Source: Oscillospiraceae bacterium
Lineage (GTDB): Bacteria; Bacillota; Clostridia; Oscillospirales; Acutalibacteraceae
Assembly (NCBI GenBank): GCA_003526845.1
Contig: DPVM01000008.1
Span: 47,593-111,592, forward strand
Reading direction: 5' to 3'
Length of the DNA: 64,000 nucleotides
In this document: piece by piece, positions 1-64,000 of the stretch
Layout: every line of letters starts with the position of its first letter
Numbering within the stretch: the stretch's first letter is position 1
Made by a program: the position numbers and the translations under genes
Notes under the pieces: generated by a model
What the model was told of the DNA's origin: nothing
Databases searched by the model: none
Seen by the model: only the letters and a program-made list of their open reading frames with translations

Positions 1-556
1 GCATACAAATTTCAGGCGCGTTGCCCTCCATATAAAGGCAGTCCTCCTCGGTGTAGGAGCGGTGATTGAGCTTGCTCGACAGTTTAACTTTAAAACTGAC
101 GGGATTTGCGCTTTTTATGTTTACAACAATCATCTGTGCCGGGTGGCTTACAAAAACCGTTTGCTTAACCTTTGAGTTTTGCGCAACCGCAATGCCTTTT
201 GATATGTCGAGCGAGCGGCGATAGTTCTTTGCAAAGCCTGTTTTTGAATATTCAATCGTCAAATCGCCGAATGGCAGATAAGCCTCGCTCCAATGACCGT
301 GCATATCCTCGTTTGCGATTTTGTTTGCAAGTTCGCGGTTGCCGTCAAAAATCGCTTTGCGAATTTCGTCAAGATGCTCTGCGGCATCCTTTTTGTTCAA
401 ATCTTTTGGATAGCCCGACCAAAGCGTGTCCTCGTTGAGCGCGATTCGCTCCGTTTTTAAATTGCCGAAAACCATTGCACCGAGCCTGCCGTTGCCTACC
501 GGGAGCGCCTCCTCCCATGCAGACGCTTTCTTTTTATAGAACAAAATATTTTTCAT
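1..556 (-). CDS. Glycoside hydrolase family 95 (alpha-L-fucosidase-like), N-terminal part. The gene continues past the window's 5' edge.
   Basis: A minus-strand ATG at 556..554 opens a frame that runs off the window, beginning MKNILFYKKKASAWEEALPVGNGRLGAMVFG. The W-EALP-GNGRLGAMVFG block is the characteristic GH95 N-terminal signature. The ORF is missing from the supplied track only because its stop lies outside the window. Confidence 0.6.
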   Translation of the reverse strand, partial: MKNILFYKKKASAWEEALPVGNGRLGAMVFGNLKTERIALNEDTLWSGYPKDLNKKDAAEHLDEIRKAIFDGNRELANKIANEDMHGHWSEAYLPFGDLTIEYSKTGFAKNYRRSLDISKGIAVAQNSKVKQTVFVSHPAQMIVVNIKSANPVSFKVKLSSKLNHRSYTEEDCLYMEGNAPEICM

Positions 557-685
557 AAATTTTACCGTTATCCTTCAAATTGCAGGGACGAAATTTCTCT
601 GCATATAATCGCGGCGGTGCGTTTTGCACAGCCTTTACGCCCATTATATCATTAAAACACGACGCGGTAAACAAAAATTTTAATT

Positions 686-712
686 ACTGTTGTTTTTGCA
701 AACGCCTTGTGC
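686..712 (+). promoter_or_regulatory. Sigma-70-like promoter (TTGCAA, 17 nt spacer, TATAAT) that starts a leader of roughly 430 nt for the surface-protein gene.
   Basis: The text reads ttgcaaacgccttgtgctataatcg. The only long ORF between it and the ATG at 1150 is the antisense GH95 gene end. Confidence 0.4.
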
Positions 713-1149
713 TATAATCGTTTAAAAGTTATATACGGCTACGGAATCGGGTGCGAATCCCGAGCAACCGCCATTACCGTGTTGGATGAATTTTTCGCCT
801 ATACCATTGAATGATGCTTGTCAAAGCAAATTCGAGAAGGTGCGAAAATGCGCTTTTGCTTTATCCTGAGTCGGGAGACGGGCCGTATGTATGAATTTAG
901 GCTTTTGGGCAAGCGGAAGAGCCGAAGATTTAATATTCAGCGTATTTAAGCAGGCGAAACAGTCCGACCACGCCGCAAGCGGTGCGTTTTCGGGGCGTTT
1001 TTGCCTGTCGGATTATATGATTTTTGTTGCGCCGTGATGTTGATTTTTCGCTCTGCCATGCAGGGCTTTTTTCTTGCCCAAAAATTGATTTTGGGGCTGT
1101 GCAATTTCAATTTGCCATTCTATAACAAACAGCGGAAAGGAATTTTAAA

Positions 1150-3813
1150 ATGAAAAAAATAATTTCTGTTTTTCTTTCTGTAGTAATGCTTGTGTCGGCA
1201 CTCTCCGTCGGAACAGTTGCATTTGCAGATGAAAACAAGACTCCTAAAACCGCCACTGTCGAATACAGCGTGTTTGACGGCGGAGTTTACACAATGGAGC
1301 CGAAAACAATCACCGTTTCATCCGATTTGTCGGATAAATACAAGAACGAGGTAGGCTATAACGATAAATCTGACGAGCCGACAATTCTTGATGTGCTCAT
1401 TGCAGCACATATTGATATGTTCGGCGAGGAGTTCACGGACTATGCACCGCTTAAGGCAAGCGGCAGTTCAGGCATCACCTCCGCATTCGGCGAGGAAACT
1501 TCTGCGCTTTCATACAGACTCAACGGTGCAACCGATAACGGCAGCGGCGTTTGGTACAATCTTGATACCGAGGTAAAATCGGGCGATTATGTTGACACTA
1601 TGTTCTATCAGGACACAAGCGGATATACCGACAAATATGTTTCGCTCGGCGGCAGAGATATTAAATCAACTACCGGCGATGTAACCCTTACTGCTACATA
1701 TGAAGGCTTTGACGCAAACTGGGCAACAGTTATTCTCCCTGCTCAGGGTCTTAACATTTCTGTTGACGGTGTGTCTGTCGGCACAACCGACGAAAACGGT
1801 CAAATCACTCTCAAACTTTCACAGTGCAAAACATATGTTGTTACCGCAAGCGGCGAAATCAGCGGCAGCAAAATTTTTGAGCCATACACAAGAGTTGCCG
1901 TTGCAACACAGCTTTATAATGCGCTCGGTGCACAACTTTCGGGCGGTGCCGATTTCCTTTTGAAATCGGTTGATTCACTCACAATCGAAAAGGCTGCCGA
2001 TTTCCTTGCATATCTCAACGGCGGCGCAAATGTTGACAAGTATAAGGCAGACTATGTTGCAAGCGTTAAATCAATGCTTGATTCAAACAACGGCAAACTT
2101 GTTTCAAAAATCGGCGGCGAGGTTAAAAGTGACCTTGCGCTTTACGGCGCAGTAATCCCTGCACTTGAAAAACTCGGCTATGATGCAAAGAAATTTGAGG
2201 GCTACAACCTTGTTTCGGCATTTGAAAGCACAGATACCGACAGCATTTCTAATCCGTATTATTACAGAGTCGCAATCGAGGCGGCAAGCAGCGACTTTGC
2301 ACATAAACTTATCGACAAATTTATTGCAGACGATTATACAATCGGCTCGGGTATGAAATACTGGGGTTTCAGCTGTGACAATACAGCAATGTTTCTCACT
2401 TCAATCGCAAAATATGCCGACGATTATTCAACATATGTTGATGACGCTAAGCAAATTTTGAAAACATACACAACAGATACCGGTGCTTTCTACAGCTATC
2501 AGTATAACGATGTAAACGCAAATTCAACGGCACTTTGTGCTATGGCTTATGCCGCACTTGGCGACAATGACACCGCATTCTCATACTACAAAAACCTTGT
2601 AGAGGGCTTTGAGGATACAACAGGTGTGTTCACATACAACGGCAAGAGCGATGTCAGTGCAACAAAGCAATCATATCTTGCTTTGACATATTTCAAAGAG
2701 TCTGTAGGCAATGCTGCTTATGAGCACAAGGAGCATGTTGCCAAAAACAGAACAATTGCTGCCACAACATCTAAGGACGGCGCAATTGTTGCCGATTGCA
2801 GAATCTGCGGCGAAACATTCAAAACAGTTAAGACAATCGCAAAAATCAATGCTGTTTCACTTTCTTCATCGTCGTACACATATGACGGCTCCGCCAAAAA
2901 ACCGGGTGTAACCGTAACCGACGCAAACGGTGCAAAAATCGCTTCGTCAAATTACAGCGTTGCATATTCAAACAATGTCAAGAAAGGCACCGCAACAGCA
3001 ACCGTTACATTCAAAGGCAATTACAGCGGTACTGTTAAAAAGACTTTTATAATTTACCCTGCAAAGGTTTCTAATGTCAAGCTTTCCTCAACCTCATATA
3101 CATATAACGGAAAAACAAAAACTCCGAGCGTTACGGTCAAGGACAACAAGGGCAGAAAACTCAAAAACGGCACTGACTACACAGTTAAATATTCTTCGGG
3201 CAGAAAGAATGTCGGCAAATATGCTGTTAAGGTAACCTTTAAGGGCAACTACAGCGGCACTGTTAAAAAGACTTTTAAAATTAACCCTGCAAAGGTTTCT
3301 AATGTCAAGCTTTCCTCAACCTCATATACATATAACGGAAAAACAAAAACTCCGAGTGTTACGGTCAAGGACAGCAAGGGCAGAAAACTCAAAAAAGGCA
3401 CTGACTACACAGTTAAATATTCTTCTGGCAGAAAGAATGTCGGCAGATATGCCGTTAAGGTAACCTTTAAGGGCAATTACACAGGCTCAAAAACCGTTTA
3501 TTACTACATCGTTCCGAAATCAACTTCAATCAGTAGGGTTTCGGCATTGAGAAAAGGTTTCAAGCTTTCTTGGAAAAAGCAGAAAACACAAACAACCGGC
3601 TATCAAATTCAGTATTCAACATCAAAAAAGTTTAAAAAAGCAAAGGCTGTCAATGTTTCAAAGAACAAGACAACATCAAAATCCATCAAAAAGCTTTCTT
3701 CAAAGAAAAAATACTATGTTCGTGTTCGCACCTACAAAAAGGTTAAGATAAACGGCAAAACAAAAAAGGTTTACTCCTCATGGAGCAAGACCAAAACGGT
3801 TAAAACAAGATAA
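1150..3813 (+). CDS. Secreted cell-surface protein of 887 aa with a signal peptide. The N-terminal half is alpha/alpha-toroid (prenyltransferase / terpene-cyclase-like). It carries three MBG/Ig-like repeats (Y-T-Y-(N/D)-G-(K/S)-x-K-T-P-x-V-T-V-K-D and Y-x-V-x-Y-S) and a Lys-rich FN3-like C-terminus.
   Basis: The RBS is ggaaagga with an ATG. The signal peptide is MKKIISVFLSVVMLVSALSVGTVAFA. Motifs such as WGFSCDNTAMFL and NANSTALCAMAYAALGD are typical of surface toroid repeats. Two 228-bp DNA copies are nearly identical. Confidence 0.8.
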   Translation: MKKIISVFLSVVMLVSALSVGTVAFADENKTPKTATVEYSVFDGGVYTMEPKTITVSSDLSDKYKNEVGYNDKSDEPTILDVLIAAHIDMFGEEFTDYAPLKASGSSGITSAFGEETSALSYRLNGATDNGSGVWYNLDTEVKSGDYVDTMFYQDTSGYTDKYVSLGGRDIKSTTGDVTLTATYEGFDANWATVILPAQGLNISVDGVSVGTTDENGQITLKLSQCKTYVVTASGEISGSKIFEPYTRVAVATQLYNALGAQLSGGADFLLKSVDSLTIEKAADFLAYLNGGANVDKYKADYVASVKSMLDSNNGKLVSKIGGEVKSDLALYGAVIPALEKLGYDAKKFEGYNLVSAFESTDTDSISNPYYYRVAIEAASSDFAHKLIDKFIADDYTIGSGMKYWGFSCDNTAMFLTSIAKYADDYSTYVDDAKQILKTYTTDTGAFYSYQYNDVNANSTALCAMAYAALGDNDTAFSYYKNLVEGFEDTTGVFTYNGKSDVSATKQSYLALTYFKESVGNAAYEHKEHVAKNRTIAATTSKDGAIVADCRICGETFKTVKTIAKINAVSLSSSSYTYDGSAKKPGVTVTDANGAKIASSNYSVAYSNNVKKGTATATVTFKGNYSGTVKKTFIIYPAKVSNVKLSSTSYTYNGKTKTPSVTVKDNKGRKLKNGTDYTVKYSSGRKNVGKYAVKVTFKGNYSGTVKKTFKINPAKVSNVKLSSTSYTYNGKTKTPSVTVKDSKGRKLKKGTDYTVKYSSGRKNVGRYAVKVTFKGNYTGSKTVYYYIVPKSTSISRVSALRKGFKLSWKKQKTQTTGYQIQYSTSKKFKKAKAVNVSKNKTTSKSIKKLSSKKKYYVRVRTYKKVKINGKTKKVYSSWSKTKTVKTR
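3031..3486 (+). repeat. Two near-identical 228-bp tandem copies that encode the 76-aa MBG/Ig-like module. A third, diverged copy lies upstream at about 2803-3030.
   Basis: The unit actgttaaaaagacttttaaaatt...aagggcaactacagcggc recurs with a 228-bp period and only a few mismatches. Confidence 0.85.
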
Positions 3814-3836
3814 TTGATTGAAAAATCAAAAATGCA

Positions 3837-3866
3837 AACGCGGTGTTTTTCACCGCGTTTTTCTTA
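3837..3866 (+). terminator. Rho-independent terminator.
   Basis: The hairpin is aaacgcggtg / caccgcgttt followed by a T-run. Confidence 0.7.
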
Positions 3867-4005
3867 TAGTATGTTGTGTGCAAATGCGCGTATAACTCTT
3901 TTTTCTTTGCAAATTTAAGAATGTTTAAGATTTTATTTGTTGCTTTTGGTTTAACAAAATAGTAAAATTATCCAAATGATGAAATTTAGAGAGGTCAAAT
4001 AAAAA

Positions 4006-5586
4006 ATGATTGGTTACACAACCTTTGCGTTTTTTGCCTTTTATTTCGGCATAACATTTGTTTTGTATCATTTGTTACCGCAAAAGGCAAAATGGTGCGT
4101 GCTCCTGTTGGGGTCATATGTATTTTATTTTATATCATGTAAGGGGCACATTTGGCAAATAATCGCCGCCACGGTGATTGTTTGGCTTATCGGAATCTGG
4201 CTGCAAAGACTCAATGACGGATTTAAGAAAAAGAAAAAAGGTTTGCCGCGTGACGAACGAAAGGCACTTAAGAAAAAGTACACATCGTATAAAAGGGGAG
4301 TGCTTGCGCTCGGAGTGCTGTCTACACTCGGTATACTGCTTGTTTGTAAATATCAGGGCTTCTTTGTCGACACGGCAAATTCGCTGTTTGGGACAAATGC
4401 GCAGTATTTAAAGGTTGTTCAGCCGCTCGGGATTTCATTTTATACGCTGTCGGCAATCGGCTATATCACAGATATTTATCACGGCAAGTTTGAGGCGGAG
4501 AAAAATCCGTTTCGTGTTTCCCTGTTCCTCTCGTTTATGCTGACGATAGTTGAGGGCCCGATTACACGGTATGACCAATTCGGCGTTCAATTTAAATCCT
4601 GCCCGAAATTTGACTATCACAACTTTATATACGGCGCGGTGCGTGTTGTTTGGGGACTTATCAAAAAAATGATAATAGCCGACAGAGCGGCAATGTTTGT
4701 AAACGCCGTTTTCGACAAGCCGAATCAGTGGAACGCGCTGACGGTTTGCGCGGCGGTTTTGCTTTACACATTGCAGCTTTACAGTGAATTTTCGGGAATT
4801 ATGGATGTTATGTGCGGTCTCGGCGAAATGATGGGTCTGCATTTGCCCGAAAACTTCCGCCGTCCGTTTTTCGCAAGGTCAATCAACGAATTTTGGCAGC
4901 GCTGGCATATCACACTCGGCGGATGGCTGAGAGATTATATTTTTTATCCGATTTCGCTTTCAAAGGCGTTTATGAGCCTTTCAAAATCGGCAGGCAAAAA
5001 ATTCAATCGCTATTATGCAAACTTGATTCCAACCGCCGTTGCGCTTTTCTTTGTTTGGTTTTCAAACGGTTTTTGGCACGGCTCAGGTTGGAAATATATT
5101 GTTTACGGACTTTATTACTATGTGCTGATGATGCTCGGTATGTTTTTCGAGCCGTTGTTTAGGAAAGTTTGCCCTGCACTTAAAATTGACAGGCAGTCAA
5201 AGGGTTTTCGCCGTTTTCAGATTGCGCGCACATTTTTGATTGCCAATTTCGGAATGTTTATATTCAGGGCAGACGATTTGCCGACTCTCGGAAAAATGAT
5301 TTCATCAATCTTTACAAAACCGATAGTATTCAACGGCCTTTCAAAAGCACTTGGCTTAAGCTCAGGACTTGATTGGATTGATTGTGTAGTTATTGCTCTC
5401 GGTGTTGCACTTTTGATTATCGTCGGCAATATACAGGAAAAGGGCGTTGATATTCGCGAAAAAATCGCAAAGTTGCCCTATTATAAAAAATTCATTTTGT
5501 TTATGGTTATGATTTTTTCCGTAATTATTATGGGAGCATACGGAGAGGGATACGGCGTAATTGATTTGATTTACGCTAAATTTTAG
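4006..5586 (+). CDS. MBOAT-family membrane-bound O-acyltransferase (DltB/AlgI-like).
   Basis: The protein has multiple TM segments and the conserved MBOAT histidine block WQRWHITLGGWLRDYIFYPISLSK. Its 526-aa length fits the family. Confidence 0.85.
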   Translation: MIGYTTFAFFAFYFGITFVLYHLLPQKAKWCVLLLGSYVFYFISCKGHIWQIIAATVIVWLIGIWLQRLNDGFKKKKKGLPRDERKALKKKYTSYKRGVLALGVLSTLGILLVCKYQGFFVDTANSLFGTNAQYLKVVQPLGISFYTLSAIGYITDIYHGKFEAEKNPFRVSLFLSFMLTIVEGPITRYDQFGVQFKSCPKFDYHNFIYGAVRVVWGLIKKMIIADRAAMFVNAVFDKPNQWNALTVCAAVLLYTLQLYSEFSGIMDVMCGLGEMMGLHLPENFRRPFFARSINEFWQRWHITLGGWLRDYIFYPISLSKAFMSLSKSAGKKFNRYYANLIPTAVALFFVWFSNGFWHGSGWKYIVYGLYYYVLMMLGMFFEPLFRKVCPALKIDRQSKGFRRFQIARTFLIANFGMFIFRADDLPTLGKMISSIFTKPIVFNGLSKALGLSSGLDWIDCVVIALGVALLIIVGNIQEKGVDIREKIAKLPYYKKFILFMVMIFSVIIMGAYGEGYGVIDLIYAKF

Positions 5587-5588
5587 AT

Positions 5589-6683
5589 ATGAAAAAGATT
5601 AATTTTAAAAATTTCAAACAAAGCCGTGCAATTAGGGTAGGGGCATTTTTGCTCGCATTTGTATTGGTATTTTGTTCGCTGTCATCATTTGTTTTCACAA
5701 CAAAAAACGGCGCACGCTACAAAAGCAAATATTATCCGCAATATGCCTTTCAGGATGAAAGAAAAAATTCGCTCCAAATATTCGGCATCGGCAACAGCAA
5801 CCTTTATTCAGCGTTTGATGTGCCCGATTTGTGGCATGATTACGGCTACACCGCAAGTATGGCGGCTGTCGGATTTCAATCGCCGTCGGTTTCGTATCAA
5901 TTGCTAAAAAAGGCATACGAAACCCAAAAACCGAAAATCGTTTTGATTGAAACGGATATTCTCTATGACGAAAAGCCGATTCAAACACACGGAGTAACGC
6001 CGAAAACAACGATTTTCGATTATTTTAAAACCCAATTTATCGACGATAAGCTCCAAAGTGTTTTCCCGATTTTGAAATTTCACGATATGTGGAAACAGCC
6101 TATCGACAATAAGTACAGCATTGACACTCCCGACTCGCACGGCTTTAGATACGATTCACACCAAGGCAAATACAATGTGCCGAATTATATGGCAAAAACC
6201 GACAGAACCGAAGATGTCAGCGAAATAAATATTTATTATTTGGAAAAAATACTCACCCTTTGCAGAGAAAACGGCTCAAAACCGTTGCTTATAAGCGTTC
6301 CGAGCCTCACCTCGTGGGATTATGCTCGCCATAATTCAATGACTGCCCTTGCAAAAAAGGAAAATGTTGATTATATTGATTTTAATATGCTCACGGCGCA
6401 ACTTAAAATCGACCTTGCAAAATCGTTTCGCGACAACGGCACGCATATGAATTATTTGGGTGCAAAAAAGGTAACGGATTACCTTGGCACATATATTGCC
6501 GAAAACTACAACCTTGCCGATTTGCGCGGCGATAAATCATATTCTTATTGGAACGACAGCTACAATAATTTTGTTGTCCAAATGAGGCAGACAGACGAAA
6601 AACAACGCGAAAAGGCGCTCGAAAGAAAGCGTAACGGGAAGAACAAAGAGGGGCACAAAGGAGCACACAAAGACAAAGTGTAA
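5589..6683 (+). CDS. DltD/AlgJ-like SGNH-type partner protein for the MBOAT. It has an N-terminal signal anchor and an extracytoplasmic catalytic domain.
   Basis: It starts 3 nt after the MBOAT stop, which suggests translational coupling. The N-terminus is a TM anchor (MKKINFKNFKQSRAIRVGAFLLAFVLVFCSL). There is a D-x-x-H block (DNGTHMNY) near the C-terminus. No dltA or dltC is nearby. Confidence 0.5.
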   Translation: MKKINFKNFKQSRAIRVGAFLLAFVLVFCSLSSFVFTTKNGARYKSKYYPQYAFQDERKNSLQIFGIGNSNLYSAFDVPDLWHDYGYTASMAAVGFQSPSVSYQLLKKAYETQKPKIVLIETDILYDEKPIQTHGVTPKTTIFDYFKTQFIDDKLQSVFPILKFHDMWKQPIDNKYSIDTPDSHGFRYDSHQGKYNVPNYMAKTDRTEDVSEINIYYLEKILTLCRENGSKPLLISVPSLTSWDYARHNSMTALAKKENVDYIDFNMLTAQLKIDLAKSFRDNGTHMNYLGAKKVTDYLGTYIAENYNLADLRGDKSYSYWNDSYNNFVVQMRQTDEKQREKALERKRNGKNKEGHKGAHKDKV

Positions 6684-6708
6684 TGTGTAATAATTAATAC
6701 CGATAAAA

Positions 6709-6752
6709 CAAAAGCGACAGAGGTTTGAATTTTGAGCCTCTGTCGCTTTTGT
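6709..6752. terminator. Bidirectional rho-independent terminator.
   Basis: The hairpin is aaagcgacagagg / cctctgtcgcttt, with A/T runs on both sides. Confidence 0.75.
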
Positions 6753-6762
6753 TAAGTTTTAT

Positions 6763-7446
6763 TTATAATGTTTTTATGTTAACTCCGCCGAAAAGGCAAC
6801 TGCTGTCAACATAAAGCGTCGGTGCGTCAAACGGAAGATTCTTGTTGCTTTTATCACTTGTTCCTCCGAAAAAACCGTGAGATTTGATAACAACTCTTAT
6901 ATTTTGCGGCACGGTTATTTCAACTCCGCCGAAATTTGCCCTCGCGTCAATCAGCGTGCCGGGTTGAATATACGCCCTGCTTAAATCAATGTTTATACTG
7001 CCGAATGCAGCACTGAATTTACCGCCCAAAAACTGTTGGTCAAAAACATATTTTTGCTCTGCAAATGTTGCCGAATATTCCTGATAATTCGGGTTTACAA
7101 TCGCCTCTTTAAACTGCGGCGGCTCGCTTTTGCTGTTTTTGATATTCTTTACTATTATATAAATACCGATTAAAACAACGATTGCCGGCCAAATAAGCAC
7201 TCTTATCGGCTTTAAGTTAACATTGGCGTTTATCAGCAAAAATATGCCGATTGCAAGAAAAATCGCCGACGCTGTTTTGTCGCGGCTTTTGAACAAGCCA
7301 ACAATGCTCGGAATGATGATAAACAATGTCCACCATCCGTCAAAAAATATCGTAAAATCAATTATGTTGCTTTTGTTCAGACCCCAAAGTATGCCGACAG
7401 CAATAATCGCAATGCCCCAAAGTATTCCCTTTGTTTTTTGGTTCAT
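6763..7446 (-). CDS. LiaF-like membrane protein with a DUF2154-type C-terminal domain, of the cell-wall-active antibiotic response family.
   Basis: The N-terminus has 3-4 TM helices. The C-terminal beta-rich motif is IDARANFGGVEITVPQNIRVVIKSHGFFGG ... LFGGVNIKTL. Confidence 0.5.
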   Translation of the reverse strand: MNQKTKGILWGIAIIAVGILWGLNKSNIIDFTIFFDGWWTLFIIIPSIVGLFKSRDKTASAIFLAIGIFLLINANVNLKPIRVLIWPAIVVLIGIYIIVKNIKNSKSEPPQFKEAIVNPNYQEYSATFAEQKYVFDQQFLGGKFSAAFGSINIDLSRAYIQPGTLIDARANFGGVEITVPQNIRVVIKSHGFFGGTSDKSNKNLPFDAPTLYVDSSCLFGGVNIKTL

Positions 7447-7554
7447 AACGAGCCTCCTTATATTTAATTGCCGTTTATATCCTTTGGTTTCAATATAATA
7501 TATAAATTTTATTTTGTCAACACTATTATTGTGTTAGTGTCGCATCGCGTGGCA

Positions 7555-8979
7555 TCAATCTTTGTCAATCGGGGTTTGTGTTTCTTTTTTTAGCTTGTTT
7601 GTCACGGATTTAAGCATAATTAAGCTCAAAACAACACAGAAGAAATCGGCTGCGGGTTGAGCCCAAATAATTCCCTCAAGTCCGACAATGCTGTTCATAA
7701 TGAACAACATTGGCAGATAAATCAAGCCCTGTCTGCCTGCGGCAAGAATAAGCGATTGGATACCCTTGCCCATTCCTTGAAAAGAAAAGTTGATAACAAA
7801 CATAATACCGATAACGGCGCCCGGCGCCATAAGCGCGGTCAGCATTTTTACGCCGTATTCGATAACCTGCTCGTCCTCGATAAATATTCCGATAACCTGT
7901 CGCCTGAAAACGATATAAAATAGCGTTACCGCTGCGCCGATGATTATGTTGCACATCATCGAAAAGCGGATAACCTTTTTCATCCTTTCATATCTCTTTG
8001 CGCCGAAGCAGTAACCGACAAGCGGCTGAATACCCTGACCTACACCTATTTGGAACATTACCACAAGCATATTTGCCTTCATTGCAACACCCATTGCGGC
8101 AACGGCATTATCGCCGTATTTTGCAAGGAACATATTGATGATAATATTTGAAAAACTCATCAAAAGGCTGTTGAGCGCAGCAGGCGTGCCTACACTGATT
8201 ACGCCCTTTGCAATTCCGTCTTTAGCCGAAAAGCGCCTTGGATTGATTGAGAGAATTGATTTGCCCCTCATAAAATAAACGATAAAATATACCAGCGTCA
8301 GCACATTGCCTATTACCGTTGCGATTGCGGCACCCTCTGCGCCCCTGCCGAGACCAAACGGCATTTCGATTGAAAACAGTCTGTCGCCCTTGTTCAAAAT
8401 GAATATGGGGTCGAGTATTACATTCGCAATCTGACCGATAACGGTGCCGATTACGGAATCCTTAGCTGCGCCTTCGCCTCTTACAAGGTTTGATGCGCAA
8501 ATACCCATAACGATGAGCGGCGAGCTGATTGCAAGCCAAAACATATAATCGTTTGCATAACCGATCGTGTTGTCAGATGCGCCGATTAATCGCAAAATCG
8601 GGTTTCTGAAAATCAAAAATATAACCGATATTATTGCGCCGCCGATCATCGACGCATAAGCGCAAAATGACGAAATCGTTTTTACTTTTTCTTTTTTGCC
8701 CTCACCGAGCGAACGGCTGATATATGCGCATCCGCCGACGCCGAAAAGGTTGCCTATTGCCAAAAAAATCATAAATACGGGCATTGATACGCTGACAGCC
8801 GCAACCTGATTTGCGTCGCCCGTTTGACCTACAAAAAATGTGTCCGCAAGGTTGTAGATAATGTTTATAAGCATTCCAAAAACGCTCGGCAATGCAAGAG
8901 TCATTACCGCCTTGGGTACTTTATAATCACTGAATACAATTGTGTTGTCTTTTGCTTTTACTTTTTGTGCCATACTCAA
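7555..8979 (-). CDS. MATE-family multidrug/sodium efflux transporter.
   Basis: The protein has 12 TM segments and the N-terminal MATE signature PSVFGMLINIIYNLADTFFVGQ. It is 474 aa long. Confidence 0.9.
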   Translation of the reverse strand: MSMAQKVKAKDNTIVFSDYKVPKAVMTLALPSVFGMLINIIYNLADTFFVGQTGDANQVAAVSVSMPVFMIFLAIGNLFGVGGCAYISRSLGEGKKEKVKTISSFCAYASMIGGAIISVIFLIFRNPILRLIGASDNTIGYANDYMFWLAISSPLIVMGICASNLVRGEGAAKDSVIGTVIGQIANVILDPIFILNKGDRLFSIEMPFGLGRGAEGAAIATVIGNVLTLVYFIVYFMRGKSILSINPRRFSAKDGIAKGVISVGTPAALNSLLMSFSNIIINMFLAKYGDNAVAAMGVAMKANMLVVMFQIGVGQGIQPLVGYCFGAKRYERMKKVIRFSMMCNIIIGAAVTLFYIVFRRQVIGIFIEDEQVIEYGVKMLTALMAPGAVIGIMFVINFSFQGMGKGIQSLILAAGRQGLIYLPMLFIMNSIVGLEGIIWAQPAADFFCVVLSLIMLKSVTNKLKKETQTPIDKD

Positions 8980-9833
8980 TACAATAAGCCGTAAAGGCTC
9001 ACAAAATCCTCCATTCCCATTTTTTCCGCTCTGACAGTCGGGCTGATGCCAAGCTCGCCGAGCGCGGATGTTATTTTGTCCTTTGATATACCCGCTGTGG
9101 ACGAAAGCGAATTTACAAGCGTTTTGCGCCTTTGCGAAAATGCGCCCTTAATCATTGTGAAAAATGCTTTTTCGTTGTCAATATCAAATTTCTTTTGCTT
9201 GCGAAGCGTGATTTTGATAACCGCGCTGTCAACCTTCGGCGACGGCATAAAGCTCTCTTTGCCGACATCAAATAAAATTTCAGCCTCGCCGTAATAGTTT
9301 ACGGCAACGGTGACTGCGCCTGCATCTCGTGTGCCTATCTCTGCACAAAGCCTTTGCGCCGCCTCGCGCTGAACCATAACCTCGATTTCGTCAATCGGCA
9401 AGTTGCTTTCGAGAAGCATCATAACAATCGGCGATGTGATATAATACGGCAAATTTGCGCAAACTTTAACGCTGTCGCAGTCGGCAAATTTTTGGCTTAT
9501 TATTTCGGCAAGGTTAAGTTTCATAACATCGCCTTCTATAAGCTCGAAATTATCATAATCGCCGAGTGTTTCAGCCAAAAGGGGATAAAGCCTTTTGTCA
9601 AGTTCGACGGCAACAACCTTGCCTGCCGTTTCGCAAAGCTCCTTAGTCAAAACACCGATGCCCGGTCCGATTTCCAAAACACCCGTTTTGTCATCGGCAT
9701 TTAGGCGGTGTGCCATTTCGGGGCATACGCTGTCGTCAATCAAAAAGTTTTGACCGAGGTCTTTGGAAAAACTGAATTTGTATTTTGCAAGCAGCATTTT
9801 TACTGTGTTTATGTCGCAAAGGTTGAATTCCAT
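8976..9833 (-). CDS. rsmA: 16S rRNA (adenine1518/1519-N6)-dimethyltransferase RsmA/KsgA.
   Basis: Motifs GQNFLID, the SAM-binding site LEIGPGIGVLT and the NLPY motif are all present. The gene overlaps the downstream MATE gene by 4 nt, so the two likely form an operon. Confidence 0.9.
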   Translation of the reverse strand: MEFNLCDINTVKMLLAKYKFSFSKDLGQNFLIDDSVCPEMAHRLNADDKTGVLEIGPGIGVLTKELCETAGKVVAVELDKRLYPLLAETLGDYDNFELIEGDVMKLNLAEIISQKFADCDSVKVCANLPYYITSPIVMMLLESNLPIDEIEVMVQREAAQRLCAEIGTRDAGAVTVAVNYYGEAEILFDVGKESFMPSPKVDSAVIKITLRKQKKFDIDNEKAFFTMIKGAFSQRRKTLVNSLSSTAGISKDKITSALGELGISPTVRAEKMGMEDFVSLYGLLY

Positions 9834-9985
9834 ATTGCCTTGTCTCCGTGGGTGCTAAAAGATTTTTACTCGATTTTGTAGTATGATAACACATTATAAT
9901 ATGTATATCAATATAAATTTTGTATATAGATTAAGAACTGTTTTTTGTGTATTTGTGACCTTTTTATGAAAAAACTAAAATTGTG

Positions 9986-10050
9986 TTGACATTTGATTTT
10001 TTGATGATATAATATCTGTTAGTCGACTAATGTTAGCCGACTAAATAACA
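9986..10050 (+). promoter_or_regulatory. marR promoter (TTGACA, 16 nt spacer, TATAAT) with two tandem 14-bp palindromic operator repeats, TGTTAGTCGACTAA and TGTTAGCCGACTAA, that overlap the transcription start.
   Basis: The text reads ttgacatttgattttttgatgatataatatctgttagtcgactaatgttagccgactaa. TTAGTCGACTAA is a perfect 12-bp palindrome. Confidence 0.65.
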
Positions 10051-10071
10051 TTGAGGAACAATATAACTAAA

Positions 10072-10545
10072 ATGGATAATCACTGTAACAAACGCTCGGC
10101 AAAGCCGACCCCCCGCGGAATGATAGGTCCGCGCATCACGGATGTTTCAAGATTGCTGCGAATGCGCTTTAACCGTGCTGCACAGGAGGAGGGCTTGTTC
10201 GCGGGCCAGCAACATATTATTATTATGCTTGAGAAAACGGGCGGGCTTACCGTCAGCCAGATTTCAAAAAAACTGTGTGTTTCAACCGCTACGGTGTCGG
10301 TCAGCATCAAAAGGCTTGAAAAGGCAGGATTTGTCAAAAAAGTGCAGGGCGAAAAAGACGCCCGAATAACAAAAATTTATTTAACCGACAAGGGCAAATG
10401 CATTCCTTGTCGAATCAAACAAAAAATGGATGCTCAAGAGAGCAATATTACCGCAGGGCTGAGCGATGCCGAAATCGGCGAGCTGAGTGATATGCTCGAC
10501 CGTGTTATGAGCAACTTGGAAAAGGAGGAAATGCCGAATGATTAA
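10072..10545 (+). CDS. MarR-family transcriptional regulator.
   Basis: The winged-HTH region reads LTVSQISKKLCVSTATVSVSIKRLEKAGFVKKVQGEKDARI. The ORF-track start at 10051 is a TTG, so I call the ATG at 10072 instead. Confidence 0.8.
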   Translation: MDNHCNKRSAKPTPRGMIGPRITDVSRLLRMRFNRAAQEEGLFAGQQHIIIMLEKTGGLTVSQISKKLCVSTATVSVSIKRLEKAGFVKKVQGEKDARITKIYLTDKGKCIPCRIKQKMDAQESNITAGLSDAEIGELSDMLDRVMSNLEKEEMPND

Positions 10546-12292
10546 AAAACTTGCAAAATACATTAACGGCTTGTGGCATCTTTGCATAGTCAGCGCATTG
10601 GGCATGATTGTTGAGGCTGTATGCGAGCTTTCACTGCCCTCAATCGCAAATATGATTTATGAAAAATGCGCCGCCGTCAGCGGAGACCCGAATGCCGCTC
10701 AAGATGTCAAAAGCTATGTTATCAAGATAGGCATTTTGATGTTCGTGATGGCTGTTGTCGGCCTTTGCGGCGGACTTGCAACGATGAAAGCGTCATCCGT
10801 TGTCAGTCAAAAATTTTCTTACAGATTAAGAAATGATATGTATAAAAAAATCAGTGATTTTTCGTTTAAAAATATCGACGAATTTTCAACCTCATCGCTC
10901 ACTACGAGAATGACAAACGATGTCACATTGCTTCAAAACACATTGATGATGGGCTTGCGTGTTCTTGTACGCGTGCCTGCATTGCTGATTGTTTCGGCTG
11001 TGTTTGCATTTTCAATCAACGCAAAGCTTTCGTTTATTCTTGTTGTAATGCTCCCGATTATGATTGTGATTGTGGCGCTTATTTTGAAATTCGGATTTCC
11101 GATGTTCCAAAAAATGCAAAAAAAGATTGATAATGTCAACCGCGTTGTTCAGGAAAATCTTATCGGTATCCGTGTTGTAAAGGCTTTTGTCCGCGAGGAC
11201 AAGGAAAAAGAAAAATTCCACAATGCCTCCGACGGGCTTGCAAAGCAAGGCGCAAAGGCGGCAGGTCTTGTTGTAACCGTTCTGCCGATTTTGATGCTTA
11301 TGATGAATGTTGTCATTGTTTACATTTATTATAAAGGCTCGCTTGATGCGGCAAATCCTAATGTAAAAATGGATGTCGGTCAAATTTCTGTTCTTGCATC
11401 ATATATCGTGCAGGTTTTGATGAATATTATGATGGTTTCGATGCTTATGCTCCAGCTCACAAGAGCAAAGGCGTGCGGCGACCGTGTTGTTGAAGTTCTC
11501 GACACCGAGATTGATATTAAAAATCCGGAAAATGCATTTGTTCCGGAAAATCCGCAGGGCAATGTTGAGTTTAAAGATGTTTGCTTCGGATATAACAAGG
11601 GCGACAATGTTTTGGAAAATATCAATTTCAAGGCAAACGCAGGCAATATTGTCGGTATTATCGGCTCGACTGGCTGCGGCAAATCGTCACTTGTCAATTT
11701 GATTCCGCGTCTTTACGATGTTACAGGCGGCGAGGTGCTTGTTGACGGGGTCAATGTCAAGGAGTACGATTTGACGGCGCTTCGTGATATGATAGGCGTT
11801 GTGCTTCAAAAAAATGTGTTGTTCTCCGGCACAATAAAGGAGAATATCCGTTGGGGCAAAAAAGATGCCACCGATGATGAAATAATCGCCGCATGCAAGG
11901 CGGCTCAGGCTCACGATTTCATTATGCGCCAGCCGAACGGCTATGATACCGACCTTTCGCAGGGCGGCTTAAATCTTTCGGGCGGTCAAAAACAGCGACT
12001 TTGTATTGCAAGAGCTATGATTAAATCGCCGAAAATTCTTATTCTCGATGATTCGACATCGGCTGTTGATACGGCGACCGAGGCGAAAATCAGAGAGGCG
12101 TTTTACAACGAACTTGCAGATACAACCGTTATTATAATCGCACAGCGAATTTCGTCGGTTAAAGATGCAGACGAAATTGTCGTTCTTGACGACGGCAAAA
12201 TCGACGCAGTGGGTACTCATGACGAGTTGATGAAATCGTGCGAGATTTATCAGGAAATTTATACCACACAGCAAAAGGGGGTGCTTGAATAA
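10538..12292 (+). CDS. ABC transporter permease/ATPase, first half of a heterodimeric exporter with an N-terminal TMD and a C-terminal NBD.
   Basis: Six TM segments are followed by Walker A (GSTGCGKSS), the ABC signature (LSGGQKQR) and Walker B (ILILDDSTSAVD). Confidence 0.9.
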   Translation: MIKKLAKYINGLWHLCIVSALGMIVEAVCELSLPSIANMIYEKCAAVSGDPNAAQDVKSYVIKIGILMFVMAVVGLCGGLATMKASSVVSQKFSYRLRNDMYKKISDFSFKNIDEFSTSSLTTRMTNDVTLLQNTLMMGLRVLVRVPALLIVSAVFAFSINAKLSFILVVMLPIMIVIVALILKFGFPMFQKMQKKIDNVNRVVQENLIGIRVVKAFVREDKEKEKFHNASDGLAKQGAKAAGLVVTVLPILMLMMNVVIVYIYYKGSLDAANPNVKMDVGQISVLASYIVQVLMNIMMVSMLMLQLTRAKACGDRVVEVLDTEIDIKNPENAFVPENPQGNVEFKDVCFGYNKGDNVLENINFKANAGNIVGIIGSTGCGKSSLVNLIPRLYDVTGGEVLVDGVNVKEYDLTALRDMIGVVLQKNVLFSGTIKENIRWGKKDATDDEIIAACKAAQAHDFIMRQPNGYDTDLSQGGLNLSGGQKQRLCIARAMIKSPKILILDDSTSAVDTATEAKIREAFYNELADTTVIIIAQRISSVKDADEIVVLDDGKIDAVGTHDELMKSCEIYQEIYTTQQKGVLE

Positions 12293-14154
12293 TGCCGATG
12301 GGAGGACCGGGTCCGGGCGGAAGAAATCCTGCCGGAGTTAAACCCAAAAATGTTAAACAGAGTTTTTCAAGAATTTTGTCATATTTCGGCAAAAACAAAT
12401 TTTTGCTGTTAATTGTTTTTTTGTCGCTTATTTTAAGCACCGTTTGCTCGACTGCCGCATCTTATTGGCTCAAGCCGATTTTGGATGATGTGGCAACCTC
12501 AATAAAGGCGGGCACTTTTGCCGATGAGGGCATTAAAACACTTATCAAAAACCTTGCCATAGTTTCGGCGTTTTATGTCGGCGCGGCTGTTTTTACATTT
12601 CTTCAGTCAAAAATTATGGTTAAGGTTGCATACAAATCGACAAACGCAATCCGTAAGGATTTGTTTGACCGGTTGCAAACATTGCCTCTTAAATATTTCG
12701 ACACAAAAACCCACGGCGAGATTATGAGCCGTTTTACAAACGATGTCGACAATATTCAAATGATGCTTGAGCAGACAATAGTGCAACTCATTTCATCCGT
12801 TTTTACATTCATAGGTATTGTGGTGATGATGATTGTGCTTGAGTGGAGACTGTTTTTTGTTGCATGCATTTTTCTTGTGATAATGCTTGTCAACTCACTA
12901 AAAATCGCAAAAAGCACACGAAAATACTACAAGGCACAGCAGGCGTCTCTCGGCGAAATGAACGGTAATATTGAGGAAACTGTCGAGGGTATGAAGGTTG
13001 TTAAGGTTTTCAACCACGAACAGCAGGCTAACGATGATTTTGAAGTGCTCAACGAAAAATATCGCTCTGCCGCTACAAATGCAAACTTCTATTCGGGCAT
13101 TATGGGCCCTTGCTCAACCGGTATCAACAATGCCTCCTATGCGTCAATCACTCTTGTGGGCGGTATTCTCGTTTTGTCGAGCACAATCACAATCGGCACA
13201 TTTTTCACTTTCCTCAGTTATTCAAAGCAGTTTACTCAGCCGATTAACCAAATTATGAACCAAATGAATAACATTTTCTCCGCTCTTGCCGGCGCAGAAA
13301 GAGTTTTTGAGGTTATGGATATGGAAAGCGAAGTTGATGACGGCACCGTTACTCTTGAGGAAATCCATACCGACAGCGGCAAAAAATGGTTTTGGGTTGA
13401 CGGAGCTGAAAAAACTCCCGTTGAGGGCAAGGTCGTTTTCGACGATGTTACATTCTCCTATGTCCCCGACAAAGTTATTCTTCACGATATCGACCTTTAT
13501 GCCAAGCCGGGTCAAAAAATTGCATTTGTCGGCTCAACCGGCGCAGGCAAAACAACAATTACAAACCTTATCAACCGCTTTTATGATATTCAAGAGGGCA
13601 CAATCACCTATGACGGCATTGATATAAAGCGCATTAAAAAGGCTGATTTGCGTCGCTCGCTTGCAATTGTTCTTCAGGATACACACTTATTTACAGGAAC
13701 AATTATGGATAATATCCGCTATGGCAGACTTGACGCAACCGATGAGGAATGCATTGCGGCGTCAAAGCTTGCGTCTGCACATTCGTTTATCAAGCATCTT
13801 AAGGACGGATACAATACGGAAATCACCGGTGACGGTGCAAACCTTTCGCAAGGTCAAAGACAACTGCTTGCTATCGCGCGTGCAGCCGTAGCAGACCCAC
13901 CCGTTATGATTCTTGACGAGGCAACTTCGTCAATTGATACAAGAACCGAGGCTCATATCGAACATGGTATGGACCGCTTGATGATAGGCAGAACGGTGTT
14001 TGTAATCGCCCACCGTCTTTCAACTGTTCGCAATTCAAACGCAATTATGGTGCTTGAACACGGCAATATTATTGAACGCGGCGACCACGATTCGCTCCTT
14101 GCTTTGAAGGGCAGATATTACGAACTTTGCACCGGCAAAGCACAGCTTTCATAG
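12292..14154 (+). CDS. ABC transporter permease/ATPase, second half of the heterodimeric exporter.
   Basis: Walker A (GSTGAGKTT), signature (LSQGQRQL) and Walker B (ILDEATSSID) are present. There is a 1-nt start/stop overlap with the upstream gene. Confidence 0.9.
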   Translation: MPMGGPGPGGRNPAGVKPKNVKQSFSRILSYFGKNKFLLLIVFLSLILSTVCSTAASYWLKPILDDVATSIKAGTFADEGIKTLIKNLAIVSAFYVGAAVFTFLQSKIMVKVAYKSTNAIRKDLFDRLQTLPLKYFDTKTHGEIMSRFTNDVDNIQMMLEQTIVQLISSVFTFIGIVVMMIVLEWRLFFVACIFLVIMLVNSLKIAKSTRKYYKAQQASLGEMNGNIEETVEGMKVVKVFNHEQQANDDFEVLNEKYRSAATNANFYSGIMGPCSTGINNASYASITLVGGILVLSSTITIGTFFTFLSYSKQFTQPINQIMNQMNNIFSALAGAERVFEVMDMESEVDDGTVTLEEIHTDSGKKWFWVDGAEKTPVEGKVVFDDVTFSYVPDKVILHDIDLYAKPGQKIAFVGSTGAGKTTITNLINRFYDIQEGTITYDGIDIKRIKKADLRRSLAIVLQDTHLFTGTIMDNIRYGRLDATDEECIAASKLASAHSFIKHLKDGYNTEITGDGANLSQGQRQLLAIARAAVADPPVMILDEATSSIDTRTEAHIEHGMDRLMIGRTVFVIAHRLSTVRNSNAIMVLEHGNIIERGDHDSLLALKGRYYELCTGKAQLS

Positions 14155-14340
14155 TTTAAGCATTGAATTATTTGTCAATATTCAAAGATAATAGACAAAA
14201 AGCGATGATTATTACAATTAACTTTTTTTGTAACTAAAATTTTTTCAAAAAGGCTTTACAAACCGAATAATTGATGTTATAATTTAGACGATTATCAAAG
14301 CAAGATTTTGATTAGCAATTTTATTTGAGGTGAAATAACT

Positions 14341-14844
14341 ATGAAAAAGTTTTTATCAATCATCCTTTCAGTGATTATGGTATTTTCCGTAGGCCTTGCT
14401 TCAACAAGCGTTGCAATGGCTAAAACCTACAGCAGCCAGGAAACGAAAAAGCCCGGCTATTCAACAATCAAGGTTGAGGTTAACGGCAAACCATCAACAG
14501 ATGTTACCTATGATGTTGACAAATCAAATTCAAACAAAGTGTCTTTCAAATATAACGGCGACGGCGAGCTCCTCGGTTGGGAATTCCCGAATATGACCGA
14601 AGGCAAGGATTACACTATCATTTCCGAAGAGGGCAACACAATCACAATTTTGGTGTCTGAGGATTATGAGGGTATTGTAACTGCAAACGCTATTGTTAAG
14701 CAGGCAGGCTCAAACAACACAAAACCTAATAAGAACAGTAAGTCTCCTAAGACCGGCGCGGTTACAGCAACAGGCTTGGGCTTGACAGGTGCAGGTGCGG
14801 CTCTTCTCCTTGCTCTCAAAAAGAAAGACGAAGACGCTGAATAA
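14341..14844 (+). CDS. Small secreted sortase-B substrate of 167 aa with a C-terminal SPKTG sorting signal.
   Basis: The signal peptide is MKKFLSIILSVIMVFSVGLASTSVAMA. The C-terminus reads SPKTG, then a hydrophobic stretch (AVTATGLGLTGAGAALLLAL), then a KKKDEDAE tail. The (S/P)PXTG motif is the recognition motif for class B sortases of Clostridia. Confidence 0.6.
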   Translation: MKKFLSIILSVIMVFSVGLASTSVAMAKTYSSQETKKPGYSTIKVEVNGKPSTDVTYDVDKSNSNKVSFKYNGDGELLGWEFPNMTEGKDYTIISEEGNTITILVSEDYEGIVTANAIVKQAGSNNTKPNKNSKSPKTGAVTATGLGLTGAGAALLLALKKKDEDAE

Positions 14845-14920
14845 TTATAATAAATATTTCAGATGAGCATAAGGGATTCCTTGTGCTCATTTGTTATTTT
14901 AAATGCTTTTTGGTGGTATT

Positions 14921-15736
14921 ATGAGCAACGACAATAACAAAAAAGTGAATAATTCCGACGGCAAATCAAAAAATACGGCGAAAAAAGTATTGACAGTTAT
15001 TGCCGTGTTAATGATTATTGCGGGGGTTTGCTGCTTTGGATATTATATCTATATGCAGAAAAGCGCCGACAGCGAAGATAATAAAGCACAAAGCTACACG
15101 CAAAGCACAACGGCGGCGCAGACCGACGGCGACAAAGTTAAAAATCCGATTGATTTTAAATCGCTTCAAAGCAAAAACAGCGATATTTATGCTTGGATAA
15201 AAGTTGACGGCACAAAGGTTGACCATCCGGTGTGTCAAAGCCCGACAGACGATTATTTTTATCTCCGCCACAGTGCTTATGACAAATCGTATGTTTCAAG
15301 CGGCGCGATTTATACTGAACTTTCAAACACAACAACTTTTAAAGACAGGGTGACTGTTATTTACGGCCACAACAACTACGGCGACTCAATGTTTACCACC
15401 CTGCATAAATTTGAGAGCAAGGATTTTTTTGATTCTCACCCGTATTTTTATATTTACACGCCGACCTCACGGCTGAAATATCAAATCGTTTCGGCGTTTA
15501 AGTATGACGACCGTCATATTATGAACAGCTTTAATTTTCAGAACAACGGCACATTTGAGGAATTTATCAAAATGATAAAAAATCCGCAGTCAACAAACAA
15601 AAATGTGCGCTCAAAACTTGACAAAGACATTACAATTGATGATAATATAGTAGTTCTGTCAACATGTGTGACAAACCAAAAAAGCAACAGATATTTAGTA
15701 TGCGGAGTATTAGTAGACGATGAAAAGACCTATTGA
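14921..15736 (+). CDS. srtB: Class B sortase (SrtB).
   Basis: There is a TM anchor. The catalytic His lies in VIYGHNNY, the Cys in VVLSTCV and the Arg in RYLVCG. The IYAWIKVDGTKVDHPV block is typical of SrtB. An alternative start exists at 14903. Confidence 0.8.
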   Translation: MSNDNNKKVNNSDGKSKNTAKKVLTVIAVLMIIAGVCCFGYYIYMQKSADSEDNKAQSYTQSTTAAQTDGDKVKNPIDFKSLQSKNSDIYAWIKVDGTKVDHPVCQSPTDDYFYLRHSAYDKSYVSSGAIYTELSNTTTFKDRVTVIYGHNNYGDSMFTTLHKFESKDFFDSHPYFYIYTPTSRLKYQIVSAFKYDDRHIMNSFNFQNNGTFEEFIKMIKNPQSTNKNVRSKLDKDITIDDNIVVLSTCVTNQKSNRYLVCGVLVDDEKTY

Positions 15737-17153
15737 TCCAAATTTGAATAACAGCGACGACGATATTTTACTCAATCTCACCGGCGGCAATTCAAAGCAG
15801 TCGGACGAGCTTTCGTTTGCAGAAGGCTCGGAGCCTGATGATGTTAAATCACCCGAATATACCGTTTCGGTTGATGACAAAGAAAATGGCACAATTCCGG
15901 TAACACCGATGGCAAGCGTTGAAAATACCAACGAAGATATAAGTGCGATTGTTGATAAGGAGGAGATGCCTCATTCTTCACACAGCGGCGAACATCATCA
16001 TTCGTCCGACGGTCACTACCATTCCTCGAGTCATCATCACCATTCGTCCGACGGTCACCACCACTCCTCGAGCCATCATCACCATTCGTCCGGCAGTCAT
16101 CACAGCGGCGAGCACCATCACCATCACCACGGCAAAAAGAAAAAAGGTTTGCCTACCGCCGCAAAAATAGCTATTATCGTGCTTGTAATTCTGCTTTTGA
16201 TTCCAATTATCGCAATGATTGTTTTGGGAATTAATGTCAAAACAGGCGATTTCAAAAAGGAAAACGCCGCTGCAACGGAATACAGCGAAGTTATAGAATA
16301 TAACGGCCATAAATACAAATACAATGAAAATGTTGTTTCGATAGCCTTTATGGGCATTGACCAAGACACGCTGAAAACGAGCGACCAAACCGATTTTGTC
16401 GGTGCGTCGGATGCCGATATTGTTTTTGCCGTTGACACGCAAAGCGGCAAAGCAAGCGCAATTGCAATCCCTCGTGACACGATGGTTGATGTCGATATGT
16501 ATATGGAAAGCGGCACGCTGATTGAAACACAAAAAACACAGCTTTGCCTTGCCTATGCCTACGGCGACGGCAGAGAGTTGAGCTGTAAAAACACGGTTAA
16601 CTCAATCAGCCGAGTGCTTTATAATGTGCCGATAAACAAGTATTTTGCACTTGATTTGAATGGCATTGCCGCATTGAATGACGCTATCGGCGGAGTTACA
16701 ATTGATTCGTCGCTCTATGACTTTAAGGACGAGGGAATCAAGGTTGGCGATAAGGTTGTTCTTAAAGGTGATATGGCAGAAAAATATGTGCGCCAGCGTA
16801 ATATGGACACTGTTGACGCCTCAATTAACAGAACAGACCGTCAGGTGCAGTATGTCAAAGCATATACAAAACAGCTTGTGCCTGCCGTAATGAACGATTT
16901 CAGCGTTATTTCAAAACTTTACACCGATGCACAAAAGTATTCGCAAAGCAATATTAAGCTCGACAATGTGACATATCTCGGCTCGCTCCTTTTGTCAAAG
17001 GGAATAACCGATTTTGAATCGTATCGCTTAAAGGGAACCTTCAGCGAATCTGCCGACCCGATTTTGCCGGATGTTGCACACGCCGAATTTACACCCGACG
17101 AAGACTACCTTATGCAAACAATCCTAAAGGTTTTTTATACTCAACTTGATTAA
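15720..17153 (+). CDS. LytR-CpsA-Psr (LCP) family cell-wall glycopolymer phosphotransferase, with a roughly 140-aa His/Ser/Asp-rich cytoplasmic N-terminal extension.
   Basis: There is a single TM segment (IAIIVLVILLLIPIIAMIVLGI). LCP core motifs are present: VSIAFMGIDQD, ADIVFAVDTQSGKASAIAIPRDTMVDV and LNGIAALNDAIGGV. It overlaps the srtB stop by 17 nt. Confidence 0.8.
   Translation: MKRPIDPNLNNSDDDILLNLTGGNSKQSDELSFAEGSEPDDVKSPEYTVSVDDKENGTIPVTPMASVENTNEDISAIVDKEEMPHSSHSGEHHHSSDGHYHSSSHHHHSSDGHHHSSSHHHHSSGSHHSGEHHHHHHGKKKKGLPTAAKIAIIVLVILLLIPIIAMIVLGINVKTGDFKKENAAATEYSEVIEYNGHKYKYNENVVSIAFMGIDQDTLKTSDQTDFVGASDADIVFAVDTQSGKASAIAIPRDTMVDVDMYMESGTLIETQKTQLCLAYAYGDGRELSCKNTVNSISRVLYNVPINKYFALDLNGIAALNDAIGGVTIDSSLYDFKDEGIKVGDKVVLKGDMAEKYVRQRNMDTVDASINRTDRQVQYVKAYTKQLVPAVMNDFSVISKLYTDAQKYSQSNIKLDNVTYLGSLLLSKGITDFESYRLKGTFSESADPILPDVAHAEFTPDEDYLMQTILKVFYTQLD
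15970..16132 (+). repeat. Imperfect tandem repeat of about 39 bp that encodes (HSSDGH[H/Y]HSSSHHH)n, the poly-His/Ser tract of the LCP protein.
   Basis: cattcgtccgacggtcac(t/c)accattcctcgag(t/c)catcatcac is repeated, ending in HHHHHHG. Confidence 0.8.
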
Positions 17154-17160
17154 AATAAAA

Positions 17161-17207
17161 AGAGCATTGCTTTCACTGCGATAATGCAGTATGCAATGCT
17201 CTCTTTT
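17161..17207. terminator. Rho-independent terminator.
   Basis: The stem is agagcattgc / gcaatgctct followed by TTTTT. Confidence 0.65.
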
Positions 17208-17219
17208 TGTCAAAAAATA

Positions 17220-17471
17220 TCAGCCCTTGAGTCCGCGCTCCTGACGGTCCATATCCTCAACAACAATGTCGAAAATTTCGCCGAGCGACGAGCAGTATTC
17301 AAGCACCTTCCACGGCTCGTTGGTGTGGTAATGGATTTTAACCAAATCCTCATCACCTGTCGCAATAAGGCAGTCGCCATTAAAATTGTCTACAAAATAA
17401 TCGTGAATATCGTCCTCGTCAAGACCTGTGCCCTCAATGAGAAGTTGGGTGTCATATCTGTATTCAAGCAT
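17220..17471 (-). pseudogene. Orphan 83-aa ORF that resembles the internal linker region of DAK2-domain (YloV-like) proteins. It is a possible gene remnant or a small standalone protein.
   Basis: The product is MLEYRYDTQLLIEGTGLDEDDIHDYFVDNFNGDCLIATGDEDLVKIHYHTNEPWKVLEYCSSLGEIFDIVVEDMDRQ. The GD-x-L-x-x-x-GDE-x-LV-x-x-H-x-HTN-x-P ... IENM-like pattern recalls YloV-family proteins. No DAK2 core is present. Confidence 0.3.
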
Positions 17472-17619
17472 TTTTTTGTGCGCTGTGCGCCCTCCTTTTT
17501 ATTTTATGTATTCCATATTATCACTTTGGATTTTTTTGTCTATAAAATCACAAAATTATTTACCGTTTGTTCATTATATGATAAAATGGCATTGAAAAAA
17601 TATTACAAGGGTTGTTTTT

Positions 17620-19545
17620 ATGGATAAAAATTTGTTTTCAAACCGCCTCAAACTTAATAGTATCACACTGACAGACGATTTTTGGCTCGAAAAATCAGAA
17701 CTTGTGCGCCGCGAGATGATTCCGTATCAGCTTTCGGCACTTAATGACAACATTGAAGGTGCTGAAAAAAGTTATTGCCTTGAAAATTTCAAAAAAGCGT
17801 CAATAATCGTTGAAAATATGAAAAAAGGTGTTAAGCCGCCTAAATATCCTGCCGACAGATGGCATTATGACGAAAGCGCTCCGAAAAATGCGTTCCACGG
17901 CTGGGTTTTTCAGGACAGTGATGTATATAAATGGCTTGAAGCTGTGGCGTATTCGCTTGTTAATCATCCCGATTATGATTTGCAGAGAAAAGCGGATAAG
18001 TGTGTAGACCTTATTTGTTCTGCACAGCTTGAAAACGGCTATCTCGACACGCTTTATATTATCAATAATCAAGATGAAATTTTTACAAATTTAAAGGACT
18101 ATCACGAGCTTTACTGTTTCGGGCATTTGGCTCAAGCGGCGATTGCGTATTATGACGCAACCGGCAACAAAAAGCTGTTTGACGCGGCGTGCCGCTTTGC
18201 CGATTTGATTTGCGACACCTTCGGCGAGAACAAAATCAAGGGCTATCCCGGTCACGAAATTGCCGAAATGGCACTTGTCGGTCTTTATCGTGCCACGGGT
18301 GATGAAAAATATTTAAAAACGGCGGAGTTTTTTGTTGACGAGCGCGGCAAAAAGCCCTATTATTATGACCTTGTTTTGGGCAAAAAAACCGTAAACGATA
18401 ATTATTTTTACAATCAGGCGCACATTCAGCCGAAATATCAGACGGAGGCAGTAGGTCACGCCGTTCGGGGAGTTTATCTCTATTCGGGTATGGCTGATGT
18501 TGCGCGCGAAACCGGCGACGATGAATTGCTTGCGGCGTGTGAGAAAATTTTTGACAATATCCGGTCAAAGAAAATGTATATCACCGGCGGAATAGGTGCA
18601 ACTGTTGACGGTGAGGCGTTTTCGTTTAACTATGATTTGCCGAATGACCTTGCGTACAGCGAAACCTGTGCATCAATCGGGCTTGTGTTTTTCGCAATGC
18701 GAATGAGCGCGATTAACCCCGATTCAAAATATGCCGATGTTGTCGAAAGGGCGCTGTATAACACGATTTTGTCGGGAATGAGCGAGGATGCAAAACGCTT
18801 TTTCTATGTCAATCCGCTTGAGGTGTTGCCCGAGGCGTCGCACAAGGACAGCCGCAAGGCTCATATTAAACCTGTTCGGCAAAAATGGTTTGGTTGTGCT
18901 TGCTGTCCGCCTAATTTGGCACGCCTTATATCGTCACTCGGCGAATATTGCTTCAGCGAGAGCGGCGACACATTTTATATTCATCAATATGTCGGCGCTA
19001 ACATTGACGCTCAAAATGCCGATGTTTGCGTTAAATCGTCATATTTGACAGACGGCGGCGTAAAGATTAAAATAAATCCGAAAAAAAGCATGCGCCTTGC
19101 TCTGCGTATTCCGTCATGGTGTAAAAATTATAAAATTTCGGCACCGTATGAGATTAAAAAAGGCTGTGCCTATATTGATGTTAACGGAGAAACGAAAGTT
19201 AATGCGTCGTTTGAACTCAAACCGCGTTTTGTCGCCTGCACAAGCAATGTGCGTGCAAATGTCGGCAAGGTCGCATTGTGTCGCGGACCCGTTGTTTATT
19301 GCATTGAGAGTGTGGATAACGGTGCTGACCTTCAACAGCTGATTGTCAATGCCAACAGCGATTTTTCCGAGTCGGGCGAATGCATAACGGTGAACGGTCT
19401 GCGTGAAAAAGCACACGAGTCGCTGTATTATGACTATGAAAAGCCCACATATGAGAAAACAAAAATCAAATTCATTCCGTACCGCAAATGGGGGAACAGA
19501 GGCGAAAACGAAATGTGCGTTTTTGTAAGAATTAAGGAGGATTGA
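17620..19545 (+). CDS. Glycoside hydrolase family 127 (DUF1680, beta-L-arabinofuranosidase HypBA1-like).
   Basis: The Cys-rich zinc motif CACCPPNLARL (the C-x-CC-P-x-N signature of HypBA1) is present. Conserved DVYKWLEA and YELYCFGHL blocks are present. The protein is 641 aa. Confidence 0.8.
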   Translation: MDKNLFSNRLKLNSITLTDDFWLEKSELVRREMIPYQLSALNDNIEGAEKSYCLENFKKASIIVENMKKGVKPPKYPADRWHYDESAPKNAFHGWVFQDSDVYKWLEAVAYSLVNHPDYDLQRKADKCVDLICSAQLENGYLDTLYIINNQDEIFTNLKDYHELYCFGHLAQAAIAYYDATGNKKLFDAACRFADLICDTFGENKIKGYPGHEIAEMALVGLYRATGDEKYLKTAEFFVDERGKKPYYYDLVLGKKTVNDNYFYNQAHIQPKYQTEAVGHAVRGVYLYSGMADVARETGDDELLAACEKIFDNIRSKKMYITGGIGATVDGEAFSFNYDLPNDLAYSETCASIGLVFFAMRMSAINPDSKYADVVERALYNTILSGMSEDAKRFFYVNPLEVLPEASHKDSRKAHIKPVRQKWFGCACCPPNLARLISSLGEYCFSESGDTFYIHQYVGANIDAQNADVCVKSSYLTDGGVKIKINPKKSMRLALRIPSWCKNYKISAPYEIKKGCAYIDVNGETKVNASFELKPRFVACTSNVRANVGKVALCRGPVVYCIESVDNGADLQQLIVNANSDFSESGECITVNGLREKAHESLYYDYEKPTYEKTKIKFIPYRKWGNRGENEMCVFVRIKED

Positions 19546-20078
19546 AAATGAGTTTTGATAAATTGGAGCGAAATATTGTCAGCGTTATTAAGGAGTCGCA
19601 GGCAAAGCTCGGATATGAAAAAATGCCGCTCGGCATAAACTATATTAAACCGTCACTGTGCCACCTGCTCAACGATTGCACAGATGACGAAATCATGCCG
19701 CTTTTAAACCGTTTTGCTCGCGAAAAACAAGACAAATTCGGTGATATTTCAATTGCCGAAACAGATGGCGGATACCGTCTTACCGTGTCGGAAAAGGGAG
19801 TTGAGCTTGTGCACAATTCACTAAGCGACAACGATTTTATTGTGCAATTCGTCAATGCGATAAGACAGCCCGACTGCAATATTGACAAGGTTGTTGCGCT
19901 GTTTAAATCGTTCGGTGAAAATGTTCATTTTGAAAAAACTTCAAACGGCGAATTTGAATACTTGATTTATTTTGAGGACGGTGAGCCGGACGAATTTTAC
20001 TATTGCCTCGACGATGACGATTTCGGCGTGACATATCACCGCTTCACGAAAGAGGATTATATCGACTTCGGATTTTAA
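19542..20078 (+). CDS. Hypothetical acidic cytoplasmic protein of 178 aa, possibly a DUF3877-like clostridial protein.
   Basis: It overlaps the GH127 stop by 4 nt. It has no signal peptide or TM segment and is Asp/Glu-rich. Confidence 0.45.
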   Translation: MKMSFDKLERNIVSVIKESQAKLGYEKMPLGINYIKPSLCHLLNDCTDDEIMPLLNRFAREKQDKFGDISIAETDGGYRLTVSEKGVELVHNSLSDNDFIVQFVNAIRQPDCNIDKVVALFKSFGENVHFEKTSNGEFEYLIYFEDGEPDEFYYCLDDDDFGVTYHRFTKEDYIDFGF

Positions 20079-20098
20079 AAGGAAAATTTTGTTGGATT

Positions 20099-20133
20099 TA
20101 AACGGCTTTGCTTATTTGCAGAGCCGTTTTTCT
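20099..20133 (+). terminator. Rho-independent terminator.
   Basis: The stem is aaacggctttgc / gcagagccgttt followed by TTTT. Confidence 0.6.
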
Positions 20134-20335
20134 TTATTGCTTTACCGCACCAAAACACAAATATCATCAAATTGTTATATTTTTAACAATAAAAATCCTC
20201 AAATTTGTTGAAATATCCGAAAATGATATAACATCGTTATTTTTTTAACAAAAACTCTTGAATACTTAAATCTATAATTTTATAATAAAGGACAGTTAAA
20301 ACTCTAATTATATATTTTTTCGGAGGTAATGAATA

Positions 20336-21712
20336 ATGGAATATCGTATTGAACATGATTCGATGGGCGAGGTTAAGGTTCCTGCCGACAAATATTGGGC
20401 AGCTCAAACCGAGCGCAGCCATGAAAATTTCAAAATCGGAGTAGGCATCGAAACAATGCCTCGTGAGATTACTCACGCATTCGGCGTTTTGAAAAAGGCT
20501 GCCGCAATTGCAAACCACAAATTGAAATCGGAAAAAATGACCGACGAAAAGCTTGCGGCAATTTCGCAGGCGTGCGATGAGGTTATGAGCGGTGCGCTCA
20601 ACGAGCATTTTCCGCTTGTTGTTTGGCAGACAGGCTCGGGCACACAGTCAAATATGAATGCCAATGAGGTTATCGCCAACAGAGGTAACGAGATTGCAGG
20701 CAAAAAGCTTCTTCATCCAAACGATGATATTAATATGAGCCAGTCGTCAAACGATACTTTCCCGACAGCAATGAGTATTGCGGCTGTTTTGGGCATCGAG
20801 GATAAGGTTTTCCCGGCTCTCGACAAGCTTGTCGCAACACTTAAAAGACTTGAGTCTGAAAATGACGATGTTGTTAAAAGCGGCAGAACTCATCTTCAGG
20901 ATGCAACGCCGATTAAGTTTTCACAGGAAATAAGCGGCTGGAGAGCGTCGCTTGAAAAGGACAGACGACTTCTTGAAATCGCTCTTCCCGAGCTTAAGGA
21001 GCTTGCACTCGGCGGCACAGCCGTAGGTACGGGACTTAACGCTCCGGCAGGCTTTGATGTTGAGGTTGCAAAGGCAGTCAGCGAAATTACAGGCAAGCAG
21101 TTCATCACTGCGCCTAACAAGTTCCACGCTCTCACCTCAAAGGATGAGATTGTATTTGCTCACGGCGCACTCAAGGCTCTTGCAGCTGACCTTATGAAGA
21201 TGGCTAACGATGTTCGTTGGCTTGCATCCGGTCCGAGAGACGGACTCGGCGAAATTAAAATTCCCGAAAACGAGCCGGGCTCGTCAATTATGCCGGGTAA
21301 GGTTAATCCGACACAGTGTGAGGCTGTTACAATGGTTGCCGTTCAGGTTATGGGCAACGATGCGGCTGTCGGCTTTGCGGCTTCTCAAGGCAATTTCGAG
21401 CTTAATGTATTTATGCCGGTCATCATTTACAATTTCACTCAGTCGGTAAGGCTTTTGAGCGAGGTTATGGTATCATTCAACGACAACTGTGCAGTAGGCA
21501 TTAAGGCTGACAGAGAAAAGATGAACCACAATCTTCACAATTCGCTTATGCTTGTTACGGCGCTCAATCCTTATATCGGATATGAAAATGCTGCAAAAAC
21601 AGCTAAAAAGGCATATAAAGACAATATTTCATTAAAGCAAGCCTGCGTTGAGCTTGGATTCTTGAGCGAGGAAAGGTTTGACGAGGTATTCCATCCCGAG
21701 CAGATGGTTTAA
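20336..21712 (+). CDS. fumC: Class II fumarate hydratase (fumarase C).
   Basis: The fumarate lyase signature GSSIMPGKVNPTQCEA is present. The N-terminus MEYRIEHDSMGEVKVPADKYWAAQTERS is typical of FumC. The protein is 458 aa. Confidence 0.9.
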   Translation: MEYRIEHDSMGEVKVPADKYWAAQTERSHENFKIGVGIETMPREITHAFGVLKKAAAIANHKLKSEKMTDEKLAAISQACDEVMSGALNEHFPLVVWQTGSGTQSNMNANEVIANRGNEIAGKKLLHPNDDINMSQSSNDTFPTAMSIAAVLGIEDKVFPALDKLVATLKRLESENDDVVKSGRTHLQDATPIKFSQEISGWRASLEKDRRLLEIALPELKELALGGTAVGTGLNAPAGFDVEVAKAVSEITGKQFITAPNKFHALTSKDEIVFAHGALKALAADLMKMANDVRWLASGPRDGLGEIKIPENEPGSSIMPGKVNPTQCEAVTMVAVQVMGNDAAVGFAASQGNFELNVFMPVIIYNFTQSVRLLSEVMVSFNDNCAVGIKADREKMNHNLHNSLMLVTALNPYIGYENAAKTAKKAYKDNISLKQACVELGFLSEERFDEVFHPEQMV

Positions 21713-21761
21713 TATTAAATTCAGGGATAAAAGGGATAAATAGGAATAGGAGAATAGCGGT

Positions 21762-22544
21762 ATGACTTATAGTTATTATCCGGGCTGCACATTGAAAACA
21801 AAGGCAAAGGACTTGGATAAATATGCAAGGCTTTCTGCAGAGGCTCTCGGTGTAACGCTTGAGGAACTGCCCGATTGGCAGTGTTGCGGCGGCGTTTATC
21901 CGTTGGCAAAGGATGAAATCGCAACCAAGCTGTCATCTGTCAGAGCCTTGAACACGGCAAAGGAGCTTAATCAAGACCTTGTTACAATGTGCTCGGCGTG
22001 CCACAATGTTATTAAGCAGGTTAACAATGATATGAAAACCGATGAGGATATTGCATCAAGGGTCAACAATTATCTTAAACTTGACGCACCATACAACGGC
22101 GAAACAAATGTTATTCATTATCTTGAACTTCTGCGAGATGTTGTGGGATTTGACGAAATCAAAAAGAAAGTTGCAAATCCGCTTAAGGGCAAAAAGATAG
22201 CCGCATACTACGGTTGTCTGCTTTTGAGACCGAGCAGGGTTATGCAAATGGACGATCCGGAAAATCCGACAATTATGGAGGATTTCATCAAGGCGCTCGG
22301 CGCAACACCGGTTTTGTATTCAATGCGTAACGAATGCTGCGGCGGCTATACAACAATCGAAAACAAAAGTATTGCAACGGCGAAGGGAAACGCTGTGCTT
22401 GAAAACGCAGTTAACAACGGCGCAGAAATGGTTATCACAGCCTGCCCTCTTTGCATGTATAATTTGAATAAAAACGCAACCGATTACGACATTCCGGTTA
22501 AGTACTTCACAGAGGTGCTTGCCGAGGCTCTCGGTGTTAAATAA
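21762..22544 (+). CDS. hdrB: HdrB-like protein with two CCG domains (heterodisulfide reductase subunit B / SdhE / TfrB C-terminus type).
   Basis: Two copies of the C-x(n)-CCG-x(n)-C-x2-C motif are present: PGCTL...WQCCGG...CSAC and YGCLL...ECCGG...CPLC. Confidence 0.8.
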   Translation: MTYSYYPGCTLKTKAKDLDKYARLSAEALGVTLEELPDWQCCGGVYPLAKDEIATKLSSVRALNTAKELNQDLVTMCSACHNVIKQVNNDMKTDEDIASRVNNYLKLDAPYNGETNVIHYLELLRDVVGFDEIKKKVANPLKGKKIAAYYGCLLLRPSRVMQMDDPENPTIMEDFIKALGATPVLYSMRNECCGGYTTIENKSIATAKGNAVLENAVNNGAEMVITACPLCMYNLNKNATDYDIPVKYFTEVLAEALGVK

Positions 22545-22554
22545 GGAGGACTCT

Positions 22555-22944
22555 ATGATTAATAATAATGAATTAAAAGAGCAAATCCTTCAAATTTCCG
22601 GAGTGAATGCTCGCAAATGTATGCGATGCGGAAAATGCACGGCAACATGTCCCTCGTTTGACAATATGGAATATCATCCGCATCAGTTTGTTTACATGGT
22701 TGAAAGCGGAAATATCGAGCCTTTGCTCAATTCAAAATCGCTTTACACCTGCCTTTCGTGCTTTGCCTGCGTTGAAAGATGCCCCCGCGGCGTCGAGCCG
22801 GCAAAAATCGTCGAGGCAACAAGGCTTGCAGTTATCCGCGAGCAGGGTGCAAACCACCTTAAACCGCAGGATATACCCGAAATTCTTGATGACGATTTGC
22901 CGCAGCAGGCTATCGTCAGTGCGTTTAGAAAATATACAAAGTAA
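22555..22944 (+). CDS. hdrC: HdrC-like 2x[4Fe-4S] ferredoxin subunit.
   Basis: The cluster-binding motifs are CMRCGKCTATCP and CLSCFACVERCP. I chose the ATG at 22555, which follows the RBS aaggagg. Confidence 0.75.
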   Translation: MINNNELKEQILQISGVNARKCMRCGKCTATCPSFDNMEYHPHQFVYMVESGNIEPLLNSKSLYTCLSCFACVERCPRGVEPAKIVEATRLAVIREQGANHLKPQDIPEILDDDLPQQAIVSAFRKYTK

Positions 22945-22959
22945 GGAGGAAAACGGCGA

Positions 22960-24954
22960 ATGCAAAGAATTGGCGTATTTGTATGTTGGTGCGGTAGCAA
23001 CATTGCAGGTACCGTGGATGTTCACAAGGTTGCCGAAACCCTGAAAAACGAAGCGGGCGTTGTTTTCTCCACCGATTATCAGTACATGTGTTCACAGGCA
23101 GGTCAGGACCTTGTCAAAAACACAATCAAAGAATATAACCTTACGGGCGTCGTAATCTGCTCGTGTTCTCCGCGTATGCACGAAAACACATTCAGAAAAG
23201 CGGCGGCATCCGTTGGACTTAACCCTTATATGGTCGAGATTGCAAACATTCGTGAGCAATGCTCGTGGATACATAAGGATATGGCGACTGCTACGGAAAA
23301 GGCAATAATCCTCGGCAGAGCCGCAATTGCAAAGGTGCATCTCAATGCACCGCTTACGGCAGGCGAAAGCCCCGTTACAAAAAGAGCCCTTGTTATCGGC
23401 GGCGGTATTGCCGGTATCCAAACTGCGCTTGATATTGCCGAGGCAGGATTTGAGGTTGATATTGTTGAAAAATCACCTACAATCGGCGGCAAAATGGCTC
23501 AAATTGATAAAACATTCCCGACTCTTGACTGTGCGGCTTGTATTTTGACACCTAAAATGGTTGAGGCGGCACAGCAGGAGAATATTAAAATTTATTCATA
23601 CAGCGAGGTTGAAGAGGTCAAGGGCTTCGTAGGCAACTTCACTGTTAAAATCAAGAAAAAAGCAAGATATGTAAACGAGGATATTTGCACCGGTTGCGGT
23701 CTTTGCACGGAAAAGTGCCCGATGAAGCGCGTACCTAATGAATTTAATCTCGGCATGGATAACCGCCATGCGATTTACATTCCGTTTGCTCAGGCTGTTC
23801 CGAAGGTTGCAACAATCGACCCGACAGCCTGCATAAAACTTAAAACGGGCAAGTGCGGCCTTTGTTCAACAGTCTGCGAGGCTAAGGCTATCAATTATGA
23901 TGCTAATGACGAGTTCGTTGAGGCGAAATACGGCGCAATCGTTGTTGCAACCGGATTCAATCCGATTTCCGTTGAAAAATTTGACGAATTTGCGTATTCT
24001 CAAAGCCCCGATGTCGTTACCTCGCTTGAATACGAAAGACTTATGAACGCGGCAGGACCGACAAGCGGCACTCTTTTAAGACCGTCAGACCATAAGCATC
24101 CGAAAACAATCGTTTTTGTGCAGTGCGTAGGTTCCCGTTGTGACGGTGTTGACAGCAAGGGTAAACCGTATTGCTCAAAGGTTTGCTGTATGTATACCGC
24201 AAAACACGCAATGCTTACCCGTGAAAAATACCCCGACACGGATGTTTATGTATTTTATATTGATGTTCGTACCCCCGGCAAAAACTTTGACGAGTTTTAT
24301 CGCAGAGCTGTCGAGGAATACGGCGTTCACTATATCAAGGGTATGGTCGGCAAGGTAGTTCCCGAAAACGGAAAACTTAAAGTTCAAGCCTCCGACCTTC
24401 TTGCAAATGAGCAGCTTCATATCGACGCCGACATGGTGGTTCTTGCCGCCGCTGTCGAGCCTGATAAAAGCGCAAGACACCTTGCAACAATGCTCACCGC
24501 ATCTATGGATACAAATGATTTCTTCACAGAGGCTCACCCAAAACTTCGTCCTGTCGAATCACCGACAGCAGGCGTGTTCCTTTCGGGTATGTGCCAAGGT
24601 CCGAAAGATATTCCCGAAACCGTTTCGCAGGCATCTGCCGCGGCGGCAAAGGTTATTGGACTTCTTGTTAAGGATAAACTCACCTGCAACCCGTGCGTTG
24701 CACACAGCGACGAAATGCTTTGCAACGGCTGCTCAAGCTGTGAAAAGGTTTGCCCTTACGGCGCAATTACCTATGAAGAAAAAGAGTTCAGAATGCCCGA
24801 CAGAACTACGGCAATTCGCCGTGTCGCAAGCGTTAACCCTGCTGTTTGTCAGGGTTGCGGCGCATGTACGGTTGCCTGCCCGAGCGGCGCTATGGATTTG
24901 AACGGCTTTTCTAACAGACAAATTATGGCGGAGGTAGATGCGATATGCAGATAG
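22960..24954 (+). CDS. hdrA: HdrA-like FAD-containing iron-sulfur flavoprotein, the bifurcating-type heterodisulfide reductase subunit A.
   Basis: The FAD Rossmann fold reads ALVIGGGIAGIQTALDIAEAGFEVDIVEKSPTIGGKM. There are several 4Fe-4S motifs (CTGCGLCTEKCP, CGLCSTVCE, CNGCSSCEKVCP, CQGCGACTVACP). An N-terminal Cys cluster is present. The protein is 664 aa. Confidence 0.85.
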   Translation: MQRIGVFVCWCGSNIAGTVDVHKVAETLKNEAGVVFSTDYQYMCSQAGQDLVKNTIKEYNLTGVVICSCSPRMHENTFRKAAASVGLNPYMVEIANIREQCSWIHKDMATATEKAIILGRAAIAKVHLNAPLTAGESPVTKRALVIGGGIAGIQTALDIAEAGFEVDIVEKSPTIGGKMAQIDKTFPTLDCAACILTPKMVEAAQQENIKIYSYSEVEEVKGFVGNFTVKIKKKARYVNEDICTGCGLCTEKCPMKRVPNEFNLGMDNRHAIYIPFAQAVPKVATIDPTACIKLKTGKCGLCSTVCEAKAINYDANDEFVEAKYGAIVVATGFNPISVEKFDEFAYSQSPDVVTSLEYERLMNAAGPTSGTLLRPSDHKHPKTIVFVQCVGSRCDGVDSKGKPYCSKVCCMYTAKHAMLTREKYPDTDVYVFYIDVRTPGKNFDEFYRRAVEEYGVHYIKGMVGKVVPENGKLKVQASDLLANEQLHIDADMVVLAAAVEPDKSARHLATMLTASMDTNDFFTEAHPKLRPVESPTAGVFLSGMCQGPKDIPETVSQASAAAAKVIGLLVKDKLTCNPCVAHSDEMLCNGCSSCEKVCPYGAITYEEKEFRMPDRTTAIRRVASVNPAVCQGCGACTVACPSGAMDLNGFSNRQIMAEVDAICR

Positions 24955-25391
24955 AAGAAAACAAAGAATTCAGACCTAAAATCGTTGCCTTCTGCTGTAA
25001 CTGGTGCTCATACGCAGGCGCAGACCTTGCAGGCACAAACCGTCTTAACTATCCTGCCGATATTAAGATTATCCGTGTTCCGTGCTCCTGCCGTGTAAAC
25101 CCGATGTTTATACTCAGAGCATTTCAGCGCGGTGCAGACGGCGTTATTATGTGCGGTTGCCATCCCGGCGACTGCCACTATACAACAGGAAATTATTATG
25201 CAAGACGAAGAATGACTCTCCTTTTCTCAATGCTTGATTATCTCGGCATAGAGAAGGGCAGAACAAGAGTAGAATGGGTTTCTGCCGCAGAGGGTCAAAA
25301 GTTCGCCGAAACAATGAACAGCTTTGTTGAAACAATAATTGCCCTCGGTGAAAACAAAAGATTGGAGGATTTGAGATGCAAGACAAAATGA
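24945..25391 (+). CDS. mvhD: MvhD/FlxD-like subunit, the methyl-viologen-reducing hydrogenase delta-subunit family.
   Basis: The motif IVAFCCNWCSYAGADLAG ... VPCSCRV ... IMCGCHPGDCHY is present. The protein is 148 aa and overlaps the hdrA stop. Confidence 0.8.
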   Translation: MQIEENKEFRPKIVAFCCNWCSYAGADLAGTNRLNYPADIKIIRVPCSCRVNPMFILRAFQRGADGVIMCGCHPGDCHYTTGNYYARRRMTLLFSMLDYLGIEKGRTRVEWVSAAEGQKFAETMNSFVETIIALGENKRLEDLRCKTK

Positions 25392-26356
25392 TTTCTCGTG
25401 CGAAAGAACTCCTCCTCGACGGCACCGTAAACAGAGTTCTCGGCTGGAAAACGGGCGAGTTTGAATATGATATTACTCCGGCAGTGTTCACCACCGCACA
25501 GGAGCTTGAAAACGATTTTGTTTACAACAGCTTTGCGGCTGCAAACCTTTCGAAATATCTTGTAAAGGAAAGCAGAAAGGAAGGCAAAATTCTCGTATTT
25601 CTCAAGCCTTGCGATTCATACAGCTTTCAGGAGCTTATGAAAGAGCACAGAGTTATAAGAGAAAATGTTTACATCATCGGCATTGCATGCTACGGCAAGA
25701 CAGATATTGAAAAAATCAAAGAAAAGGGAATAAGCGGCATTTCAAGCGTCGGCGAGGACGATACAAATATCGTTGTCGATACGATTTATGACGGCACCGT
25801 CAAATTCCCGAAATATGAGGTTATGGCAGAGCGTTGCCTCTCCTGCAAGAGCAAAAAGGTTGTTGTTTATGACGAGCTTATCGGCGAAAACGGCGAGGTT
25901 AACGAGGATTGCAACCGCTTTGACTTGGTTGCAAAGCTCGAGGCAATGACTCCCGACGAGCGTTTCGCTTTTTGGCAAAACGAACTTTCAAAATGCATCC
26001 GTTGCAACGCATGCAGAAATGTTTGCCCTGCCTGCACATGTGAAAAATGTGTGTTTGACAACGACAATTCGGGTGTTGCGCAAAAGGCGGCAGCTAACAG
26101 TTTTGAGGAAAATATGTTCCATATTATCCGCGCATTCCATGTTGCCGGCAGATGCACAGACTGCGGCGAATGCTCACGCGTGTGCCCACAGCATATTCCG
26201 CTTCACCTGCTCAACCGCAAATTCATCAAGGATGCAAACGAGCTTTACGGTGAATATCAGGCAGGCGCAGATATGGAAACAAAGCCGCCTCTTGTTAACT
26301 TTACATATGACGATTGCGAGCCAAGCGTTGTTTATGAAAGAGGAGGTGCCGAATAA
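25376..26356 (+). CDS. Iron-sulfur subunit with an FrhB-like N-terminus and a C-terminal 2x[4Fe-4S] domain (FlxC-like).
   Basis: The cluster motifs are CIRCNACRNVCPACTC and CTDCGECSRVCP. It overlaps both upstream and downstream genes. Confidence 0.55.
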   Translation: MQDKMISRAKELLLDGTVNRVLGWKTGEFEYDITPAVFTTAQELENDFVYNSFAAANLSKYLVKESRKEGKILVFLKPCDSYSFQELMKEHRVIRENVYIIGIACYGKTDIEKIKEKGISGISSVGEDDTNIVVDTIYDGTVKFPKYEVMAERCLSCKSKKVVVYDELIGENGEVNEDCNRFDLVAKLEAMTPDERFAFWQNELSKCIRCNACRNVCPACTCEKCVFDNDNSGVAQKAAANSFEENMFHIIRAFHVAGRCTDCGECSRVCPQHIPLHLLNRKFIKDANELYGEYQAGADMETKPPLVNFTYDDCEPSVVYERGGAE

Positions 26357-27375
26357 TGTATAAAATCGCATTTGGTAAAATTTCGGCGCTCTTTAACGCA
26401 ATTTCATCGGTTGAAAAACTTTATGTTCCGACCGATAAGGACGATATTGCGGTTTTTGCCGAATATAAGGACGGCGTTGAGCTTACTCAAAAGCTTAACA
26501 CTAACCGCTCGGCTAAAGATTTTTTCTTCCCACAGACAGAAAATCTTTACGATGTAAAAATGAAAGACAAAAAAATCGAGATTACAGATACAAGAGAAGA
26601 GTGTGAGGATTTCGTTATCTTCGGCGTAAGAGCGTGCGATGTCCGTTCGTTCTCGATTCTTGACAAGGTGTATCTTGCAGACCCGATTGATTCCTATTAT
26701 AAAAACAGACGCGACCACGGCACGATTATTTCGCTTGCCTGCGGCAGACCCGAGGAAACCTGTTTTTGCCAAAGTTTCGGCATAAATGCGGCAGACCCCG
26801 AGGGCGATGTCAAGGCTTGGAAAATCGGCGACGAACTTTATTTGCAAGGCGCAACAGACAAAGGCAATGCATTGCTCGAAAAGGTTTCCTCGGTTCTTGA
26901 ATCGGCAGACGAAAAAGCTGTTGACGATGCAAAAAGCGCTATTAACGCAGTTATGAAAAAGCTTCCGCTTGCAAAGGTAAGTTTTGAGCATATGAAGGAC
27001 AACGATTTGCTTGACTATTTCAACAGCGACAAGTGGTCCGGCCTTTCTGAGGCTTGCCTCGGTTGCGGCACATGCACTTTCGTTTGCCCGACTTGTCAGT
27101 GCTACGATATTCGCGAGTTTGATACCGGAAACGGTATTAAAAAATTCAGATGCTGGGACAGCTGTATGTATTCCGACTTCACGAAGATGGCTCACGGCAA
27201 TCCGCGTACAACTCAACTTCAGCGCTTCAGACAAAGATTTATGCACAAGCTTGTGTATTTCCCCGATAACAATAACGGCGAATTCGGTTGCGTCGGCTGC
27301 GGCAGATGCCTTGCAAAATGCCCGATTTCAATGAATATTGTTAAGGTGGCAAAGGCATTGGAGGTGAATGTGTGA
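26356..27375 (+). CDS. AsrA / sulfhydrogenase-beta / FlxB-like iron-sulfur subunit.
   Basis: The cluster motifs are CLGCGTCTFVCPTCQC and CVGCGRCLAKCP. Its 339-aa length matches AsrA/HydB-type proteins. Confidence 0.55.
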   Translation: MYKIAFGKISALFNAISSVEKLYVPTDKDDIAVFAEYKDGVELTQKLNTNRSAKDFFFPQTENLYDVKMKDKKIEITDTREECEDFVIFGVRACDVRSFSILDKVYLADPIDSYYKNRRDHGTIISLACGRPEETCFCQSFGINAADPEGDVKAWKIGDELYLQGATDKGNALLEKVSSVLESADEKAVDDAKSAINAVMKKLPLAKVSFEHMKDNDLLDYFNSDKWSGLSEACLGCGTCTFVCPTCQCYDIREFDTGNGIKKFRCWDSCMYSDFTKMAHGNPRTTQLQRFRQRFMHKLVYFPDNNNGEFGCVGCGRCLAKCPISMNIVKVAKALEVNV

Positions 27376-28202
27376 TGAATAACGAAACATTAATTCCGGT
27401 AATCGGCGAGGTTACCGATATAAGAGTTGACACACCCGATGTCAAGACCTTCAGAGTCACTGCGTTGGGCGGCGGAAAAGCGTTTGAGCATATCCCCGGT
27501 CAGTGTGCAATGCTCTCAATCCCGGGTGCAGGCGAAGCAATGTTTTCAATCACTTCCTCACCAACTACAAAGGATTATATGGAATTCAGCATCAAAAAGT
27601 GCGGTTGCCTCACAACCTGGCTCCACGAAATGGAGGTAGGTCAGCAAATCACTATCAGAGGTCCGTACGGCAACGGTTTCCCGGTTGATACCGAGTTTGT
27701 CGGCAAGGATTTGCTTTTCATTGCCGGCGGTATCGGTCTTGCTCCGCTCCATTCCGTAATCAATTACTGCCGTGCCAACAGAGAAAAATACGGCAAGATT
27801 GATATTGTTTACGGCTCACGCTCGGCAGATGATCTTGTTGATTATCAGGAGATTATCGACGAATGGTGCAAAGAGGACGGCATCAATGTTTATCTCACCA
27901 TCGACAGAGAGCAGGAGGGTTGGGACGGTCATGTCGGTTTTGTTCCCAACTATGTTAAGGAACTCGGCTTTGATACAAACAAAACGGCTGTAATCTGCGG
28001 TCCGCCTATTATGATTAAGTTTACACTTACGGGTCTTGTTGAACTTGGATTTGACAAAACCCAGGTTTACACCACAATGGAGCTTAAAATGAAATGCGGT
28101 GTCGGCAAATGCGGCAGATGCAACATCGGCGATAAATACGTTTGTAAAGACGGTCCTGTTTTCCGCTGTGACCAGCTTGACGAAATGCCGACCGAGTATT
28201 AA
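27372..28202 (+). CDS. FAD/NAD(P)H-binding oxidoreductase with a C-terminal [2Fe-2S] (AsrB / HydG / PyrK / FlxA-like). It is the likely NADH entry point.
   Basis: The NAD-binding glycine motif reads DLLFIAGGIGLAPL, with an FNR-like fold. The C-terminal cluster motif is CGVGKCGRCNIGDKYVCKDGPVF. The protein is 276 aa. Confidence 0.7.
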   Translation: MMNNETLIPVIGEVTDIRVDTPDVKTFRVTALGGGKAFEHIPGQCAMLSIPGAGEAMFSITSSPTTKDYMEFSIKKCGCLTTWLHEMEVGQQITIRGPYGNGFPVDTEFVGKDLLFIAGGIGLAPLHSVINYCRANREKYGKIDIVYGSRSADDLVDYQEIIDEWCKEDGINVYLTIDREQEGWDGHVGFVPNYVKELGFDTNKTAVICGPPIMIKFTLTGLVELGFDKTQVYTTMELKMKCGVGKCGRCNIGDKYVCKDGPVFRCDQLDEMPTEY

Positions 28203-28217
28203 TAGGAGGATGCGTAG

Positions 28218-28895
28218 ATGGAAAAAGAAATGGTAAATATCTATTTGTTCGGCAAAAAATACGAAGTGCCATCAAATCTTACAATAATGAACGCTATGGA
28301 ATACGCAGGCTATCAGCTTAAAAGAGGTTGCGGATGCAGAAACGGCTTCTGCGGCGCCTGCGCAACAATTTACAGGGTTAAGGGCGACAGAGAGCTTAAA
28401 GCTTGCCTTGCATGCCAAACAAAGGTTGAAAACGATATGTATATCGCAACTCTTCCGTTCTTCCCGCTTATCAAGCAACCGTATGATATTGAAAAAGTTA
28501 AGCCGACAGAGCAGATTATGATGCAGCTTTATCCCGAGATTTATGCATGCGTCGGCTGTAATGCCTGCACAAATGCGTGCACACAGGGTCTTAATGTTAT
28601 GCAATATATTGCATATGCTCAAAGAGGCGAATACGAAAAGTGTGCCGAGGAGAGTTTTGACTGCGTAATGTGCGGCGTTTGTTCGTCGCGTTGCCCGGCA
28701 GGAATCAGTCATCCGCAGGTTGCATTGCTTGCAAGACGACTCAACGGCAAATATCTTGCTCCCGAAAGCAAGCATTTGACAGAAAGAGTTCAGGAAATCA
28801 AGGACGGCACATTTGAGGAACTTATTCAAAACCTTATGCAAAAGCCGCTTGACGAGATTAAAGAGCTTTATAACAACAGAGAGATTGAGAAGTAA
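28218..28895 (+). CDS. Succinate dehydrogenase / fumarate reductase iron-sulfur subunit-like protein (FrdB/SdhB-like, 2Fe-2S plus two [4Fe-4S]/[3Fe-4S] sites).
   Basis: The 2Fe-2S motif is CGCRNGFCGACA...C. The C-terminal cluster motifs are CVGCNACTNAC and CVMCGVCSSRCP. The RBS is aggagg. Confidence 0.7.
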   Translation: MEKEMVNIYLFGKKYEVPSNLTIMNAMEYAGYQLKRGCGCRNGFCGACATIYRVKGDRELKACLACQTKVENDMYIATLPFFPLIKQPYDIEKVKPTEQIMMQLYPEIYACVGCNACTNACTQGLNVMQYIAYAQRGEYEKCAEESFDCVMCGVCSSRCPAGISHPQVALLARRLNGKYLAPESKHLTERVQEIKDGTFEELIQNLMQKPLDEIKELYNNREIEK

Positions 28896-28907
28896 GGAGG
28901 TGCCGAT

Positions 28908-30521
28908 ATGTATAATAAAGAAATGCTTGATTCAATGAAAAAAGTTGCCGAGGCAAGAGAGCGAAACACATATTTCGAGCCGCGCAGAATGACAGCGGAC
29001 GAAAAGGATACTCTTCTCGCAACTTTCCACCCCGATTACAAGGAGGATCAGTTCAGCGTCCTTAAAATCGGTGCCAATGCCGGCGAAAAAGTGCCATGCG
29101 AGCTTGCCGAGCTTTTGCAGGCTCATTCAAGAATTAAACCCGACAGCGTGGACCTTTCAAATCCCGATTACGATGTTGATGTGCTTATTATCGGCGGCGG
29201 CGGTGCAGGTGCATCTGCGGCTATCGAGGCTGATAACAACGGCGCAAAAACCATGATTGTAACAAAGCTTCGTATGGGCGACGCAAACACAATGATGGCA
29301 GAGGGCGGTATTCAGGCTGCCGACAAGCCAAACGATTCGCCTGCAATCCACTATATCGACGCTTTCGGCGGCGGTCACTTTGCCGCAAAGCCGGAGCTGC
29401 TTTACAAGCTCGTTACCGAGGCTCCCGAGGCTATTCAGTGGCTCAACAATTTGGGCGTTGAATTTGACAAGGCACCCGACGGCACAATGATTACAACTCA
29501 CGGCGGCGGAACATCAAGAAAAAGAATGCACGCCGCAAAGGACTATTCGGGTGCAGAGATTATGCGTACTCTTCGCGACGAGGTTCAAAACAGACAAATT
29601 CCGATTGTTGATTTTACAGCCGCAATTGAGATTATTAAGGACAGCGAAGGCAAGGCAGCAGGCGCAGTTCTTATGAATATGGAAACAAGCGAGCTTCTTG
29701 TTGCAAAGGCTAAAACAGTCATTATCGCGACAGGCGGCGCAGGCAGACTCCATTATCAGGGTTTCCCGACATCAAACCACTACGGTGCAACTGCCGACGG
29801 TCTTATTTTAGGTTACAGAGCCGGTGCAAAACTCCTTTATGCCGACACTCTTCAGTATCACCCGACAGGTGCGGCTTATCCGGAGCAGATTTTCGGTGCT
29901 CTTGTTACGGAGAAAGTTCGTTCGCTCGGCGCAAAGCTTGTCAATGTAAACGGCGAAGTATTTATGCATCCGCTTGAAACCCGTGATGTTTCTGCCGCAT
30001 CCATTATTCGTGAATGTACGGCAAGAGGCAACGGCGTTCATACGGACGACGGAGTCGGCGTTTGGCTCGACACCCCGATGATTGAGATTAAGGGCGGCGA
30101 GGGCACGATTGAAAAGAGAATTCCTGCCATGATGAGAATGTTCGGCAAATACGGCATTGATATTCGCAAGGAGCCTATTCTCGTTTATCCAACACTTCAC
30201 TATCAAAACGGCGGTCTTAACATTTCGGCAGACGGTATGACAAATATCGAAAACCTTTATGTTGCAGGCGAGGCAGTCGGCGGCATCCACGGCAGAAACA
30301 GACTTATGGGCAACTCGTTGCTTGATATTATTGTTTTCGGCAGAAATGCAGGAAAAACCGCATCCGCAAAATCAAAAGAGGTTGAGCTCGGCGAGCTTAC
30401 TCTTAAGCATGTTGATGATTTTGAGGAGCAAATCAAATCTGCCGGAATCGAAACGGATGTTGTTTCTCCGAAACTTCTTCCGCGCTATACTCACGGCAAC
30501 CCTCGTTTTGAGGTAAAATAA
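28908..30521 (+). CDS. Fumarate reductase / succinate dehydrogenase flavoprotein-like subunit (FrdA/SdhA/NadB family).
   Basis: The FAD Rossmann fold reads DVDVLIIGGGGAGASAAIEA. Substrate and active-site blocks RKRMHAAKDYSGAEI and LQYHPTG are present. The C-terminus has GNSLLD. The protein is 537 aa. Confidence 0.8.
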   Translation: MYNKEMLDSMKKVAEARERNTYFEPRRMTADEKDTLLATFHPDYKEDQFSVLKIGANAGEKVPCELAELLQAHSRIKPDSVDLSNPDYDVDVLIIGGGGAGASAAIEADNNGAKTMIVTKLRMGDANTMMAEGGIQAADKPNDSPAIHYIDAFGGGHFAAKPELLYKLVTEAPEAIQWLNNLGVEFDKAPDGTMITTHGGGTSRKRMHAAKDYSGAEIMRTLRDEVQNRQIPIVDFTAAIEIIKDSEGKAAGAVLMNMETSELLVAKAKTVIIATGGAGRLHYQGFPTSNHYGATADGLILGYRAGAKLLYADTLQYHPTGAAYPEQIFGALVTEKVRSLGAKLVNVNGEVFMHPLETRDVSAASIIRECTARGNGVHTDDGVGVWLDTPMIEIKGGEGTIEKRIPAMMRMFGKYGIDIRKEPILVYPTLHYQNGGLNISADGMTNIENLYVAGEAVGGIHGRNRLMGNSLLDIIVFGRNAGKTASAKSKEVELGELTLKHVDDFEEQIKSAGIETDVVSPKLLPRYTHGNPRFEVK

Positions 30522-30594
30522 AAGTTAATCATTTACCCACGGGCAAAACGGCAAGAGCTGTTTTGCCCGATTTCATCAAAGAATAGAGGATTTT

Positions 30595-31809
30595 ATGGAA
30601 CTGTTTAACGGAATACTCAGTATTCACGCAGTTAGTTTTTTAACCCTCAGTGTATTTGCAATTGCGGCATTGGGCTACATTTTGGGACGAATTACTGTCA
30701 AGGGCGTTGATTTGGGCACGGCAGGCGTGTTTGTAATTGCCCTTCTTTACGGCTGTTTTTGCTACAGCAATTTGACGCACGAGCTTACAATGACGGATGA
30801 AACCTTCGTCAAGGAGGCATTAAAAAATGTCGATAACATAGGGCTTGTGCTGTTCGTTACTTCGGTCGGCTTTATTGCAGGACCGACCTTTTTCAAAAAT
30901 TTGAAAAAGAATTTTAAATCGTATGTTTGCCTCGGACTTATAATTATTTTGTCCGCAAGTATTGTTTGCGTCATTTGTATTATGCTCGGTAAGGGCGATA
31001 CAGTCCACGAACATGAGGAGTTTAAAGCAATCCTTGTCGGTCTGCTGTCGGGCGCGCTCACGAGTACACCGGCATTCTCCGCGGCAAAGGATGCCGTAGG
31101 ACCGCAGTATGAGGATTTTGTTTCCGTAGGCTACGGCATTGCATATTTGTTCGGCGTTATAGGTGTTGTTCTTTTTGTTCAGCTTGTTCCCAAATTTGCA
31201 AAAGCAAATATGGAAGAAGAGGTCAAAAAAATTACCGCCGACAGCGACGGCGGCAGTAAAAGAATTTATAACGGCAAGCTTATCGAATTTGATTCGTTCG
31301 GCATAATGCCGTTTGCGCTTGCAGCGGTCCTTGGCATGATTATCGGTTCAATCAGCTACAAGGGCTTTTCGCTCACGACAACGGGCGGCTGTATTCTCGT
31401 TTCGCTTGTTATGGGTCATTTCGGCAGAATAGGAAAAATCAGCATAATGCCGAAGGGGAGCACACTTCGTGTGTTCCGTGAGCTTGGGCTTATGTTTTTC
31501 CTTATCGGTGCCGGAATCTCGGGCGGCGCAAAATTCGTTGAGGTTTTCAACGCAAAATATCTTTTCTACGGCGTGTTGATGACACTCATTCCAATGATTA
31601 TCGGCTTTCTGTTTGCAAAATATGTTCTCAAATTGCCGCTCCTTAACAATCTCGGCTCGATTACCGGCGGTATGACCTCAACACCTGCGCTCGGCACACT
31701 CATTCAGGTTTCGGGCACGGAGGATATTGCAACGGCATACGCCGCAACATATCCCATCGCGCTCATATCCGTAGTAATAGCCGCAAAGCTTATAGTTATG
31801 TTTTGTTAA
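30595..31809 (+). CDS. AAE-family (AspT/YidE/YbjL/SucE-type) transporter without RCK domains.
   Basis: There are two Asp-Al_Ex repeats. The N-terminus reads GYILGRITVKGVDLGTAGVFVIALLYG. The hallmark GGMTSTPALG is in the second repeat. The protein has about 10 TM segments. Confidence 0.75.
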   Translation: MELFNGILSIHAVSFLTLSVFAIAALGYILGRITVKGVDLGTAGVFVIALLYGCFCYSNLTHELTMTDETFVKEALKNVDNIGLVLFVTSVGFIAGPTFFKNLKKNFKSYVCLGLIIILSASIVCVICIMLGKGDTVHEHEEFKAILVGLLSGALTSTPAFSAAKDAVGPQYEDFVSVGYGIAYLFGVIGVVLFVQLVPKFAKANMEEEVKKITADSDGGSKRIYNGKLIEFDSFGIMPFALAAVLGMIIGSISYKGFSLTTTGGCILVSLVMGHFGRIGKISIMPKGSTLRVFRELGLMFFLIGAGISGGAKFVEVFNAKYLFYGVLMTLIPMIIGFLFAKYVLKLPLLNNLGSITGGMTSTPALGTLIQVSGTEDIATAYAATYPIALISVVIAAKLIVMFC

Positions 31810-31840
31810 ATTTTGTTTATAAACGATTTGGGGGAACGAG

Positions 31841-32558
31841 CTTGAACAACTTATTTATACAAGGAGTACTGTTTGAATGGAATGAAATAGAGCCAAACAG
31901 CTACATCAGGACTATTGAGTCCTTGCGTGATGTAGAAAAAATCGAATTTCAAAGCCCCGTTTCGCTGTTTGTAGGCGAAAACGGAACGGGAAAATCGACA
32001 TTGCTTGAGGCAATTGCCGTTGCACACGGTTTTAATCCCGAGGGCGGCACAAAAAACTATGTTTTTTCAACTTATGATTCTCATTCCGAATTATGCGATG
32101 CAATACGAATTGCAAAGGGCTACAGAAAAGAAAAATGGGGATATTTTTTGAGAGCGGAAAGTTTTTATAATGTTGCCACCCAAGAAGAAAAATATGCCGA
32201 CATTGCGCACCCGTCAATGCAATATCACAAAAAGTCACACGGAGAAAGTTTTTTGGATTTGGCACAAGACAATATTAAGTCAAACGGCTTGTATTTGCTC
32301 GACGAGCCGGAGGCAGCCCTTTCTCCGCAAAGGCAGTTGACATTGCTGACGCAGATATACAAATGCGCAAATGATGGCGCGCAATTCATTATAGCTACAC
32401 ATTCTCCGATTTTGTTGGGTATTCCCAATGCTCAAATATTTTGCTTTGACAACAGCAAAATACATACATGCACCTACGAGGAAACCGACAGCTATAAGAT
32501 TACCGAAATGTTTATAAACAATCGCAAAAGCTTCCTCCAAAAACTCTTGGATGAATAA
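31841..32558 (+). CDS. Standalone AAA_21 / ABC-like ATPase (COG3910-type predicted ATPase).
   Basis: Walker A (GENGTGKSTLLEAIA), Walker B (LYLLDEPEAALSPQRQ) and an H-loop (ATHSP) are present. I called a TTG start at 31841 after a GGGGGA RBS. The ORF track begins at a TTG at 31803. Confidence 0.55.
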
Positions 32559-32582
32559 TAATTAAAATGCTTTAAATAAAAT

Positions 32583-32616
32583 CATAACCACCGGTTCAAC
32601 CGGTGGTTATGATTGT
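32583..32616. terminator. Bidirectional rho-independent terminator.
   Basis: The near-perfect palindrome is cataaccaccggtt c aaccggtggttatg, flanked by A/T runs. Confidence 0.7.
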
Positions 32617-32749
32617 TTAAGCATTCTTTTCCTATCATCAATGATGAAATAATACTCCAAAGTATCAAAAAGTAACTCCCAAAGCGTCAACTTGACACTT
32701 TGGGATTTTTCTTGGCACTTTTGAATTACTTATGTTTGCACTAATATAG

Positions 32750-33785
32750 TTATTTTGCATCCTTTAAGGGTGCTTTTTTTCGTACTTTTAGTCCGCATAG
32801 AAAACGAAACAGATTGTTGCTGTCCATAATTTTGGATACAACGATGCTGATTAAATAACAGAAAGTGAAAATCAAAAGGATAACCAGTATCGGATTGGTG
32901 ATGCCGAGTTTGCTTACAAAAAGCCAGCGGCTGCCAGTCATCAGAAAGCCGTTGAGAAGATAAATTTGCAACGAGTATTTACCGCTGAATATCAGTGGTT
33001 TTCTGATTGCGGACGGTACTTTGACCAGCGTAAAAAATCCTGCGATGCAAGTGCAGGCGGTGAGCGCAGAAATATACTTGCCGATACAATCATAAACGCC
33101 CGGCGCATAGTGGCGCAGTACGCCAAACGACAGTGCAAATAAAAGTACGCTGCCGAGCGTGAGACAAAGAAGGCGCTTCTTTTGCTTTACCTTTTGAAAG
33201 TCGAACGACTTTAGCATTATGCCGATGATATAATATGTAGCATTATAAATGACATTGTTAAGACTGCAAATGCTGGTTATGTCAAAGGCTGCGGAAATTG
33301 CAACAAAGATGCCAATCAGCAGTATGCCGAATAAAGAACTTTTTTGAATCAGTTTTAAGAACAGAGGCGCCAATGCAGACAGTACAAACAGCGTGTATAA
33401 AAACCAATAGGTGCCCGATGAATAGCCCTGAAAGAAAAGTTGAAAGACAGCGCTTTTTAAGTCGACTTGTCTATTAACAATACTACTACCGGCGATTTTG
33501 CACACAGTGGCAATTGTACTGAAAACAACATAGGGAACCAAAATGCGCTTTGTTCGAGAAAGAAGGTATTGTCCGTAGTGCTTTTCATGATAAGTGCACA
33601 AAAAACTGGAAATGATAAAAAACATGGGCATTTGGTACGCATCTACAAATAATTTAATAGATAAACACCACGGAATTGCTTCCAAGTTAATTGGATAAAC
33701 AATGATAGAGTGGCATAATAGAACAGATAGAATTGCAATGCCTTTTAGAATATCAATCAGTTCAATGTGTTTTTTTGCGGGCATA
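32750..33785 (-). CDS. Acyltransferase family 3 (OatA-like) integral membrane O-acyltransferase.
   Basis: The N-terminus MPAKKHIELIDILKGIAILSVLLCHSI is the acyltransferase-3 signature. The protein has about 10 TM segments. The start was chosen after a GGAGA RBS. The ORF-track start at 33865 lacks an RBS. Confidence 0.7.
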
Positions 33786-33949
33786 GGTTGTGTCTCCATG
33801 TAATACTTTATTTTGTATATTCGTACTTGGTAAGTATAGCAGGTATAAAATCGTTTGTCAAACAAAGCAAACTCGCCGGCAGAAACCCGGCAGAGGTGAA
33901 ACTTCGATGATTTTTGTAGAGTTTGATTTTATAAAACTTGAGAAAAAGA

Positions 33950-33986
33950 AAAAAGCCTGAAATCGACTTGATTACAGGCTTTTTGT
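33950..33986 (-). terminator. Rho-independent terminator downstream of tRNA-Ser.
   Basis: The stem is gcctgaaatc / gattacaggc, followed by TTTTT on the minus strand. Confidence 0.55.
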
Positions 33987-34076
33987 GGCGCAGCGGGTGG
34001 GATTTGAACCCACGGGCGCACGAAACGCACGATGGATTTCGAGTCCATGCCGTTATGACCTCTTCGGTACCGCTGC
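33986..34076 (-). tRNA. tRNA-Ser(CGA), 91 nt, type II with a long variable arm.
   Basis: The reverse complement is GCAGCGGTACCGAAGAGGTCATAACGGCATGGACTCGAAATCCATCGTGCGTTTCGTGCGCCCGTGGGTTCAAATCCCACCCGCTGCGCCA. The 7-bp acceptor stem is GCAGCGG/CCGCTGC. The anticodon stem is ATGGA/TCCAT with loop CTCGAAA (anticodon CGA). The T-arm reads GTGGGTTCAAATCCCAC. The 3' CCA is encoded. Confidence 0.8.
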
Positions 34077-34189
34077 ATTTTTGACTTATTAATTTTACCA
34101 TTATAAATTGTATTTGTCAAATAAATATGCTATTATATATTAAATTATTTTAAAAATTTCTTATTTTGCGGCAAGAAAGGTAAATAATT

Positions 34190-34801
34190 ATGGTTGCAAT
34201 CATTGATTACGGTGCCGGAAATCTGCAAAGCGTCAAAAAAGCGCTTGATTTTCTTGGATACGAAAGCGAAATTACTATGGACAGAGAAAAAATTCTCTCT
34301 GCCTCCCATGTCATTCTTCCCGGTGTAGGCTCGTTCGGCGATGCCATGGCATCAATCAGGGAGCGTGGACTTGAGGACATAATTAAACAGGCGGCGTCGG
34401 GAGAAAAACATTTTCTCGGCATTTGCCTCGGTCTTCAGCTTATGTTTGAAAAGAGCGACGAAACTCCCGGTGTTGAGGGACTCGGCATTTTTAAGGGTGA
34501 TATTGTCAAAATTCCGAGCGAAAACGGACTTAAGGTTCCGCATATTGGTTGGAATTCAATCAACCTGAAGCAAACCGACGGCATTTTCAACGGTATTAAG
34601 GACGGCAGTTATTTCTATTTCGTTCATTCGTATTATCTTAAGAACGCCGACGCGGATGTTGTTGCGGCAACGGCTCAATACGGCGTTGAAATTGAATGTG
34701 CAATTCAAAAGGGCAGGGTTTGCGCAACACAGTTCCACCCCGAAAAAAGCAGTGAAACGGGACTTCGACTGCTCAAAAACTTTATGGAAGCGGAGGATTG
34801 A
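34190..34801 (+). CDS. hisH: Imidazole glycerol phosphate synthase glutaminase subunit HisH (class I glutamine amidotransferase).
   Basis: The N-terminus [23 protein letters not shown] is typical. The catalytic Cys lies in GICLGLQL and the His in FHPEKS. Confidence 0.85.
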
Positions 34802-34804
34802 GCC

Positions 34805-35563
34805 ATGTATGCAAAAAGAATTATCCCTTGCCTTGATGTCAAAAACGGCAGAGTTGTAAAGGGCGTTTCATTTGTAGATTTGAGAGATGCAGGCGACCCG
34901 GTTGAGTGCGCCGCGGCGTATGACAGGCAGGGCGCGGACGAGCTTGTTTTGTTGGATATTACAGCTACTCACGAGGGCAGGAGCACGATGGTTGACATTG
35001 TGTCGCGCGTTGCAAACACAGTGTTTATTCCGTTTACTGTCGGCGGCGGCATCAAAACCGTTGACGATTTTAAGGAGCTTTTGCGTGCAGGAGCTGACAA
35101 AATCAGCGTTAATTCAGCGGCTGTAAGAAATCCCGATTTAATCAACGAGGCGGCGTATAAATTCGGCTCGCAGTGCGTTGTGTGTGCGATTGATGCAAAA
35201 AGGCGCGAAAACGGCGGCTGGGAGGTATATCTCAACGGCGGCAGAATCCCGACGGGTATTGATGCCGTTGAATGGGCGATTGAGGCAGAGCGCAGAGGCG
35301 CAGGCGAAATTTTGCTCACTTCCATGGACTGCGATGGTCAGAAAAACGGCTACGATATAGAACTTACCGCCGTTGTCAGCGAAAATGTAGGCATTCCCGT
35401 TATTGCATCGGGCGGTGCAGGCAAGGCAGAGCATTTTTACGATGCTTTCACAAAGGGCAAGGCCGACGCTGTGCTTGCGGCAAGCCTCTTCCATTTTAAC
35501 GAACTTCCTGTTCCCGAGCTGAAAAAATATTTAAACGAAAAGGGAATACCCGTTAGGCTTTGA
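34805..35563 (+). CDS. hisF: Imidazole glycerol phosphate synthase cyclase subunit HisF.
   Basis: The sequence is near-canonical HisF throughout, including [36 protein letters not shown] and PVIASGGAG. Confidence 0.9.
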
Positions 35564-35567
35564 TTTT

Positions 35568-36557
35568 ATGGCTGAAAAAAAGATAAATAAATGTCTTAAT
35601 TTTGCAAAAGGCGTTGCGTGCATTCTTGTTGTATTTATACACTGCCAATTTCCGCCACCGGTCGGAAGGTATGTGATAAGCATTGCAAGGGCGGCTGTGC
35701 CGCTGTTCTTTATGGTGTCGGGCTATTTTTGCTTTTACGACGACCGACAAAGGCTCTTTGAACGCCTGCCGCAGAAAATAAGGCATATCGCAAGACTGTC
35801 AATCGGCGCAGTGGTGCTGTATATTGTGTGGGATTTGGTGAAACTTTTGCTCACACAGTCGTCATTTTATGCGTGGACAGGAAAATTCACCGTCGATTGG
35901 CTGTTTCAATTTTTAATTTTTAATAATACGGATGCGATAAATACGGCGTTGTGGTTTTTCTTTGCGCTTTTGTATTGCTATGGCTTGTATTATGTGATAA
36001 ACAAGCTTAATTTGCTTGGGGTATTTTATCGGCTGATGCCGATATTGTTTGTTGCATTTTATGTTTTACTGCACGCGGCTGATTTGTTCGGCAAAGCCGT
36101 GCCGACATGCTTTTACAGAAACGCGTATTTAGAGGGCTTGCCGTTCTTTTTGCTCGGAAATCTGCTGTTTAAGCACAAGAAAAGAATTAAGCGCCTCGGC
36201 GTTAAGTTTGCTTTGCCGTTCACGGTTGCAGGTGCGATAGGCAGTATCGTTGAGCAGTCAGTGTATGCAAGATGGACTCCGTGCCTGTATTACACCTCGA
36301 TTTTGCTTGTCGGCGGCGTGTTTATGCTGTGCGTAGTGTATGAGGACAGGGAAATATCGTCGCCTGTTGAAAAACTCGGCGGCAAATACTCGCTTTATGT
36401 TTATTTGTTCCACCCGATGATTTTCGCCTTACTCGGTATGATTGAGCTAAACAGTGAGCTTTGGCGCTATTTGATGCCGTTTGTCGTGCTTTTACTTTCG
36501 ATAATCGGCTCGGTTTTATATGTTAAAATCAAAGAAAACAAAAGACAGCGTATGTAG
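35568..36557 (+). CDS. Acyltransferase family 3 membrane protein.
   Basis: The protein is multi-TM. Its N-terminal His-containing block reads AKGVACILVVFIHCQF. Confidence 0.7.
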   Translation: MAEKKINKCLNFAKGVACILVVFIHCQFPPPVGRYVISIARAAVPLFFMVSGYFCFYDDRQRLFERLPQKIRHIARLSIGAVVLYIVWDLVKLLLTQSSFYAWTGKFTVDWLFQFLIFNNTDAINTALWFFFALLYCYGLYYVINKLNLLGVFYRLMPILFVAFYVLLHAADLFGKAVPTCFYRNAYLEGLPFFLLGNLLFKHKKRIKRLGVKFALPFTVAGAIGSIVEQSVYARWTPCLYYTSILLVGGVFMLCVVYEDREISSPVEKLGGKYSLYVYLFHPMIFALLGMIELNSELWRYLMPFVVLLLSIIGSVLYVKIKENKRQRM

Positions 36558-36585
36558 TGTGTTGAACTGCATACGCTGTTTTCTT
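36545..36585. terminator. Bidirectional terminator that overlaps the acyltransferase stop codon.
   Basis: The stem is acagcgtatg / catacgctgt, with T-runs on both strands. Confidence 0.6.
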
Positions 36586-36600
36586 ATGTGTTATTTAATT

Positions 36601-38313
36601 TTATTGCGAAATTCTGAAAACTTTTACACCGTGCGGCGGAATGTTTGTAGAAATAGCATCGTTATGCGTGTAATCATTGTCCCACAAATTGTGGATTTGA
36701 TAATCTGCCGCTTTTTCAAAGCCGAGATATTCCTCGTTTGCCAAATCGTCAATATTAAGTTCAACGGACTTTGGCTTTTTTGATTTGTTGAAAAAGCAAA
36801 CAACAGTGTCGCCGTTGTTTAGCGGCCTTGCAAGAATATCAACCGAGCCTTGCTTGCCGATTTTTTTAGCCGGCTTCATAAGCGGGTCTTGGTCGATTAA
36901 AATGAGGCTTTTGTTTGTAACAATGTCAAGTATAACCTTGCTGTCGTTTGTGCCGTCAAGGAGTTTTCTGATGTCGTTTCCGAGCACAAGCGGTGCCGCC
37001 ATCATACACCAAAGGGTGAAATGCGACCTGTTTTCCTCAAATGTGAGCTTTCCGTTTCCGACCTCGAGCATATCGGGGTCGTTTGTATGTCCCGGTCTTG
37101 CGTATTTATAAAGCTTGATATTGTGATTGTAAATATGTAAAATGCTAAACCAATTCGGTGCAATATCGGGCGTTGTGCGCCACATATTGCCTGCCTTTGC
37201 GCCCCAAATGTACGGCTTTGAAAATCCCCATTCGCATATTGAAAATGTGATTGGTTTGATTTCTCCGCCGGTCAGCTTTGCCCATTCGTACGACGCGGTT
37301 TTGAGTGCGTCACTCATTCGCTTGTATTGAGTGTATGCCGAGTCAGCCTTGGTTACTATCGGATTTTGCAAAACAAGCGTATTTACGCCGCTTTCAAGCT
37401 GAATTTCGGCTTGAAGTCTTGCATCGGGTGTAAACGATCTCCCGTTTGGGAAAAACAGCTCGTAAACCGTTCCGTTTATTACAACCTGCAAGTATTGGCG
37501 TGAGTTGAGCTTTGCCTTGTGATAGTGAACGGTGAGAATATATTTGCCCGAAACGGGTGCGTCAAATTCAAACGACGCAGTGCCTGCATTGTGGTTTAAA
37601 TAAGCCATTGCCTTGCCGCTCGGCACATTACATTTTACTGTTCTTGCCATGCCTGTGTACGCCGCCTTTTCGGGAGTCAGGCGGATGCTTGCTCTTTCAC
37701 CCGGCTTGTTAATGTCGAGATATTCAATCATCGGCGATAAGCCGGATATTTTTTTGTTGTGGCAAAAATCGTATTTGAGATATTCAATACCCCATGACGC
37801 AAAGGTTTTTGCATCCAAAAGCTCGTTGCCGAGCGATGCGGGCAAATCCTCGCAGGTGAGTGTGCCGTTTGACGAATAAATGCCGGTTTTAAGTCCGAGC
37901 GCGTTTATTCTTTTGCACAAGCCCTCAATGCCTGAGGGGAACGATTCAAGGTCGCCTTGGAGCATGCCGTTTTTGTCACGCATTGAACTGTGCCAGCAGT
38001 CATCAAGGTTTACATATTTATATCCTGCGTCGGCAAGCCCTGTTTCTTTCATTGCCTTTGCTGTTTCAATTATGGTGTCCTCGTCGATATGGTTGCGCAG
38101 TGTGTTCCAGCTTGACCAGCCCATCAGCGGAGAAGGGGAAACGCCGTTGTCATAATCATCCTCGTTTTCAATATCTATTGTCAGCTTTGACGAGCCGAGG
38201 TGCTTGAGCGCACAAATCGGGCATTTGCCGTCTGCCTTCATTGCGGCAAACCATATGGCAAAGACAATTATTGCGATTATTAAAATAACAGCAAGTATGA
38301 TTAAAAATGTCAT
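36601..38313 (-). CDS. Glycoside hydrolase family 27 alpha-galactosidase (melibiase) with an N-terminal membrane anchor.
   Basis: The N-terminal TM segment is MTFLIILAVILIIAIIVFAIWFAA. The GH27 catalytic region PLMGWSSWNTLRNHIDE ... YKYVNLDDCW is present. There is a C-terminal beta-sandwich region. The protein is 570 aa. Confidence 0.8.
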   Translation of the reverse strand: MTFLIILAVILIIAIIVFAIWFAAMKADGKCPICALKHLGSSKLTIDIENEDDYDNGVSPSPLMGWSSWNTLRNHIDEDTIIETAKAMKETGLADAGYKYVNLDDCWHSSMRDKNGMLQGDLESFPSGIEGLCKRINALGLKTGIYSSNGTLTCEDLPASLGNELLDAKTFASWGIEYLKYDFCHNKKISGLSPMIEYLDINKPGERASIRLTPEKAAYTGMARTVKCNVPSGKAMAYLNHNAGTASFEFDAPVSGKYILTVHYHKAKLNSRQYLQVVINGTVYELFFPNGRSFTPDARLQAEIQLESGVNTLVLQNPIVTKADSAYTQYKRMSDALKTASYEWAKLTGGEIKPITFSICEWGFSKPYIWGAKAGNMWRTTPDIAPNWFSILHIYNHNIKLYKYARPGHTNDPDMLEVGNGKLTFEENRSHFTLWCMMAAPLVLGNDIRKLLDGTNDSKVILDIVTNKSLILIDQDPLMKPAKKIGKQGSVDILARPLNNGDTVVCFFNKSKKPKSVELNIDDLANEEYLGFEKAADYQIHNLWDNDYTHNDAISTNIPPHGVKVFRISQ

Positions 38314-39485
38314 AACAAACCGATCTCCTTAAAATAGTCAAGTTCACGCTGTGCCGCCTCGAATGATTCGGCAGTGCCGATTTCAGCCACGGTCGATGCA
38401 ACAAAGTCGCGTCGATGCTTTAGGTTATAAAAAATTCTGCAAATCCAGGCAAGGGGAAGAAGCCGCGGCCTGCCGTTTATGAATTTGATGTACGGCAAAT
38501 CCTTCATCTTCGTGTATGATGGAAAAAGCAGTCTTAATTTCGTTTTGAATTTTGACGGTTTTTTGCCGCTTTCAAGCTCTTTGCGCTCAACAACTGCGGC
38601 AGTGTTTCTGTTTGCGTTGCCGAATGCGCCGAACGAGGACAAAAACTCCTCAGTCATTGATGTGTCGATACCGTAATCTTTGCCGCTGCCGAACCATTTA
38701 TTGCAAACCGTCAAAATCAATTTGGCAAACTCGCAAAGTCCGATATTGTCGAGAAATGCGAGCACCTCGTCATAATCAATATCAAATTTGCGCTCCATAA
38801 CCGCCAAATCAAGTATAAGCTTGATTCCTGCGCCGTAAAACCAAAAATGGTGCGCAATGTGAGTGATTAAATACGCAAAATGATAGCTTGGGTCGAACTT
38901 GCCGCGGTATTCGTCAAACTCGGCATAATTAATAGCGTCGAGAAAGCCGTTTTCCGCATTGCTGTTGCCGACTTTGCCGCTGATGATTTTTGTGTGCACC
39001 TCAATGAGCACGCCGTCCTTGACATAATCAAAAACGGGGCCGTTGGCATTTTTGATTTCAAATCCGCTGTTTAAAAGCGTCTGCTTTGTCAAATCACGGT
39101 TTTTTTCGTCGATAAGCACATCAATATCGCCCATAGCCCTTACCTCGGGAACGGGGTAGTATATGCGAATTTTGGCGCCCTTGAAAAAAACATGGCGTAT
39201 TTTGTTTTTGCAGAGCGCATCGTCAAGCTGTGTCATCACCTTTGTTTGGTCGTCAAAGCGCATTATCGTTTCATAAAAACCGTTTTCAAAAAGGCTGTAT
39301 ATATCGCTTGGCACAATATCTTTGTTTGCGGCGTTTTTGATTACGCTGAATGCAACGGCAATCAAATTTTGCTCCCTGCAAACAGAAAAGAGCCTTGAAT
39401 AATCAACGCTCTTATCAAGATTTAGTGTTTGCCGATTTAAATAAGCATTGCAAATTGATATTAAATATTTTTCTTCTCTATTCAT
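38310..39485 (-). CDS. Uncharacterised nucleotidyltransferase-family protein (NTP_transf_5-like).
   Basis: The Pol-beta-type NTase motif is GDIDVLIDEKNRD. The protein is 391 aa and overlaps the GH27 start by 4 nt. Confidence 0.5.
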   Translation of the reverse strand: MNREEKYLISICNAYLNRQTLNLDKSVDYSRLFSVCREQNLIAVAFSVIKNAANKDIVPSDIYSLFENGFYETIMRFDDQTKVMTQLDDALCKNKIRHVFFKGAKIRIYYPVPEVRAMGDIDVLIDEKNRDLTKQTLLNSGFEIKNANGPVFDYVKDGVLIEVHTKIISGKVGNSNAENGFLDAINYAEFDEYRGKFDPSYHFAYLITHIAHHFWFYGAGIKLILDLAVMERKFDIDYDEVLAFLDNIGLCEFAKLILTVCNKWFGSGKDYGIDTSMTEEFLSSFGAFGNANRNTAAVVERKELESGKKPSKFKTKLRLLFPSYTKMKDLPYIKFINGRPRLLPLAWICRIFYNLKHRRDFVASTVAEIGTAESFEAAQRELDYFKEIGLL

Positions 39486-39501
39486 TCTATTAATTAATGC
39501 T

Positions 39502-40218
39502 TTAAATATAATTGTTTTCGTTCAAAAAGGTATGAGCGGAGCTTAAAATGTTTTTGTCGTTGTCAAATTTCAAAAGGCTCATTGCTCTGTCATATGTCAG
39601 CCAAATATAATCCTCGATTTCCTCAGGCTGAATGACAGTATTTACATCCTTTGTTGTGCCGACAAAAATTGAAACCTGTTTTTCAATCTTGTCCTTAATT
39701 TTATATTTTGACACGCTTTCAAAGCCGTCGATTATATTAAGATGAATACCTGTTTCCTCAAGCACCTCGCGACATGCGGTTTGCTTTTTTGTTTCGCCCT
39801 TTTCGATATGACCTTTTGGAAAGCCCCAATGGGCAGAGCGCTTGTTTTTAATTAAAAGATAGCGCACCTCACCTCTAATATCTCTGAACACGACTGCGCC
39901 GCAACTGCTTTCGTAAAGACATTCAAGCGAATAGGTTGGAAAATCCTTTTTCAAATTAATATATTGCTTTATATCGTTGATAATGAAGCGGGTGCTTTTC
40001 GGAGCCACAATCCAAATGAATTTTTTGTTTCGTCTGTCGCTGAGAACGGCGATAACTCGTCCGTCAAAATTGCGAACAGGATGGTGTATTCCCATTATGA
40101 ATGCAGTTTGATTTTCGTTTGAATAAACTGTGCCGTAATTCAAAGGATAAGTGAAGCCCGCCCCATCATCAGAGCCGATTGGGTTTGTCACCCTGACTCT
40201 AACATATTTTCCGAGCAT
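39502..40218 (-). CDS. NUDIX hydrolase with an additional N-terminal domain of about 110 aa.
   Basis: The Nudix box is GFPKGHIEKGETKKQTACREVLEETGI. I chose the ATG at 40218 after a GGTGG RBS. The ORF-track GTG at 40263 sits only about 15 nt from a TATAAT -10 box at about 40283-40288. Confidence 0.65.
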   Translation of the reverse strand: MLGKYVRVRVTNPIGSDDGAGFTYPLNYGTVYSNENQTAFIMGIHHPVRNFDGRVIAVLSDRRNKKFIWIVAPKSTRFIINDIKQYINLKKDFPTYSLECLYESSCGAVVFRDIRGEVRYLLIKNKRSAHWGFPKGHIEKGETKKQTACREVLEETGIHLNIIDGFESVSKYKIKDKIEKQVSIFVGTTKDVNTVIQPEEIEDYIWLTYDRAMSLLKFDNDKNILSSAHTFLNENNYI

Positions 40219-40295
40219 TGTTTCACCACCGATAAATGCGGGTCGAAATTTGTCGCGACCCACAAAGATAACATAAATTTATTATACTAAAAAAA

Positions 40296-40322
40296 CGCCC
40301 TTGTTACAAGGGCATTTTTTAA
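40296..40322. terminator. Hairpin terminator.
   Basis: The stem is gcccttg / caagggc, with T-runs on both strands. Confidence 0.5.
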
Positions 40323-40418
40323 TTTATATATTATATCATTAATATATCGGCTGATTTGAAGCTAATTATTATAATTTATATATTATATAGTATTATTACA
40401 TTATATATAGGCACAAAA

Positions 40419-40450
40419 AAACAGCAGGTCTTTCGACCTGCCGTTTTTTG
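40419..40450 (-). terminator. Rho-independent terminator immediately 3' of the giant minus-strand gene.
   Basis: The stem is gcaggtc, loop tttc, gacctgc, followed by TTTTTT. Confidence 0.7.
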
Positions 40451-40469
40451 TTTAACTATCAGCTGTTAA

Positions 40470-43400
40470 TTAAGCAAGTGATTGAAGAAGATCAACCAAT
40501 TTCTTAATAACTGTGTCTGAATCGCCCTTAACCATTCCAAGTACCTGGCTGATGGTGTCTGATATACCGCTGTCTGCGCCGCCGATAAGTCCGCCGATGA
40601 GCTTAACGATTATATCGTAGTTGCCCTTGTAGTTGATTGTGTCAATCAAGTATCTGAGAACAGCGATAAGTGTTTCGTCTTGATCGGACTTAACATAAAT
40701 TCTGCTGCCGTGTGTTGCAGCCTGTGAAGCAGCGTTGAGAACAACTTTGCCGTGGCTTGCAAGTTCGAGCCAATCAATCTCAGGAAGCTCAAGACCGAGA
40801 GGTGAGCCTTTAATCTTGATGATTGGGAGAATCTTGTTGATAAGACCTACAACATTGTCTGCACCGATGAGCGGTTTGAGTGTGCCCTTAAGGTCATAAA
40901 TGTTAAGCTTAATGCCTAAGTTCAAGCCTGCCTTTGCAGTGAGCTTGTTGAGGTCAAAATTAAGTGCTTTAAGAAGAGCATTTACATCAACAACCGACTT
41001 AAGTGAATCAAGGAGAGATGATACTGCGGTGAGGAGATTGTCGATAACCTGGAGCAAACCGTCATTTGCAAAGAAGAGAGCAAGGTTTGGAAGAATGTCA
41101 GCAAGAGTTTCAACCGGAGCAAGGAGAATATCCTCTACCTTATCCATAAGAGGATTAAGGATGTCAAGAAGGATATTGTCATACTCGTTGAAGATATCTT
41201 CTCTGTACTGATATTGTGTTTTAACATTGTAGCAACCGAATGCCTCAAGGAGAGGAACGATTACTGATGAGTAGCCGTCTGAGCCCGGAACGCTTATAAG
41301 ATTGAATAAGCCGAGCGACTTGCTGTTGAGAAGAACATCAAGCACGCCGTAAATCGGACGAAGAACTGCTGTGAGTGCATGCAAGAAGCTTTGTCTGTCG
41401 GTTACGCCCCAAACGAGTGAGTTCTTGTTAACCTTTGACCAAGAACCTGCGTTCTTGATTACGCTTGCTGCTGCAGCATATGTCTTGCCGTACTTTTCAT
41501 TAGTAAGGAGTGACGCAACATTTGATGTTGAGAAGTCAATTCCTGTTTGAGCAAGTAAGGATGTGAGTGATGTTGAGTCGTTAATCTTAACGCCCTCAAC
41601 TGCTTTATAAAGACCTACAGCAAGTGAACTGATAATGTCATCTTTATAAACCATATCGGTTACAAGACCGAGGAGACCGCCCTTGTCTGTGAGAAGGCCT
41701 GTTACGAGACCGTCAAGCATCGGAGCAAGTGTGCGGCAGAAGTCCTCATCAAGGTCGCCGAATGTAAAGCTGCTGTCCTTATACTTGAAGTTTGTGTAGT
41801 CGAAGAATACATTGTTTGCCTGACCGTTCAAGAGATAGAATACTGTGTGAACGAGGTCATCCTGACCTGCAATACCAAGCTGGTTGAATACAACTGTCAA
41901 AATGCTTGATACTGTCTTGTTGGCGCTGAGCTTAATATGCTTCTTCTTGTCTGTTTCAATGTTAAGGATAATCTTCTTGATAGCGTTGTGATTCTTATTG
42001 AGTACCTTTGAAAGGTATCTAAGAACTGTGATAAGAACCTTGCCTTGGTCAGCCTTAACTTGCTTTGTTGTGTATTTGCCGTTTGCATTCTTGGCTGCAC
42101 TTGATTTAGTGCTGATTGTGCCGAGACTTGCAATCTTAGCAAAGCTGATGCTCGGGATTTTAATTCCGGTTTTCTTGATAAGTGAATTTACAAGAGGAAC
42201 AATGATGTCCTGAATGTTGCACTTTTCAAGGTGTGTAAGCTCAAGATGGAAGTCAACCTTGAGGTCGAGGAGGTTGGTTACTAACTCGCCGAGGTCGCCG
42301 CCTGTGAGTTGCTTGATAATCTTGTCAACATTGATGCCGTGCTTGCTGAGAATTCCGAGGATTCCGTTCTTGGCAGTAATCGGAGCAAGGAGATTACCTA
42401 CAACCTGAGCGATACCGTTGCTTTCGATGAAGTAAGCAACATTAGGAAGTACCTTTGAGATTGTGTCAAACGGAGCGTCTACTGCGTCGCCAACAAATGA
42501 AACGATTGGGTTAAAGATGTTGATGAGAAGGTTATCTTTTGCCTTCTTGTAATCTTTCTTGTACTGTGAGTATGTTTTAACATTGTCGCACATAAATGCT
42601 TCAAGTACAGGAATGATTGCGCTTTCGTATCCGTTTGTGCCGAAGTTAAGTGTTGAGTTCTTGTCAATCATTGACTGAATTTGGTTGATAACCGAATTGA
42701 GGTCAAACTTAACTACATTTGTAACATTTTTGTGATTTGAGCCGGTCTTTACATTGCTTCTTACATCAAGTTCAACAACGCCGTTCTTGATAATGTAAGT
42801 AAGCTTGCAGCCGTATTCGCTGTCCTTTGCAATGTTTGTAGAGCCTTTAACATTAATTGCTTTAAGGACTCCCTTAAGGTCGGTATTCTTGAGAGAAAGA
42901 GTACCCTCTGCAAGGAAAATTGAAAGTACATCGTTAAGAGGACGAAGTACAGCGGCAAGGCCGTTTACAAATCCTTCTTTAGCCTTTGATGAGCCGTTTG
43001 AGAAGCCCCAGTTGAGTGACTTAACCTTTTTCCAGCTCTTTGTCTTCTTAAGAGTTGCAGCTGCGGTTGAATATGTTCTGCCGTAGCTCTTGTCTGTAAG
43101 ATAATGAGCGATACCCTTTGTTGAAACATCAATTCCGATTGCGTCAAAAACATTTGCAACTGTGTCGTTACCGTCAAGCGCACCGTAAAGTGTTGTTGCA
43201 AGTTTTGTAAGGTTTTCGTTAGTGTAAAGGTTATCGTTTACAAGTGCGCCCAATCCCTTAATGTCGGTTACGCCGAGGCTGTTAAGGAGCGGGAATACAT
43301 TTTCAACAAGGCTGTCAAGCTGCTTAACAGCGTCGTTAGCGTCGCTTGATGTGATGCCTGTCGGATATGTAAATGATTTGCTGAACTTTGATGCATACTC

Positions 43401-46400
43401 GCTGAATGTCCAATAAACATCAGTCGGGTTTTGAACAGAGTTAATAACTTCTGTTACAATGTTGAGAATTTCGGCAGCCGAAAGATTCTTCAAAATCTTC
43501 GAGATTGCCGGATTCAATCCATCAAGAAGTGCCATGATTTGGTCTGATGTAAGAACTGTGTCAACAACATAGCCGTAAACGAGGAGAAGTACCTCTGCCG
43601 GTGATGAAGCGTTGGCAAGTTTAGACCAATTAATGTTCGGTAATGTGAATACACCGCCGATGAGACCGTTGATTGCTGTTACAAGAACATTTTTCTTCGG
43701 AAGTGAAATAAGCTGTCTGATTCCGCCGCCTAAGAATTTATCGTCTGTTGTATCCTTCTTGGTGTCTTTACCTGCAATTTGAACATTTGCAATGACATCT
43801 GCGAAGGTCGGTGAAAGATATTTAACAATATCAATCAAGCCGGTGACATGTTTGTCAATCGGAGTGATTGCCGCGTTGACAATGTTTGTTACATGTTTGT
43901 CGTCAAGCACACCTGCAAGTCCTTTGACTACATTGAGAAGGAATGATACAGGTGCATCATACATTTTATCAACAATGTTTGCCATAGGAGTAAGGATACC
44001 GGTGATAAGCTGATCAGGAGCAGAAAGCTTGTTGAACTGTGATGCGCTGATAACGCCGCTTGCGCCGGTTGCCTTTGCAATGCTGCTCATAACAGGTTGA
44101 ACGATTGCACTGTAATAGTTGCCGCCGTTGTTGTCTGTTTGAGTCCTTGTGAGAAGAACGCTTACGATTGATGCGATTCCGCTTACTGACTCGCCGAGAG
44201 CATCATAGAATGCTTTCTTATCGCCGTTCTTAAAGCCAAACTTCAGGTAGTCTTTCTTCCAGGAGCTTGATTTTGTATTGGCTGCGGTGATTTCTACCTT
44301 AAATGAATTCCAGTTACGGTAATCTTCACCTTTAAGAATATCTGCTGTCTTAGAGTAATCATCACTGAGTCTTACTGCAACTGCGTCCGGTGAAATCAAT
44401 CCGTAAACCGCATCACCGATGAGCATGTTAGGATCTTTCGACTTCAACACGCCTGTTTCGCTGTTGTAGAATACATAATCCACAACATTTTCAATAAGTG
44501 AATATGTCTGAATTACGAGGTTTGAAAGGTTTGCAGAGGTGTAAACCTGCTTTGCGTTAACATCGCCGGACTTAGTAGCCTTTGTGCCTACCTGACCCTT
44601 TTTACTCGGAGAAACTTTGCTTTCTCCCGATACAAAGTAGAGGTAGTTGTTGAGCAATCTGACAACATCGTTGGTGTTTTTACCGCCGAAGTAGCCTGAT
44701 GCGAATGAAACCAATCCCGATAACAGGTTCTCTGTTGAATCCAAGTCAAAACCGTTGATAGAAGTGTTTGCAAGGAGAGATGAAAGTAATTTGTCGAGAG
44801 CATCAATAAGTGCCTGCGCGTTTTTCGTATTTGTTTTTGAGAGAAGTTTGCTGTAATCTGTACCTGCGGCAGATTTCTTTGATGCTGTAAGGTAAGGTGT
44901 AATGCCCTTTGCGCTTGAGCCGAGTGCATTGCCTACATTATAGCTGTTCTTAGTCTTGCTGCCTTTGATAAGCGTCATTACAACAGGGATGATACCTCTT
45001 GATTCGCCGTCCTTCTTAAACTGAAGGTTTGAAAGGAGGTAGAAACCGCTTTCATTGCTGAAGCCGCAGAATTTTGTCGTTTCTCTCTGTTTAAGAGTGA
45101 ACGATGCTGTATCTGTGCGCTTGAGCTGGAACAAACCGTTGAGCACATCTGTGATGATGCTCTTTTCGCCCAAACCGCCGAGTGAGTCAAGCAAGCCCTG
45201 AACAAGCGGAAGTTTTGAGGTGATGTCGTTGTTCTCATCTGAAAGCGTATCATTGAGAAGGTCAATGATTGCATTCAACCAGTTGCCGACTAATGTGTCA
45301 ACAAATGAATCCAATACTGCGGTAGAGTTGAATGTGCCATCAGCGTTCTTACCCGTTGCAGTGTCTTTAAATGCTTGAAGATTTGCGTTAATCTTTTGAT
45401 TAACAGTTCCGTTTGTAAACGTTTTGCTGATGTTCTTCATCTTGCCGTTGTACAAATATGTCCAATCGGATTTGATATTGTACTTAGCGATGAAGTTCTT
45501 GCCCATATTGTCAAGAATTTCCGGAAGAGCAACAAAAATGTTATTAAGACCCTTTTGTGTTACTTCTGCTGCTGCTGTATATTCAGCGTTGTATCTGAGA
45601 TCCGGATTTTCCTTTTGGTCTGCAAGATACTGTTCAACAGCTTGGGTAGCGAATGAGGCAAGCTCTGTTACGATTTCGTCGATGCCCTTTGCTGTCTTAT
45701 CGTATGATGAGTCATACTTTGTATTGTTAGCGGCGCATTCCTCTTTCTTCTTGTTGATAAGAGCTTTTGCAAGTCCGCCGTTTAAGTGTGCACCGTAGAG
45801 AGCCTTATCCGCAACATAGATATTTGTGAATCTCGGAATGTCGCTGTGCTCTGTGTTGTAAGGAGCTTCGTCATAATAGCCGAACATATCTTTGAAATAT
45901 GCTTCGTCCTTATCGCCGAGTAACCAGTGAAGTATACCCGGAACAATTTTGTTGAGGTCAAAACGAAGTGCACCGATACCAACCTCTGTATCGCCAACCG
46001 ATTGTGAGTATTTAGTAAGAATACCTTTGCCGGTGCAAAGAATGCCATAAAGGTCAAGAAGTGGTTTTGCATCATCGTCTGCGTTGAATAACAACGGAAC
46101 AACAAGCTCATCAAGTGCGATAGTGATTGTCGGGAGCAATTTGAATATTGTTGCTACCGGGTCGTTATAGAGGTCAAGCCAAATGTCTTTAAGAGTTTCG
46201 GCAACATCAATGTCTGTTTCAAACAAACTGCTGATGATACCACCGATGTCAAGACTATCAAGGCTGAATCCGCCGTCGTTGTTATTGTTGTTGCCGCTGT
46301 CGCCTTTTTTCTCCAAAAGTTTAACGATTTTATCGTTGAGCAGCGAGTTTGTTGCATAAACGATTAAGCTGTCCGGAATTTTATAATCGTTGTAATTGTA

Positions 46401-48059
46401 GCTGTACTTGCTGAGATCGTCTTTGTAGTAGCTTACAAACTCAATATAGCTTGAGAGATATACCGAGCAGTCATATGCACCGAAAACAGTGCCAAGTGGT
46501 GATGACTGGTTTGCAGCAGGAGCAAACTCGGTTTTTACAACATAACCGGGGACCATATAGTTTATCAAATCAACAAATGTAAGATCGTCTGTGAGAGAGC
46601 CGTACTGCATTTTATATGAGCCGGTGTATTTCCAGTTCATCAAATCGTCAACATTGTCTGTTGATTGTGCAAGACGAACAAAAGGAATAAGATATTGTTT
46701 ATAATCCTTATGGTCTGATATTGCTCTCAAATACTCTTTTGCGGGTGTGCTGAATGTGCAACTGCTCGAATTGAGGAATTCGGCAAAGTAAACAGTTTCG
46801 TCTCCGTTTGGTTTGTTGTCCTTAACATAGTCAAGGAAAGACTGCATTTGTGCTTTTGTGATGTTGTACTTGTCGTCAATTTCCTTTGAGTTCTTATACA
46901 AGCCCGATGCAATAAGCACGCCTTTTGCATATTCACTGTAGTAGTCGGTAGGGAATTTGTTTTGAGTGAATTGAGTGCCTTGTGCAGTAAAGAAAGCATA
47001 GACCGTCATCGAGATATTTATATCTCTGTACTCTTCCCAACGGGATTTGTCTGTGTCGGACATTTTGCTGTAGTCCTGACCGTTATCGGTGCAAAATTGC
47101 TCAATCGGAAAGAGCGGTCTTAAAACTTTGAGATAGTTTTTAGGAGTAAGTACGGTCTTTGTGGTTCCGCCGAACTCTTCGTCAGTGATTTTCAGTCCAC
47201 CCATATTGGTAAGACCTAAAAGCTGTTTAGCGGTTAAGTCAAATATGCCATCACCGTAGAAAAGATAAAGTGCATCTGCAAGAGTTTTAACGCCGTCATC
47301 TGCACCCGAAACCTTATACATTGTGTTCATGTATTTGATAACAATGTCCAAGTCCGGATCTTTGATGTCTTTAATTTTTGTGCCTTTGTATTTGGCATTT
47401 TCGATATCGTATTTGGTAACAATGCCGTCTTTTGTTTCGGTAGGAACAGCCTGAGCGTATTCGTTCTCATACTTATCGTAACCTGTAGCAAATTCCGTAA
47501 GCCTGTCAGTTTGCACATTTGTAAATACATTTCTGAGCGTGGTGAGTTTCGGAAGTGTTTCTCGTGCATATTTTTTAAGTTCTTCGTTTGAGGAATTTTG
47601 ATTTTGCGAACAGAACTGATATAATGCATAGAAATTCATTGCATTGTTGCCGTCACCGTTAAGATATGCGTAGTTAAAGTTTGTGTTCATACCGGCATTT
47701 GCGTTTTCGCCCAAAACATCGCCGATATTGGCGCTGCTGCCGAGTGCACCCAAAACTGTCGGTGACACACCTACTACCAAATCTTTAATGGTTGTGCTCG
47801 AGGTAACGGTCATGCCGAGTTTGTCCTCAAGCAGGCTCTTGACTTTCGGTATATTCAGCAATTGCGGGATATACTCGTCAACCAAGTCATTAAGTGAACT
47901 GTATGCAGCTGTTGCATCAGTTCCGTTTGACCAATAGTCGTTGTTGCTGTCGGTCTTATTCTTGTCCGCGGCAAATGCCGTGAAGCCGACAGAACAGCTC
48001 GTAATGATCATGACCAGAGCCAAAAACAGGCTCAGGAATTTTTTGCTCGTTTTTTTCAT
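40470..48059 (-). CDS. Giant secreted protein of 2529 aa, function unknown. It has a signal peptide with an AFA-A cleavage site and an internal repeat of about 450 aa. I cannot recognise a catalytic or anchoring domain.
   Basis: A single uninterrupted 7.6-kb ORF with an RBS (AAGGAGAG) before MKKTSKKFLSLFLALVMIITSCSVGFTAFA-ADKNK. Coding-like composition holds throughout. Confidence 0.85.
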   Translation of the reverse strand: MKKTSKKFLSLFLALVMIITSCSVGFTAFAADKNKTDSNNDYWSNGTDATAAYSSLNDLVDEYIPQLLNIPKVKSLLEDKLGMTVTSSTTIKDLVVGVSPTVLGALGSSANIGDVLGENANAGMNTNFNYAYLNGDGNNAMNFYALYQFCSQNQNSSNEELKKYARETLPKLTTLRNVFTNVQTDRLTEFATGYDKYENEYAQAVPTETKDGIVTKYDIENAKYKGTKIKDIKDPDLDIVIKYMNTMYKVSGADDGVKTLADALYLFYGDGIFDLTAKQLLGLTNMGGLKITDEEFGGTTKTVLTPKNYLKVLRPLFPIEQFCTDNGQDYSKMSDTDKSRWEEYRDINISMTVYAFFTAQGTQFTQNKFPTDYYSEYAKGVLIASGLYKNSKEIDDKYNITKAQMQSFLDYVKDNKPNGDETVYFAEFLNSSSCTFSTPAKEYLRAISDHKDYKQYLIPFVRLAQSTDNVDDLMNWKYTGSYKMQYGSLTDDLTFVDLINYMVPGYVVKTEFAPAANQSSPLGTVFGAYDCSVYLSSYIEFVSYYKDDLSKYSYNYNDYKIPDSLIVYATNSLLNDKIVKLLEKKGDSGNNNNNDGGFSLDSLDIGGIISSLFETDIDVAETLKDIWLDLYNDPVATIFKLLPTITIALDELVVPLLFNADDDAKPLLDLYGILCTGKGILTKYSQSVGDTEVGIGALRFDLNKIVPGILHWLLGDKDEAYFKDMFGYYDEAPYNTEHSDIPRFTNIYVADKALYGAHLNGGLAKALINKKKEECAANNTKYDSSYDKTAKGIDEIVTELASFATQAVEQYLADQKENPDLRYNAEYTAAAEVTQKGLNNIFVALPEILDNMGKNFIAKYNIKSDWTYLYNGKMKNISKTFTNGTVNQKINANLQAFKDTATGKNADGTFNSTAVLDSFVDTLVGNWLNAIIDLLNDTLSDENNDITSKLPLVQGLLDSLGGLGEKSIITDVLNGLFQLKRTDTASFTLKQRETTKFCGFSNESGFYLLSNLQFKKDGESRGIIPVVMTLIKGSKTKNSYNVGNALGSSAKGITPYLTASKKSAAGTDYSKLLSKTNTKNAQALIDALDKLLSSLLANTSINGFDLDSTENLLSGLVSFASGYFGGKNTNDVVRLLNNYLYFVSGESKVSPSKKGQVGTKATKSGDVNAKQVYTSANLSNLVIQTYSLIENVVDYVFYNSETGVLKSKDPNMLIGDAVYGLISPDAVAVRLSDDYSKTADILKGEDYRNWNSFKVEITAANTKSSSWKKDYLKFGFKNGDKKAFYDALGESVSGIASIVSVLLTRTQTDNNGGNYYSAIVQPVMSSIAKATGASGVISASQFNKLSAPDQLITGILTPMANIVDKMYDAPVSFLLNVVKGLAGVLDDKHVTNIVNAAITPIDKHVTGLIDIVKYLSPTFADVIANVQIAGKDTKKDTTDDKFLGGGIRQLISLPKKNVLVTAINGLIGGVFTLPNINWSKLANASSPAEVLLLVYGYVVDTVLTSDQIMALLDGLNPAISKILKNLSAAEILNIVTEVINSVQNPTDVYWTFSEYASKFSKSFTYPTGITSSDANDAVKQLDSLVENVFPLLNSLGVTDIKGLGALVNDNLYTNENLTKLATTLYGALDGNDTVANVFDAIGIDVSTKGIAHYLTDKSYGRTYSTAAATLKKTKSWKKVKSLNWGFSNGSSKAKEGFVNGLAAVLRPLNDVLSIFLAEGTLSLKNTDLKGVLKAINVKGSTNIAKDSEYGCKLTYIIKNGVVELDVRSNVKTGSNHKNVTNVVKFDLNSVINQIQSMIDKNSTLNFGTNGYESAIIPVLEAFMCDNVKTYSQYKKDYKKAKDNLLINIFNPIVSFVGDAVDAPFDTISKVLPNVAYFIESNGIAQVVGNLLAPITAKNGILGILSKHGINVDKIIKQLTGGDLGELVTNLLDLKVDFHLELTHLEKCNIQDIIVPLVNSLIKKTGIKIPSISFAKIASLGTISTKSSAAKNANGKYTTKQVKADQGKVLITVLRYLSKVLNKNHNAIKKIILNIETDKKKHIKLSANKTVSSILTVVFNQLGIAGQDDLVHTVFYLLNGQANNVFFDYTNFKYKDSSFTFGDLDEDFCRTLAPMLDGLVTGLLTDKGGLLGLVTDMVYKDDIISSLAVGLYKAVEGVKINDSTSLTSLLAQTGIDFSTSNVASLLTNEKYGKTYAAAASVIKNAGSWSKVNKNSLVWGVTDRQSFLHALTAVLRPIYGVLDVLLNSKSLGLFNLISVPGSDGYSSVIVPLLEAFGCYNVKTQYQYREDIFNEYDNILLDILNPLMDKVEDILLAPVETLADILPNLALFFANDGLLQVIDNLLTAVSSLLDSLKSVVDVNALLKALNFDLNKLTAKAGLNLGIKLNIYDLKGTLKPLIGADNVVGLINKILPIIKIKGSPLGLELPEIDWLELASHGKVVLNAASQAATHGSRIYVKSDQDETLIAVLRYLIDTINYKGNYDIIVKLIGGLIGGADSGISDTISQVLGMVKGDSDTVIKKLVDLLQSLA

Positions 48060-48859
48060 AATCATCTCTCCTTTTTTCTAATGATTAACACTATTTGCAG
48101 CAAATTATTAAAACATAATAGCCGTTTTCGTGCCTAATTGCACAAGGAGAAGAACGCCCAATCTTTTGATTTTTGAGCGCAAAGTTCCCTTGTGAACGAA
48201 CAATTCATTTATATTTATACCAAATAAATATTTAAAAGTCAATAGAATTTTAAATATTTTTTAATAATTTATTAATTCAATATTATTTATGAATAAATAC
48301 AGTTATATTCATTATTATAATATTAATAACATATTATGTCATCTGATATTCTTTGCTTGGTTGCAGATACGGAGAAATTTTGAACTGCTACTTAAAAAAG
48401 ATATAAACATTTTGCAAAAAATTATTGAAAAAGCTGTTTGCAACGACTGACTAATAACACACTTCTACATGTTGTTTTTATCAAATGATAATCGCAGCCG
48501 AAACACAACATACGGACACTGTAAAGGCAATGAGTTGACCGAATTGAACAGCTGTAAAGTCTAACAGCATTACATTTTACTCATTTCAAAATGTGTAAAA
48601 TAAATCCGCAAACAAAATGTAAAATAATTATTAACAAATTGTAAATTTTAATCAGCGGATAATCAACATTCGGCTGCTAATTTGACGGAAAAATGCGAAA
48701 TTTGCAACCTTTGGGCAAATTTGACTATACATTCGCCCATTTTGTGAACAAATTATGTAAAAAAATAATTGACTTTTGACGGTTTGATATGTTTTAATAT
48801 ATATGCGTGATATGCGCTATTGTGTTCAACTGTTTGTGAACACACTTGTTCCTCAGTCT

Positions 48860-48896
48860 ATTGCGAATTTGTCGCAATGGGTCAGAGATTGCGACA
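48860..48896. promoter_or_regulatory. Candidate operator: palindrome ATTGCGAATTTGTCGCAAT plus a third half-site ATTGCGACA, about 60-90 bp upstream of the 2170-aa gene.
   Basis: A perfect 7-bp inverted repeat with a 5-bp spacer lies at 48860-48878. The related half-site is at 48888-48896, within an 886-bp AT-rich divergent intergenic region. Confidence 0.35.
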
Positions 48897-48951
48897 GCAT
48901 ACAGTTCTTAATAGTGCAATTCGTAATATTTAATGGAGGTAAAATTAAAAA

Positions 48952-51900
48952 GTGGAAACTAAATACTCTAAAGTTTTTGCTAAAAAGCTTTTGGCTTTGT
49001 TCCTCTCGGTTCTCATGGCATTAACTTGCTTCACCGGTGCTTTAAATGCGTTTGCCGCAAGTAAAGACAGCGATAAAGATTATTATGACGATAACCTTGC
49101 CGCTAACTTTATGGCATGGGCAGAAACCACCGACGAGCAAACAGCAGAAGCACTTCTTAACTACGCTGATAAGCATTTGCCTGATTTAGCTACTTCGCTT
49201 CTTGGTTCAACACATGTTTACTTCAGTGTAAACGCCGTTGTTGCTACCATCACAATTGACGGTTATCTTGACAGCGTTGACGGTGCTTTCGACCTTGTAA
49301 AACAGGCTCAAGATATCCTCGGCAAGTTCGGTAATGTCGTAGGCGGCGATGTTAAAAATCTCGACCTTACTCCGATTTCCAGCTTGACCCCTGCTTCTTC
49401 GGGAAAATATGTTGTTTCTGACTGTGGCAAATCATACCGTCAGAACTACAGCGCAAAAGAGCTTGTTGTTGCACTTGCCAAAGTGTTGTATGTTAACTCA
49501 AACGACCTTGCCGGCAAGAACATTTTGGGTCAGTTCGTTAAAGGTAAATTTAACCTCGGTAACCTTCTTCAAAACCTCATTTTGAAAAAGGACGTTTACG
49601 CTCTTCTCCAAGATACACTTGATATGTGGAGCGGCTATCAGTACAACCTTGTTTATAACATCGTTGCTAATGTTATGATTAAAAATACCGATTGGTTTAC
49701 CGATGAGGAAAAAACAGCTTATTATGCTGACCTTAAAGCAACAAACGCAAGCGGAAGAACTTATGCTTGGAACTATGATGATGTACTTTTCAAAGCTTTA
49801 AGCAAATCGCTTCTTCAGAAGATAAGTGTATTAGTAACATATAATACATATTATACCAATGATAAGGGCGAAACTATTCCTGAATCTTCTTATACAAGAT
49901 ACAAGGATGGCAAAATCCAAGACAGCAAACTTGTTTACTCCGACGAGTTTATGGATAAGGAAAACAACAAAATGAATGTTTACCTTTTCCAATATGACTT
50001 TAACGGCGACGGCAAAATCGAAGATATGAACAGCGACGGACAGGAAGAAAAACTTTCTATCGCAAAGAATGATACTCTTTATTCTTTCGCTTTCAGAGCT
50101 TTGAAGCTTGCTTGGTATACAGTTCTTAAAGACACTCTCGGCACAGTTCATGTTAATGATGACAATGTTAAAACCGATAATGCTGACTTCAAGAACTTTG
50201 ATAATCTTTTCTTCTATTGGAAACAAAAATCAGAAAACGGCGGTTGGAATTACACAGACTGGACTTCCAACTATTCAGCTGCTAATGTAAAAGCTTGGGC
50301 AGAATCTGCATATGCAGGTTACAAATATAGCTCTGCCGATGCTTTCCTTGCAGATGTTAAGGCAAATCTTTCTTATGACAGAAATGTTGTTGACAATGCT
50401 AAGGGCAATTGGAGAGATGTTGATTCAACAAAGCTCTTCGCAAAGCTTCGTTACAGCCCGCTTGCTGATAAATATTTCAATATGCAAACAGGTCCTATCA
50501 ACCTTTACTTCACACAAACAGGCACAGCCGATATTGATTCATTCTTCGAGACAGCTTTCTCAAAGTATAACAATATGGTATCCGGCTTCAACGATGCTCT
50601 TGTTGCTGTAACAAAGACTATCTTTATCAACAGCGACAACATCGGCTACGGCTCAAAGGATAACAAGCCTGTTACAAACCTTGAAGTTCCTACAATGGGT
50701 GAGACAGGTCCTACAGACAGTATTTCTACAATTTCAACAACACTTGTAGCAAATACAATGAATATGGTTGAATATGTTGCAAACGCAACAGATCCTAACC
50801 TTCTTAACGGCTTCTATAAGAAAAACAACTTGACTATGAAGACAAGCGGCGTTTCTATTAAAGAGCCGGGTAACCTCAACGAGAGCAATTTTGAGGATGC
50901 TATGCTGCCTCTTCTTATCTCTTGTCTCCAAAACATCAATATGCTTGATCCTGTTCATGACGAAGTATGGGATTCATGTAAGGATGCCGAAGGTGTTGCA
51001 GTAGTTGCACTTGAGGAATATCTTTCATTCGTACTTCCTGACAAGGATTACTCCGTTCTCTATACATATGATTCAAACGGATACATTGTCGCAAAGAATA
51101 ACGGCTCACTCTTTGACAGCGCTGTTCTTCCGATGGCACGTGACGCTCTGAGCTATGTTATCCAATCTGTTGTTCCTTGCCTCTACAAGGATTCAAACAA
51201 TAACTGGAAAGAATGGGATGTTTATACTGCTCCTGTAACAAGCGAGGCAGACCTTCTTGACATTCTCAACTCGGTTATTTGCTACTATGCTTCACAGGAT
51301 ACCTTCAAGGACTGCGGTTACAAAGCAGGCAGAAAGGCTGATTCTTACGGCAAGGCTGTTGCATCACTTCTCGGTGTTGTAAACGCTGACGGCTCCTGCC
51401 AGGTTACACTCAACAATACAATTTGGCAAAATCTTGACGCTGTTGTTAACAAGCTTCTCCCCATTGTTGGTACTCTCCAATACGGTGACACAAGCAAAGC
51501 AGGTCAGGCATCAACAAAATCTCTTATCTGGGATGAACTTGTAAACGGTATTCTTGATATCGCTGACACCCACGCTTCAGGCAAGCAGGGTATCACAAAT
51601 CTTATTGAAAGAATCCTTACAGTTGTTACTGCTCCTCCGATTTCGGCAAAGGGCGTAGATAAGATGGTTTATGATGACTTCCTTGTTCCGTTTGCTAACG
51701 CTTTGTTCGGCGGAAGATATTCAGGCCAGCATTATGATAAGGTTATCCCTTATTCATCATGGTATGACAAGGATGCTTATGCAGATACTAAGTCGGATTC
51801 ACCTTTCGATTCACTTGTAACAACAAGTACTCTCGGCTACTATTCGGCATCTAACGATACTGCCGACGGTAAAGAGACAGGTGTTCTCGGTATTCTCATT

Positions 51901-54900
51901 TACAACATCTTTGAAATTTTCGGTGGCACAGACACTTATTCCTATACTAAACATGCAGGTGCTAAGGGTGCTTGGACCGGTGCAATGTTCGCGGTTGAGG
52001 CTGTAAATAACTTCCTCCCATCATTCGTTCCGAGTATTTCAGACCATAACTTGAGCGCTGCTACTGCAGTTGTTAAGAATGCGTCACTTTCAGGCTTGAC
52101 CGACGGTTCTTCCTTCGGTACAAACAGCCTCAACATCACTAATAACGCATCGGGTCTTAACAGATTCTACAGAGATGCAAACGGTGATGTTCATCAAAGC
52201 GACAGATACTTTATGTATATCGACAGTATCGATATTGCATCAACGAACGGTTCCTCATCAAACCTTACATTGGGTGATTATGAGAAAGTTGTTTCTCCTG
52301 ATGAAACACTGAGAGTTTCTCTCACAGGTGCTGCTCCGAAGGGTAATGCACTTTATACATTTAAAGTTAATTACTCAATTTTCAAGGGCAAAACTTCAGG
52401 TTCAACAAAGCCGTCTATCACTCCTGAAAATACATATGCAACAAACCTCACGGCTACTGCATACTTGTATATGACAGAGGATAAGGCTTGGCAGCAAACC
52501 GTTTATAACAACTCGGGTGAATTTAATACTGCATATCAGGGATCGGGAGCAAACCAATCCAATGATTATACATTTACATCGGATGAAGGCGGTACAGGTA
52601 AGAACCTCTACGCTACATTCCCGAAGGCATTCATTATTCCTAAGTCTGAATTGAAAGGCTCAAAGAACTTTACAAAGAATGTTATTCGCGTTACTAACAA
52701 GAGCGGTAGATCGACAGCTCTTGGCGTTATTGGCGGTAATACATATTCATTCGACGGTATGTACACCTATCTTTCATCGGGCACTAAGTATTATGCTGTA
52801 ACTGATGGAAAAATTGCCGATACACTTACAACTGCTTCGGCTGCTAACGATAAAGTTGCATATGTTGCGGTTGATAAGTCAACAGGTAATATCCTTAACT
52901 ATAACTTGTATGACTATTCAACAGATAACGGTAAATCTTGGAACCGCGGCGAAAAGCAAGCAACCGGCGTTTACGGCGGTTACACTTCAGAGGAAGTCAA
53001 TGCTCTTCCTGAAAAGGACAATGACGGCTTCACAACAAGAGCCCATGTTGCTTGGACAATGGATGAATTCCTTGCTTCAGGCTACGCATTCGGTGTTCAA
53101 AGAGAAGAAGCTGCTCCTGATGCTCAAGGCAACAAGACATATGTTTACAATTCTGTAATGATTAACTTGAAAGGCAATGCAGAAAAAGAGGTATCTTGGA
53201 CTTCAACAAACGACGGCAATACTTACAATTCTTCTGTAGCAACACTCCTTCTTCAGGGTAAGGCAGATTGCAACGGTAAGCTTTCAATTTCGTTTGGTAC
53301 TCCTATTGCCGGTCTCTACTTTGCAACATCTAAGACAGCAATTACTAAACAGTCATCTGCCAATGTTCAGTTCCTTGCGTATGACGGATCAACCGATATG
53401 GATGTTCAAGACTTCGATATGCCGGTATTCGTTTATACTACAAACAACCCGAACCTCAGGGGTACTGTTCATATGTATGTAGCCGATGACTCTGTTTCTA
53501 CAACCCTTAATACACAGTATAACGCTGCACTTAAGGCATCAGCTACTTATGCATCAAATGACTTTACAGACGCTGATTCAAACGGCGACTCTGCAACTTA
53601 TAATGCATTCCAGAATGCGCTTTCAGATTCTGTTAAGCTCATTTCTACACCTATCACAACAGCAAATGCAACCACACTCGGTAACAAGACTCAGGTAGTT
53701 CCTAAAACAACCGAAACAACATCAAACCTTAATAAGGATGTTGCTTACGAACCTGTTTCTAAGGACACTGCTCTTCCGGCTGCTCTTCAGGCAGACGCTA
53801 CAAAGGGCTCTGATTTCTGGTATATCGACAAGGCTTGCACAATTCCGATTTATTCGGCAACAGAGCTCACCGGCTCTAACCTTACTCAGGACGCAGCAGG
53901 ATATTCAGTTGCTAAGAGTGATGAAGACAACAAGTATCACTATGTAAATGCTCCTACATCGGAGACTGCATGGGATACTACAACATATGTCGACAGCACT
54001 TTGAATGAAACATATCCGTATCTCTATGAGACCGGCGTTCAAAAGAAGGATTCAAACGGCAAGGCACTCTATAAAGAGGTTAACTTCGTCTACAGAGATA
54101 AAGACGGTAAGAAGTGCACCTCTAAGGATGCTTGGGCTTACAAGTTTGCTGAAACAGTTACAGAATCAGTTCCTAACGATGCTGCCACTGCAACTGACAA
54201 CCGTGGTATCTATCAAAAAGCTCTTGATAATATCACATACAATATGATTCAGCTTAAATCAAAGGTTAATACTGCAATTGCTTCTCGTATCGATGGCAAT
54301 AAGGACTCTGACGGCAAATATATTGATGTTGTTCAATCACGCAAGGGTCTCAACAGTGTTAACTTCAATGTTGCATCATATGAAAAGATGGTACAAATCG
54401 CTAAGGATGCAGAATCTCTTATCTACTATGTTGATAAGGTAGATGCACAAGGCAATAAGGTTATCGCTAAGGATGAAAACGGTAAGGAAATTACCGACGC
54501 TGCAGGCAACCCTGTTTACGAACAAGAGCCTAAGACAGAGCATTCATCACTCGAAATCAAAGCCGCTCTCGATATGTATAATGAGTACAAGGGATATGTT
54601 CAAAGCCGCGGCTATAAGGGCGCTAAGCTTGAGCAGGAAATCACTTGTGCTACAACTAAAAACTATGATCACGCTCAAAACAAGAACCTTGTTGACAGCG
54701 ATATCCTCACCAAGGATGACTTCACCGTTTCTATCACTCGCGATGATACTACAGGTGCTATCACAGCCGCTACTGTAACTAATAAGACATCAAAGGGCGC
54801 TAAATACGGCAAGTATGTTGGCGGCGTTCTCGCTAATGAAGGCGATGTTGTTTACAGCGATGTATCATGGACTAATTATGTAAATGCTCTTGCTGAAGCA

Positions 54901-55464
54901 ATCGAGGTTGCTCAGGAAGGCACTGCAAATATTTCAAAGATTTATACAATTAAGTGTAATCTTGCAAATGCCGAAAACGCTCTCACTGCAAAGAGCGCTG
55001 ATCCTGAACCGTCTGACACCATCACTGTTTCCGGTAAGGTAACAATTGCTACAAATCTTGACGGTACAGCAGGTGATAAGGGCATTGTAGGTATTAATGT
55101 TGCAACAGCAGATAAGTCAATCGTTGCTACCACTGCTTCTGACGGTACATTCACTATTGAAGTTCCGGCAGGCACAACAGAGCTTGTTGTTTACGGCGAC
55201 ACAACTGTTGACAGAACTGTTACTCTTTCGGGTACAGCAAGCGTAAGCGATGTTGTTATCCCAATCAATATCTGCGACTATGTTAAGAATGGCTCAATTG
55301 ATGCGTACGATAACTCTAAGTTTGTCGCTGCACTCAATAATGGTGAATATGGTATTTACTATGACCTTGTACCTAATGGAGAGCTTGACGCTTATGATAA
55401 CTTACAATTCTTAGCATTCTTGAACAAAGATATTGTTTATGCACCGTTAGCACTTGATAAATAA
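48952..55464 (+). CDS. Giant secreted protein of 2170 aa, N-terminally paralogous to the 2529-aa protein. Its C-terminus is a CarbopepD_reg-like beta-sandwich followed by a type-I-like dockerin.
   Basis: It has a GTG start with a GGAGG RBS. The signal peptide ends ...LTCFTGALNAFA-ASKD. The C-terminus reads ...VTIATNLDGTAGDKGIVGINVA..TASDGTFTIEVPAGTTELVVYGD..., then CDYVKNGSIDAYDNSKFVAALN ... YDLVPNGELDAYDNLQFLAFLN. These are two calcium-binding F-hand-like segments. Confidence 0.85.
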   Translation: METKYSKVFAKKLLALFLSVLMALTCFTGALNAFAASKDSDKDYYDDNLAANFMAWAETTDEQTAEALLNYADKHLPDLATSLLGSTHVYFSVNAVVATITIDGYLDSVDGAFDLVKQAQDILGKFGNVVGGDVKNLDLTPISSLTPASSGKYVVSDCGKSYRQNYSAKELVVALAKVLYVNSNDLAGKNILGQFVKGKFNLGNLLQNLILKKDVYALLQDTLDMWSGYQYNLVYNIVANVMIKNTDWFTDEEKTAYYADLKATNASGRTYAWNYDDVLFKALSKSLLQKISVLVTYNTYYTNDKGETIPESSYTRYKDGKIQDSKLVYSDEFMDKENNKMNVYLFQYDFNGDGKIEDMNSDGQEEKLSIAKNDTLYSFAFRALKLAWYTVLKDTLGTVHVNDDNVKTDNADFKNFDNLFFYWKQKSENGGWNYTDWTSNYSAANVKAWAESAYAGYKYSSADAFLADVKANLSYDRNVVDNAKGNWRDVDSTKLFAKLRYSPLADKYFNMQTGPINLYFTQTGTADIDSFFETAFSKYNNMVSGFNDALVAVTKTIFINSDNIGYGSKDNKPVTNLEVPTMGETGPTDSISTISTTLVANTMNMVEYVANATDPNLLNGFYKKNNLTMKTSGVSIKEPGNLNESNFEDAMLPLLISCLQNINMLDPVHDEVWDSCKDAEGVAVVALEEYLSFVLPDKDYSVLYTYDSNGYIVAKNNGSLFDSAVLPMARDALSYVIQSVVPCLYKDSNNNWKEWDVYTAPVTSEADLLDILNSVICYYASQDTFKDCGYKAGRKADSYGKAVASLLGVVNADGSCQVTLNNTIWQNLDAVVNKLLPIVGTLQYGDTSKAGQASTKSLIWDELVNGILDIADTHASGKQGITNLIERILTVVTAPPISAKGVDKMVYDDFLVPFANALFGGRYSGQHYDKVIPYSSWYDKDAYADTKSDSPFDSLVTTSTLGYYSASNDTADGKETGVLGILIYNIFEIFGGTDTYSYTKHAGAKGAWTGAMFAVEAVNNFLPSFVPSISDHNLSAATAVVKNASLSGLTDGSSFGTNSLNITNNASGLNRFYRDANGDVHQSDRYFMYIDSIDIASTNGSSSNLTLGDYEKVVSPDETLRVSLTGAAPKGNALYTFKVNYSIFKGKTSGSTKPSITPENTYATNLTATAYLYMTEDKAWQQTVYNNSGEFNTAYQGSGANQSNDYTFTSDEGGTGKNLYATFPKAFIIPKSELKGSKNFTKNVIRVTNKSGRSTALGVIGGNTYSFDGMYTYLSSGTKYYAVTDGKIADTLTTASAANDKVAYVAVDKSTGNILNYNLYDYSTDNGKSWNRGEKQATGVYGGYTSEEVNALPEKDNDGFTTRAHVAWTMDEFLASGYAFGVQREEAAPDAQGNKTYVYNSVMINLKGNAEKEVSWTSTNDGNTYNSSVATLLLQGKADCNGKLSISFGTPIAGLYFATSKTAITKQSSANVQFLAYDGSTDMDVQDFDMPVFVYTTNNPNLRGTVHMYVADDSVSTTLNTQYNAALKASATYASNDFTDADSNGDSATYNAFQNALSDSVKLISTPITTANATTLGNKTQVVPKTTETTSNLNKDVAYEPVSKDTALPAALQADATKGSDFWYIDKACTIPIYSATELTGSNLTQDAAGYSVAKSDEDNKYHYVNAPTSETAWDTTTYVDSTLNETYPYLYETGVQKKDSNGKALYKEVNFVYRDKDGKKCTSKDAWAYKFAETVTESVPNDAATATDNRGIYQKALDNITYNMIQLKSKVNTAIASRIDGNKDSDGKYIDVVQSRKGLNSVNFNVASYEKMVQIAKDAESLIYYVDKVDAQGNKVIAKDENGKEITDAAGNPVYEQEPKTEHSSLEIKAALDMYNEYKGYVQSRGYKGAKLEQEITCATTKNYDHAQNKNLVDSDILTKDDFTVSITRDDTTGAITAATVTNKTSKGAKYGKYVGGVLANEGDVVYSDVSWTNYVNALAEAIEVAQEGTANISKIYTIKCNLANAENALTAKSADPEPSDTITVSGKVTIATNLDGTAGDKGIVGINVATADKSIVATTASDGTFTIEVPAGTTELVVYGDTTVDRTVTLSGTASVSDVVIPINICDYVKNGSIDAYDNSKFVAALNNGEYGIYYDLVPNGELDAYDNLQFLAFLNKDIVYAPLALDK

Positions 55465-55857
55465 TCGTTGCGTTTGCAACTAATCTTTTGGTAAAAAGCA
55501 GGTGTTGTGCCGAGTTGATACGGACGATTTGGCCCTACCGTTATTTCGCTGTGAATACTCCGCCGGTAAATATTTTATGGAAACGGAATATTTACACATC
55601 GGTTTAAACAACACAAACAAATAGCGGAATCAATGAAACCGTTTTCGACTTTGCCGAATCTATTTTTTCAAGTATTTACATCTTTGTAGATTTAAGCCTG
55701 CTTTTTATCTATTATGCTACAATAATATGCGGCGTCGCTGCCTTAACGCAAGCGCAAAGGCGGCGACAATGCGTGTTATTGCAGCCAAACAGTAATGAGA
55801 GGACGGCATCGAATTTTTGAATTCAATATAAGATGCCGTGGGTTATTATGTCTTACT

Positions 55858-56961
55858 ATGAACTTTTTAAAAAAGAAAGTATTACCCATCCTACTCGCAT
55901 GCATAGTGATACTCCTTGCCGCTGTTCCGCAAATTTCTGTATTTGCTGAAAAAGGAACGCTCGGCACGGAGAATCCGGTTTGGAAAGCATCATTTCTCGA
56001 TTCTGACGGCAATGCAGCCGACGGCAATTCGCTCCTTGCGGGTGAATACACCGTCAACCTTAATCTGTATGGAATGAAAACCGTTTCGGTTTTGCAGATA
56101 TCTGCAACATATACCGATGCGGTCACCGTCAATTCGTGCAAAACGATAGCACAATCTAAGTCGGCTCTATTTCGTGACATAATAAAAAAAGAAAATGATA
56201 ATGAATTCGACGCCGTTGTTGCCGCATACAACAGCGATTCCGTTATTACCGCCGTTGATATTGCAGATGGCGAAACAATGGTGTCACTTAATATAACAGT
56301 TAATACTCCGGGCGATTTTGCGAATTATTTTTCTCTCAATACCGACCCTGAGCGCACATATATCGGCGCCGATCTCGGCGACGGCTATGACAGCGCATAC
56401 ACCTGTGTCGAAAGCGCAGATGTTCAGGCTCCGAGCGACAGAAAATATTATCCAAATATCACACACGATATGTCGCCGGATATTAGCGTAAAAACATACG
56501 ATGTTAAAGGTCAAATCACAATAGCTACAAATCTTGACGGCACAGCCGGCACAACCGGAATTGTCGGTATCACTGCCTCCGTTGCAGTGGGTGACAAAAC
56601 TGTCACCGCAACAACTGACTCGGAGGGCTACTACACCCTTTCCGCTTTGCCGGAGGGCACATATACCGTCACCTTCAGCGGCTCAACAACTGTCGACCGC
56701 ACTGCAACGCTCGTCGTTTCAGCCGATAAGGCAGATTCAAACGGTTTAATCACCGTTTCCGCTGTTCCGATTTGTATTTGTGATTATGTCAAAAATGGCG
56801 AAATTGACGCATATGATTATTCAACATTTGTTACTTCATTTAATGGTGATTATAATATTTACTGTGATTTGATAAAGAATGGTGAAATTGATGCGTATGA
56901 TATGTCACAATTTTTGGTATTTCTTAACAAAACTGTCGAATATGCAAAAATTGCATTATGA
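55858..56961 (+). CDS. Secreted dockerin-containing protein of 368 aa. It has an unknown N-terminal domain plus a CarbopepD_reg-like module and a dockerin homologous to the C-terminus of the upstream giant protein.
   Basis: The signal peptide is MNFLKKKVLPILLACIVILLAAVPQISVFA. The C-terminus reads ...GQITIATNLDGTAGTTGIVGI..., then CDYVKNGEIDAYDYSTFV ... CDLIKNGEIDAYDMSQFLVFLN. The ORF-track start at 55795 has no signal peptide and was discounted. Confidence 0.7.
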   Translation: MNFLKKKVLPILLACIVILLAAVPQISVFAEKGTLGTENPVWKASFLDSDGNAADGNSLLAGEYTVNLNLYGMKTVSVLQISATYTDAVTVNSCKTIAQSKSALFRDIIKKENDNEFDAVVAAYNSDSVITAVDIADGETMVSLNITVNTPGDFANYFSLNTDPERTYIGADLGDGYDSAYTCVESADVQAPSDRKYYPNITHDMSPDISVKTYDVKGQITIATNLDGTAGTTGIVGITASVAVGDKTVTATTDSEGYYTLSALPEGTYTVTFSGSTTVDRTATLVVSADKADSNGLITVSAVPICICDYVKNGEIDAYDYSTFVTSFNGDYNIYCDLIKNGEIDAYDMSQFLVFLNKTVEYAKIAL

Positions 56962-57004
56962 GACGATAATCGTATTACTTAATTATTAATGGAGGAATTT
57001 TTAA

Positions 57005-59746
57005 GTGAGAAAATCATTTAAAAAAGTAGTTGCATGTCTTCTTGCTGTACTTATGGTTACATTCTCCGTACCATTTACAGCACTTGCTACTCCTGATGAT
57101 TATAAGCCAAACTTTACTTTACAGTTCAACACCTTTGTTGCTGATGACTCGTTTGACGCTGAAGGTATCACATCAACAAAATGGGGTATGAAAACTCCGG
57201 CATATGATCTTTATTCAGGCGTTCACGGTGCTCCTCTTGATTACGAGGGTGGCGTTAACAAAGAAGATGGTTCCCTTGAAATCACAAGACTTTATCTTGA
57301 AAACAGCAAAGTTCAAGGTATCCTTGATTACAACGGACTTACAGCAGATGATTATGCTGGTGAAGTAACAGGTCAAACTAACTATGTAAAAGGTATGCCT
57401 TTCACAATTACAGTTAAATTGAATAACATTCATGAATTAACTGCATTTGAACTTAAAAACACATATTCTGATAATATTGCTCCTGCTATTGTCTACAAAG
57501 CAGGCGCAAGAGCTAATACAGCAACAGCTAAGATTGCCTCAATTGCAGATTATAAAGCTGATACAGCAAAGTCAAAGACTCCTGTAACAAATGAGAAATC
57601 TGTTTATCAAACAGCAGGCAATTACTACGAGGGTATGTATGAAGGTAACAACAGTAATGCTTCATTTACAGCTTCATCAGGTGCTGTTTATTCCTATGCT
57701 ACTCTTAGTGGTGATGGTCGTGAATCACAAGATTTCACTTCTGTAAACACTAATGTGGATAATGGCGGCGACGATGGTATCACTAATCCGAAAACAGGTG
57801 CAACAGGTTATGATTGCGCAAATGATGCTATCCTTGTTACATTCCTTTTCATCGTAACCGGTGAAGTATCAGAACAACACCCAATTAAGATTGGTCTTTA
57901 CCAAGACAAACACAGCGGTGCATCATGTGCACAGAACATGAGCGGTTTGGATGATATCAATCTTGCATCATATGGTCAAAAGGTTGAAGGTCAAGTTGGT
58001 GCATACCACTGCTATTTCATGGGCTATAATGCACTTACTAAACAATCACTCGGTGCTGCACAGCATACTCACACTGCAGGCGAGCCTAAACAAGAGAATG
58101 TTGTTCCCGCTACTTGCACAACAGACGGTTCATATGACGAAGTTGTAAGATGTACAGAAGATAATGAAATCATTTCTACTAAACATCATGTAATCCCTGC
58201 AACAGGTCACAAATTTGTTGACACAGTAGTTGCTCCTACATGTACTGCTCAAGGCTACACATTGCACAAGTGCTCTGTTTGCGGCGAAGAGACCAAGGAC
58301 ACTTACACAGACGCTCTCGGTCACGAGTATGGCGAATGGGTAATTGATAAACCGGCTACAGAAGATACAGAAGGTTCTAAACACCGTGATTGTATCCGTG
58401 GTGACGATACACAAACAGCAGTAATTCCGCAACTCACTCATGTTCACACTCCTGCAGCTGCAGTTAAGGAAAATGAAGTTCCTGCAACATGTGAAGCAGA
58501 AGGTTCTTACGACGAAGTTGTAAGATGCTCAAAGTGCGGCGAAGTTATTACTACTACTCACAAGACAACTCCTGCTCTCGGCCACAAGTGGAAAGCAACT
58601 AAGGTTGTAGCTCCTACTTACGAGTCACAGGGTTACACAGAGTATGTTTGTGAAAACGATCCATCTCACACCAAGAAGGATGACTATACAGCTAAGCTTG
58701 ACGGCGTTAAGCTCACTGTAAACGGCAAGTACAGCTCATATGGTAGCGTTGAAGGCTATGATTTCGACAAGGCTACATGGGCTGGCAAGAACTCAACTGT
58801 TACTCTTAAGGCATCGCCTATCGAAGGCGCAGTATTCGCAGGTTGGGAAATCGACGGCAAAGTTGTTTCTACTGCTGAAACTCTTGAGCTCACAATGTAT
58901 AAGGACATCACTGTAACTCCTATCTTCCAGGAGGAGCAGAAGTCAACAATCACTGTTGTATTCCTTGATATGTACAACAATGTTACAGCTTCATACACAA
59001 ATATGACAGCTGCTGAATTCCAGGCAGAAATGGCAAAAGCTATTCCTACACCTGCTGAATATCCTGGCTACACATTTGCAGGTTGGAGCCAGACAGATGA
59101 TGCAATCAAGGCTCTTGATACATCTGCTACAATCACTTCGAGCTACAAAACTCGTGGCAACAGCTACACAGTAAACGCTCAGGGCGCTAACATCACTGTT
59201 AACGGCGAGACAAAGGCTGACACATTTGCTGACATCGCTTATGATACAGCAGTTACTGTATCTGCTGACAACGCAAAGGCTTGGGCTATCGACGGCACAA
59301 CAGTTGCAGTTGGCTCATCTTACACATTCTATGTTGGTTCTGATGTAACAATCACACCTGTAACAGATGCTGTAACTGACAAACCTATGACTGCAATCGT
59401 AAGTGCTGCTCCTGCAACAGCAGGCTCATATCGTGTATCATTCCTTGCTTCATCATACATCCCGGCTGGCTACACAGTAATCGACCGTGGTTTCGTATAT
59501 GGTAAGGGCGCTACTCAGGATGAGTTGACTCTTGAAAAGGTTGGCACAACAATCGCTGCAACAGGCGCTAAAGTTAAGTCAATCTCTGTTCCTACAAATA
59601 AGGACACTGTTAATGATTTCGGCCTTGTTTACGGTGTTAAGAATAAGGATGCCGCTGCTACTGCTGTTGCTTATGTAACAGTTAAGAGCATGGCTGACGA
59701 TTCAGTTACAACTGTTTACTCAACAATCAGCCAATTCAATTATTAA
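57005..59746 (+). CDS. Secreted surface protein of 913 aa. It has an N-terminal unknown domain, three Cys-rich repeats (TC-x3-G-x7-C-x2-CG-x13-ALGH), and Listeria-Bacteroides (Flg_new-type) repeats.
   Basis: It has a GTG start after a GGAGG RBS. The signal peptide is MRKSFKKVVACLLAVLMVTFSVPFTALA. The repeats include PATCTTDGSYDEVVRCTEDNE..PATGH, APTCTAQGYTLHKCSVCGEE..ALGH and PATCEAEGSYDEVVRCSKCGE..PALGH. The Flg_new hallmarks are GYTFAGW and AVFAGWEIDG. Confidence 0.8.
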   Translation: MRKSFKKVVACLLAVLMVTFSVPFTALATPDDYKPNFTLQFNTFVADDSFDAEGITSTKWGMKTPAYDLYSGVHGAPLDYEGGVNKEDGSLEITRLYLENSKVQGILDYNGLTADDYAGEVTGQTNYVKGMPFTITVKLNNIHELTAFELKNTYSDNIAPAIVYKAGARANTATAKIASIADYKADTAKSKTPVTNEKSVYQTAGNYYEGMYEGNNSNASFTASSGAVYSYATLSGDGRESQDFTSVNTNVDNGGDDGITNPKTGATGYDCANDAILVTFLFIVTGEVSEQHPIKIGLYQDKHSGASCAQNMSGLDDINLASYGQKVEGQVGAYHCYFMGYNALTKQSLGAAQHTHTAGEPKQENVVPATCTTDGSYDEVVRCTEDNEIISTKHHVIPATGHKFVDTVVAPTCTAQGYTLHKCSVCGEETKDTYTDALGHEYGEWVIDKPATEDTEGSKHRDCIRGDDTQTAVIPQLTHVHTPAAAVKENEVPATCEAEGSYDEVVRCSKCGEVITTTHKTTPALGHKWKATKVVAPTYESQGYTEYVCENDPSHTKKDDYTAKLDGVKLTVNGKYSSYGSVEGYDFDKATWAGKNSTVTLKASPIEGAVFAGWEIDGKVVSTAETLELTMYKDITVTPIFQEEQKSTITVVFLDMYNNVTASYTNMTAAEFQAEMAKAIPTPAEYPGYTFAGWSQTDDAIKALDTSATITSSYKTRGNSYTVNAQGANITVNGETKADTFADIAYDTAVTVSADNAKAWAIDGTTVAVGSSYTFYVGSDVTITPVTDAVTDKPMTAIVSAAPATAGSYRVSFLASSYIPAGYTVIDRGFVYGKGATQDELTLEKVGTTIAATGAKVKSISVPTNKDTVNDFGLVYGVKNKDAAATAVAYVTVKSMADDSVTTVYSTISQFNY

Positions 59747-59829
59747 TTATCGCAAATGCCTGCACCGCAAGGCGCAGGCTCCCCTCGGGGGCGACCAATT
59801 ATTAAAATCTAACAGTGGAGGTTATGTTA

Positions 59830-59949
59830 ATGAAAGAGTTATACACAAAGCCGGAACTCACAGTTGCTGAATTCACAGTAGAAGATGTAGTTACAACTTC
59901 AACAAACGAACAAATCAGCAGACCGTTCGGTGACGGTGACGACGACTAA
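59830..59949 (+). CDS. Small ORF encoding a 39-aa acidic peptide (MKELYTKPELTVAEFTVEDVVTTSTNEQISRPFGDGDDD).
   Basis: A GGAGG RBS sits 8 nt upstream and a strong terminator follows immediately. There is no Cys and no TM segment. I did not recognise a homology. Confidence 0.35.
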   Translation: MKELYTKPELTVAEFTVEDVVTTSTNEQISRPFGDGDDD

Positions 59950-59956
59950 ATAATAA

Positions 59957-59988
59957 AAGGGGCACGGAGCAATCCGTGCCTTTTTTTA
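59957..59988 (+). terminator. Strong rho-independent terminator.
   Basis: The hairpin is aaggggcacgga gcaa tccgtgcc followed by TTTTTTT. Confidence 0.85.
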
Positions 59989-59993
59989 TTGCC

Positions 59994-60250
59994 GATAATG
60001 TGCATAAACCGCTTTGCTTTGCGTTTTTTGCTCGGGGGCAGTACCTTTGTACGGCACCCACTCGCAAGAAAACGCAATTTATCTCACATCCTCGGCAATA
60101 AACGGAGCGATAATGTGCATAAACCGCTTTGCTTTGCGTTTTTTGCTCGGGGGCAGTACCTTTGTACGGCACCCACTCACAAGAAAACGCAATTCATCTC
60201 ACATCCTCGGCAATAAACAGAGCGATAATGCTGATAAATCGCTTTGATTT
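59994..60250. repeat. Tandem direct repeat of 115-bp units: two complete copies (59994-60108 and 60109-60223) plus a roughly 25-bp partial third. Each unit can fold into a long imperfect hairpin.
   Basis: The unit gataatgtgcataaaccgctttgctttgcgttttttgctcgggggcagtacctttgtacggcacccactc(g/a)caagaaaacgcaatt(t/c)atctcacatcctcggcaataaac(g/a)gagc is about 97% identical between copies. The arms ttgcgttttttgc and gcaagaaaacgcaa pair to form the stem. Confidence 0.85.
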
Positions 60251-60340
60251 TCTGAAAACATTAACCGAAAAAATAATCCTCTTGATATTTTCAGGCAATG
60301 ATAGTACAATATCATTGAGTTTAATGAAAGAGATGATTTT

Positions 60341-61051
60341 ATGGCTAATATACATTCGTTCGAGTCGCTTGCCGCACTTGACGGCGTAGGCATTCGCTAC
60401 GATATTTTTTTCACCGGCTGTCCGCTTCGTTGTGCTTATTGCCACAACCCCGACACTTGGTTTAAATCCGACAATAATTACACCGCAGAGCAGATTTATA
60501 AAAAAATAATTCGCTACAAGCCTTATTTCAAAAAAGGCGGCGGCGTCACATTTTCGGGCGGCGAGCCTTTGCTCAATGCAAAATTCATTAACGAGGTTTA
60601 TCCGATGATTGCCGCAGAGGGCATCGGCTACTGTCTCGACACCTCCGGCTCTGTCGCTTTGACAGACGAGGTTAAAACCGCTATCGACAACTCCGATATG
60701 GTGATTCTCGACATCAAATTTTACAACCCTCGGGATTATGAAAAATACACCAAGGGCGATTTTGACAGGTTTGTCGAGATTGGCAAATATTGCACCTCAA
60801 TCAACAAAAGAATGTGGCTTCGCACGGTTGTTGTGCCCGGCATAAACGATACCGAGGCGGATATGGACAAATATGCCGAATTTGTCGCTCAATTCAAGTT
60901 TGAAAAATACGAGCTTCTCGCTTTTCACACGATGGGATTTTTCAAATACGAAAATTTAAAAATCGACAATCCGCTTAAGGACACCAAGGCACTCGACAAA
61001 TCCCGCCTTGAGGAACTCCAAAATTATTTAAACAGCAAATTGCAAAAATAA
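60341..61051 (+). CDS. pflA: Glycyl-radical enzyme activating enzyme (pyruvate formate-lyase activase type, radical SAM).
   Basis: It aligns along its whole length with PflA: IHSFESLAALDGVGIRYDIFFTGCPLRCAYCHNPDTW (the CxxxCxxC cluster), GGGVTFSGGEPLL and CLDTSG. The protein is 236 aa. Confidence 0.85.
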   Translation: MANIHSFESLAALDGVGIRYDIFFTGCPLRCAYCHNPDTWFKSDNNYTAEQIYKKIIRYKPYFKKGGGVTFSGGEPLLNAKFINEVYPMIAAEGIGYCLDTSGSVALTDEVKTAIDNSDMVILDIKFYNPRDYEKYTKGDFDRFVEIGKYCTSINKRMWLRTVVVPGINDTEADMDKYAEFVAQFKFEKYELLAFHTMGFFKYENLKIDNPLKDTKALDKSRLEELQNYLNSKLQK

Positions 61052-61058
61052 AAATCAT

Positions 61059-61086
61059 TGCCTCCTCGTTTGAGGAGGTTTTTTGT
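61059..61086 (+). terminator. Rho-independent terminator.
   Basis: The stem is cctcctc, loop gtttg, gaggagg, followed by TTTTTT. Confidence 0.8.
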
Positions 61087-61266
61087 TGTGTTAAATTGGT
61101 TAGAATTTTAGCAACGCCTTCTCCTCGGGGAGAGAGCTATGTCCTTATCATTTGATATTAAAAACAAATTATATTTCCCACTTGTATTTTTAAATTAACA
61201 GTGATATATTTATAGTGAGTGTCGTCACGCAAAGTGCACGGCAAAAAACAACGAAGAGGATTGCTT

Positions 61267-62652
61267 ATGTTAGGCAAAAATAAAGCAAAGGGACTTAGTA
61301 TAATTATTGTTGGCTGTGGCAGGGTAGGTACAACACTTGTTGAGCAGTTGAGCGCAGAGGGTCATGACATTACAATTGTTGACAAGGACCGCGATGTTGT
61401 CACCGAGCTTACAAATTTATATGATATTATGGGCGTTGTCGGAAACGGCGCAAGCTTCACCACTCAAATCGATGCAGGAATCAAAACAGCCGACCTTATC
61501 ATCGCAGTTACGGCGAGCGACGAGCTGAATTTGCTTTGCTGCACTGTTGCACGCAGGGTGAGCGAATGTGCAGCAATCGCAAGAGTGCGCGACCCCGACT
61601 ACTCTCTCGAAATTGCATATTTGCAGGAAAAGCTCGGCCTTGTTATGATTATCAACCCCGAGCAGGAGGCATCGCGCGAGATAGCGAGAATTTTGTCGCT
61701 CCCTAATGCGCTTGAAGTCAACACATTCTCAAACGGCAGGGTTGACCTTGTAAAATTCCGTGTGCCGGCAAACAATATGATTGCCGGAATGACCGTTGCG
61801 CAAATCGGCGCACGCACCGAAAATGTTTTGCTTTGCGGAGTTGAGCGACACAACCAAATTTCTATTCCATCGGGCAATACCGAAATTAATGCGGGCGACA
61901 TTGTTTCGTTTGTTGCTCCGCGAAAGTACGCAAGGTCGTTTTTCAAATCGATCGGACTTAAAACAAACAGCGTTAAAAACACTATGATTGTCGGCGGCGG
62001 TGACTCGGCATACTATCTCAGCCGAAATTTGCTTGCGGCAGGCGTTGATGTAAAAATTATCGAAAAGGACCGCTCAAGGTGCGAGGAGCTTACAAATCTT
62101 TTGCCAAAGGCAGTTATCATCAACGGCGACGGAACAGACGAAGATTTGCTTAAGGAGGAGGGAATAGACGCTACGGAGTCTTTTGTTCCTCTTACCGGCA
62201 GCGATGAGGAAAATATTTTGCTCACACTTTATGCAAACCATGTTTCGCACGAAAGCACAAAGGTTGTCACAAAAATCAACCGTCTTACATTCAACGATGT
62301 TATCGACAGACTCGACTTGGGCAGTGTAATTTATCCGCGATATATAACTGCGGAGGCGATTATTGCTTATGTTCGCGCAAAAAGCGCATCGAGGGGCAGT
62401 AATATCGAAACGCTTTATCATATGTTTAATCAGCGTGTTGAGGCGATTGAGTTCAAAATTGACAAGGATTCAAAGGTCACAAACAAGCCACTCAGCGAGC
62501 TGAATATCAAAAAAAATGTTCTCATTTCATTTATCAACCGCCACGGCAAAATCATCATTCCGTCCGGTCAGGATTGCATCAAACCCGGCGATACTGTTAT
62601 GATTGTTACAAAAATTGTCGGCATGGTTGACATTGGCGAAATTTTAGATTAA
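61267..62652 (+). CDS. trkA: Trk potassium uptake system NAD-binding subunit TrkA (two RCK_N / RCK_C pairs).
   Basis: The first Rossmann fold reads IIIVGCGRVGTTLVEQL and the second IVGGGDSAYYLSRNL. I chose the ATG at 61267 after the RBS AAGAGGA. The ORF track begins upstream at 61219. Confidence 0.85.
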   Translation: MLGKNKAKGLSIIIVGCGRVGTTLVEQLSAEGHDITIVDKDRDVVTELTNLYDIMGVVGNGASFTTQIDAGIKTADLIIAVTASDELNLLCCTVARRVSECAAIARVRDPDYSLEIAYLQEKLGLVMIINPEQEASREIARILSLPNALEVNTFSNGRVDLVKFRVPANNMIAGMTVAQIGARTENVLLCGVERHNQISIPSGNTEINAGDIVSFVAPRKYARSFFKSIGLKTNSVKNTMIVGGGDSAYYLSRNLLAAGVDVKIIEKDRSRCEELTNLLPKAVIINGDGTDEDLLKEEGIDATESFVPLTGSDEENILLTLYANHVSHESTKVVTKINRLTFNDVIDRLDLGSVIYPRYITAEAIIAYVRAKSASRGSNIETLYHMFNQRVEAIEFKIDKDSKVTNKPLSELNIKKNVLISFINRHGKIIIPSGQDCIKPGDTVMIVTKIVGMVDIGEILD

Positions 62653-62667
62653 GGTTAGTATTTTTGT

Positions 62668-64000
62668 ATGAATGGTTCTGTTATCAGGAGAGTTGTGGGG
62701 TATGTTTTGACCCTGGAGGCACTTTTGTTGTTGCTTCCGTGCATAGTTGCTCTTTATTATAACGAGCAGGAGGGTTATGCTTATCTTGCAAGCTCTGCAC
62801 TTTGTCTTGTGCTCGGCGGCGCAATGTCGCTGAAAAAGCCGAAAAGCAATGTGTTTTATTTAAAAGAAGGCTGTGTCGCAACCGCATTAAGCTGGATTGT
62901 GCTCAGTGTTTTCGGTGCAATTCCGTTTGTCCTCACGGGCGAAATCCCGCATTTTGTCGATGCGCTTTTTGAAACCGTTTCGGGCTTTACAACAACGGGT
63001 GCAAGCATTCTCAGCGATGTTGAAACGCTTGCAAACTGCACGCTGTTTTGGCGAAGTTTTACGCACTGGATAGGCGGCATGGGCGTTCTTGTGTTTATTT
63101 TGGCAATGATTCCGCTCAGCGGCGGCTCAAATATGAACCTTATGAGAGCCGAAAGCCCCGGCCCCTCGGTCAGCAAAATTGTGCCGAAAATCAGAAAAAC
63201 CGCCGCATTGCTCTATGTTATTTATTTTACTATGACGCTTATTGAAATTGTATTTTTGCTTTGCGGCAAAATGCATTTTCTCGAATCTGTTTTAACGGCG
63301 TTCGGTACGGCAGGCACAGGCGGATTCGGCTTTAGAAATGACAGCTTTGCTTCGTTTTCGCCATATATTCAATGGGTTGTTACAATATTTATGATATTGT
63401 TCGGCGTCAATTTCAACGCGTATTATCTCTTGCTTTTCAGACAGTTTAAAAAGGCTTTTTCGCTTGAAGAAGTCAAAGGTTATGCGGCAATTATAATAGT
63501 GTCAATCGGATTGGTTTTTTCAAACACAATTCATCTTTATAACACCGTCAGCGAGGCGTTGTGCAAGGCGTCATTCCAGGTTGCGTCGATTATTACAACA
63601 ACGGGATTTTCAACGGCGGATTTCAATACATGGTCAAGCACTTCAAAAACAGTGCTTGTTGTGCTTATGTTCATCGGTGCATGCGCAGGAAGTACCGGCG
63701 GCGGAATTAAGGTTTCGCGCTTTATTCTTGCAATCAAAAGCGTTTTCAAAGAGTTCAAATCATATTCTCACCCGAAAAGCATCAACTCGGTTAAAATGGA
63801 CGGCAAGGTTGTTGAACGGGATGTTCTCAAAAGCACAAATGTTTATTTCATCACATTTTTTCTTGTTTTCTTCACGTCGGTGCTTTGCATCTCGTTTGAG
63901 GGCAACGATTTAACTACGAATTTCACCGCCGTTGCGGCAACAATCAACAACATCGGTCCGGGACTTGAACTTGTCGGACCGTCTGAAAATTTCGGCCTTT
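62668..64000 (+). CDS. trkH: Trk/Ktr potassium transporter membrane subunit (TrkH/KtrB family). Partial: it continues past the window end.
   Basis: The protein is multi-TM, with repeated selectivity-filter-like glycine motifs (TTTGASIL, TAGTGGFG, TTTGFSTAD, CAGSTGGGIKV). No stop codon appears before the window end. Confidence 0.8.
   Translation, partial: MNGSVIRRVVGYVLTLEALLLLLPCIVALYYNEQEGYAYLASSALCLVLGGAMSLKKPKSNVFYLKEGCVATALSWIVLSVFGAIPFVLTGEIPHFVDALFETVSGFTTTGASILSDVETLANCTLFWRSFTHWIGGMGVLVFILAMIPLSGGSNMNLMRAESPGPSVSKIVPKIRKTAALLYVIYFTMTLIEIVFLLCGKMHFLESVLTAFGTAGTGGFGFRNDSFASFSPYIQWVVTIFMILFGVNFNAYYLLLFRQFKKAFSLEEVKGYAAIIIVSIGLVFSNTIHLYNTVSEALCKASFQVASIITTTGFSTADFNTWSSTSKTVLVVLMFIGACAGSTGGGIKVSRFILAIKSVFKEFKSYSHPKSINSVKMDGKVVERDVLKSTNVYFITFFLVFFTSVLCISFEGNDLTTNFTAVAATINNIGPGLELVGPSENFGL

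Follow-up and report, generated by a model that had tools for sequence, protein, structure and literature searches.

The closest described system is the "succinate operon" of Pseudoclostridium thermosuccinogenes (CDQ83_RS03365-03315; Koendjbiharie et al. 2020, PMC7282089; Koendjbiharie & van Kranenburg 2019, preprint 10.20944/preprints201912.0288.v1), in which a fumarate hydratase gene comes first, then seven genes for Flx-Hdr, two for a fumarate reductase, and a tail gene. Its proposed role is the reduction of fumarate by NADH with a coupled reduction of ferredoxin. High expression and co-regulation of this operon have been reported, the evidence coming from transcriptomics and physiology rather than from biochemistry (PMC7282089); earlier work cited in that paper found succinate formation to be abolished under a high-H2 headspace, which fits ferredoxin coupling. 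A flxABCD-hdrABC-korABCD-tfrAB cluster has also been described in tubeworm symbionts and in Thioflavicoccus mobilis (Rubin-Blum 2019, PMC6315080; Mitchell 2024, PMC11636981). Here too, a two-subunit "TfrAB-like" fumarate reductase lies among Flx-Hdr genes and a bifurcating complex has been proposed, although in the tubeworm symbiont the expression of tfrAB diverged from that of the rest of the cluster. The seven Flx-Hdr subunit types, FlxA-D and HdrA/B/C, are those of Desulfovibrio vulgaris FlxABCD-HdrABC (Ramos et al. 2015), where the DsrC disulfide is the proposed acceptor and an alcohol dehydrogenase gene adjoins. A soluble thiol:fumarate reductase is known as TfrAB in Methanothermobacter (Heim et al. 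1998).

The window analyzed here, i.e. the whole stretch of 64,000 nucleotides, carries a gene set of the same kind between positions 20336 and 31809. The features of the locus are as follows.

20100-20129, forward strand: terminator-like hairpin (12-bp stem, then a T run) that ends the DUF3877 gene upstream
20258-20286, forward strand: promoter-like site upstream of fumC (TTGAAT, 17-nt spacer, TATAAT)
20336-21712, forward strand: fumC, class II fumarate hydratase, 458 aa (TIGR00979; Lyase_1 and FumaraseC_C domains)
21762-22544, forward strand: HdrB-like CCG protein, 260 aa (CCG domain twice, two complete CCG motifs, 10 Cys)
22555-22944, forward strand: HdrC-like 2x[4Fe-4S] ferredoxin subunit, 129 aa (HdrC models; 8 Cys in two CxxCxxCxxxC motifs)
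22960-24954, forward strand: HdrA, full-length flavoprotein with Fe-S domains, 664 aa (5ODC_A alignment; HdrA2 model, 800 bits)
24945-25391, forward strand: MvhD/FlxD, 2Fe-2S adaptor feeding HdrA, 148 aa (FlpD, 186 bits over the full profile; VhuD, 131 bits)
25376-26356, forward strand: FlxC-like Fe-S protein, 326 aa (Fer4 dicluster families)
26356-27375, forward strand: FlxB-like Fe-S protein of the AsrA/sulfhydrogenase-beta type, 339 aa (Fer4_22, 105 bits; ShyB, 188 bits)
27372-28202, forward strand: FlxA-like NAD(P)H-binding FAD/2Fe-2S subunit of the AsrB/HydG type, 276 aa (FAD_binding_6, NAD_binding_1, DHODB_Fe-S_bind)
28218-28895, forward strand: FrdB/SdhB-like Fe-S subunit, 225 aa (2Fe-2S and two full CxxCxxCxxxC motifs)
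28908-30521, forward strand: FrdA-like fumarate reductase flavoprotein, 537 aa (FAD_binding_2, 230 bits)
30595-31809, forward strand: AAE-family (AspT/YidE/YbjL) transporter, 404 aa (Asp-Al_Ex in two stretches; about nine hydrophobic segments)

The 11 co-directional ORFs, whose coordinates were verified by an ORF check of the window, are separated by -16 to +73 nt, with overlaps at four junctions, and a GGAGG-like ribosome-binding site precedes each of them; it is this operon-like packing, with ribosome-binding sites throughout, that underlies their reading as a single operon. The hairpin forms the 5' boundary of the unit, and the next ORF downstream, for an AAA ATPase, probably lies outside it. 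The promoter-like site is identified only by agreement with the consensus (10 of 12 positions), and the region contains no more sites of this kind than a shuffle control. The packed arrangement and the gene families given in a preliminary description of this DNA hold, as profile searches of each ORF confirmed, with minor corrections of detail: the most likely start of hdrC is ATG 22555 (129 aa), not TTG 22519, in line with gene calls on other contigs; the flavoprotein has no C-terminal SdhA/FrdA domain; and the AAE protein is devoid of the TrkA_C domains found at the center of canonical AAE transporters. Our favored reading, held with moderate confidence, is that the genes form a single operon serving a cytoplasmic version of the reductive C4 branch that does not depend on quinone, in which an FrdAB-type reductase would be fed from NADH by a bifurcating Flx-Hdr module.

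The 225-aa protein aligns with E. coli FrdB over 152 columns (hhalign, 97.1 %, E 5e-11), the homology spanning all three cluster sites, and its cysteines are in the register of FrdB with an additional Cys152, so that a 4Fe-4S cluster is predicted in place of the usual 3Fe-4S. Among 87 relatives, 11 of the 12 ligand cysteines are strictly invariant, Cys48 being replaced by Gly in one sequence; TfrB and dhsB models match weakly, both below cut-off. Its assignment as a non-Sdh ferredoxin, which had been named beforehand as a possible refutation, is thus ruled out. The flavoprotein carries an 87-aa N-terminal extension, and its AF2 model (pLDDT 94.3) has E. coli FrdA and then Shewanella Fcc3 as top fold matches. 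Residues H318, T334, E335, R338, R359, H431, and R465 correspond to FrdA H232, T244, E245, R248, R287, H355, and R390, and these seven catalytic positions are conserved in 97 family sequences down to 41 % identity, apart from a conservative change of T334 to Ser in 4 of them. The two His/Arg pairs that bind the carboxylates in fumarate reductases, and the Arg that donates the proton, are invariant. The best curated match is TfrA (343 bits against a cut-off of 718), and none of the curated family models reaches its equivalog cut-off. This last point leaves some room for a flavoprotein acting on another substrate, either as L-aspartate oxidase or as another unsaturated-acid reductase, with the adjacency to fumC being incidental: a close homologue is entered as "L-aspartate oxidase" in one NCBI record (the rest have "FAD-dependent oxidoreductase"), and FAD_binding_2 includes urocanate and other enoate reductases, the urocanate reductase match having an E value of 1.8e-29. 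We nevertheless regard such an activity as very improbable, because the score with the NadB model (TIGR00551) is 271 bits where the cut-off is 452, Glu121 of NadB, the residue that binds the amino group, is replaced by Gly, Ala, or Ser in all 97 family members (Gly here), the fumarate reductase residues listed above are retained, and the conserved neighbors are an FrdB-type partner and fumC, with no nadA or nadC among the ORFs of the window near the locus. The L-aspartate oxidase assignment, also foreseen as a possible refutation, therefore does not apply.

Asn127 of the flavoprotein occupies the position of the covalent-FAD histidine (His44) and is Asn in every family member; the FAD is predicted to be non-covalent. 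An Asn at this position is likewise seen in enzymes that only reduce fumarate. The covalent-FAD histidine lifts the flavin potential to a level at which succinate can be oxidized, and its consistent replacement argues against a system that is physiologically reversed, in which succinate and ferredoxin oxidation would be confurcated to NADH. Although D. vulgaris Flx-Hdr is thought to be reversible (PMC10084766), we find such a reversal hardly credible, since the fumC and exporter context and the succinate production of P. thermosuccinogenes (PMC7282089) favor the reductive direction. Hydropathy analysis revealed no hydrophobic segments in any of the 10 enzymes of the unit, and the earlier proposal of a soluble fumarate reductase module without membrane anchor stands on FrdA residues, FrdB homology, and this absence. 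That the flavoprotein and the Fe-S protein form a soluble two-subunit fumarate reductase without membrane anchor is, as a prediction from sequence, well supported.

HdrA aligns over its full length with M. wolfeii HdrA (5ODC_A, E 4.5e-208, residues 3-662 onto 5-649) and keeps all ferredoxin-type domains; its FAD site is the presumed site of bifurcation. M. wolfeii HdrA (5ODC), to which the HdrA of the locus is close, is a structurally proven bifurcating HdrA. The HdrC-like protein scores 63 and 58 bits with HdrC models, under their cut-offs, and the HdrB-like protein scores 152 bits with the HdrB model and 143 bits with the MFR SdhE model, both below cut-off; its Cys 9, 41, 42, 77, 80, 152, 192, 193, 228, and 231 are kept in all 61 relatives (with one alignment gap, at Cys9). 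The C-terminal ~110 aa of the FlxC-like protein, a dicluster region resembling FdhB/FrhB, have matches in the FdhB subunits of three Hdr-Fdh complexes (9T1S, 7BKB, and 8RVU; E 1.8e-26 to 1.4e-20), its N-terminal half having no match in the same comparison. The FlxB-like protein matches the sulfhydrogenase I beta subunit (PDB 9NEZ_B, E 1.9e-43), and the FlxA-like protein, the presumed entry point of NADH, scores 228 bits with PRK08345 and 201 bits with AsrB. Flx is defined by sulfhydrogenase beta/gamma-type proteins (PMC10084766), and the Flx subunits of the locus match these. The preliminary description had taken this architecture as known for bifurcation with NADH; the subunit types do match, but bifurcation by Flx-Hdr is "proposed", solely from genetic evidence (PMC10084766), and not established.

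Together, these data suggest that malate would be converted to fumarate by FumC and fumarate to succinate by the soluble FrdA-like/FrdB-like reductase, with electrons from NADH delivered through Flx-Hdr. NADH would be oxidized at the FlxA-like FAD/2Fe-2S subunit, and the Fe-S proteins FlxB and FlxC, followed by MvhD/FlxD, would carry the electrons to the HdrA FAD, where they would be split between an uphill arm, through the ferredoxin domains of HdrA to ferredoxin, and a downhill arm, by way of HdrC and the HdrB CCG clusters to FrdB, FrdA, and fumarate. This predicted route is well supported at the level of sequence, whereas assembly into one complex, thiol-free transfer from HdrB to FrdB, bifurcation itself, and NADH rather than NADPH as the donor are what we infer. 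The net reaction would be 2 NADH + fumarate + 2 Fd(ox, one-electron) -> 2 NAD+ + succinate + 2 Fd(red), for which about -40 kJ/mol is calculated from textbook potentials (NADH -320 mV, fumarate +30 mV, ferredoxin about -450 mV). The bacterium thus probably makes succinate and generates reduced ferredoxin by means of the operon; if so, the ferredoxin could be used for further energy conservation by Rnf, or its electrons could leave as H2.

An alternative is a non-bifurcating soluble NADH:fumarate reductase, in which Flx-Hdr would act only as a wire, placing the four electrons of two NADH on fumarate without reducing ferredoxin. In three loci (L084-86), an FrdAB-type pair with 46 % identity lies next to a NuoF-like NADH dehydrogenase subunit without Hdr, making simple NADH-linked versions plausible, Flx-Hdr bifurcation is itself unproven (PMC10084766), and a soluble five-subunit NADH-dependent fumarate reductase of Hydrogenobacter thermophilus has been characterized (Miura 2008, as summarized in PMC13147460). 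On the other hand, HdrA is retained at full length with all of its ferredoxin-type domains, together with MvhD; seven accessory genes would be a costly wire where one NuoF-like subunit suffices elsewhere; and the H2 effect on P. thermosuccinogenes, from earlier work cited in PMC7282089, would be unexpected for a purely NADH-linked enzyme. We therefore consider this reading unlikely, if the most serious of the alternatives.

[quoted passage not shown] TfrA is the best family match of the flavoprotein, and both CCG motifs of HdrB are intact, as is typical of disulfide reductases. However, the CCG domain, the thiol-oxidizing site in TfrB, is absent from the 225-aa Fe-S subunit in the domain search, and because HdrB is the sole CCG protein of the operon, the thiol would be made and consumed at one site. 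Nor does the operon, with all gaps at most 73 nt, contain a gene for a DsrC-like or other small carrier. This makes a two-enzyme scheme quite improbable. In TfrB, a 2Fe-2S center, a 4Fe-4S dicluster, and two CCG domains are on one chain, whereas the locus has three proteins, which match the TfrB model of methanogens in successive parts (the 225-aa protein 19-92, HdrC 121-219, HdrB 265-487); in TfrB, then, nature has joined these three modules in a single electron chain that serves a fumarate-reducing flavoprotein. As a counterpoint, known HdrABC uses the HdrB clusters as the terminal substrate site, not as a relay, so the direct HdrB-to-FrdB transfer of the bifurcating scheme is an assumption.

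The nine core genes are collinear in all 56 related species-level loci long enough to judge. Much of this synteny is owed to common ancestry, because the 80 syntenic loci belong to close relatives, with flavoproteins at least 79 % identical. The Hdr linkage is retained in the metagenomic locus L087 (flavoprotein 54 % identical), in the order 2-oxoacid:ferredoxin oxidoreductase, HdrA, MvhD, HdrC, HdrB, Fe-S protein, flavoprotein. FrdAB-type pairs also stand alone (L088, L090) or occur as a fused protein (L089) and, given such relatives with other partners or none, the pair is not intrinsically Hdr-dependent. At the head of the operon, FumC exceeds the TIGR00979 cut-off (708.6 against 664.75 bits), and among 53 related loci, 47 have its gene directly 5' of hdrB. 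At the tail, the AAE protein scores above the TIGR01625 cut-off (150 bits) and is presumed, from an inferred substrate, to be a C4-dicarboxylate exporter or exchanger, which would carry product or substrate over the membrane. In 48 related loci the AAE gene is next to that of the flavoprotein, and in 17 a small membrane protein takes its place; the two are never found together.

The preliminary description presented the gene combination as possibly novel and not characterized. Novelty does not survive, as the layout was proposed in 2019-2020 for other bacteria (PMC7282089, PMC6315080) and the equivalent P. thermosuccinogenes operon is published; the second part stands, in that our literature search found neither a purified or assayed Hdr/Flx-linked fumarate reductase nor a solved structure. 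The present analysis adds the abundance of the operon family, which is very common in gut Clostridia, the other partners of the Fe-S/flavoprotein pair, and the either/or tail gene. Compared with membrane-bound quinol:fumarate reductase, the locus lacks the anchor, the covalent-FAD histidine, and the C-terminal flavoprotein domain, and its fourth Cys predicts 4Fe-4S instead of 3Fe-4S; with E. coli FrdABCD/SdhCDAB it shares flavoprotein catalytic residues and fold and a homologous Fe-S subunit with the same cluster order. In type E SdhABE, the CCG protein SdhE partners SdhB, which recalls the 143 bits of the HdrB-like protein on the SdhE model. Methanothermobacter TfrAB takes its electrons from CoM-SH and CoB-SH, thiols that, to our knowledge, are not expected in Clostridia; the flavoprotein of the locus covers positions 6-427 of the 546 of the TfrA model, lacking its C-terminal domain, and the CCG domains are, unlike in TfrB, on a separate HdrB of a full HdrABC. 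D. vulgaris Flx-Hdr has FlxB/FlxC Fe-S proteins of the same sulfhydrogenase-related type, but the locus has no dsrC or adh, and its gene order is reversed (hdrBCA-flxDCBA, then the FrdAB pair). The tubeworm-symbiont clusters, whose type of arrangement is that of L087, serve autotrophic Gammaproteobacteria that fix CO2 through the reverse TCA cycle, and they include a 2-oxoglutarate:ferredoxin oxidoreductase without fumC head or AAE tail, whereas the host of the locus is a fermentative gut Clostridia bacterium. The P. thermosuccinogenes operon is the closest in gene order and sizes, on which this likeness rests: hdrB has 783 nt in both, the Fe-S gene 675 versus 678 nt, the flavoprotein gene 1602 versus 1614 nt, and hdrA through flxA 5347 versus 5243 nt. 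It differs in belonging to a thermophile rather than a human-gut species and in ending with an 82-aa hypothetical protein where the locus has its AAE transporter.

The eleven co-directional genes proposed in the preliminary description were recovered as eleven ORFs, all on the plus strand between 20336 and 31809, with intergenic gaps of -16 to +73 nt and a GGAGG-like ribosome-binding site ahead of every start codon. Four of the junctions overlap (hdrA/mvhD, mvhD/flxC, flxC/flxB, and flxB/flxA). The hdrC gene more probably starts at ATG 22555, which gives a protein of 129 amino acids and is the choice of the gene callers on four other contigs; a start at TTG 22519 was rejected. Two features lie upstream of the operon:

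20100-20129, plus strand, hairpin with a T-run at the 3' end of the upstream DUF3877 gene
20258-20286, plus strand, TTGAAT-17-TATAAT site in an AT-rich region, found by consensus scan after the hairpin

Because the promoter and terminator consensus scans showed no enrichment over shuffles, both features are only weak hints to the operon boundary. An Rfam search returned no RNA element within the operon or upstream of it; likewise, no dsrC or adh gene was found within or adjoining the operon and no hydrogenase large subunit in the locus. An AAA ATPase ORF directly after the transporter (31803-32558, plus strand, AAA_15/AAA_21) was rejected as a twelfth operon gene, its function being unrelated, and the gene callers place its start 32 nt past the AAE stop. 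This ORF weakly resembles PtuA-type anti-phage ATPases (49 bits, far under the cut-off); two further contigs from this species carry it as two separate ORFs, and it may be decaying. Elsewhere in the window, a cobalamin riboswitch (RF00174, 59 bits) at 719-901 on the plus strand lies directly upstream of an 887-aa ORF (1150-3813, plus strand), the only Pfam match of which is a C-terminal fibronectin type III domain; the product may be a surface protein under B12 control or one that captures B12. For two divergent giant ORFs, 40470-48065 (minus strand, 2531 aa) and 48952-55464 (plus strand, 2170 aa), Pfam gave no match at E 1e-5; the former is conserved, with lengths of 2529-2541 aa, on further gut contigs from this species. 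A tRNA gene (33989-34076, minus strand) is located between an acyltransferase gene and hisH/hisF-like genes (34190-35563).

At the head of the operon, fumC scores above the cut-off of the curated model for class II fumarase (708 bits versus 665). The 260-aa HdrB-like protein carries two CCG domains and matches the HdrB model (152 bits) about as well as the SdhE model of methylmenaquinol:fumarate reductase (143 bits). The HdrC-like 129-aa protein has eight cysteines, which form two CxxCxxCxxxC motifs, and the 664-aa HdrA can be aligned over its full length with that of Methanothermococcus wolfeii, a bifurcating enzyme with a crystal structure (5ODC_A, E 4.5e-208, residues 3-662 on 5-649). The 148-aa protein is MvhD (FlpD domain, 186 bits). 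Among the Flx proteins, the 276-aa FlxA-like protein is of the AsrB/HydG type (FAD_binding_6, NAD_binding_1, and DHODB_Fe-S_bind), the 339-aa FlxB-like protein resembles sulfhydrogenase beta (ShyB, 188 bits; PDB 9NEZ_B, E 1.9e-43), and the 326-aa FlxC-like protein is recognizable in its C-terminal dicluster part only, a part that resembles the FdhB region in the Hdr-Fdh complexes 7BKB, 8RVU, and 9T1S.

The 537-aa flavoprotein passed none of the curated models, the TfrA model scoring highest (343 bits, cut-off 718), ahead of NadB (271 bits, cut-off 452) and SdhA/FrdA (271 bits, cut-off 567). It was aligned with FrdA, SdhA, and NadB of E. coli MG1655, which placed FrdA residues H232, T244, E245, R248, R287, H355, and R390 at H318, T334, E335, R338, R359, H431, and R465, respectively, all fumarate-binding and protonating residues being kept. 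Six of these seven catalytic residues are invariant in a family of 97 sequences reaching down to 41 % identity, and T334 is replaced by Ser in 4; Asn127, at the position of the covalent-FAD His44 of FrdA, is found in 97/97. The preliminary description had named L-aspartate oxidase as an alternative assignment, and the flavoprotein does score as many bits with NadB as with SdhA/FrdA. This reading was rejected because the NadB score (TIGR00551) is under its cut-off and because the position of NadB Glu121, the residue contacting the aspartate amino group, is Gly199 here, in a column that is Gly, Ala, or Ser in 97/97 sequences and never Glu. The C-terminal domain of about 110 residues shared by FrdA, SdhA, and NadB is absent; Succ_DH_flav_C (PF02910) gave no match in the flavoprotein, the FrdA alignment stops about 110 residues early, and an 87-residue N-terminal extension is present. 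An AlphaFold model built from a 32-sequence alignment reached a pLDDT of 94.3, extension included, and was structurally closest to FrdA of E. coli (E 9e-36, TM 0.71) and to the Shewanella flavocytochrome c3, a soluble fumarate reductase, with NadB at rank 33. Together, residues and model identify the flavoprotein as a predicted fumarate-reducing enzyme with non-covalent FAD.

Its partner, the 225-aa Fe-S subunit, gave only weak SdhB/TfrB matches in single-sequence searches. Its structure prediction was discarded because of a shallow alignment and a pLDDT of 60.7 (with Foldseek, that low-confidence model matched only in the N-terminal 2Fe-2S domain, to NuoG-type proteins), and profile comparison with FrdB was used instead. 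The family profile and E. coli FrdB aligned across all three cluster sites (probability 97.1 %, E 5e-11, 152 columns), in agreement with the SdhB-like assignment made earlier. C40, C45, C48, and C66 fall on the 2Fe-2S ligands of FrdB, C111, C114, C117, and C159 on those of the 4Fe-4S cluster, and C121, C149, and C155 on those of the 3Fe-4S cluster. The cysteine register is that of FrdB. The Fe-S subunits of membrane fumarate reductases and succinate dehydrogenases have 2Fe-2S, 4Fe-4S, and 3Fe-4S clusters, but here an extra Cys152 completes a second CxxCxxCxxxC motif. Among 87 relatives, 11 of the 12 cysteines, Cys152 included, never vary, and C48 is Gly in one sequence, so that a second 4Fe-4S cluster is predicted in place of 3Fe-4S. 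A membrane-bound quinol:fumarate reductase or succinate dehydrogenase would have the same catalytic residues, but anchor, covalent-FAD His, and Succ_DH_flav_C are all lacking here, and this reading was rejected. The absence of a membrane anchor, as first described, is borne out by a hydropathy scan, in which none of the ten enzymes has a hydrophobic 19-residue window (Kyte-Doolittle mean of at least 1.6) and only the AAE transporter does, with about nine.

This 404-aa transporter consists of two AAE duplication domains (TIGR01625, 150 bits versus a cut-off of 72, in two stretches; Asp-Al_Ex matching twice) and lacks the TrkA_C domains that lie centrally in family members of ~550 aa. The gene after the flavoprotein in related loci is an AAE transporter in 48, a small hydrophobic protein in 17, both in 0, and neither in 8. 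The small protein, of about 90-105 aa, is encoded right after the flavoprotein gene in L021 (Guopingia tenuis, 11699-11986), in the more distant relatives L090 (6042-6362) and L089 (7449-7682), and in 16 further loci, and is also found after stand-alone Fe-S/flavoprotein pairs; Pfam gives a non-significant PQ-loop hint only (E 0.022). In size and position it resembles an 82-aa hypothetical protein of Pseudoclostridium thermosuccinogenes, which was suspected of transporting succinate by the authors who described it (PMC7282089). The small protein and AAE may be interchangeable, the former as a small dicarboxylate transporter.

The operon is real and well conserved. A scan of one genome per species gave at least 580 confirmed flavoprotein relatives, the best 80 of which (79-88 % identical) belong to Eubacterium coprostanoligenes ATCC 51222, Guopingia tenuis, and MAGs labeled Oscillospiraceae, Christensenellaceae, Anaerotruncus, and similar. 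In 56/56 related loci with enough upstream sequence, all nine of hdrB-hdrC-hdrA-mvhD-flxC-flxB-flxA-frdB-frdA occur in the same order and direction, and fumC is directly 5' of this set in 47 of 53; these loci being close relatives, part of the synteny reflects shared descent. The exact protein of the window is present in 70 blocks of an assembly collection, among them contigs labeled human gut, on which its neighbors are the same. A word-based search of a large protein collection clustered at 90 % identity gave at least 8000 matches to the flavoprotein and 7315 to the Fe-S subunit, including C. leptum and Solibaculum mannosilyticum. The flavoprotein/Fe-S family is very abundant in gut metagenomes.

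Representatives at 41-58 % identity to the flavoprotein, traced to their contigs, show a diversity of partners. For example, the metagenomic contig L087 encodes a 2-oxoacid:ferredoxin oxidoreductase, HdrA, MvhD, HdrC, HdrB, the Fe-S protein, and the flavoprotein, with no Flx gene within its 10 kb, which are cut at both ends. In L084-L086, of proteobacterial type, the Fe-S protein and flavoprotein are followed by a NuoF-like NADH dehydrogenase subunit (Complex1_51K and NADH_4Fe-4S); this 46 %-identical pair and its third gene (9366-12891) lie in a cytochrome-c-containing proteobacterial background, and the set suggests a three-subunit soluble NADH:fumarate reductase without Hdr. The pair stands alone in L088 and L090 and is fused into one Fe-S-flavoprotein in L089. 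These varied partners argue that the FrdAB-like pair takes electrons from several input modules, of which Hdr is one recurrent partner.

The best-supported reading of the gene content is that electrons from NADH would enter Flx-Hdr and be split between ferredoxin and FrdBA, with fumarate as acceptor of the latter. Transfer from HdrB/HdrC to FrdB would be direct rather than through a thiol shuttle. This is favored by the presence of only one CCG protein in the operon, by an Fe-S subunit without the CCG domain that carries the thiol-oxidizing site in TfrB, and by the lack of room for a carrier gene. It is also favored by the match of TfrB, in three consecutive parts, to the 225-aa protein, HdrC, and HdrB, so that the modules can form one chain, and by type E fumarate reductases, where a CCG protein partners SdhB. 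Certainty is lowered because Flx-Hdr bifurcation has itself only been proposed and because, elsewhere, a simple NuoF-like protein serves the FrdAB pair as partner. From textbook potentials, the proposed reaction is calculated to yield about -40 kJ per reaction. More tentatively, and with somewhat more doubt than confidence, the ten soluble proteins might form a single FlxABCD-HdrABC-FrdAB super-complex in which the CCG non-cubane clusters of HdrB relay the high-potential electron to FrdB/FrdA and not to a disulfide. A bifurcating enzyme of the HdrABC type would then have, in fumarate, its first terminal acceptor other than a thiol, and the operon, present in thousands of gut Clostridia lineages (the Eubacterium coprostanoligenes group, C. 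leptum, Solibaculum, Guopingia, and Christensenellales-type MAGs being named as carriers), would be a major uncounted, quinone-independent, energy-conserving succinate route in the human and animal gut. If real, the proposed reaction would extend the short list of flavin-based electron-bifurcating enzymes by a new class and explain fumarate as an energy-yielding electron sink in quinone-free Clostridia, and the abundance of the family would give it a bearing on succinate production in the gut, on hydrogen balance, and on cross-feeding. The Flx-Hdr-FrdAB system is abundant and now directly testable in cultured strains, carriers including Eubacterium coprostanoligenes ATCC 51222, Guopingia tenuis NSJ-63, Solibaculum mannosilyticum, and C. 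leptum; genetic manipulation is feasible in P. thermosuccinogenes (PMC9044749). A literature search on the fermentation products of E. coprostanoligenes gave no useful result.

The preliminary description took this gene combination to be possibly novel, and here it has to be corrected, as the combination has already been published (PMC7282089; PMC6315080). Koendjbiharie et al. (PMC7282089) described a "succinate operon" of P. thermosuccinogenes, all genes of which are highly expressed and co-regulated, and Rubin-Blum et al. (PMC6315080) independently proposed a tfrAB, korABCD, and flxABCD-hdrABC complex in tubeworm symbionts and Thioflavicoccus, which Mitchell et al. (PMC11636981) and a 2026 survey (PMC13147460) restate as a hypothesis. 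The view of the preliminary description that no such system is known as biochemically characterized holds, since the literature on Flx-Hdr-linked fumarate reductase yielded genomic and transcriptomic proposals only and no assay or purification. Among solved structures there was no entry for a FlxABCD-HdrABC-FrdAB complex, only generic relatives of single subunits. The gut-borne operon belongs to a kind for which there are proposals but no proof, and the idea is not new. New here are the wide distribution of the operon among Clostridia of the human and animal gut, the residue-level support for fumarate and against NadB, the predicted 4Fe-4S cluster at the 3Fe-4S site, the modular FrdAB pair, and the operon tail with AAE or the small protein, never both.

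Among known systems, TfrAB in the strict sense was rejected. The TfrA score (NF004900, 343 bits) is under the cut-off of 718, with only model positions 6-427 of 546 matched, and TfrB is an Fe-S subunit fused to two CCG domains, whereas the 225-aa protein matches TfrB 19-92 only and the CCG domains are on a separate HdrB. A soluble NADH-fumarate reductase of five subunits, A-E, is summarized for Hydrogenobacter thermophilus in the 2026 survey (PMC13147460). Like FlxABCD-HdrABC, the operon has a FlxA carrying FAD, NAD(P), and 2Fe-2S domains, FlxB and FlxC relatives of soluble-hydrogenase beta subunits without a hydrogenase catalytic subunit (FlxC only by its dicluster half), and a FlxD (the MvhD homolog) beside a full-length HdrA, a two-CCG HdrB, and an HdrC with two 4Fe-4S motifs; however, DsrC or another disulfide is the proposed acceptor there, in association with adh, whereas here the FrdAB pair takes the acceptor role. 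Closest is the P. thermosuccinogenes succinate operon (PMC7282089), which likewise encodes a fumarate hydratase, seven Flx-Hdr proteins, an Fe-S subunit, and a flavoprotein on one strand, and in which, compared by order and length alone from the published coordinates, gene order and, almost exactly, gene lengths agree for 10 of the 11 genes.

Follow-up and report, generated by a model that had tools for sequence, protein, structure and literature searches.

An array of 11 genes in the window (the whole 64-kb stretch of DNA analysed) probably encodes a soluble FlxABCD-HdrABC-FrdAB complex that would couple the oxidation of NADH to the reduction of fumarate and ferredoxin, with HdrB as the Fe-S junction to FrdB; we give this reading a probability of roughly 0.6. 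The locus is real and coherent. Neither the arrangement nor its hypothesis is new, since the same arrangement and explanation have been published for other bacteria. The genes extend over 20336-31809, all on the + strand, in the order fumC-hdrB-hdrC-hdrA-mvhD/flxD-flxC-flxB-flxA-frdB-frdA-transporter. The features are as follows.

20100..20129, + strand: terminator-like hairpin (12-bp stem, 6 GC pairs, T tract), ending the upstream DUF3877 gene
20172..20251, no strand: two palindromes TTGTTA-N6-TAACAA (20172-20189 exact; 20234-20251 with one mismatch)
20258..20286, + strand: sigma-70-like promoter TTGAAT-17-TATAAT (10/12 positions, consensus match only), ~50 bp before the start of fumC
20336..21712, + strand: class II fumarate hydratase FumC (TIGR00979, 708.6 bits, cut-off 664.75)
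21762..22544, + strand: HdrB-like protein with two CCG domains, 260 aa; two non-cubane [4Fe-4S] clusters predicted
22555..22944, + strand: HdrC-like protein, 129 aa (start at ATG 22555); two [4Fe-4S] clusters
22960..24954, + strand: HdrA, flavoprotein with FAD and Fe-S clusters (5odc_A, HdrA2 model)
24945..25391, + strand: MvhD/FlxD, [2Fe-2S] connector to HdrA (Pfam FlpD, E 3e-55)
25376..26356, + strand: FlxC-like Fe-S protein (4Fe-4S dicluster domains, residues 203-274)
26356..27375, + strand: FlxB-like Fe-S protein (Fer4_22, E 2.8e-30; ShyB model, E 2.1e-55)
27372..28202, + strand: FlxA, NAD(P)H-binding flavoprotein with [2Fe-2S] (NAD_binding_1, FAD_binding_6, DHODB_Fe-S_bind)
28218..28895, + strand: FrdB/TfrB-N-like Fe-S subunit, 225 aa; one [2Fe-2S] and two [4Fe-4S] clusters predicted
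28908..30521, + strand: FrdA/TfrA-like flavoprotein (FAD_binding_2, E 8.6e-68)
30595..31809, + strand: Asp-Al_Ex (AspT/YidE/YbjL) family transporter (Pfam Asp-Al_Ex, E 2.5e-61)

Throughout the array, genes are separated by 10-73 bp or overlap by 1-16 bp. This tight spacing suggests a single operon, encoding a soluble malate-to-succinate branch; no membrane or quinone component was found in the array. The array lies between the hairpin at 20100-20129, which marks its 5′ edge, and a set of convergent terminators near 32600, the next ones along. The DUF3877 gene upstream is not conserved among related loci.

Relatives of FrdA occur in at least 580 matched stretches of the species-genome collection. 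Where related genome loci extend 7.15 kb or more upstream of frdA, the nine-gene hdr/flx/frd unit is complete in every case (57/57), which places the hdr/flx-frd linkage far beyond chance. The FlxC-like gene keeps the same position in all related loci, FumC lies upstream of hdrB in 47 of the 53 complete ones, and 48/68 related loci have an Asp-Al_Ex homologue no more than 2.5 kb downstream of frdA. The set is conserved across lineages and also in other orders, as seen in distant relatives whose HdrB is 42-48% identical: fumAB(class I)-frdB-frdA-hdrB-hdrC-hdrA-mvhD-flxCBA in L084/L085, hdrC-hdrB-hdrA-mvhD-flxCBA-frdB-frdA-sucCD in L086, and fumarase, malic enzyme and hdrCBA, with frdB further on, in L087. 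A preliminary description had pointed out the separation of the CCG gene from frdB by the hdr/flx genes; this is just one order among several, and in L084/L085 hdrB directly follows frdA. The tie that it raised between the CCG protein and the FrdAB pair is borne out phyletically, the unit being kept in related and distant loci alike. A generic Flx-Hdr system and a separate FrdAB might have become neighbours by chance, given that Flx-Hdr clusters without Frd exist and that an MTHFR/MetV-type Hdr cluster contains an HdrB homologue with 38% identity. The 57/57 co-occurrence, the persistence of the set through order permutations and the tight or overlapping spacing make this extremely improbable, and synteny effectively refutes it.

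The CCG domain is confined to the HdrB-like protein among the products of the 11 genes (Pfam CCG, two stretches, E 2e-19). Two C-X31-39-CC-X34-CXXC motifs are present with all ten Cys, and these cluster-binding residues are invariant across 55 bacterial homologues. The protein aligns end to end with the solved HdrB 8rvv_B (E 7.6e-37). Its gene heads the hdr module and the SdhB-like gene adjoins that of the flavoprotein, as previously described, with ORFs at exactly 21762-22544 and 28218-28895. The accompanying idea of a split TfrB fits the domains, not the ancestry. On the NCBIfam TfrB model, FrdB matches positions 19-92 and the CCG protein positions 265-487, with HdrC mapping to positions 112-219 between them; as successive segments are matched, FrdB and the CCG protein recreate the TfrB domain set. 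The CCG protein, however, scores just 39 bits against the TfrB model (HdrB model 152, SdhE model 143) and falls in a bacterial HdrB-like branch; there is no sign that it split off a TfrB. A bootstrap value of 93% separates this branch from archaeal HdrB and one SdhE-like sequence, so that the protein has no firm place among the canonical archaeal HdrB sequences and the phylogeny leaves its proposed link with the Frd module standing. Type E succinate:quinone reductases and methylmenaquinol:fumarate reductase have, as a rule, CCG and SdhB-type subunits encoded by separate genes. Neither six over-long CCG homologues nor three others with odd alignments turned out, when scanned, to be FrdB-HdrB fusions.

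FrdB carries an N-terminal 2Fe-2S motif of the SdhB/TfrB type (C40-x4-C45-x2-C48...C66), then two CxxCxxCxxxC motifs and a conserved, helical C-terminal tail of 60 aa; its invariant Cys are 38, 40, 48, 66, 111, 114, 117, 121, 149, 152, 155 and 159. Matches to the TfrB model (E 4.8e-11) and to dhsB (E 1.6e-7) both lie far below the curated cut-offs, and the label 'SdhB-like' holds firmly for the N-terminal domain only. The dicluster part most closely resembles RnfC-type domains, and hhalign gave 13% probability for FrdB against E. coli SdhB. JGI annotators call its homologues 'succinate dehydrogenase/fumarate reductase-like Fe-S protein'. A domain search found no CCG domain in FrdB. The AF2 models of FrdB and FrdA are too poor in quality for surface examination.

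FrdA is predicted from its sequence to be the catalytic subunit reducing fumarate. All FrdA/SdhA catalytic residues are kept, H318, T334, E335, R338, H431 and R465 aligning with E. coli SdhA H242, T254, E255, R286, H354 and R399, while Asn127 replaces the covalent FAD-binding His. In complex II enzymes, loss of this His fits fumarate reduction over succinate oxidation, and the replacement therefore argues for the fumarate-reducing direction in FrdA. The protein is devoid of the SdhA C-terminal domain and has a conserved N-terminal extension of ~88 aa. FumC, for its part, is predicted to supply fumarate from malate. The non-homologous class I fumarase replaces it in L024, L025, L029 and distant loci, and genes for malic enzyme, succinyl-CoA synthetase or dicarboxylate transporters occur close by. 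The swap of fumarase class, the C4 neighbours and the kept catalytic residues all count for fumarate as the substrate. For the Asp-Al_Ex transporter we infer a similar substrate, making it a candidate C4-dicarboxylate or succinate carrier. That FrdAB acts on something else (e.g. as an L-aspartate oxidase or as a reductase of another enoate), beside an incidental fumarase, seems quite improbable. Some databases do name homologues 'L-aspartate oxidase' or 'FAD-dependent oxidoreductase', NadB models reach ~270 bits and the adjoining transporter belongs to the aspartate:alanine exchanger family; yet the top NCBIfam match is TfrA (E 2.5e-102, 343 bits, below the curated cut-off), a dedicated Fe-S partner is present, which NadB does not have, and fumarase of either class is the conserved neighbour, joined in distant loci by malic enzyme or succinyl-CoA synthetase.

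All proteins of the hdr/flx/frd unit score below the curated NCBIfam cut-off of their best-matching named family. HdrC, whose ATG follows a GGAGG motif at 5 nt, matches Pfam Fer4_8 and Fer4_17 and the HdrC model TIGR03290 (E 2.9e-17). The FlxB-like protein is related to AsrA and sulfhydrogenase beta subunits, and FlxA, the predicted electron entry point, resembles AsrB and hydrogenase gamma subunits. HdrA is the electron-bifurcating subunit of solved Hdr complexes, and the protein of the window matches such a bifurcating HdrA (5odc_A) at full length, over residues 3-662 (E 4.5e-208), and the HdrA2 model (E 1.9e-240). The Hdr and Flx subunits could also merely conduct electrons from NAD(P)H or reduced ferredoxin to FrdAB, storing no energy in ferredoxin. 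Reduction of fumarate by NADH is strongly exergonic and does not require coupling, and the 64-kb window contains no ferredoxin or Rnf genes. HdrA nevertheless retains the full bifurcating archaeal architecture, and seven extra redox subunits would be a costly wire, given the existence of single-chain NADH:fumarate reductases. Furthermore, succinate formation by Pseudoclostridium thermosuccinogenes is nearly abolished by added H2, which has been read as consistent with ferredoxin-coupled fumarate reduction (PMC7282089, citing earlier work). Simple conduction is thus a rather unlikely alternative to bifurcation.

For the favoured bifurcating complex, we infer that the subunits associate, that NADH is the donor and ferredoxin the second acceptor, and that HdrB contacts FrdB. 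FumC would make fumarate and the Asp-Al_Ex transporter would move the dicarboxylate. FlxA would oxidise NAD(P)H, and the electrons would reach the HdrA FAD by way of FlxB, FlxC and FlxD (MvhD). There the pair would be divided in the manner of archaeal Hdr complexes, with one electron going uphill to ferredoxin. The other would take the downhill route via the HdrC clusters to the non-cubane pair in HdrB, then directly to the [4Fe-4S], [4Fe-4S] and [2Fe-2S] clusters of FrdB, the non-covalent FAD of FrdA and fumarate, with no free thiol or disulfide intermediate. The CCG protein would thereby bridge both modules, as HdrB of the Hdr module and as stand-in for the fused CCG domains of TfrB. Domain mapping places the CCG module of fused TfrB in direct contact with the SdhB-type module, and in type E SdhABE the two modules likewise touch directly. 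Alternatively, FrdB could attach to HdrC, to HdrA or to one of the Flx subunits.

A thiol shuttle, in which Flx-Hdr reduces a low-molecular-weight or protein disulfide at HdrB and the thiols then deliver electrons to fumarate via FrdAB, would leave the CCG protein serving Hdr only. It is modelled on the DsrC proposal in Desulfovibrio and on the use of CoM-SH and CoB-SH by archaeal TfrAB. The question of shuttle or direct complex is already in the literature (PMC7282089; PMC6315080, Supplemental Note 3), Rubin-Blum et al. 2019 having proposed either one (PMC6315080). HdrB retains all ten Cys of the disulfide-reducing site, and the best family match of FrdA is a thiol:fumarate reductase. The single CCG site counts for the direct complex, because a methanogen-type shuttle would require two: FrdB is devoid of the CCG domains thought to oxidise thiols in TfrB, and the operon encodes no second CCG protein and no candidate thiol carrier. 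Outside its Cys ligands, HdrB evolves at 2-3 times the rate of FrdA, FrdB or HdrA, which would be unexpected for a specific substrate pocket, and the fact that nine genes stay together in four gene orders speaks more for a physical complex than for a diffusible intermediate. The shuttle is therefore unlikely, if the least so of the alternatives.

Similar loci have been described in several systems. In P. thermosuccinogenes, the 'succinate operon' has, by the paper's description, the same composition and order: a gene for fumarate hydratase, seven for Flx-Hdr, two for fumarate reductase and one for a putative succinate transporter (PMC7282089, which cites the preprint 10.20944/preprints201912.0288.v1). 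The same function was proposed, namely NADH-dependent fumarate reduction coupled to ferredoxin reduction, and the operon is transcribed, with a modest rise in expression when CO2 is limiting (Koendjbiharie et al. 2020, PMC7282089). That organism is a thermophile, whereas the host of the window is a mesophile from a gut lineage close to Eubacterium coprostanoligenes. Tubeworm symbionts (Ca. Endoriftia) and Thioflavicoccus mobilis likewise interleave TfrAB-like genes with flx and hdr (PMC6315080). Their tfrAB/flxABCD-hdrABC/korABCD genes lie within a reductive TCA carbon-fixation cluster with 2-oxoglutarate:ferredoxin oxidoreductase genes, in contrast to the fermentative context of the window, with fumarase and transporter and without kor. 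A search of the literature found no biochemical test of any such complex, and as of April 2026 the idea is still termed a suggestion.

Methanothermobacter TfrAB and MvhAGD-HdrABC share with the window homologous HdrA, HdrB, HdrC and MvhD, a likeness of FrdA to TfrA and one of the FrdB N-terminus to that of TfrB. The cluster content predicted for FrdB, one [2Fe-2S] and two [4Fe-4S], is that of TfrB and differs from that of classical SdhB. TfrB has its own fused CCG domains and works with CoM-SH and CoB-SH, whereas in the window HdrB is the sole CCG protein; FrdA differs from its counterpart by its missing C-terminal domain and its N-terminal extension, and the donor module is Flx, using NAD(P)H, instead of a hydrogenase. 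Desulfovibrio vulgaris FlxABCD-HdrABC has the same seven subunit types and domain compositions, in reversed gene order relative to hdrBCA-flxDCBA of the window. Its proposed acceptor is the DsrC disulfide, with a link to alcohol dehydrogenase (Ramos et al. 2015, as reported in papers citing it). In the window, FrdAB is the terminal module linked to the cluster, which has no DsrC gene close to it. Type E SdhABE/MfrABE also combine a separate two-CCG protein with SdhAB-type subunits, and the SdhE score of the window protein approaches its HdrB score. SdhE, however, attaches the enzyme to the membrane and serves quinone chemistry, whereas the CCG gene of the window travels with hdrC and hdrA, and its product and one SdhE-like sequence lie on opposite sides of the bootstrap split.

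Mirror-tree partial correlations were 0.26 for HdrB-FrdA and for HdrB-HdrC, and 0.38 for FumC-FrdA, a pair for which no contact is expected. Upstream of fumC, the two TTGTTA-N6-TAACAA palindromes are the only matches within the 64-kb window. They resemble what we take to be the operator consensus of clostridial Rex, the NADH/NAD+ sensing repressor, and are candidate sites. In the closest relatives, L002-L008, an exact copy lies ~100 bp upstream of fumC, where the motif is 27-fold enriched compared with the rest of these loci.

The CCG protein, an HdrB homologue of 260 aa, and the SdhB-like protein are encoded by separate genes at 21762-22544 and 28218-28895, exactly where the preliminary description had placed them. 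They belong to a succession of eleven + strand genes (20336-31809), separated by gaps of 10-73 bp or overlapping by 1-16 bp, between which no + strand terminator was found. The features are as follows:

20100-20129, terminator-like hairpin preceding fumC
20258-20286, promoter-like site preceding fumC
20336-21712, + strand, class II fumarase (FumC), above the cut-off of TIGR00979
21762-22544, + strand, CCG protein (HdrB), two CCG domains
22555-22944, + strand, HdrC, with GGAGG 5 nt upstream of the ATG at 22555
22960-24954, + strand, HdrA
24945-25391, + strand, MvhD/FlxD
25376-26356, + strand, FlxC
26356-27375, + strand, FlxB
27372-28202, + strand, FlxA
28218-28895, + strand, 2Fe-2S + 2x[4Fe-4S] protein (FrdB-like)
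28908-30521, + strand, FrdA/TfrA-like flavoprotein
30595-31809, + strand, Asp-Al_Ex family transporter

Shortly before the fumC promoter-like site are two TTGTTA-N6-TAACAA palindromes (20172-20189 and 20234-20251), a motif found nowhere else in the 64 kb. They resemble the clostridial operator of the NADH-sensing repressor Rex, and we take them to be putative sites of this kind. In the closest related loci (L002-L008) an exact copy precedes fumC by ~100 bp; more distant loci lack it. At the other end, the last 7 bp of the transporter gene are shared with an AbiEii-like ORF (31803-32558) for an AAA_15/AAA_21-type ATPase. Both this ATPase gene and an upstream DUF3877 gene were ruled out as members of the system, as neither is conserved in any related locus.

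All seven subunit types of FlxABCD-HdrABC are encoded together in the window. FlxA comprises NAD_binding_1, FAD_binding_6 and 2Fe-2S domains, FlxB is a Fer4_22 protein, FlxC contains 4Fe-4S domains and FlxD matches FlpD. A domain search identified HdrB as the sole CCG-domain protein of the array. It carries both CCG motifs (C9...C41C42...C77xxC80 and C152...C192C193...C228xxC231), and these ten cysteines, the predicted ligand set for two non-cubane [4Fe-4S] clusters, are invariant in 55 bacterial homologues. Residues 2-259 are collinear with residues 2-270 of the solved archaeal chain 8rvv_B (E 7.6e-37), and 7bkb_B and 5odc_B are matched as well. At 260 aa, the window protein falls 24-42 aa short of the solved HdrB chains (284-302 aa), ~15-30 aa of which lie past the end of the alignment. 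Its gene opens the order hdrB-hdrC-hdrA; hdrB and hdrA occur together in every related locus examined, accompanied by hdrC in all except one short contig (L089). For the homologue representatives P0135, P0145, P0148 and P0259 the neighbourhood contigs were shorter than 3 kb, and the 5.9-kb contig of P0162 shows only hdrB-hdrA.

In archaeal thiol:fumarate reductase, the B subunit (TfrB) fuses SdhB-like Fe-S and CCG domains, and the window locus had been described as a split version of it. The division of domains is real: the FrdB-like protein lacks CCG domains, and neither a 2Fe-2S nor a ferredoxin domain occurs in the CCG protein. The TfrB model can moreover be laid out over three window proteins, namely FrdB-like (19-92), HdrC (112-219) and the CCG protein (265-487). 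The comparison goes no further, as the CCG protein has no special affinity for TfrB (39 bits against the C-terminal half of the model, below the cut-off of 385), and no evidence was found for an actual event of modular splitting or recombination. Among the CCG homologues, six over-long ones and three with odd alignments were scanned for fusion to FrdB and none has it; all nine carry CCG domains only, or unrelated chimeric parts.

The CCG protein scores 152.4 bits against the NCBIfam model of CoB-CoM heterodisulfide reductase subunit B (curated cut-off 345.15) and 143 bits against the SdhE anchor model of methylmenaquinol:fumarate reductase, again below the curated cut-off; a similar near-tie between the two models is seen in ten diverse homologues. 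A neighbour-joining tree was built that covers 74 full-length sequences, each representing a 50%-identity cluster, together with the window protein and two HdrB sequences from the PDB. In place of named TfrB and SdhE references, the comparison relies on the NCBIfam model scores, the two PDB sequences and one SdhE-like representative. The window protein falls in a bacterial branch, separated with 93% bootstrap from archaeal HdrBs, the SdhE-like P0259 and P0193; the last is the HdrB of an MTHFR/MetV-type Hdr cluster, 38% identical and in a different Hdr context. Within the bacterial branch resolution is poor (bootstrap 8-59%). The preliminary description had named, as a refuting outcome, firm clustering of the protein with canonical HdrB and no tie to the Frd pair. 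Neither is the case: in the tree the protein lies across the split from archaeal HdrB, and its gene is linked to the FrdAB pair.

The FrdB-like protein has an N-terminal 2Fe-2S motif of the form C-x4-C-x2-C-xn-C (C40, C45, C48 and C66), and matches positions 19-92 of the TfrB model (E 4.8e-11) and positions 16-94 of dhsB. Its family scores remain far below the cut-offs (31 bits vs 88 for dhsB, 42 vs 385 for TfrB). Instead of the [4Fe-4S] and [3Fe-4S] motifs of the SdhB type, it has two CxxCxxCxxxC motifs and is for that reason predicted to bind two [4Fe-4S] clusters, as in TfrB and type E SdhB and unlike classical SdhB. The best PDB match of this dicluster region is RnfC, and when the FrdB alignment was compared with E. 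coli SdhB by hhalign, the probability was 13%, the matched part being limited to the 2Fe-2S motif and one 4Fe-4S motif. The term SdhB-like is thus well founded for the N-terminal domain alone. The alignment used for AF2 was shallow (sequences of 81-89% identity and one at 54%), and the resulting model has a mean pLDDT of 61 and a pTM of 0.37; Foldseek searches of the PDB with this poor model returned only NuoG/HydA-type 2Fe-2S N-terminal domains and one SdhB, all at TM ~0.25. A conserved helical tail of ~60 aa occupies residues ~165-225.

The FrdA-like protein contains an FAD_binding_2 domain (PF00890, E 8.6e-68) and aligns with SdhA/FrdA over residues 88-487; the SdhA alignment stops near residue 500, followed by a short tail, and the C-terminal helical domain of SdhA is absent. 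All catalytic residues are kept (H318, T334, E335, R338, H431 and R465, corresponding to H242, T254, E255, R286, H354 and R399 of E. coli SdhA). The place of the histidine that binds FAD covalently is taken by Asn127. Going by what is established for complex II enzymes, this replacement is in keeping with fumarate reduction and less so with succinate oxidation. The best family match is TfrA (343 bits vs a cut-off of 718), and the AF2 model (mean pLDDT 48) is too poor to use. An N-terminal extension of ~88 aa (28908-29170) is strongly conserved, even in a relative of 59% identity. The N-terminal 91 aa and C-terminal 60 aa of FrdA and the tail of FrdB gave no match in phmmer searches of the PDB or in a Pfam scan. 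The FrdA extension and the FrdB tail are candidate docking elements for the Hdr/Flx core. On these comparisons, TfrB, classical SdhB and canonical HdrB are not suitable labels for the proteins of this locus.

Relatives were sought with the window flavoprotein across a collection with one genome per species. At least 580 matched stretches encode an FrdA relative. The best 80 of these, at 79-88% identity, include Eubacterium coprostanoligenes ATCC 51222, Guopingia tenuis and many metagenome-assembled Oscillospiraceae, Christensenellales and Eubacteriales from the gut of humans and birds, the rumen and the caecum. In 57 of the 57 loci whose upstream flank is long enough, all nine hdr/flx/frd genes are present in the order of the window. 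FumC accompanies 47 of the 53 complete units with upstream room, and a non-homologous class I fumarase is present instead in three; a two-subunit class I enzyme replaces FumC in L024, L025 and L029 (~180-1700), and likewise in L082, L084 and L087, beside hdr/flx/frd genes that are otherwise homologous. The transporter is present in 48 of the 68 loci that extend far enough downstream. Among Clostridia of the gut, rumen and caecum the operon is common, with Solibaculum mannosilyticum and [Clostridium] leptum as further named examples. One contig carrying it (CAKXAF010000020.1, locus L028) is labelled 'uncultured thaumarchaeote'; its FrdA is 84% identical to that of the window, the operon is clostridial, and the contig is probably mis-binned in that assembly.

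CCG homologues of 42-48% identity lie within the same gene set in other orders. In L084 and L085 the order is fumAB(class I)-frdB-frdA-hdrB-hdrC-hdrA-mvhD-flxCBA, the CCG gene directly following frdA, and in L086 it is hdrC-hdrB-hdrA-mvhD-flxCBA-frdB-frdA-sucCD. L082 and L087/88 combine class I fumarase, malic enzyme and hdrCBA, with an frdB-like gene further on in L087. These orders make the separation of the CCG gene from frdB, to which the preliminary description had drawn attention, just one permutation among others, and the arrangement is neither unusual nor new. What is conserved is the nine-gene set together with a fumarase of either class. In each of three distant Frd/Hdr loci a small DUF3870 protein is encoded upstream of the class I fumarase (L082 3014-3490, L084 2877-3224, L087 6323-6652); neither the window nor its 80 close relatives carry this gene. 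L087 (12809-20840) and L088 also contain a second hdrC-hdrB, followed by a 1480-aa HdrA/GltD-type fusion, MvhD and an FrhB-like protein; in L087 this segment sits between the fumarase/hdrCBA genes and the frdB-like gene, and an MTHFR/MetV-type module is found on the contig.

The subunits evolve at different rates. Across 48 related loci, mean pairwise distances are 0.40-0.54 for HdrB, HdrC, FlxC and FlxB (subunits of window 21762-28202) and 0.14-0.23 for FrdA, FrdB, HdrA, MvhD, FlxA and FumC. Outside its ten invariant cysteines, HdrB changes 2-3 times faster than FrdA, FrdB or HdrA. Mirror-tree analysis of 48 complete loci recovered the known HdrA-MvhD contact (partial r 0.52) and did not discriminate further: HdrB-HdrC and HdrB-FrdA both reach 0.26, but FumC-FrdA reaches 0.38. 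The domain-level picture of a split TfrB and the proposal that the CCG protein bridges the Frd and Hdr modules are reasonable readings; neither the mirror-trees nor the search for fusions was informative on such contacts.

The best-supported reading of the gene set is a soluble FlxABCD-HdrABC-FrdAB complex. NAD(P)H would enter at FlxA and the electron pair would be split at the FAD of HdrA, one electron passing to ferredoxin and the other through HdrC, HdrB and FrdB to the FAD of FrdA and on to fumarate. HdrA is collinear along its whole length with its electron-bifurcating counterpart in solved complexes (E 4.5e-208). With potentials of ~-320 mV for NADH, ~+30 mV for fumarate/succinate and ~-420 to -500 mV for ferredoxin, bifurcation to fumarate and ferredoxin is thermodynamically allowed. 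The Hdr and Frd modules could instead communicate through a thiol shuttle, as in methanogens, where Hdr reduces the heterodisulfide and the CCG domains of TfrB itself re-oxidize the thiols. Such a shuttle needs two CCG sites; the operon has one and FrdB none, and no candidate disulfide substrate for HdrB is encoded in the operon. A direct Fe-S wire is favoured over this less likely route, on arguments that are all inferential: the single CCG site, the fast evolution of HdrB, more in keeping with a relay or adaptor than with a specific substrate pocket, the cohesion of the gene set through permutations, and the precedents that fused TfrB and type E SdhABE offer for direct contact between CCG and SdhB-type modules. 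On this direct wire, HdrB would not be a disulfide reductase; its non-cubane clusters would form an obligatory relay joining FrdAB to the bifurcating HdrA core, in a thiol- and quinone-independent enzyme that oxidizes NADH and reduces ferredoxin and fumarate. We give this specific reading about two chances in five. If true, it would define a new class of flavin-based electron-bifurcating enzyme and provide many quinone-less gut Clostridia with an energy-conserving route to succinate via ferredoxin and Rnf.

Comparable operons have been described. The 'succinate operon' of P. thermosuccinogenes comprises fumarate hydratase, seven Flx-Hdr genes, two fumarate reductase genes and a putative succinate transporter (Koendjbiharie et al., PMC7282089), an order that, as described there, is that of the window. 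It is up ~four-fold under CO2 limitation, not significantly for all subunits, and NADH-dependent fumarate reduction coupled to ferredoxin reduction has been hypothesized for operons of this type (PMC7282089). In tubeworm symbionts and Thioflavicoccus, tfrAB is interleaved with flxABCD-hdrABC, and both a thiol-mediated route and a direct bifurcating complex have been weighed (Rubin-Blum et al., PMC6315080). A 2026 survey still terms Flx-Hdr-coupled fumarate reduction a suggestion, and no biochemical characterization of such an Flx-Hdr-linked fumarate reductase was found in the literature. Since the arrangement and the hypothesis are already published, the window locus is a further member of a kind that is itself still hypothetical, from a gut lineage close to E. 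coprostanoligenes. The ideas themselves are not new either; the additions made here are the breadth of the linkage, the permutations of gene order and the single-CCG argument against a thiol shuttle.

If the complex is real, fumarate reduction would let these strict anaerobes conserve energy with neither quinones nor a membrane-bound reductase, as reduced ferredoxin would store part of the drop from NADH to fumarate. The CCG/HdrB module would then be shown to work as an adaptor of general use, linking a bifurcating core to a terminal reductase. The frequency of the operon in gut Clostridia bears on the question of which organisms produce gut succinate and how much energy they gain by it.

Elsewhere in the window, two giant ORFs (40470-48065, - strand, 2531 aa; 48952-55464, + strand, 2170 aa), which have no Pfam match at E 1e-5, probably encode cell-surface proteins. 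Proteins with SdrD_B and InlB B-repeat domains are encoded close to them, and a sortase gene is located at 14903-15736.

Follow-up and report, generated by a model that had tools for sequence, protein, structure and literature searches.

The window analysed (64,000 nucleotides of DNA from an uncultured gut bacterium related to Eubacterium coprostanoligenes) carries two intact giant genes, A and B, which lie back to back and are transcribed divergently.

40470-48065, minus strand: gene A, 2531 aa from the first ATG (about 2529 from MKK), from the ORF and its translation
48952-55464, plus strand: gene B, 2170 aa, GTG start, from the ORF and its translation
48066-48951: divergent intergenic region, 886 bp, 29% GC, containing the promoters of the two genes and a long, conserved leader for each
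48810-48930, plus strand: conserved structured RNA in the 5' leader of B, identified by covariation

An initial annotation had described two large divergent open reading frames around an AT-rich promoter region; both are present, flanking the 886-bp, 29% GC spacer. Neither is interrupted: full-length-type homologues were found for A (n=111, 2400-2640 aa) and for B (n=465), excluding chance ORFs, and some homologues are 99% identical and near-identical or identical in length (2533 and 2170 aa). The pair is conserved across genomes, all 47 evaluable species having a divergent B upstream of A. These include the E. coprostanoligenes type strain ATCC 51222, in which the complete locus is present. 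C388, the gene following B, was found there in 43 of 43 evaluable species, and the NUDIX gene downstream of A (A's other neighbour) is retained in just 54 of 69. The locus is chromosomal, and the entire region around it is syntenic across species of this lineage; because of this synteny, adjacency alone is weak evidence that the products of A and B make contact. No phage-family match and no phage or defence-island context was found at the locus. Two glycoside hydrolase genes lie elsewhere in the window, encoding an alpha-galactosidase (36601-38313) and a GH127 enzyme (17620-19545).

In 66 sequences (the window and 65 related loci), the A-B spacer is 624-963 bp long (median 755), and its conserved k-mers include the RBS of A, AAAGGAGAGAT, and a -10-like box, TGGTATAAATATA. 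The core of the leader RNA of B consists of helix P1 (48854-48859 paired with 48886-48891) around hairpin P2 (48860-48878); P1 also encloses a highly conserved stretch, GGTCAGAG (48880-48887). In a 31-species alignment, 92.4% of cells were paired and compensatory changes occurred in 9 of the 11 pairs, a degree of covariation equalled by none of 500 shuffles; P1 was also recovered by RNAalifold. A covariance model gave at most one match per locus, in the B leader every time, and none elsewhere in 1.75 Mb. Rfam returned no significant match (the lone one, E 0.15, fell far under the gathering score). Apart from the two proteins, the covarying leader is thus itself a possible new cis-regulatory element.

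Gene A and its repeated module

In A, a hypervariable N-terminal region precedes at least three copies of a mainly helical module of about 450 aa.

47967-48065, minus strand: signal peptide of A, residues 1-33, MIMKKTSKKFLSLFLALVMIITSCSVGFTAFA, followed by AD, from the sequence
46266-47768, minus strand: hypervariable region, residues about 100-600, mean identity to the window sequence 19-34%
43449-44351, minus strand: module copy 1 (diverged), residues about 1239-1539; i-E 7e-9 with the last-module HMM, in agreement with tile BLAST
41832-43340, minus strand: module copy 2, residues 1576-2078; E 5e-29 and 1e-41 with the last-module HMM
40473-41765, minus strand: module copy 3, residues 2101-2531, the best conserved part of A

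Against the window sequence, the first 100 residues average 61% identity and the last 430 average 65-74%. Copies 2 and 3 share 34-43% identity (BLAST), and copy 2 contains a beta insert of about 80 aa at about residues 1728-1808. The AlphaFold model of copy 2 predicts mostly helices with small beta hairpins; structure modelling covered about half of each protein (A after residue 1331, B outside residues 1100-2030). A has no match in PHROG or PDB and no significant one in Pfam or NCBIfam, and no Pfam domain was found in its 111 homologues.

The core motifs of copy 3 are AVLRPxYGVLDVLL, GSDGYxSxIVPLLEAFGCYNVKTQYQYR and ILNPLxDKVEDILxAPxETLADILPNLxLFFANDGL. A profile search with this copy retrieved 648 representative clusters, of which 332 scored E 1e-30 or lower. 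We define the A-module superfamily here by at least one copy of the module (about 430-450 aa) after a Sec signal peptide, with the motifs RPxYGVLDxLL, G(S/A)xGYxxxIxPLLEA(F/L)G and PxxxLxxxLPNLxxFxxxxG. A has three clear copies; protein P0111 has at least five repeats bearing the same motifs, and A-module proteins reach 7691 aa and 17 matched stretches. None of the scanned superfamily members matched Pfam or NCBIfam, and the superfamily carries no annotation in the sources examined. Judged by sequence, A is the founding member of a large, previously undescribed superfamily of predicted giant envelope proteins, and through its module at least 648 clusters of giant secreted protein sequences can be reached. 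The 'Hodor' megaplasmids of gut Bacillota encode secreted proteins that are uncharacterised and about 7300-7700 aa or about 2640 aa long; sortase anchoring and S-layer or MBG domains are reported for them (bioRxiv 10.64898/2026.02.21.707213). Their likeness to some A-module proteins is one of size only; the scanned superfamily members, in contrast, have no S-layer or MBG domains, and the A-B locus is chromosomal and syntenic.

The two proteins were originally described as giant and secreted, and both do begin with a signal peptide and lack internal transmembrane segments; in A, no hydrophobic segment other than residues 8-34 scores above 2.0. A ends in ...LVDLLQSLA and B in ...VYAPLALDK, neither with a C-terminal hydrophobic segment, and Pfam and the C-terminal sequences revealed no LPXTG sorting signal or SLH repeats in either. 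Relatives of A end in a transmembrane helix followed by poly-Lys or in an amphipathic FFxKI tail; the A family has neither.

Gene B and its cohesin-dockerin cluster

B has a Sec signal peptide for export, a novel N-terminal globular domain and a C-terminal X-module-dockerin dyad. It heads a three-gene cluster with C388, a putative cohesin-X-dockerin adaptor, and D913, a putative secreted protein.

49060-52041, plus strand: novel N-terminal globular alpha/beta domain of B, about 1000 aa, residues about 37-1030
55030-55446, plus strand: X-module (CarboxypepD_reg-like Ig, residues about 2027-2100) and dockerin (about 2105-2165) of B
55858-56961, plus strand: C388, small secreted cohesin - X-module - dockerin protein, adaptor-scaffoldin-like, immediately 3' of B
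57005-59746, plus strand: D913, secreted, 913 aa, containing Cys-rich repeats and an InlB B-repeat (Pfam Flg_new_2, E 8e-7)

Two duplicated loops, DYVKNGSIDAYD and DLVPNGELDAYD, are visible in the dockerin sequence of B. The B family profile matched the X-dockerin 5k39_B at E 8.7e-8 and, more weakly, type I dockerins (0.008-0.02). Against Pfam and NCBIfam, B gave a single weak CarboxypepD_reg match (CarbopepD_reg_2, E 0.003); the window protein alone is below the Pfam dockerin threshold, and PF00404 is found in many of the 465 homologues. The statement that the pair has no recognisable domains thus holds for A, which has no Pfam or NCBIfam match, but not for the C-terminus of B. A as a whole and B before its dyad resemble no curated family or solved fold, together leaving roughly 4,000 residues structurally uncharted.

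The C-terminus of C388 matched the X-dockerin of CipA/ScaB at E 5e-17 (profile) and 1e-5 (single sequence). Pfam Cohesin covered residues about 55-174 of C388 orthologues nearly full-length (E 2.7e-4 and 1.1e-3), with scores of 19.7-21.6 bits, just under the cut-off of 24.1; among 26 orthologues, 5 matched Cohesin and 19 matched Dockerin_1. For D913, the sole PDB match of the N-terminal profile, to the type II cohesin 5g5d_A, was not significant (E 0.32), and Pfam Cohesin matched 1 of 23 orthologues (E 0.003); this N-terminal domain may be a divergent cohesin. By these matches, C388 and D913 are predicted members of the cohesin-dockerin cluster of B.

B thus appears to be a conventional kind of cohesin-dockerin cargo that bears an unconventional domain. 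By profile, the C-termini of B and C388 are those of known non-catalytic cellulosome or amylosome components with an X-module-dockerin (C. thermocellum CipA XDoc, PDB 2b59 and 3kcp; the XDoc of a C. thermocellum 'protein of unknown function', 5k39), and the cluster includes a cohesin-bearing gene (C388, a near-threshold match). Unlike those components, B has about 2000 residues without counterpart in described cellulosomal proteins and has no CBM, GH or cohesin. Its architecture suggests that cohesin-dockerin systems of gut Clostridia display cargo besides carbohydrate-active enzymes. Among the papers searched, none joined coprostanoligenes with dockerin.

A and B had been called paralogous, which the comparisons do not bear out. 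BLASTP aligned only A residues 7-69 with B residues 10-79 (E 0.003), and profile-profile alignment of the two families with hhalign covered only 62 N-terminal columns (90% probability). The alignment is restricted to about 65 N-terminal residues, mostly signal peptide; past residue about 70 there is no similarity, even profile against profile. The A-module HMMs gave no significant match in B, and the secondary-structure layouts of the two proteins are unlike each other. The Cys located 8-9 residues before an AFA/A site, on which the relationship had in part been based, is seen in both N-termini; the same style of signal peptide occurs in the window ORFs at 1150-3813, 14341-14844 and 57005-59746 and is common in this organism. 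The composition given for the pair was correct in part, A being Leu-rich (11.7%) and B rich in Ala, Thr and Asp.

Proposed surface display and anchoring, and alternative readings

The best explanation of the locus is that A and B, giant extracellular proteins with no evolutionary relationship to each other, are encoded at a conserved divergent surface-protein locus of E. coprostanoligenes-group Clostridia; to this explanation as a whole we give an even chance. The two proteins are likely to serve in surface architecture or in adhesion to particles or host glycans, catalysis being less favoured. B would be put on the cell surface via cohesin-dockerin binding, with its novel domain facing outward. 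Since the relatives of A end in a transmembrane helix or an FFxKI tail, their conserved C-terminal end would be cell-proximal and the N-terminus the exposed tip; the conservation gradient of A fits such a variable tip on a conserved base. The A family would have lost the C-terminal anchor of its relatives, and we propose that A is retained by binding to B or by a lipidated Cys in its signal peptide. Contact between A and B is conjectural.

The earlier view that the proteins fit neither scaffoldins nor adhesins stands for both, with no cohesin and no known adhesin family in either. X-dockerins are typical of scaffoldins. Like the scaffoldins CipA, ScaA and ScaB, A and B are large secreted proteins of a host with cohesin-dockerin genes, but neither has a cohesin by Pfam, PDB profile or fold search. 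A resembles giant Gram-positive adhesins (Ebh, SasG or Aap-type, LPXTG) in being secreted, thousands of residues long and tandemly repeated, with a variable tip and a conserved base. It differs from them in that its mostly helical repeat of about 450 aa has no Pfam or PDB relative, that no LPXTG, SLH, GW or choline-binding anchor is present, and that its relatives have a C-terminal transmembrane helix with poly-Lys or an FFxKI tail.

A broader joint reading, which we regard as rather unlikely in its entirety, takes the A module as the building block of a widespread class of giant envelope proteins with a new fold in uncultured gut and rumen Clostridia. Members would be anchored by an FFxKI tail, by a transmembrane helix with poly-Lys or by partner B, whose domain would capture A and tether it via a cohesin-dockerin chain. 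New structured leader RNAs would control both genes, possibly by promoting read-through or antitermination in very long transcripts.

A might instead be a lipoprotein anchored N-terminally and independently of B, its divergent adjacency being inherited gene order; we consider this possible, if somewhat doubtful. Cys24 of A lies in a lipobox-like ITS-C context (IITS-C in the window sequence, which fits the PROSITE-type rule; lipobox pattern [LVI][ASTVI][GAS]-C). It is kept in 107 of 108 family members but at the aligned position in only 1 of 9 relatives with a C-terminal transmembrane anchor, which have I, L, V or M instead, and the synteny of the whole neighbourhood also suits this reading. 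The lipobox is weakened, however, by the non-canonical Thr at position -1 in 49 of the 108 members and by the strong signal-peptidase-I site (AFA/A) 8 residues beyond the Cys. Moreover, an N-terminal lipid would place the hypervariable region next to the membrane and the conserved part distally, the reverse of the usual adhesin layout, and the linkage of A to B (47/47) is stricter than that to its other neighbour (54/69).

B, and possibly A too, could alternatively be an enzyme of a new family, with the domain of about 1000 aa catalytic (for example in glycan or protein degradation) and delivered by the dockerin to a cellulosome-like complex. Most dockerin-bearing proteins of cellulosomes are enzymes. 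The modelled domain is compact and confidently folded, the numerous Asp, Glu, His, Arg, Tyr and Trp positions that are invariant in it would fit an enzyme equally well, and the alpha-galactosidase and GH127 genes lie in the same window. A and B contain no recognisable catalytic or carbohydrate-binding module. We judge this alternative unlikely.

A role of A and B in antagonism, whether as giant polymorphic toxins, as Tc-like or large-clostridial-toxin-like proteins or as contact-dependent effectors, would suit their size (about 2500 aa), their secretion signals and the variable region of A. It is very improbable: neither domains nor folds of toxins, Rhs proteins, Tc proteins or glucosyltransferases were detected (no Pfam match to Tc or large clostridial toxin domains; TcdA4, 6rw9, appeared as Foldseek noise at E 3.1, TM 0.06), A varies towards its N-terminus and is best conserved at its C-terminus, no small immunity-like gene was seen in the conserved cluster, and the position of the locus is stable in all 47 evaluable species, outside any phage or defence-island context. 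Origin of A and B by duplication, with a common architecture, is the least credible reading, the likeness of their N-terminal 62-71 residues being mostly that of a signal peptide found on other secreted proteins of the window.

The surface-protein reading concerns the E. coprostanoligenes group, a prevalent lineage of the human and livestock gut that is known to convert cholesterol to coprostanol and whose cell surface is, to our knowledge, essentially undescribed. A and B are two of the host's largest genes and are kept in every species examined. Because strain ATCC 51222 has the whole locus, the predictions made here for A and B are testable in culture.

Giant secreted proteins from two separate families

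Two very long ORFs facing away from each other across an 886-bp spacer had been described in the initial annotation, and both are present in the window; we call them A and B.

40470-48065, minus strand: A, 2531 aa if read from the first ATG; two codons later comes MKKTSKK
48066-48951: spacer between A and B, 886 bp, 29% GC
48952-55464, plus strand: B, 2170 aa, GTG start with GGAGG ahead of it

In the databases, A has 111 homologues (mostly 2400-2640 aa) and B has 465 (the listed ones mostly about 2000-2200 aa), and each set has clusters that share 99% identity with the window proteins and comprise over 1000 member sequences apiece. Because so many full-length homologues exist, A and B are real genes; broken or artefactual ORFs were ruled out. 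When the whole proteins were scanned, the only hydrophobic segment in either was the N-terminal signal peptide, and the absence of internal ones ruled out a pore-former or membrane protein. A Cys 8-9 residues ahead of the AFA-A cleavage site, as noted initially, was found in both sequences.

The two proteins had also been taken for paralogues. The BLASTP alignment was confined to residues 7-69 of A and 10-79 of B (E 0.003). When 29 aligned A sequences were compared, profile against profile, with 32 aligned B sequences, one match emerged, 62 columns long and at the very N-terminus (90% probability), and HMMs of the repeat module of A found nothing significant in B. These results ruled out paralogy and established that A and B come from separate, unrelated families of giant secreted proteins. 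The stretch common to both is mostly signal peptide, in a style (KK..LS.FLA.VM...S.SVG.TAFA) that is also seen on window ORFs 1150-3813, 14341-14844 and 57005-59746 and across the wider superfamily of proteins carrying the A module; being generic in this organism, the likeness was rejected as a special common feature. A short helix past the cleavage site (DYW..TDA...LN.LVD.YIP.L versus NFMAWAETTDEQTAEALLNYADKHLPDL) may be truly common to A and B, and nothing more. The secreted products of ORFs 1150-3813 and 14341-14844 (both plus strand) carry the signal peptides MKKIISVFLSVVMLVSALSVGTVAFA and MKKFLSIILSVIMVFSVGLASTSVAMA; the 887-aa protein among them has a C-terminal fn3 match as its sole annotation.

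Employing one genome per GTDB species, we scanned for related loci and obtained 186 encoding an A relative, 79 of which were kept. Nearly all of these came from 'Eubacterium sp.', Ruminococcaceae or Oscillospiraceae MAGs, with human, ruminant, pig, rabbit and chicken guts as sources; Eubacterium coprostanoligenes ATCC 51222 was also among the genomes with an A locus, which lies in NZ_FUWW01000014. A divergent B lay upstream of A at all 47 evaluable loci, and B was followed by C388, the gene of a smaller secreted protein, at 43 of 43. Over the window and 65 related loci, the spacer measured 624-963 bp (median 755). Of 69 evaluable species, 54 had a NUDIX gene no more than 4 kb downstream of A, accompanied in nearly all of the 54 by NTP_transf_5 and alpha-galactosidase genes. 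In the window, this group is placed as follows.

38310-40263, minus strand: NUDIX and NTP_transf_5 (uncharacterised nucleotidyltransferase) genes, directly downstream of A and followed by the alpha-galactosidase gene

This makes A-B-C388 a tighter unit than the synteny around it. Since the loci compared are orthologous regions, the adjacency of A and B is only suggestive of a functional link; the neighbourhood of P0111, a distant relative of A, contained no B-like partner.

The A module and its superfamily

Tile BLAST and HMM searches identified three copies of a module of about 430-500 aa in A, and faint echoes of it near residues 619-650 and 915-967.

Residues about 1239-1539: copy 1, diverged
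Residues 1576-2078: copy 2, with an insert of about 80 aa
Residues 2101-2531: copy 3, the last module

Conservation within the A family was 61% in the first 100 residues, 19-34% in residues 100-600 and 65-74% in the last module. An AlphaFold2 model of A 1332-2531 (29-sequence MSA; pLDDT 74.8, pTM 0.60) consisted mostly of helices with small beta hairpins.

With a profile of the last module, we searched 1.84 billion representative proteins and obtained 648 clusters at E <=1e-3, 332 of them at E <=1e-30. The smallest members have about 850 aa and the largest 7691 aa, and as many as 17 stretches were matched in a member; P0111 contains at least 5 repeats with the motifs G.xGY...I.PLLEALGC, then NPL.D.V..I...P, then LPNL.YF...NG. 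Most listed members with an intact N-terminus start with a signal peptide of the kind found in A. The few sources that carry a name, MAGs of Clostridia, Ruminococcaceae or Eubacterium, all give 'hypothetical protein'. Pfam or NCBIfam gave nothing usable on 12 of these members, and over 16 diverse relatives in all the two libraries yielded no informative domain; P0234 matched fragments of B5 and asparaginase, which were spurious and left zero accepted stretches. These results established that A is a tandem-module protein and a member of a large undescribed superfamily. The C-termini of the superfamily fall into three classes.

Class 1: transmembrane helix, then poly-Lys
Class 2: conserved amphipathic tail, ..PNGFI.FFQKI..FFKKI..FFKNLF or ..LNWFQRLIKKIKEFFEKIF
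Class 3: neither; the A family, always ending ...GD.D.VI..LVDLLQ..A(G)

The FFxKI-type tail resembles a membrane or sorting signal at the C-terminus, of a kind so far undescribed, and NCBIfam models gave no match on the tail-bearing P0308, P0310 and P0346. Many giant relatives of up to 7691 aa end in this tail (P0265-P0372; e.g. P0293, P0316 and P0330).

Some of the shortest members were examined together with their neighbours.

Loci L081-L086 (e.g. L084, 6001-11350): neighbourhoods of members of about 855 aa

In the three cases examined (P0509, P0431 and P0405, all transmembrane-anchored and 43-55% identical to the query P0320), a gene for a fused ABC-ATPase/FtsX-permease (ABC_tran+FtsX, MacB/FtsEX-type) of about 917 aa began 0-23 nt after the superfamily gene. 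This adjacency is a possible pointer to what the A module does, and suggests that it may act together with a mechanotransmitting ABC system. At L086, a diversity-generating retroelement (bAvd + RVT_1; 11837-14640) lies just downstream of an 879-aa module protein and its ABC/FtsX gene, and adjoins a 1998-aa DUF6273/fn3 protein.

B heads a cohesin-dockerin gene cluster

The initial annotation had seen no familiar domain in the pair beyond a C-terminal module of B. For A, Pfam, NCBIfam, PHROGs and PDB yielded zero matches by sequence or profile; at the C-terminus of B, profiles detected an X-dockerin (an X-module and dockerin dyad). On A and B together, Pfam, NCBIfam and PHROGs gave nothing but a weak CarboxypepD_reg match, and the X-dockerin of B was the sole PDB match in sequence and profile searches. 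The B family profile matched the X-module-dockerin 5k39_B at E 8.7e-8 and, more weakly, several type I dockerins; PF00404 was found in many B orthologues, and duplicated calcium-loop segments were discernible in the C-terminal sequence of B. These features argue that B is a cohesin-dockerin cargo, predicted to carry a new cargo domain. Two further genes of the cluster lie downstream of B.

55858-56961, plus strand: C388, signal peptide and C-terminal X-dockerin
57005-59746, plus strand: D913, 913 aa, signal peptide, Cys-rich repeats and an InlB B-repeat

The profile match of the C388 X-dockerin to its CipA and ScaB counterparts had an E-value of 5e-17. In C388 orthologues, the N-terminal domain (residues about 55-174) matched Pfam Cohesin at near full length (profile positions 3-124 of 139), with E-values of 2.7e-4 and 1.1e-3 that correspond to scores slightly below gathering. 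The two ends together make C388 a putative monovalent adaptor-scaffoldin-like protein (cohesin-X-dockerin). D913 has four Cys-rich repeats of the PATC..GSYDEVVRC type and, in its N-terminal domain, non-significant cohesin hints only. B thus bears an X-dockerin and is the first gene of a cohesin-dockerin cluster, with C388 and D913 downstream. Literature searches turned up no paper that ties coprostanoligenes to dockerin or cohesin or describes A or B; the Limousia mucinolysome papers concern a genus other than that of this locus.

The N-terminal domain is the conserved part of B (about 50% identity), and residues 1100-1500 are variable (26-32%). The model of B 37-1100 (32-sequence MSA) was confident (pLDDT 82.7, pTM 0.80) and mixed alpha/beta. 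In the modelled parts of A and B, the predicted structures showed no known fold.

A and B would both be displayed at the surface. In anchored relatives of A the C-terminus would be cell-proximal, so the hypervariable N-terminal region of A would be exposed at the tip, an arrangement like that of adhesins subject to diversifying pressure. A itself appears to have lost the anchor. One possibility is that A is lipid-anchored, independently of B. The window's A has a PROSITE-type lipobox (IITS-C, rule satisfied), and the Cys is found in 107 of 108 A-family members, whereas I, L, V or M takes its place in 8 of 9 relatives whose signal peptides end alike and which carry a transmembrane anchor at the C-terminus, a pattern that hints that the Cys may stand in for the lost anchor. 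However, 49 of the 108 members have a non-canonical Thr at position -1, and a good signal-peptidase-I site lies downstream of the Cys; we regard lipid anchoring as possible, though less likely than not. The loss of the anchor, together with conservation of the last module in A and of the distal N-terminal domain in B, led us to propose that B captures A and, itself held via X-dockerin and cohesin, would tether it; we give this slightly less weight than lipid anchoring. A catalytic role for the same N-terminal domain of B is possible, at about the weight of the tethering model. Readings of A and B as toxin, prophage or tail-fibre were rejected, with no support in the fold search or the phage-family (PHROGs) search, and so was a pseudogene reading.

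Leaders and spacer elements

Both genes have conserved leaders.

48066-48330, minus strand: A leader, roughly 150 nt, with blocks conserved across species
48810-48930 (core 48854-48891), plus strand: structured RNA in the B 5' leader, from an alignment of 31 species

In the B leader RNA, P1 (CAGTCT/AGATTG pairing) closes around a variable hairpin, P2, and GGTCAGAG, a highly conserved stretch. Across the 31 species, 92.4% of cells were paired and 9 of 11 pairs showed compensatory changes; none of 500 shuffles reached this pairing, and slid controls were 28-43% paired. Its covariance model never hit a locus more than once, placed every hit in the B leader and found none elsewhere in 1.75 Mb; Rfam gave no significant match on the spacer or the B leader RNA. 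By eye, more helices could be seen: a hairpin further upstream, and an outer stem that includes GCGACAG.

The A leader contains a -10-like TGGTATAAATATA followed by TTGTTCGTGCG.GTGGG.ATTTTGCGCCCAAAA; in fuller form, the block past TGGTATAAATATA reads TTGTTCGT(G/T)C...GGG.A.TTTGCGC(C/T)C(A)AAAA. Its flanks form an apparent covarying long-range stem (CACAAGGGAA with TTCTCCTTGTG in the window), seen by eye and unscored, and AAATCAT.A precedes the RBS AAAGGAGAGATG.

In the spacer there is also a direct-repeat motif, TGTGAACAAATTGTTAACA (window 48735-48760), with two TGT(G/T)AACA half-sites about 11 nt apart, which may be a transcription-factor site common to both divergent promoters. The motif recurs in the A-B spacers of many species (L028, L037, L043, L047-L049, L064 and L076).
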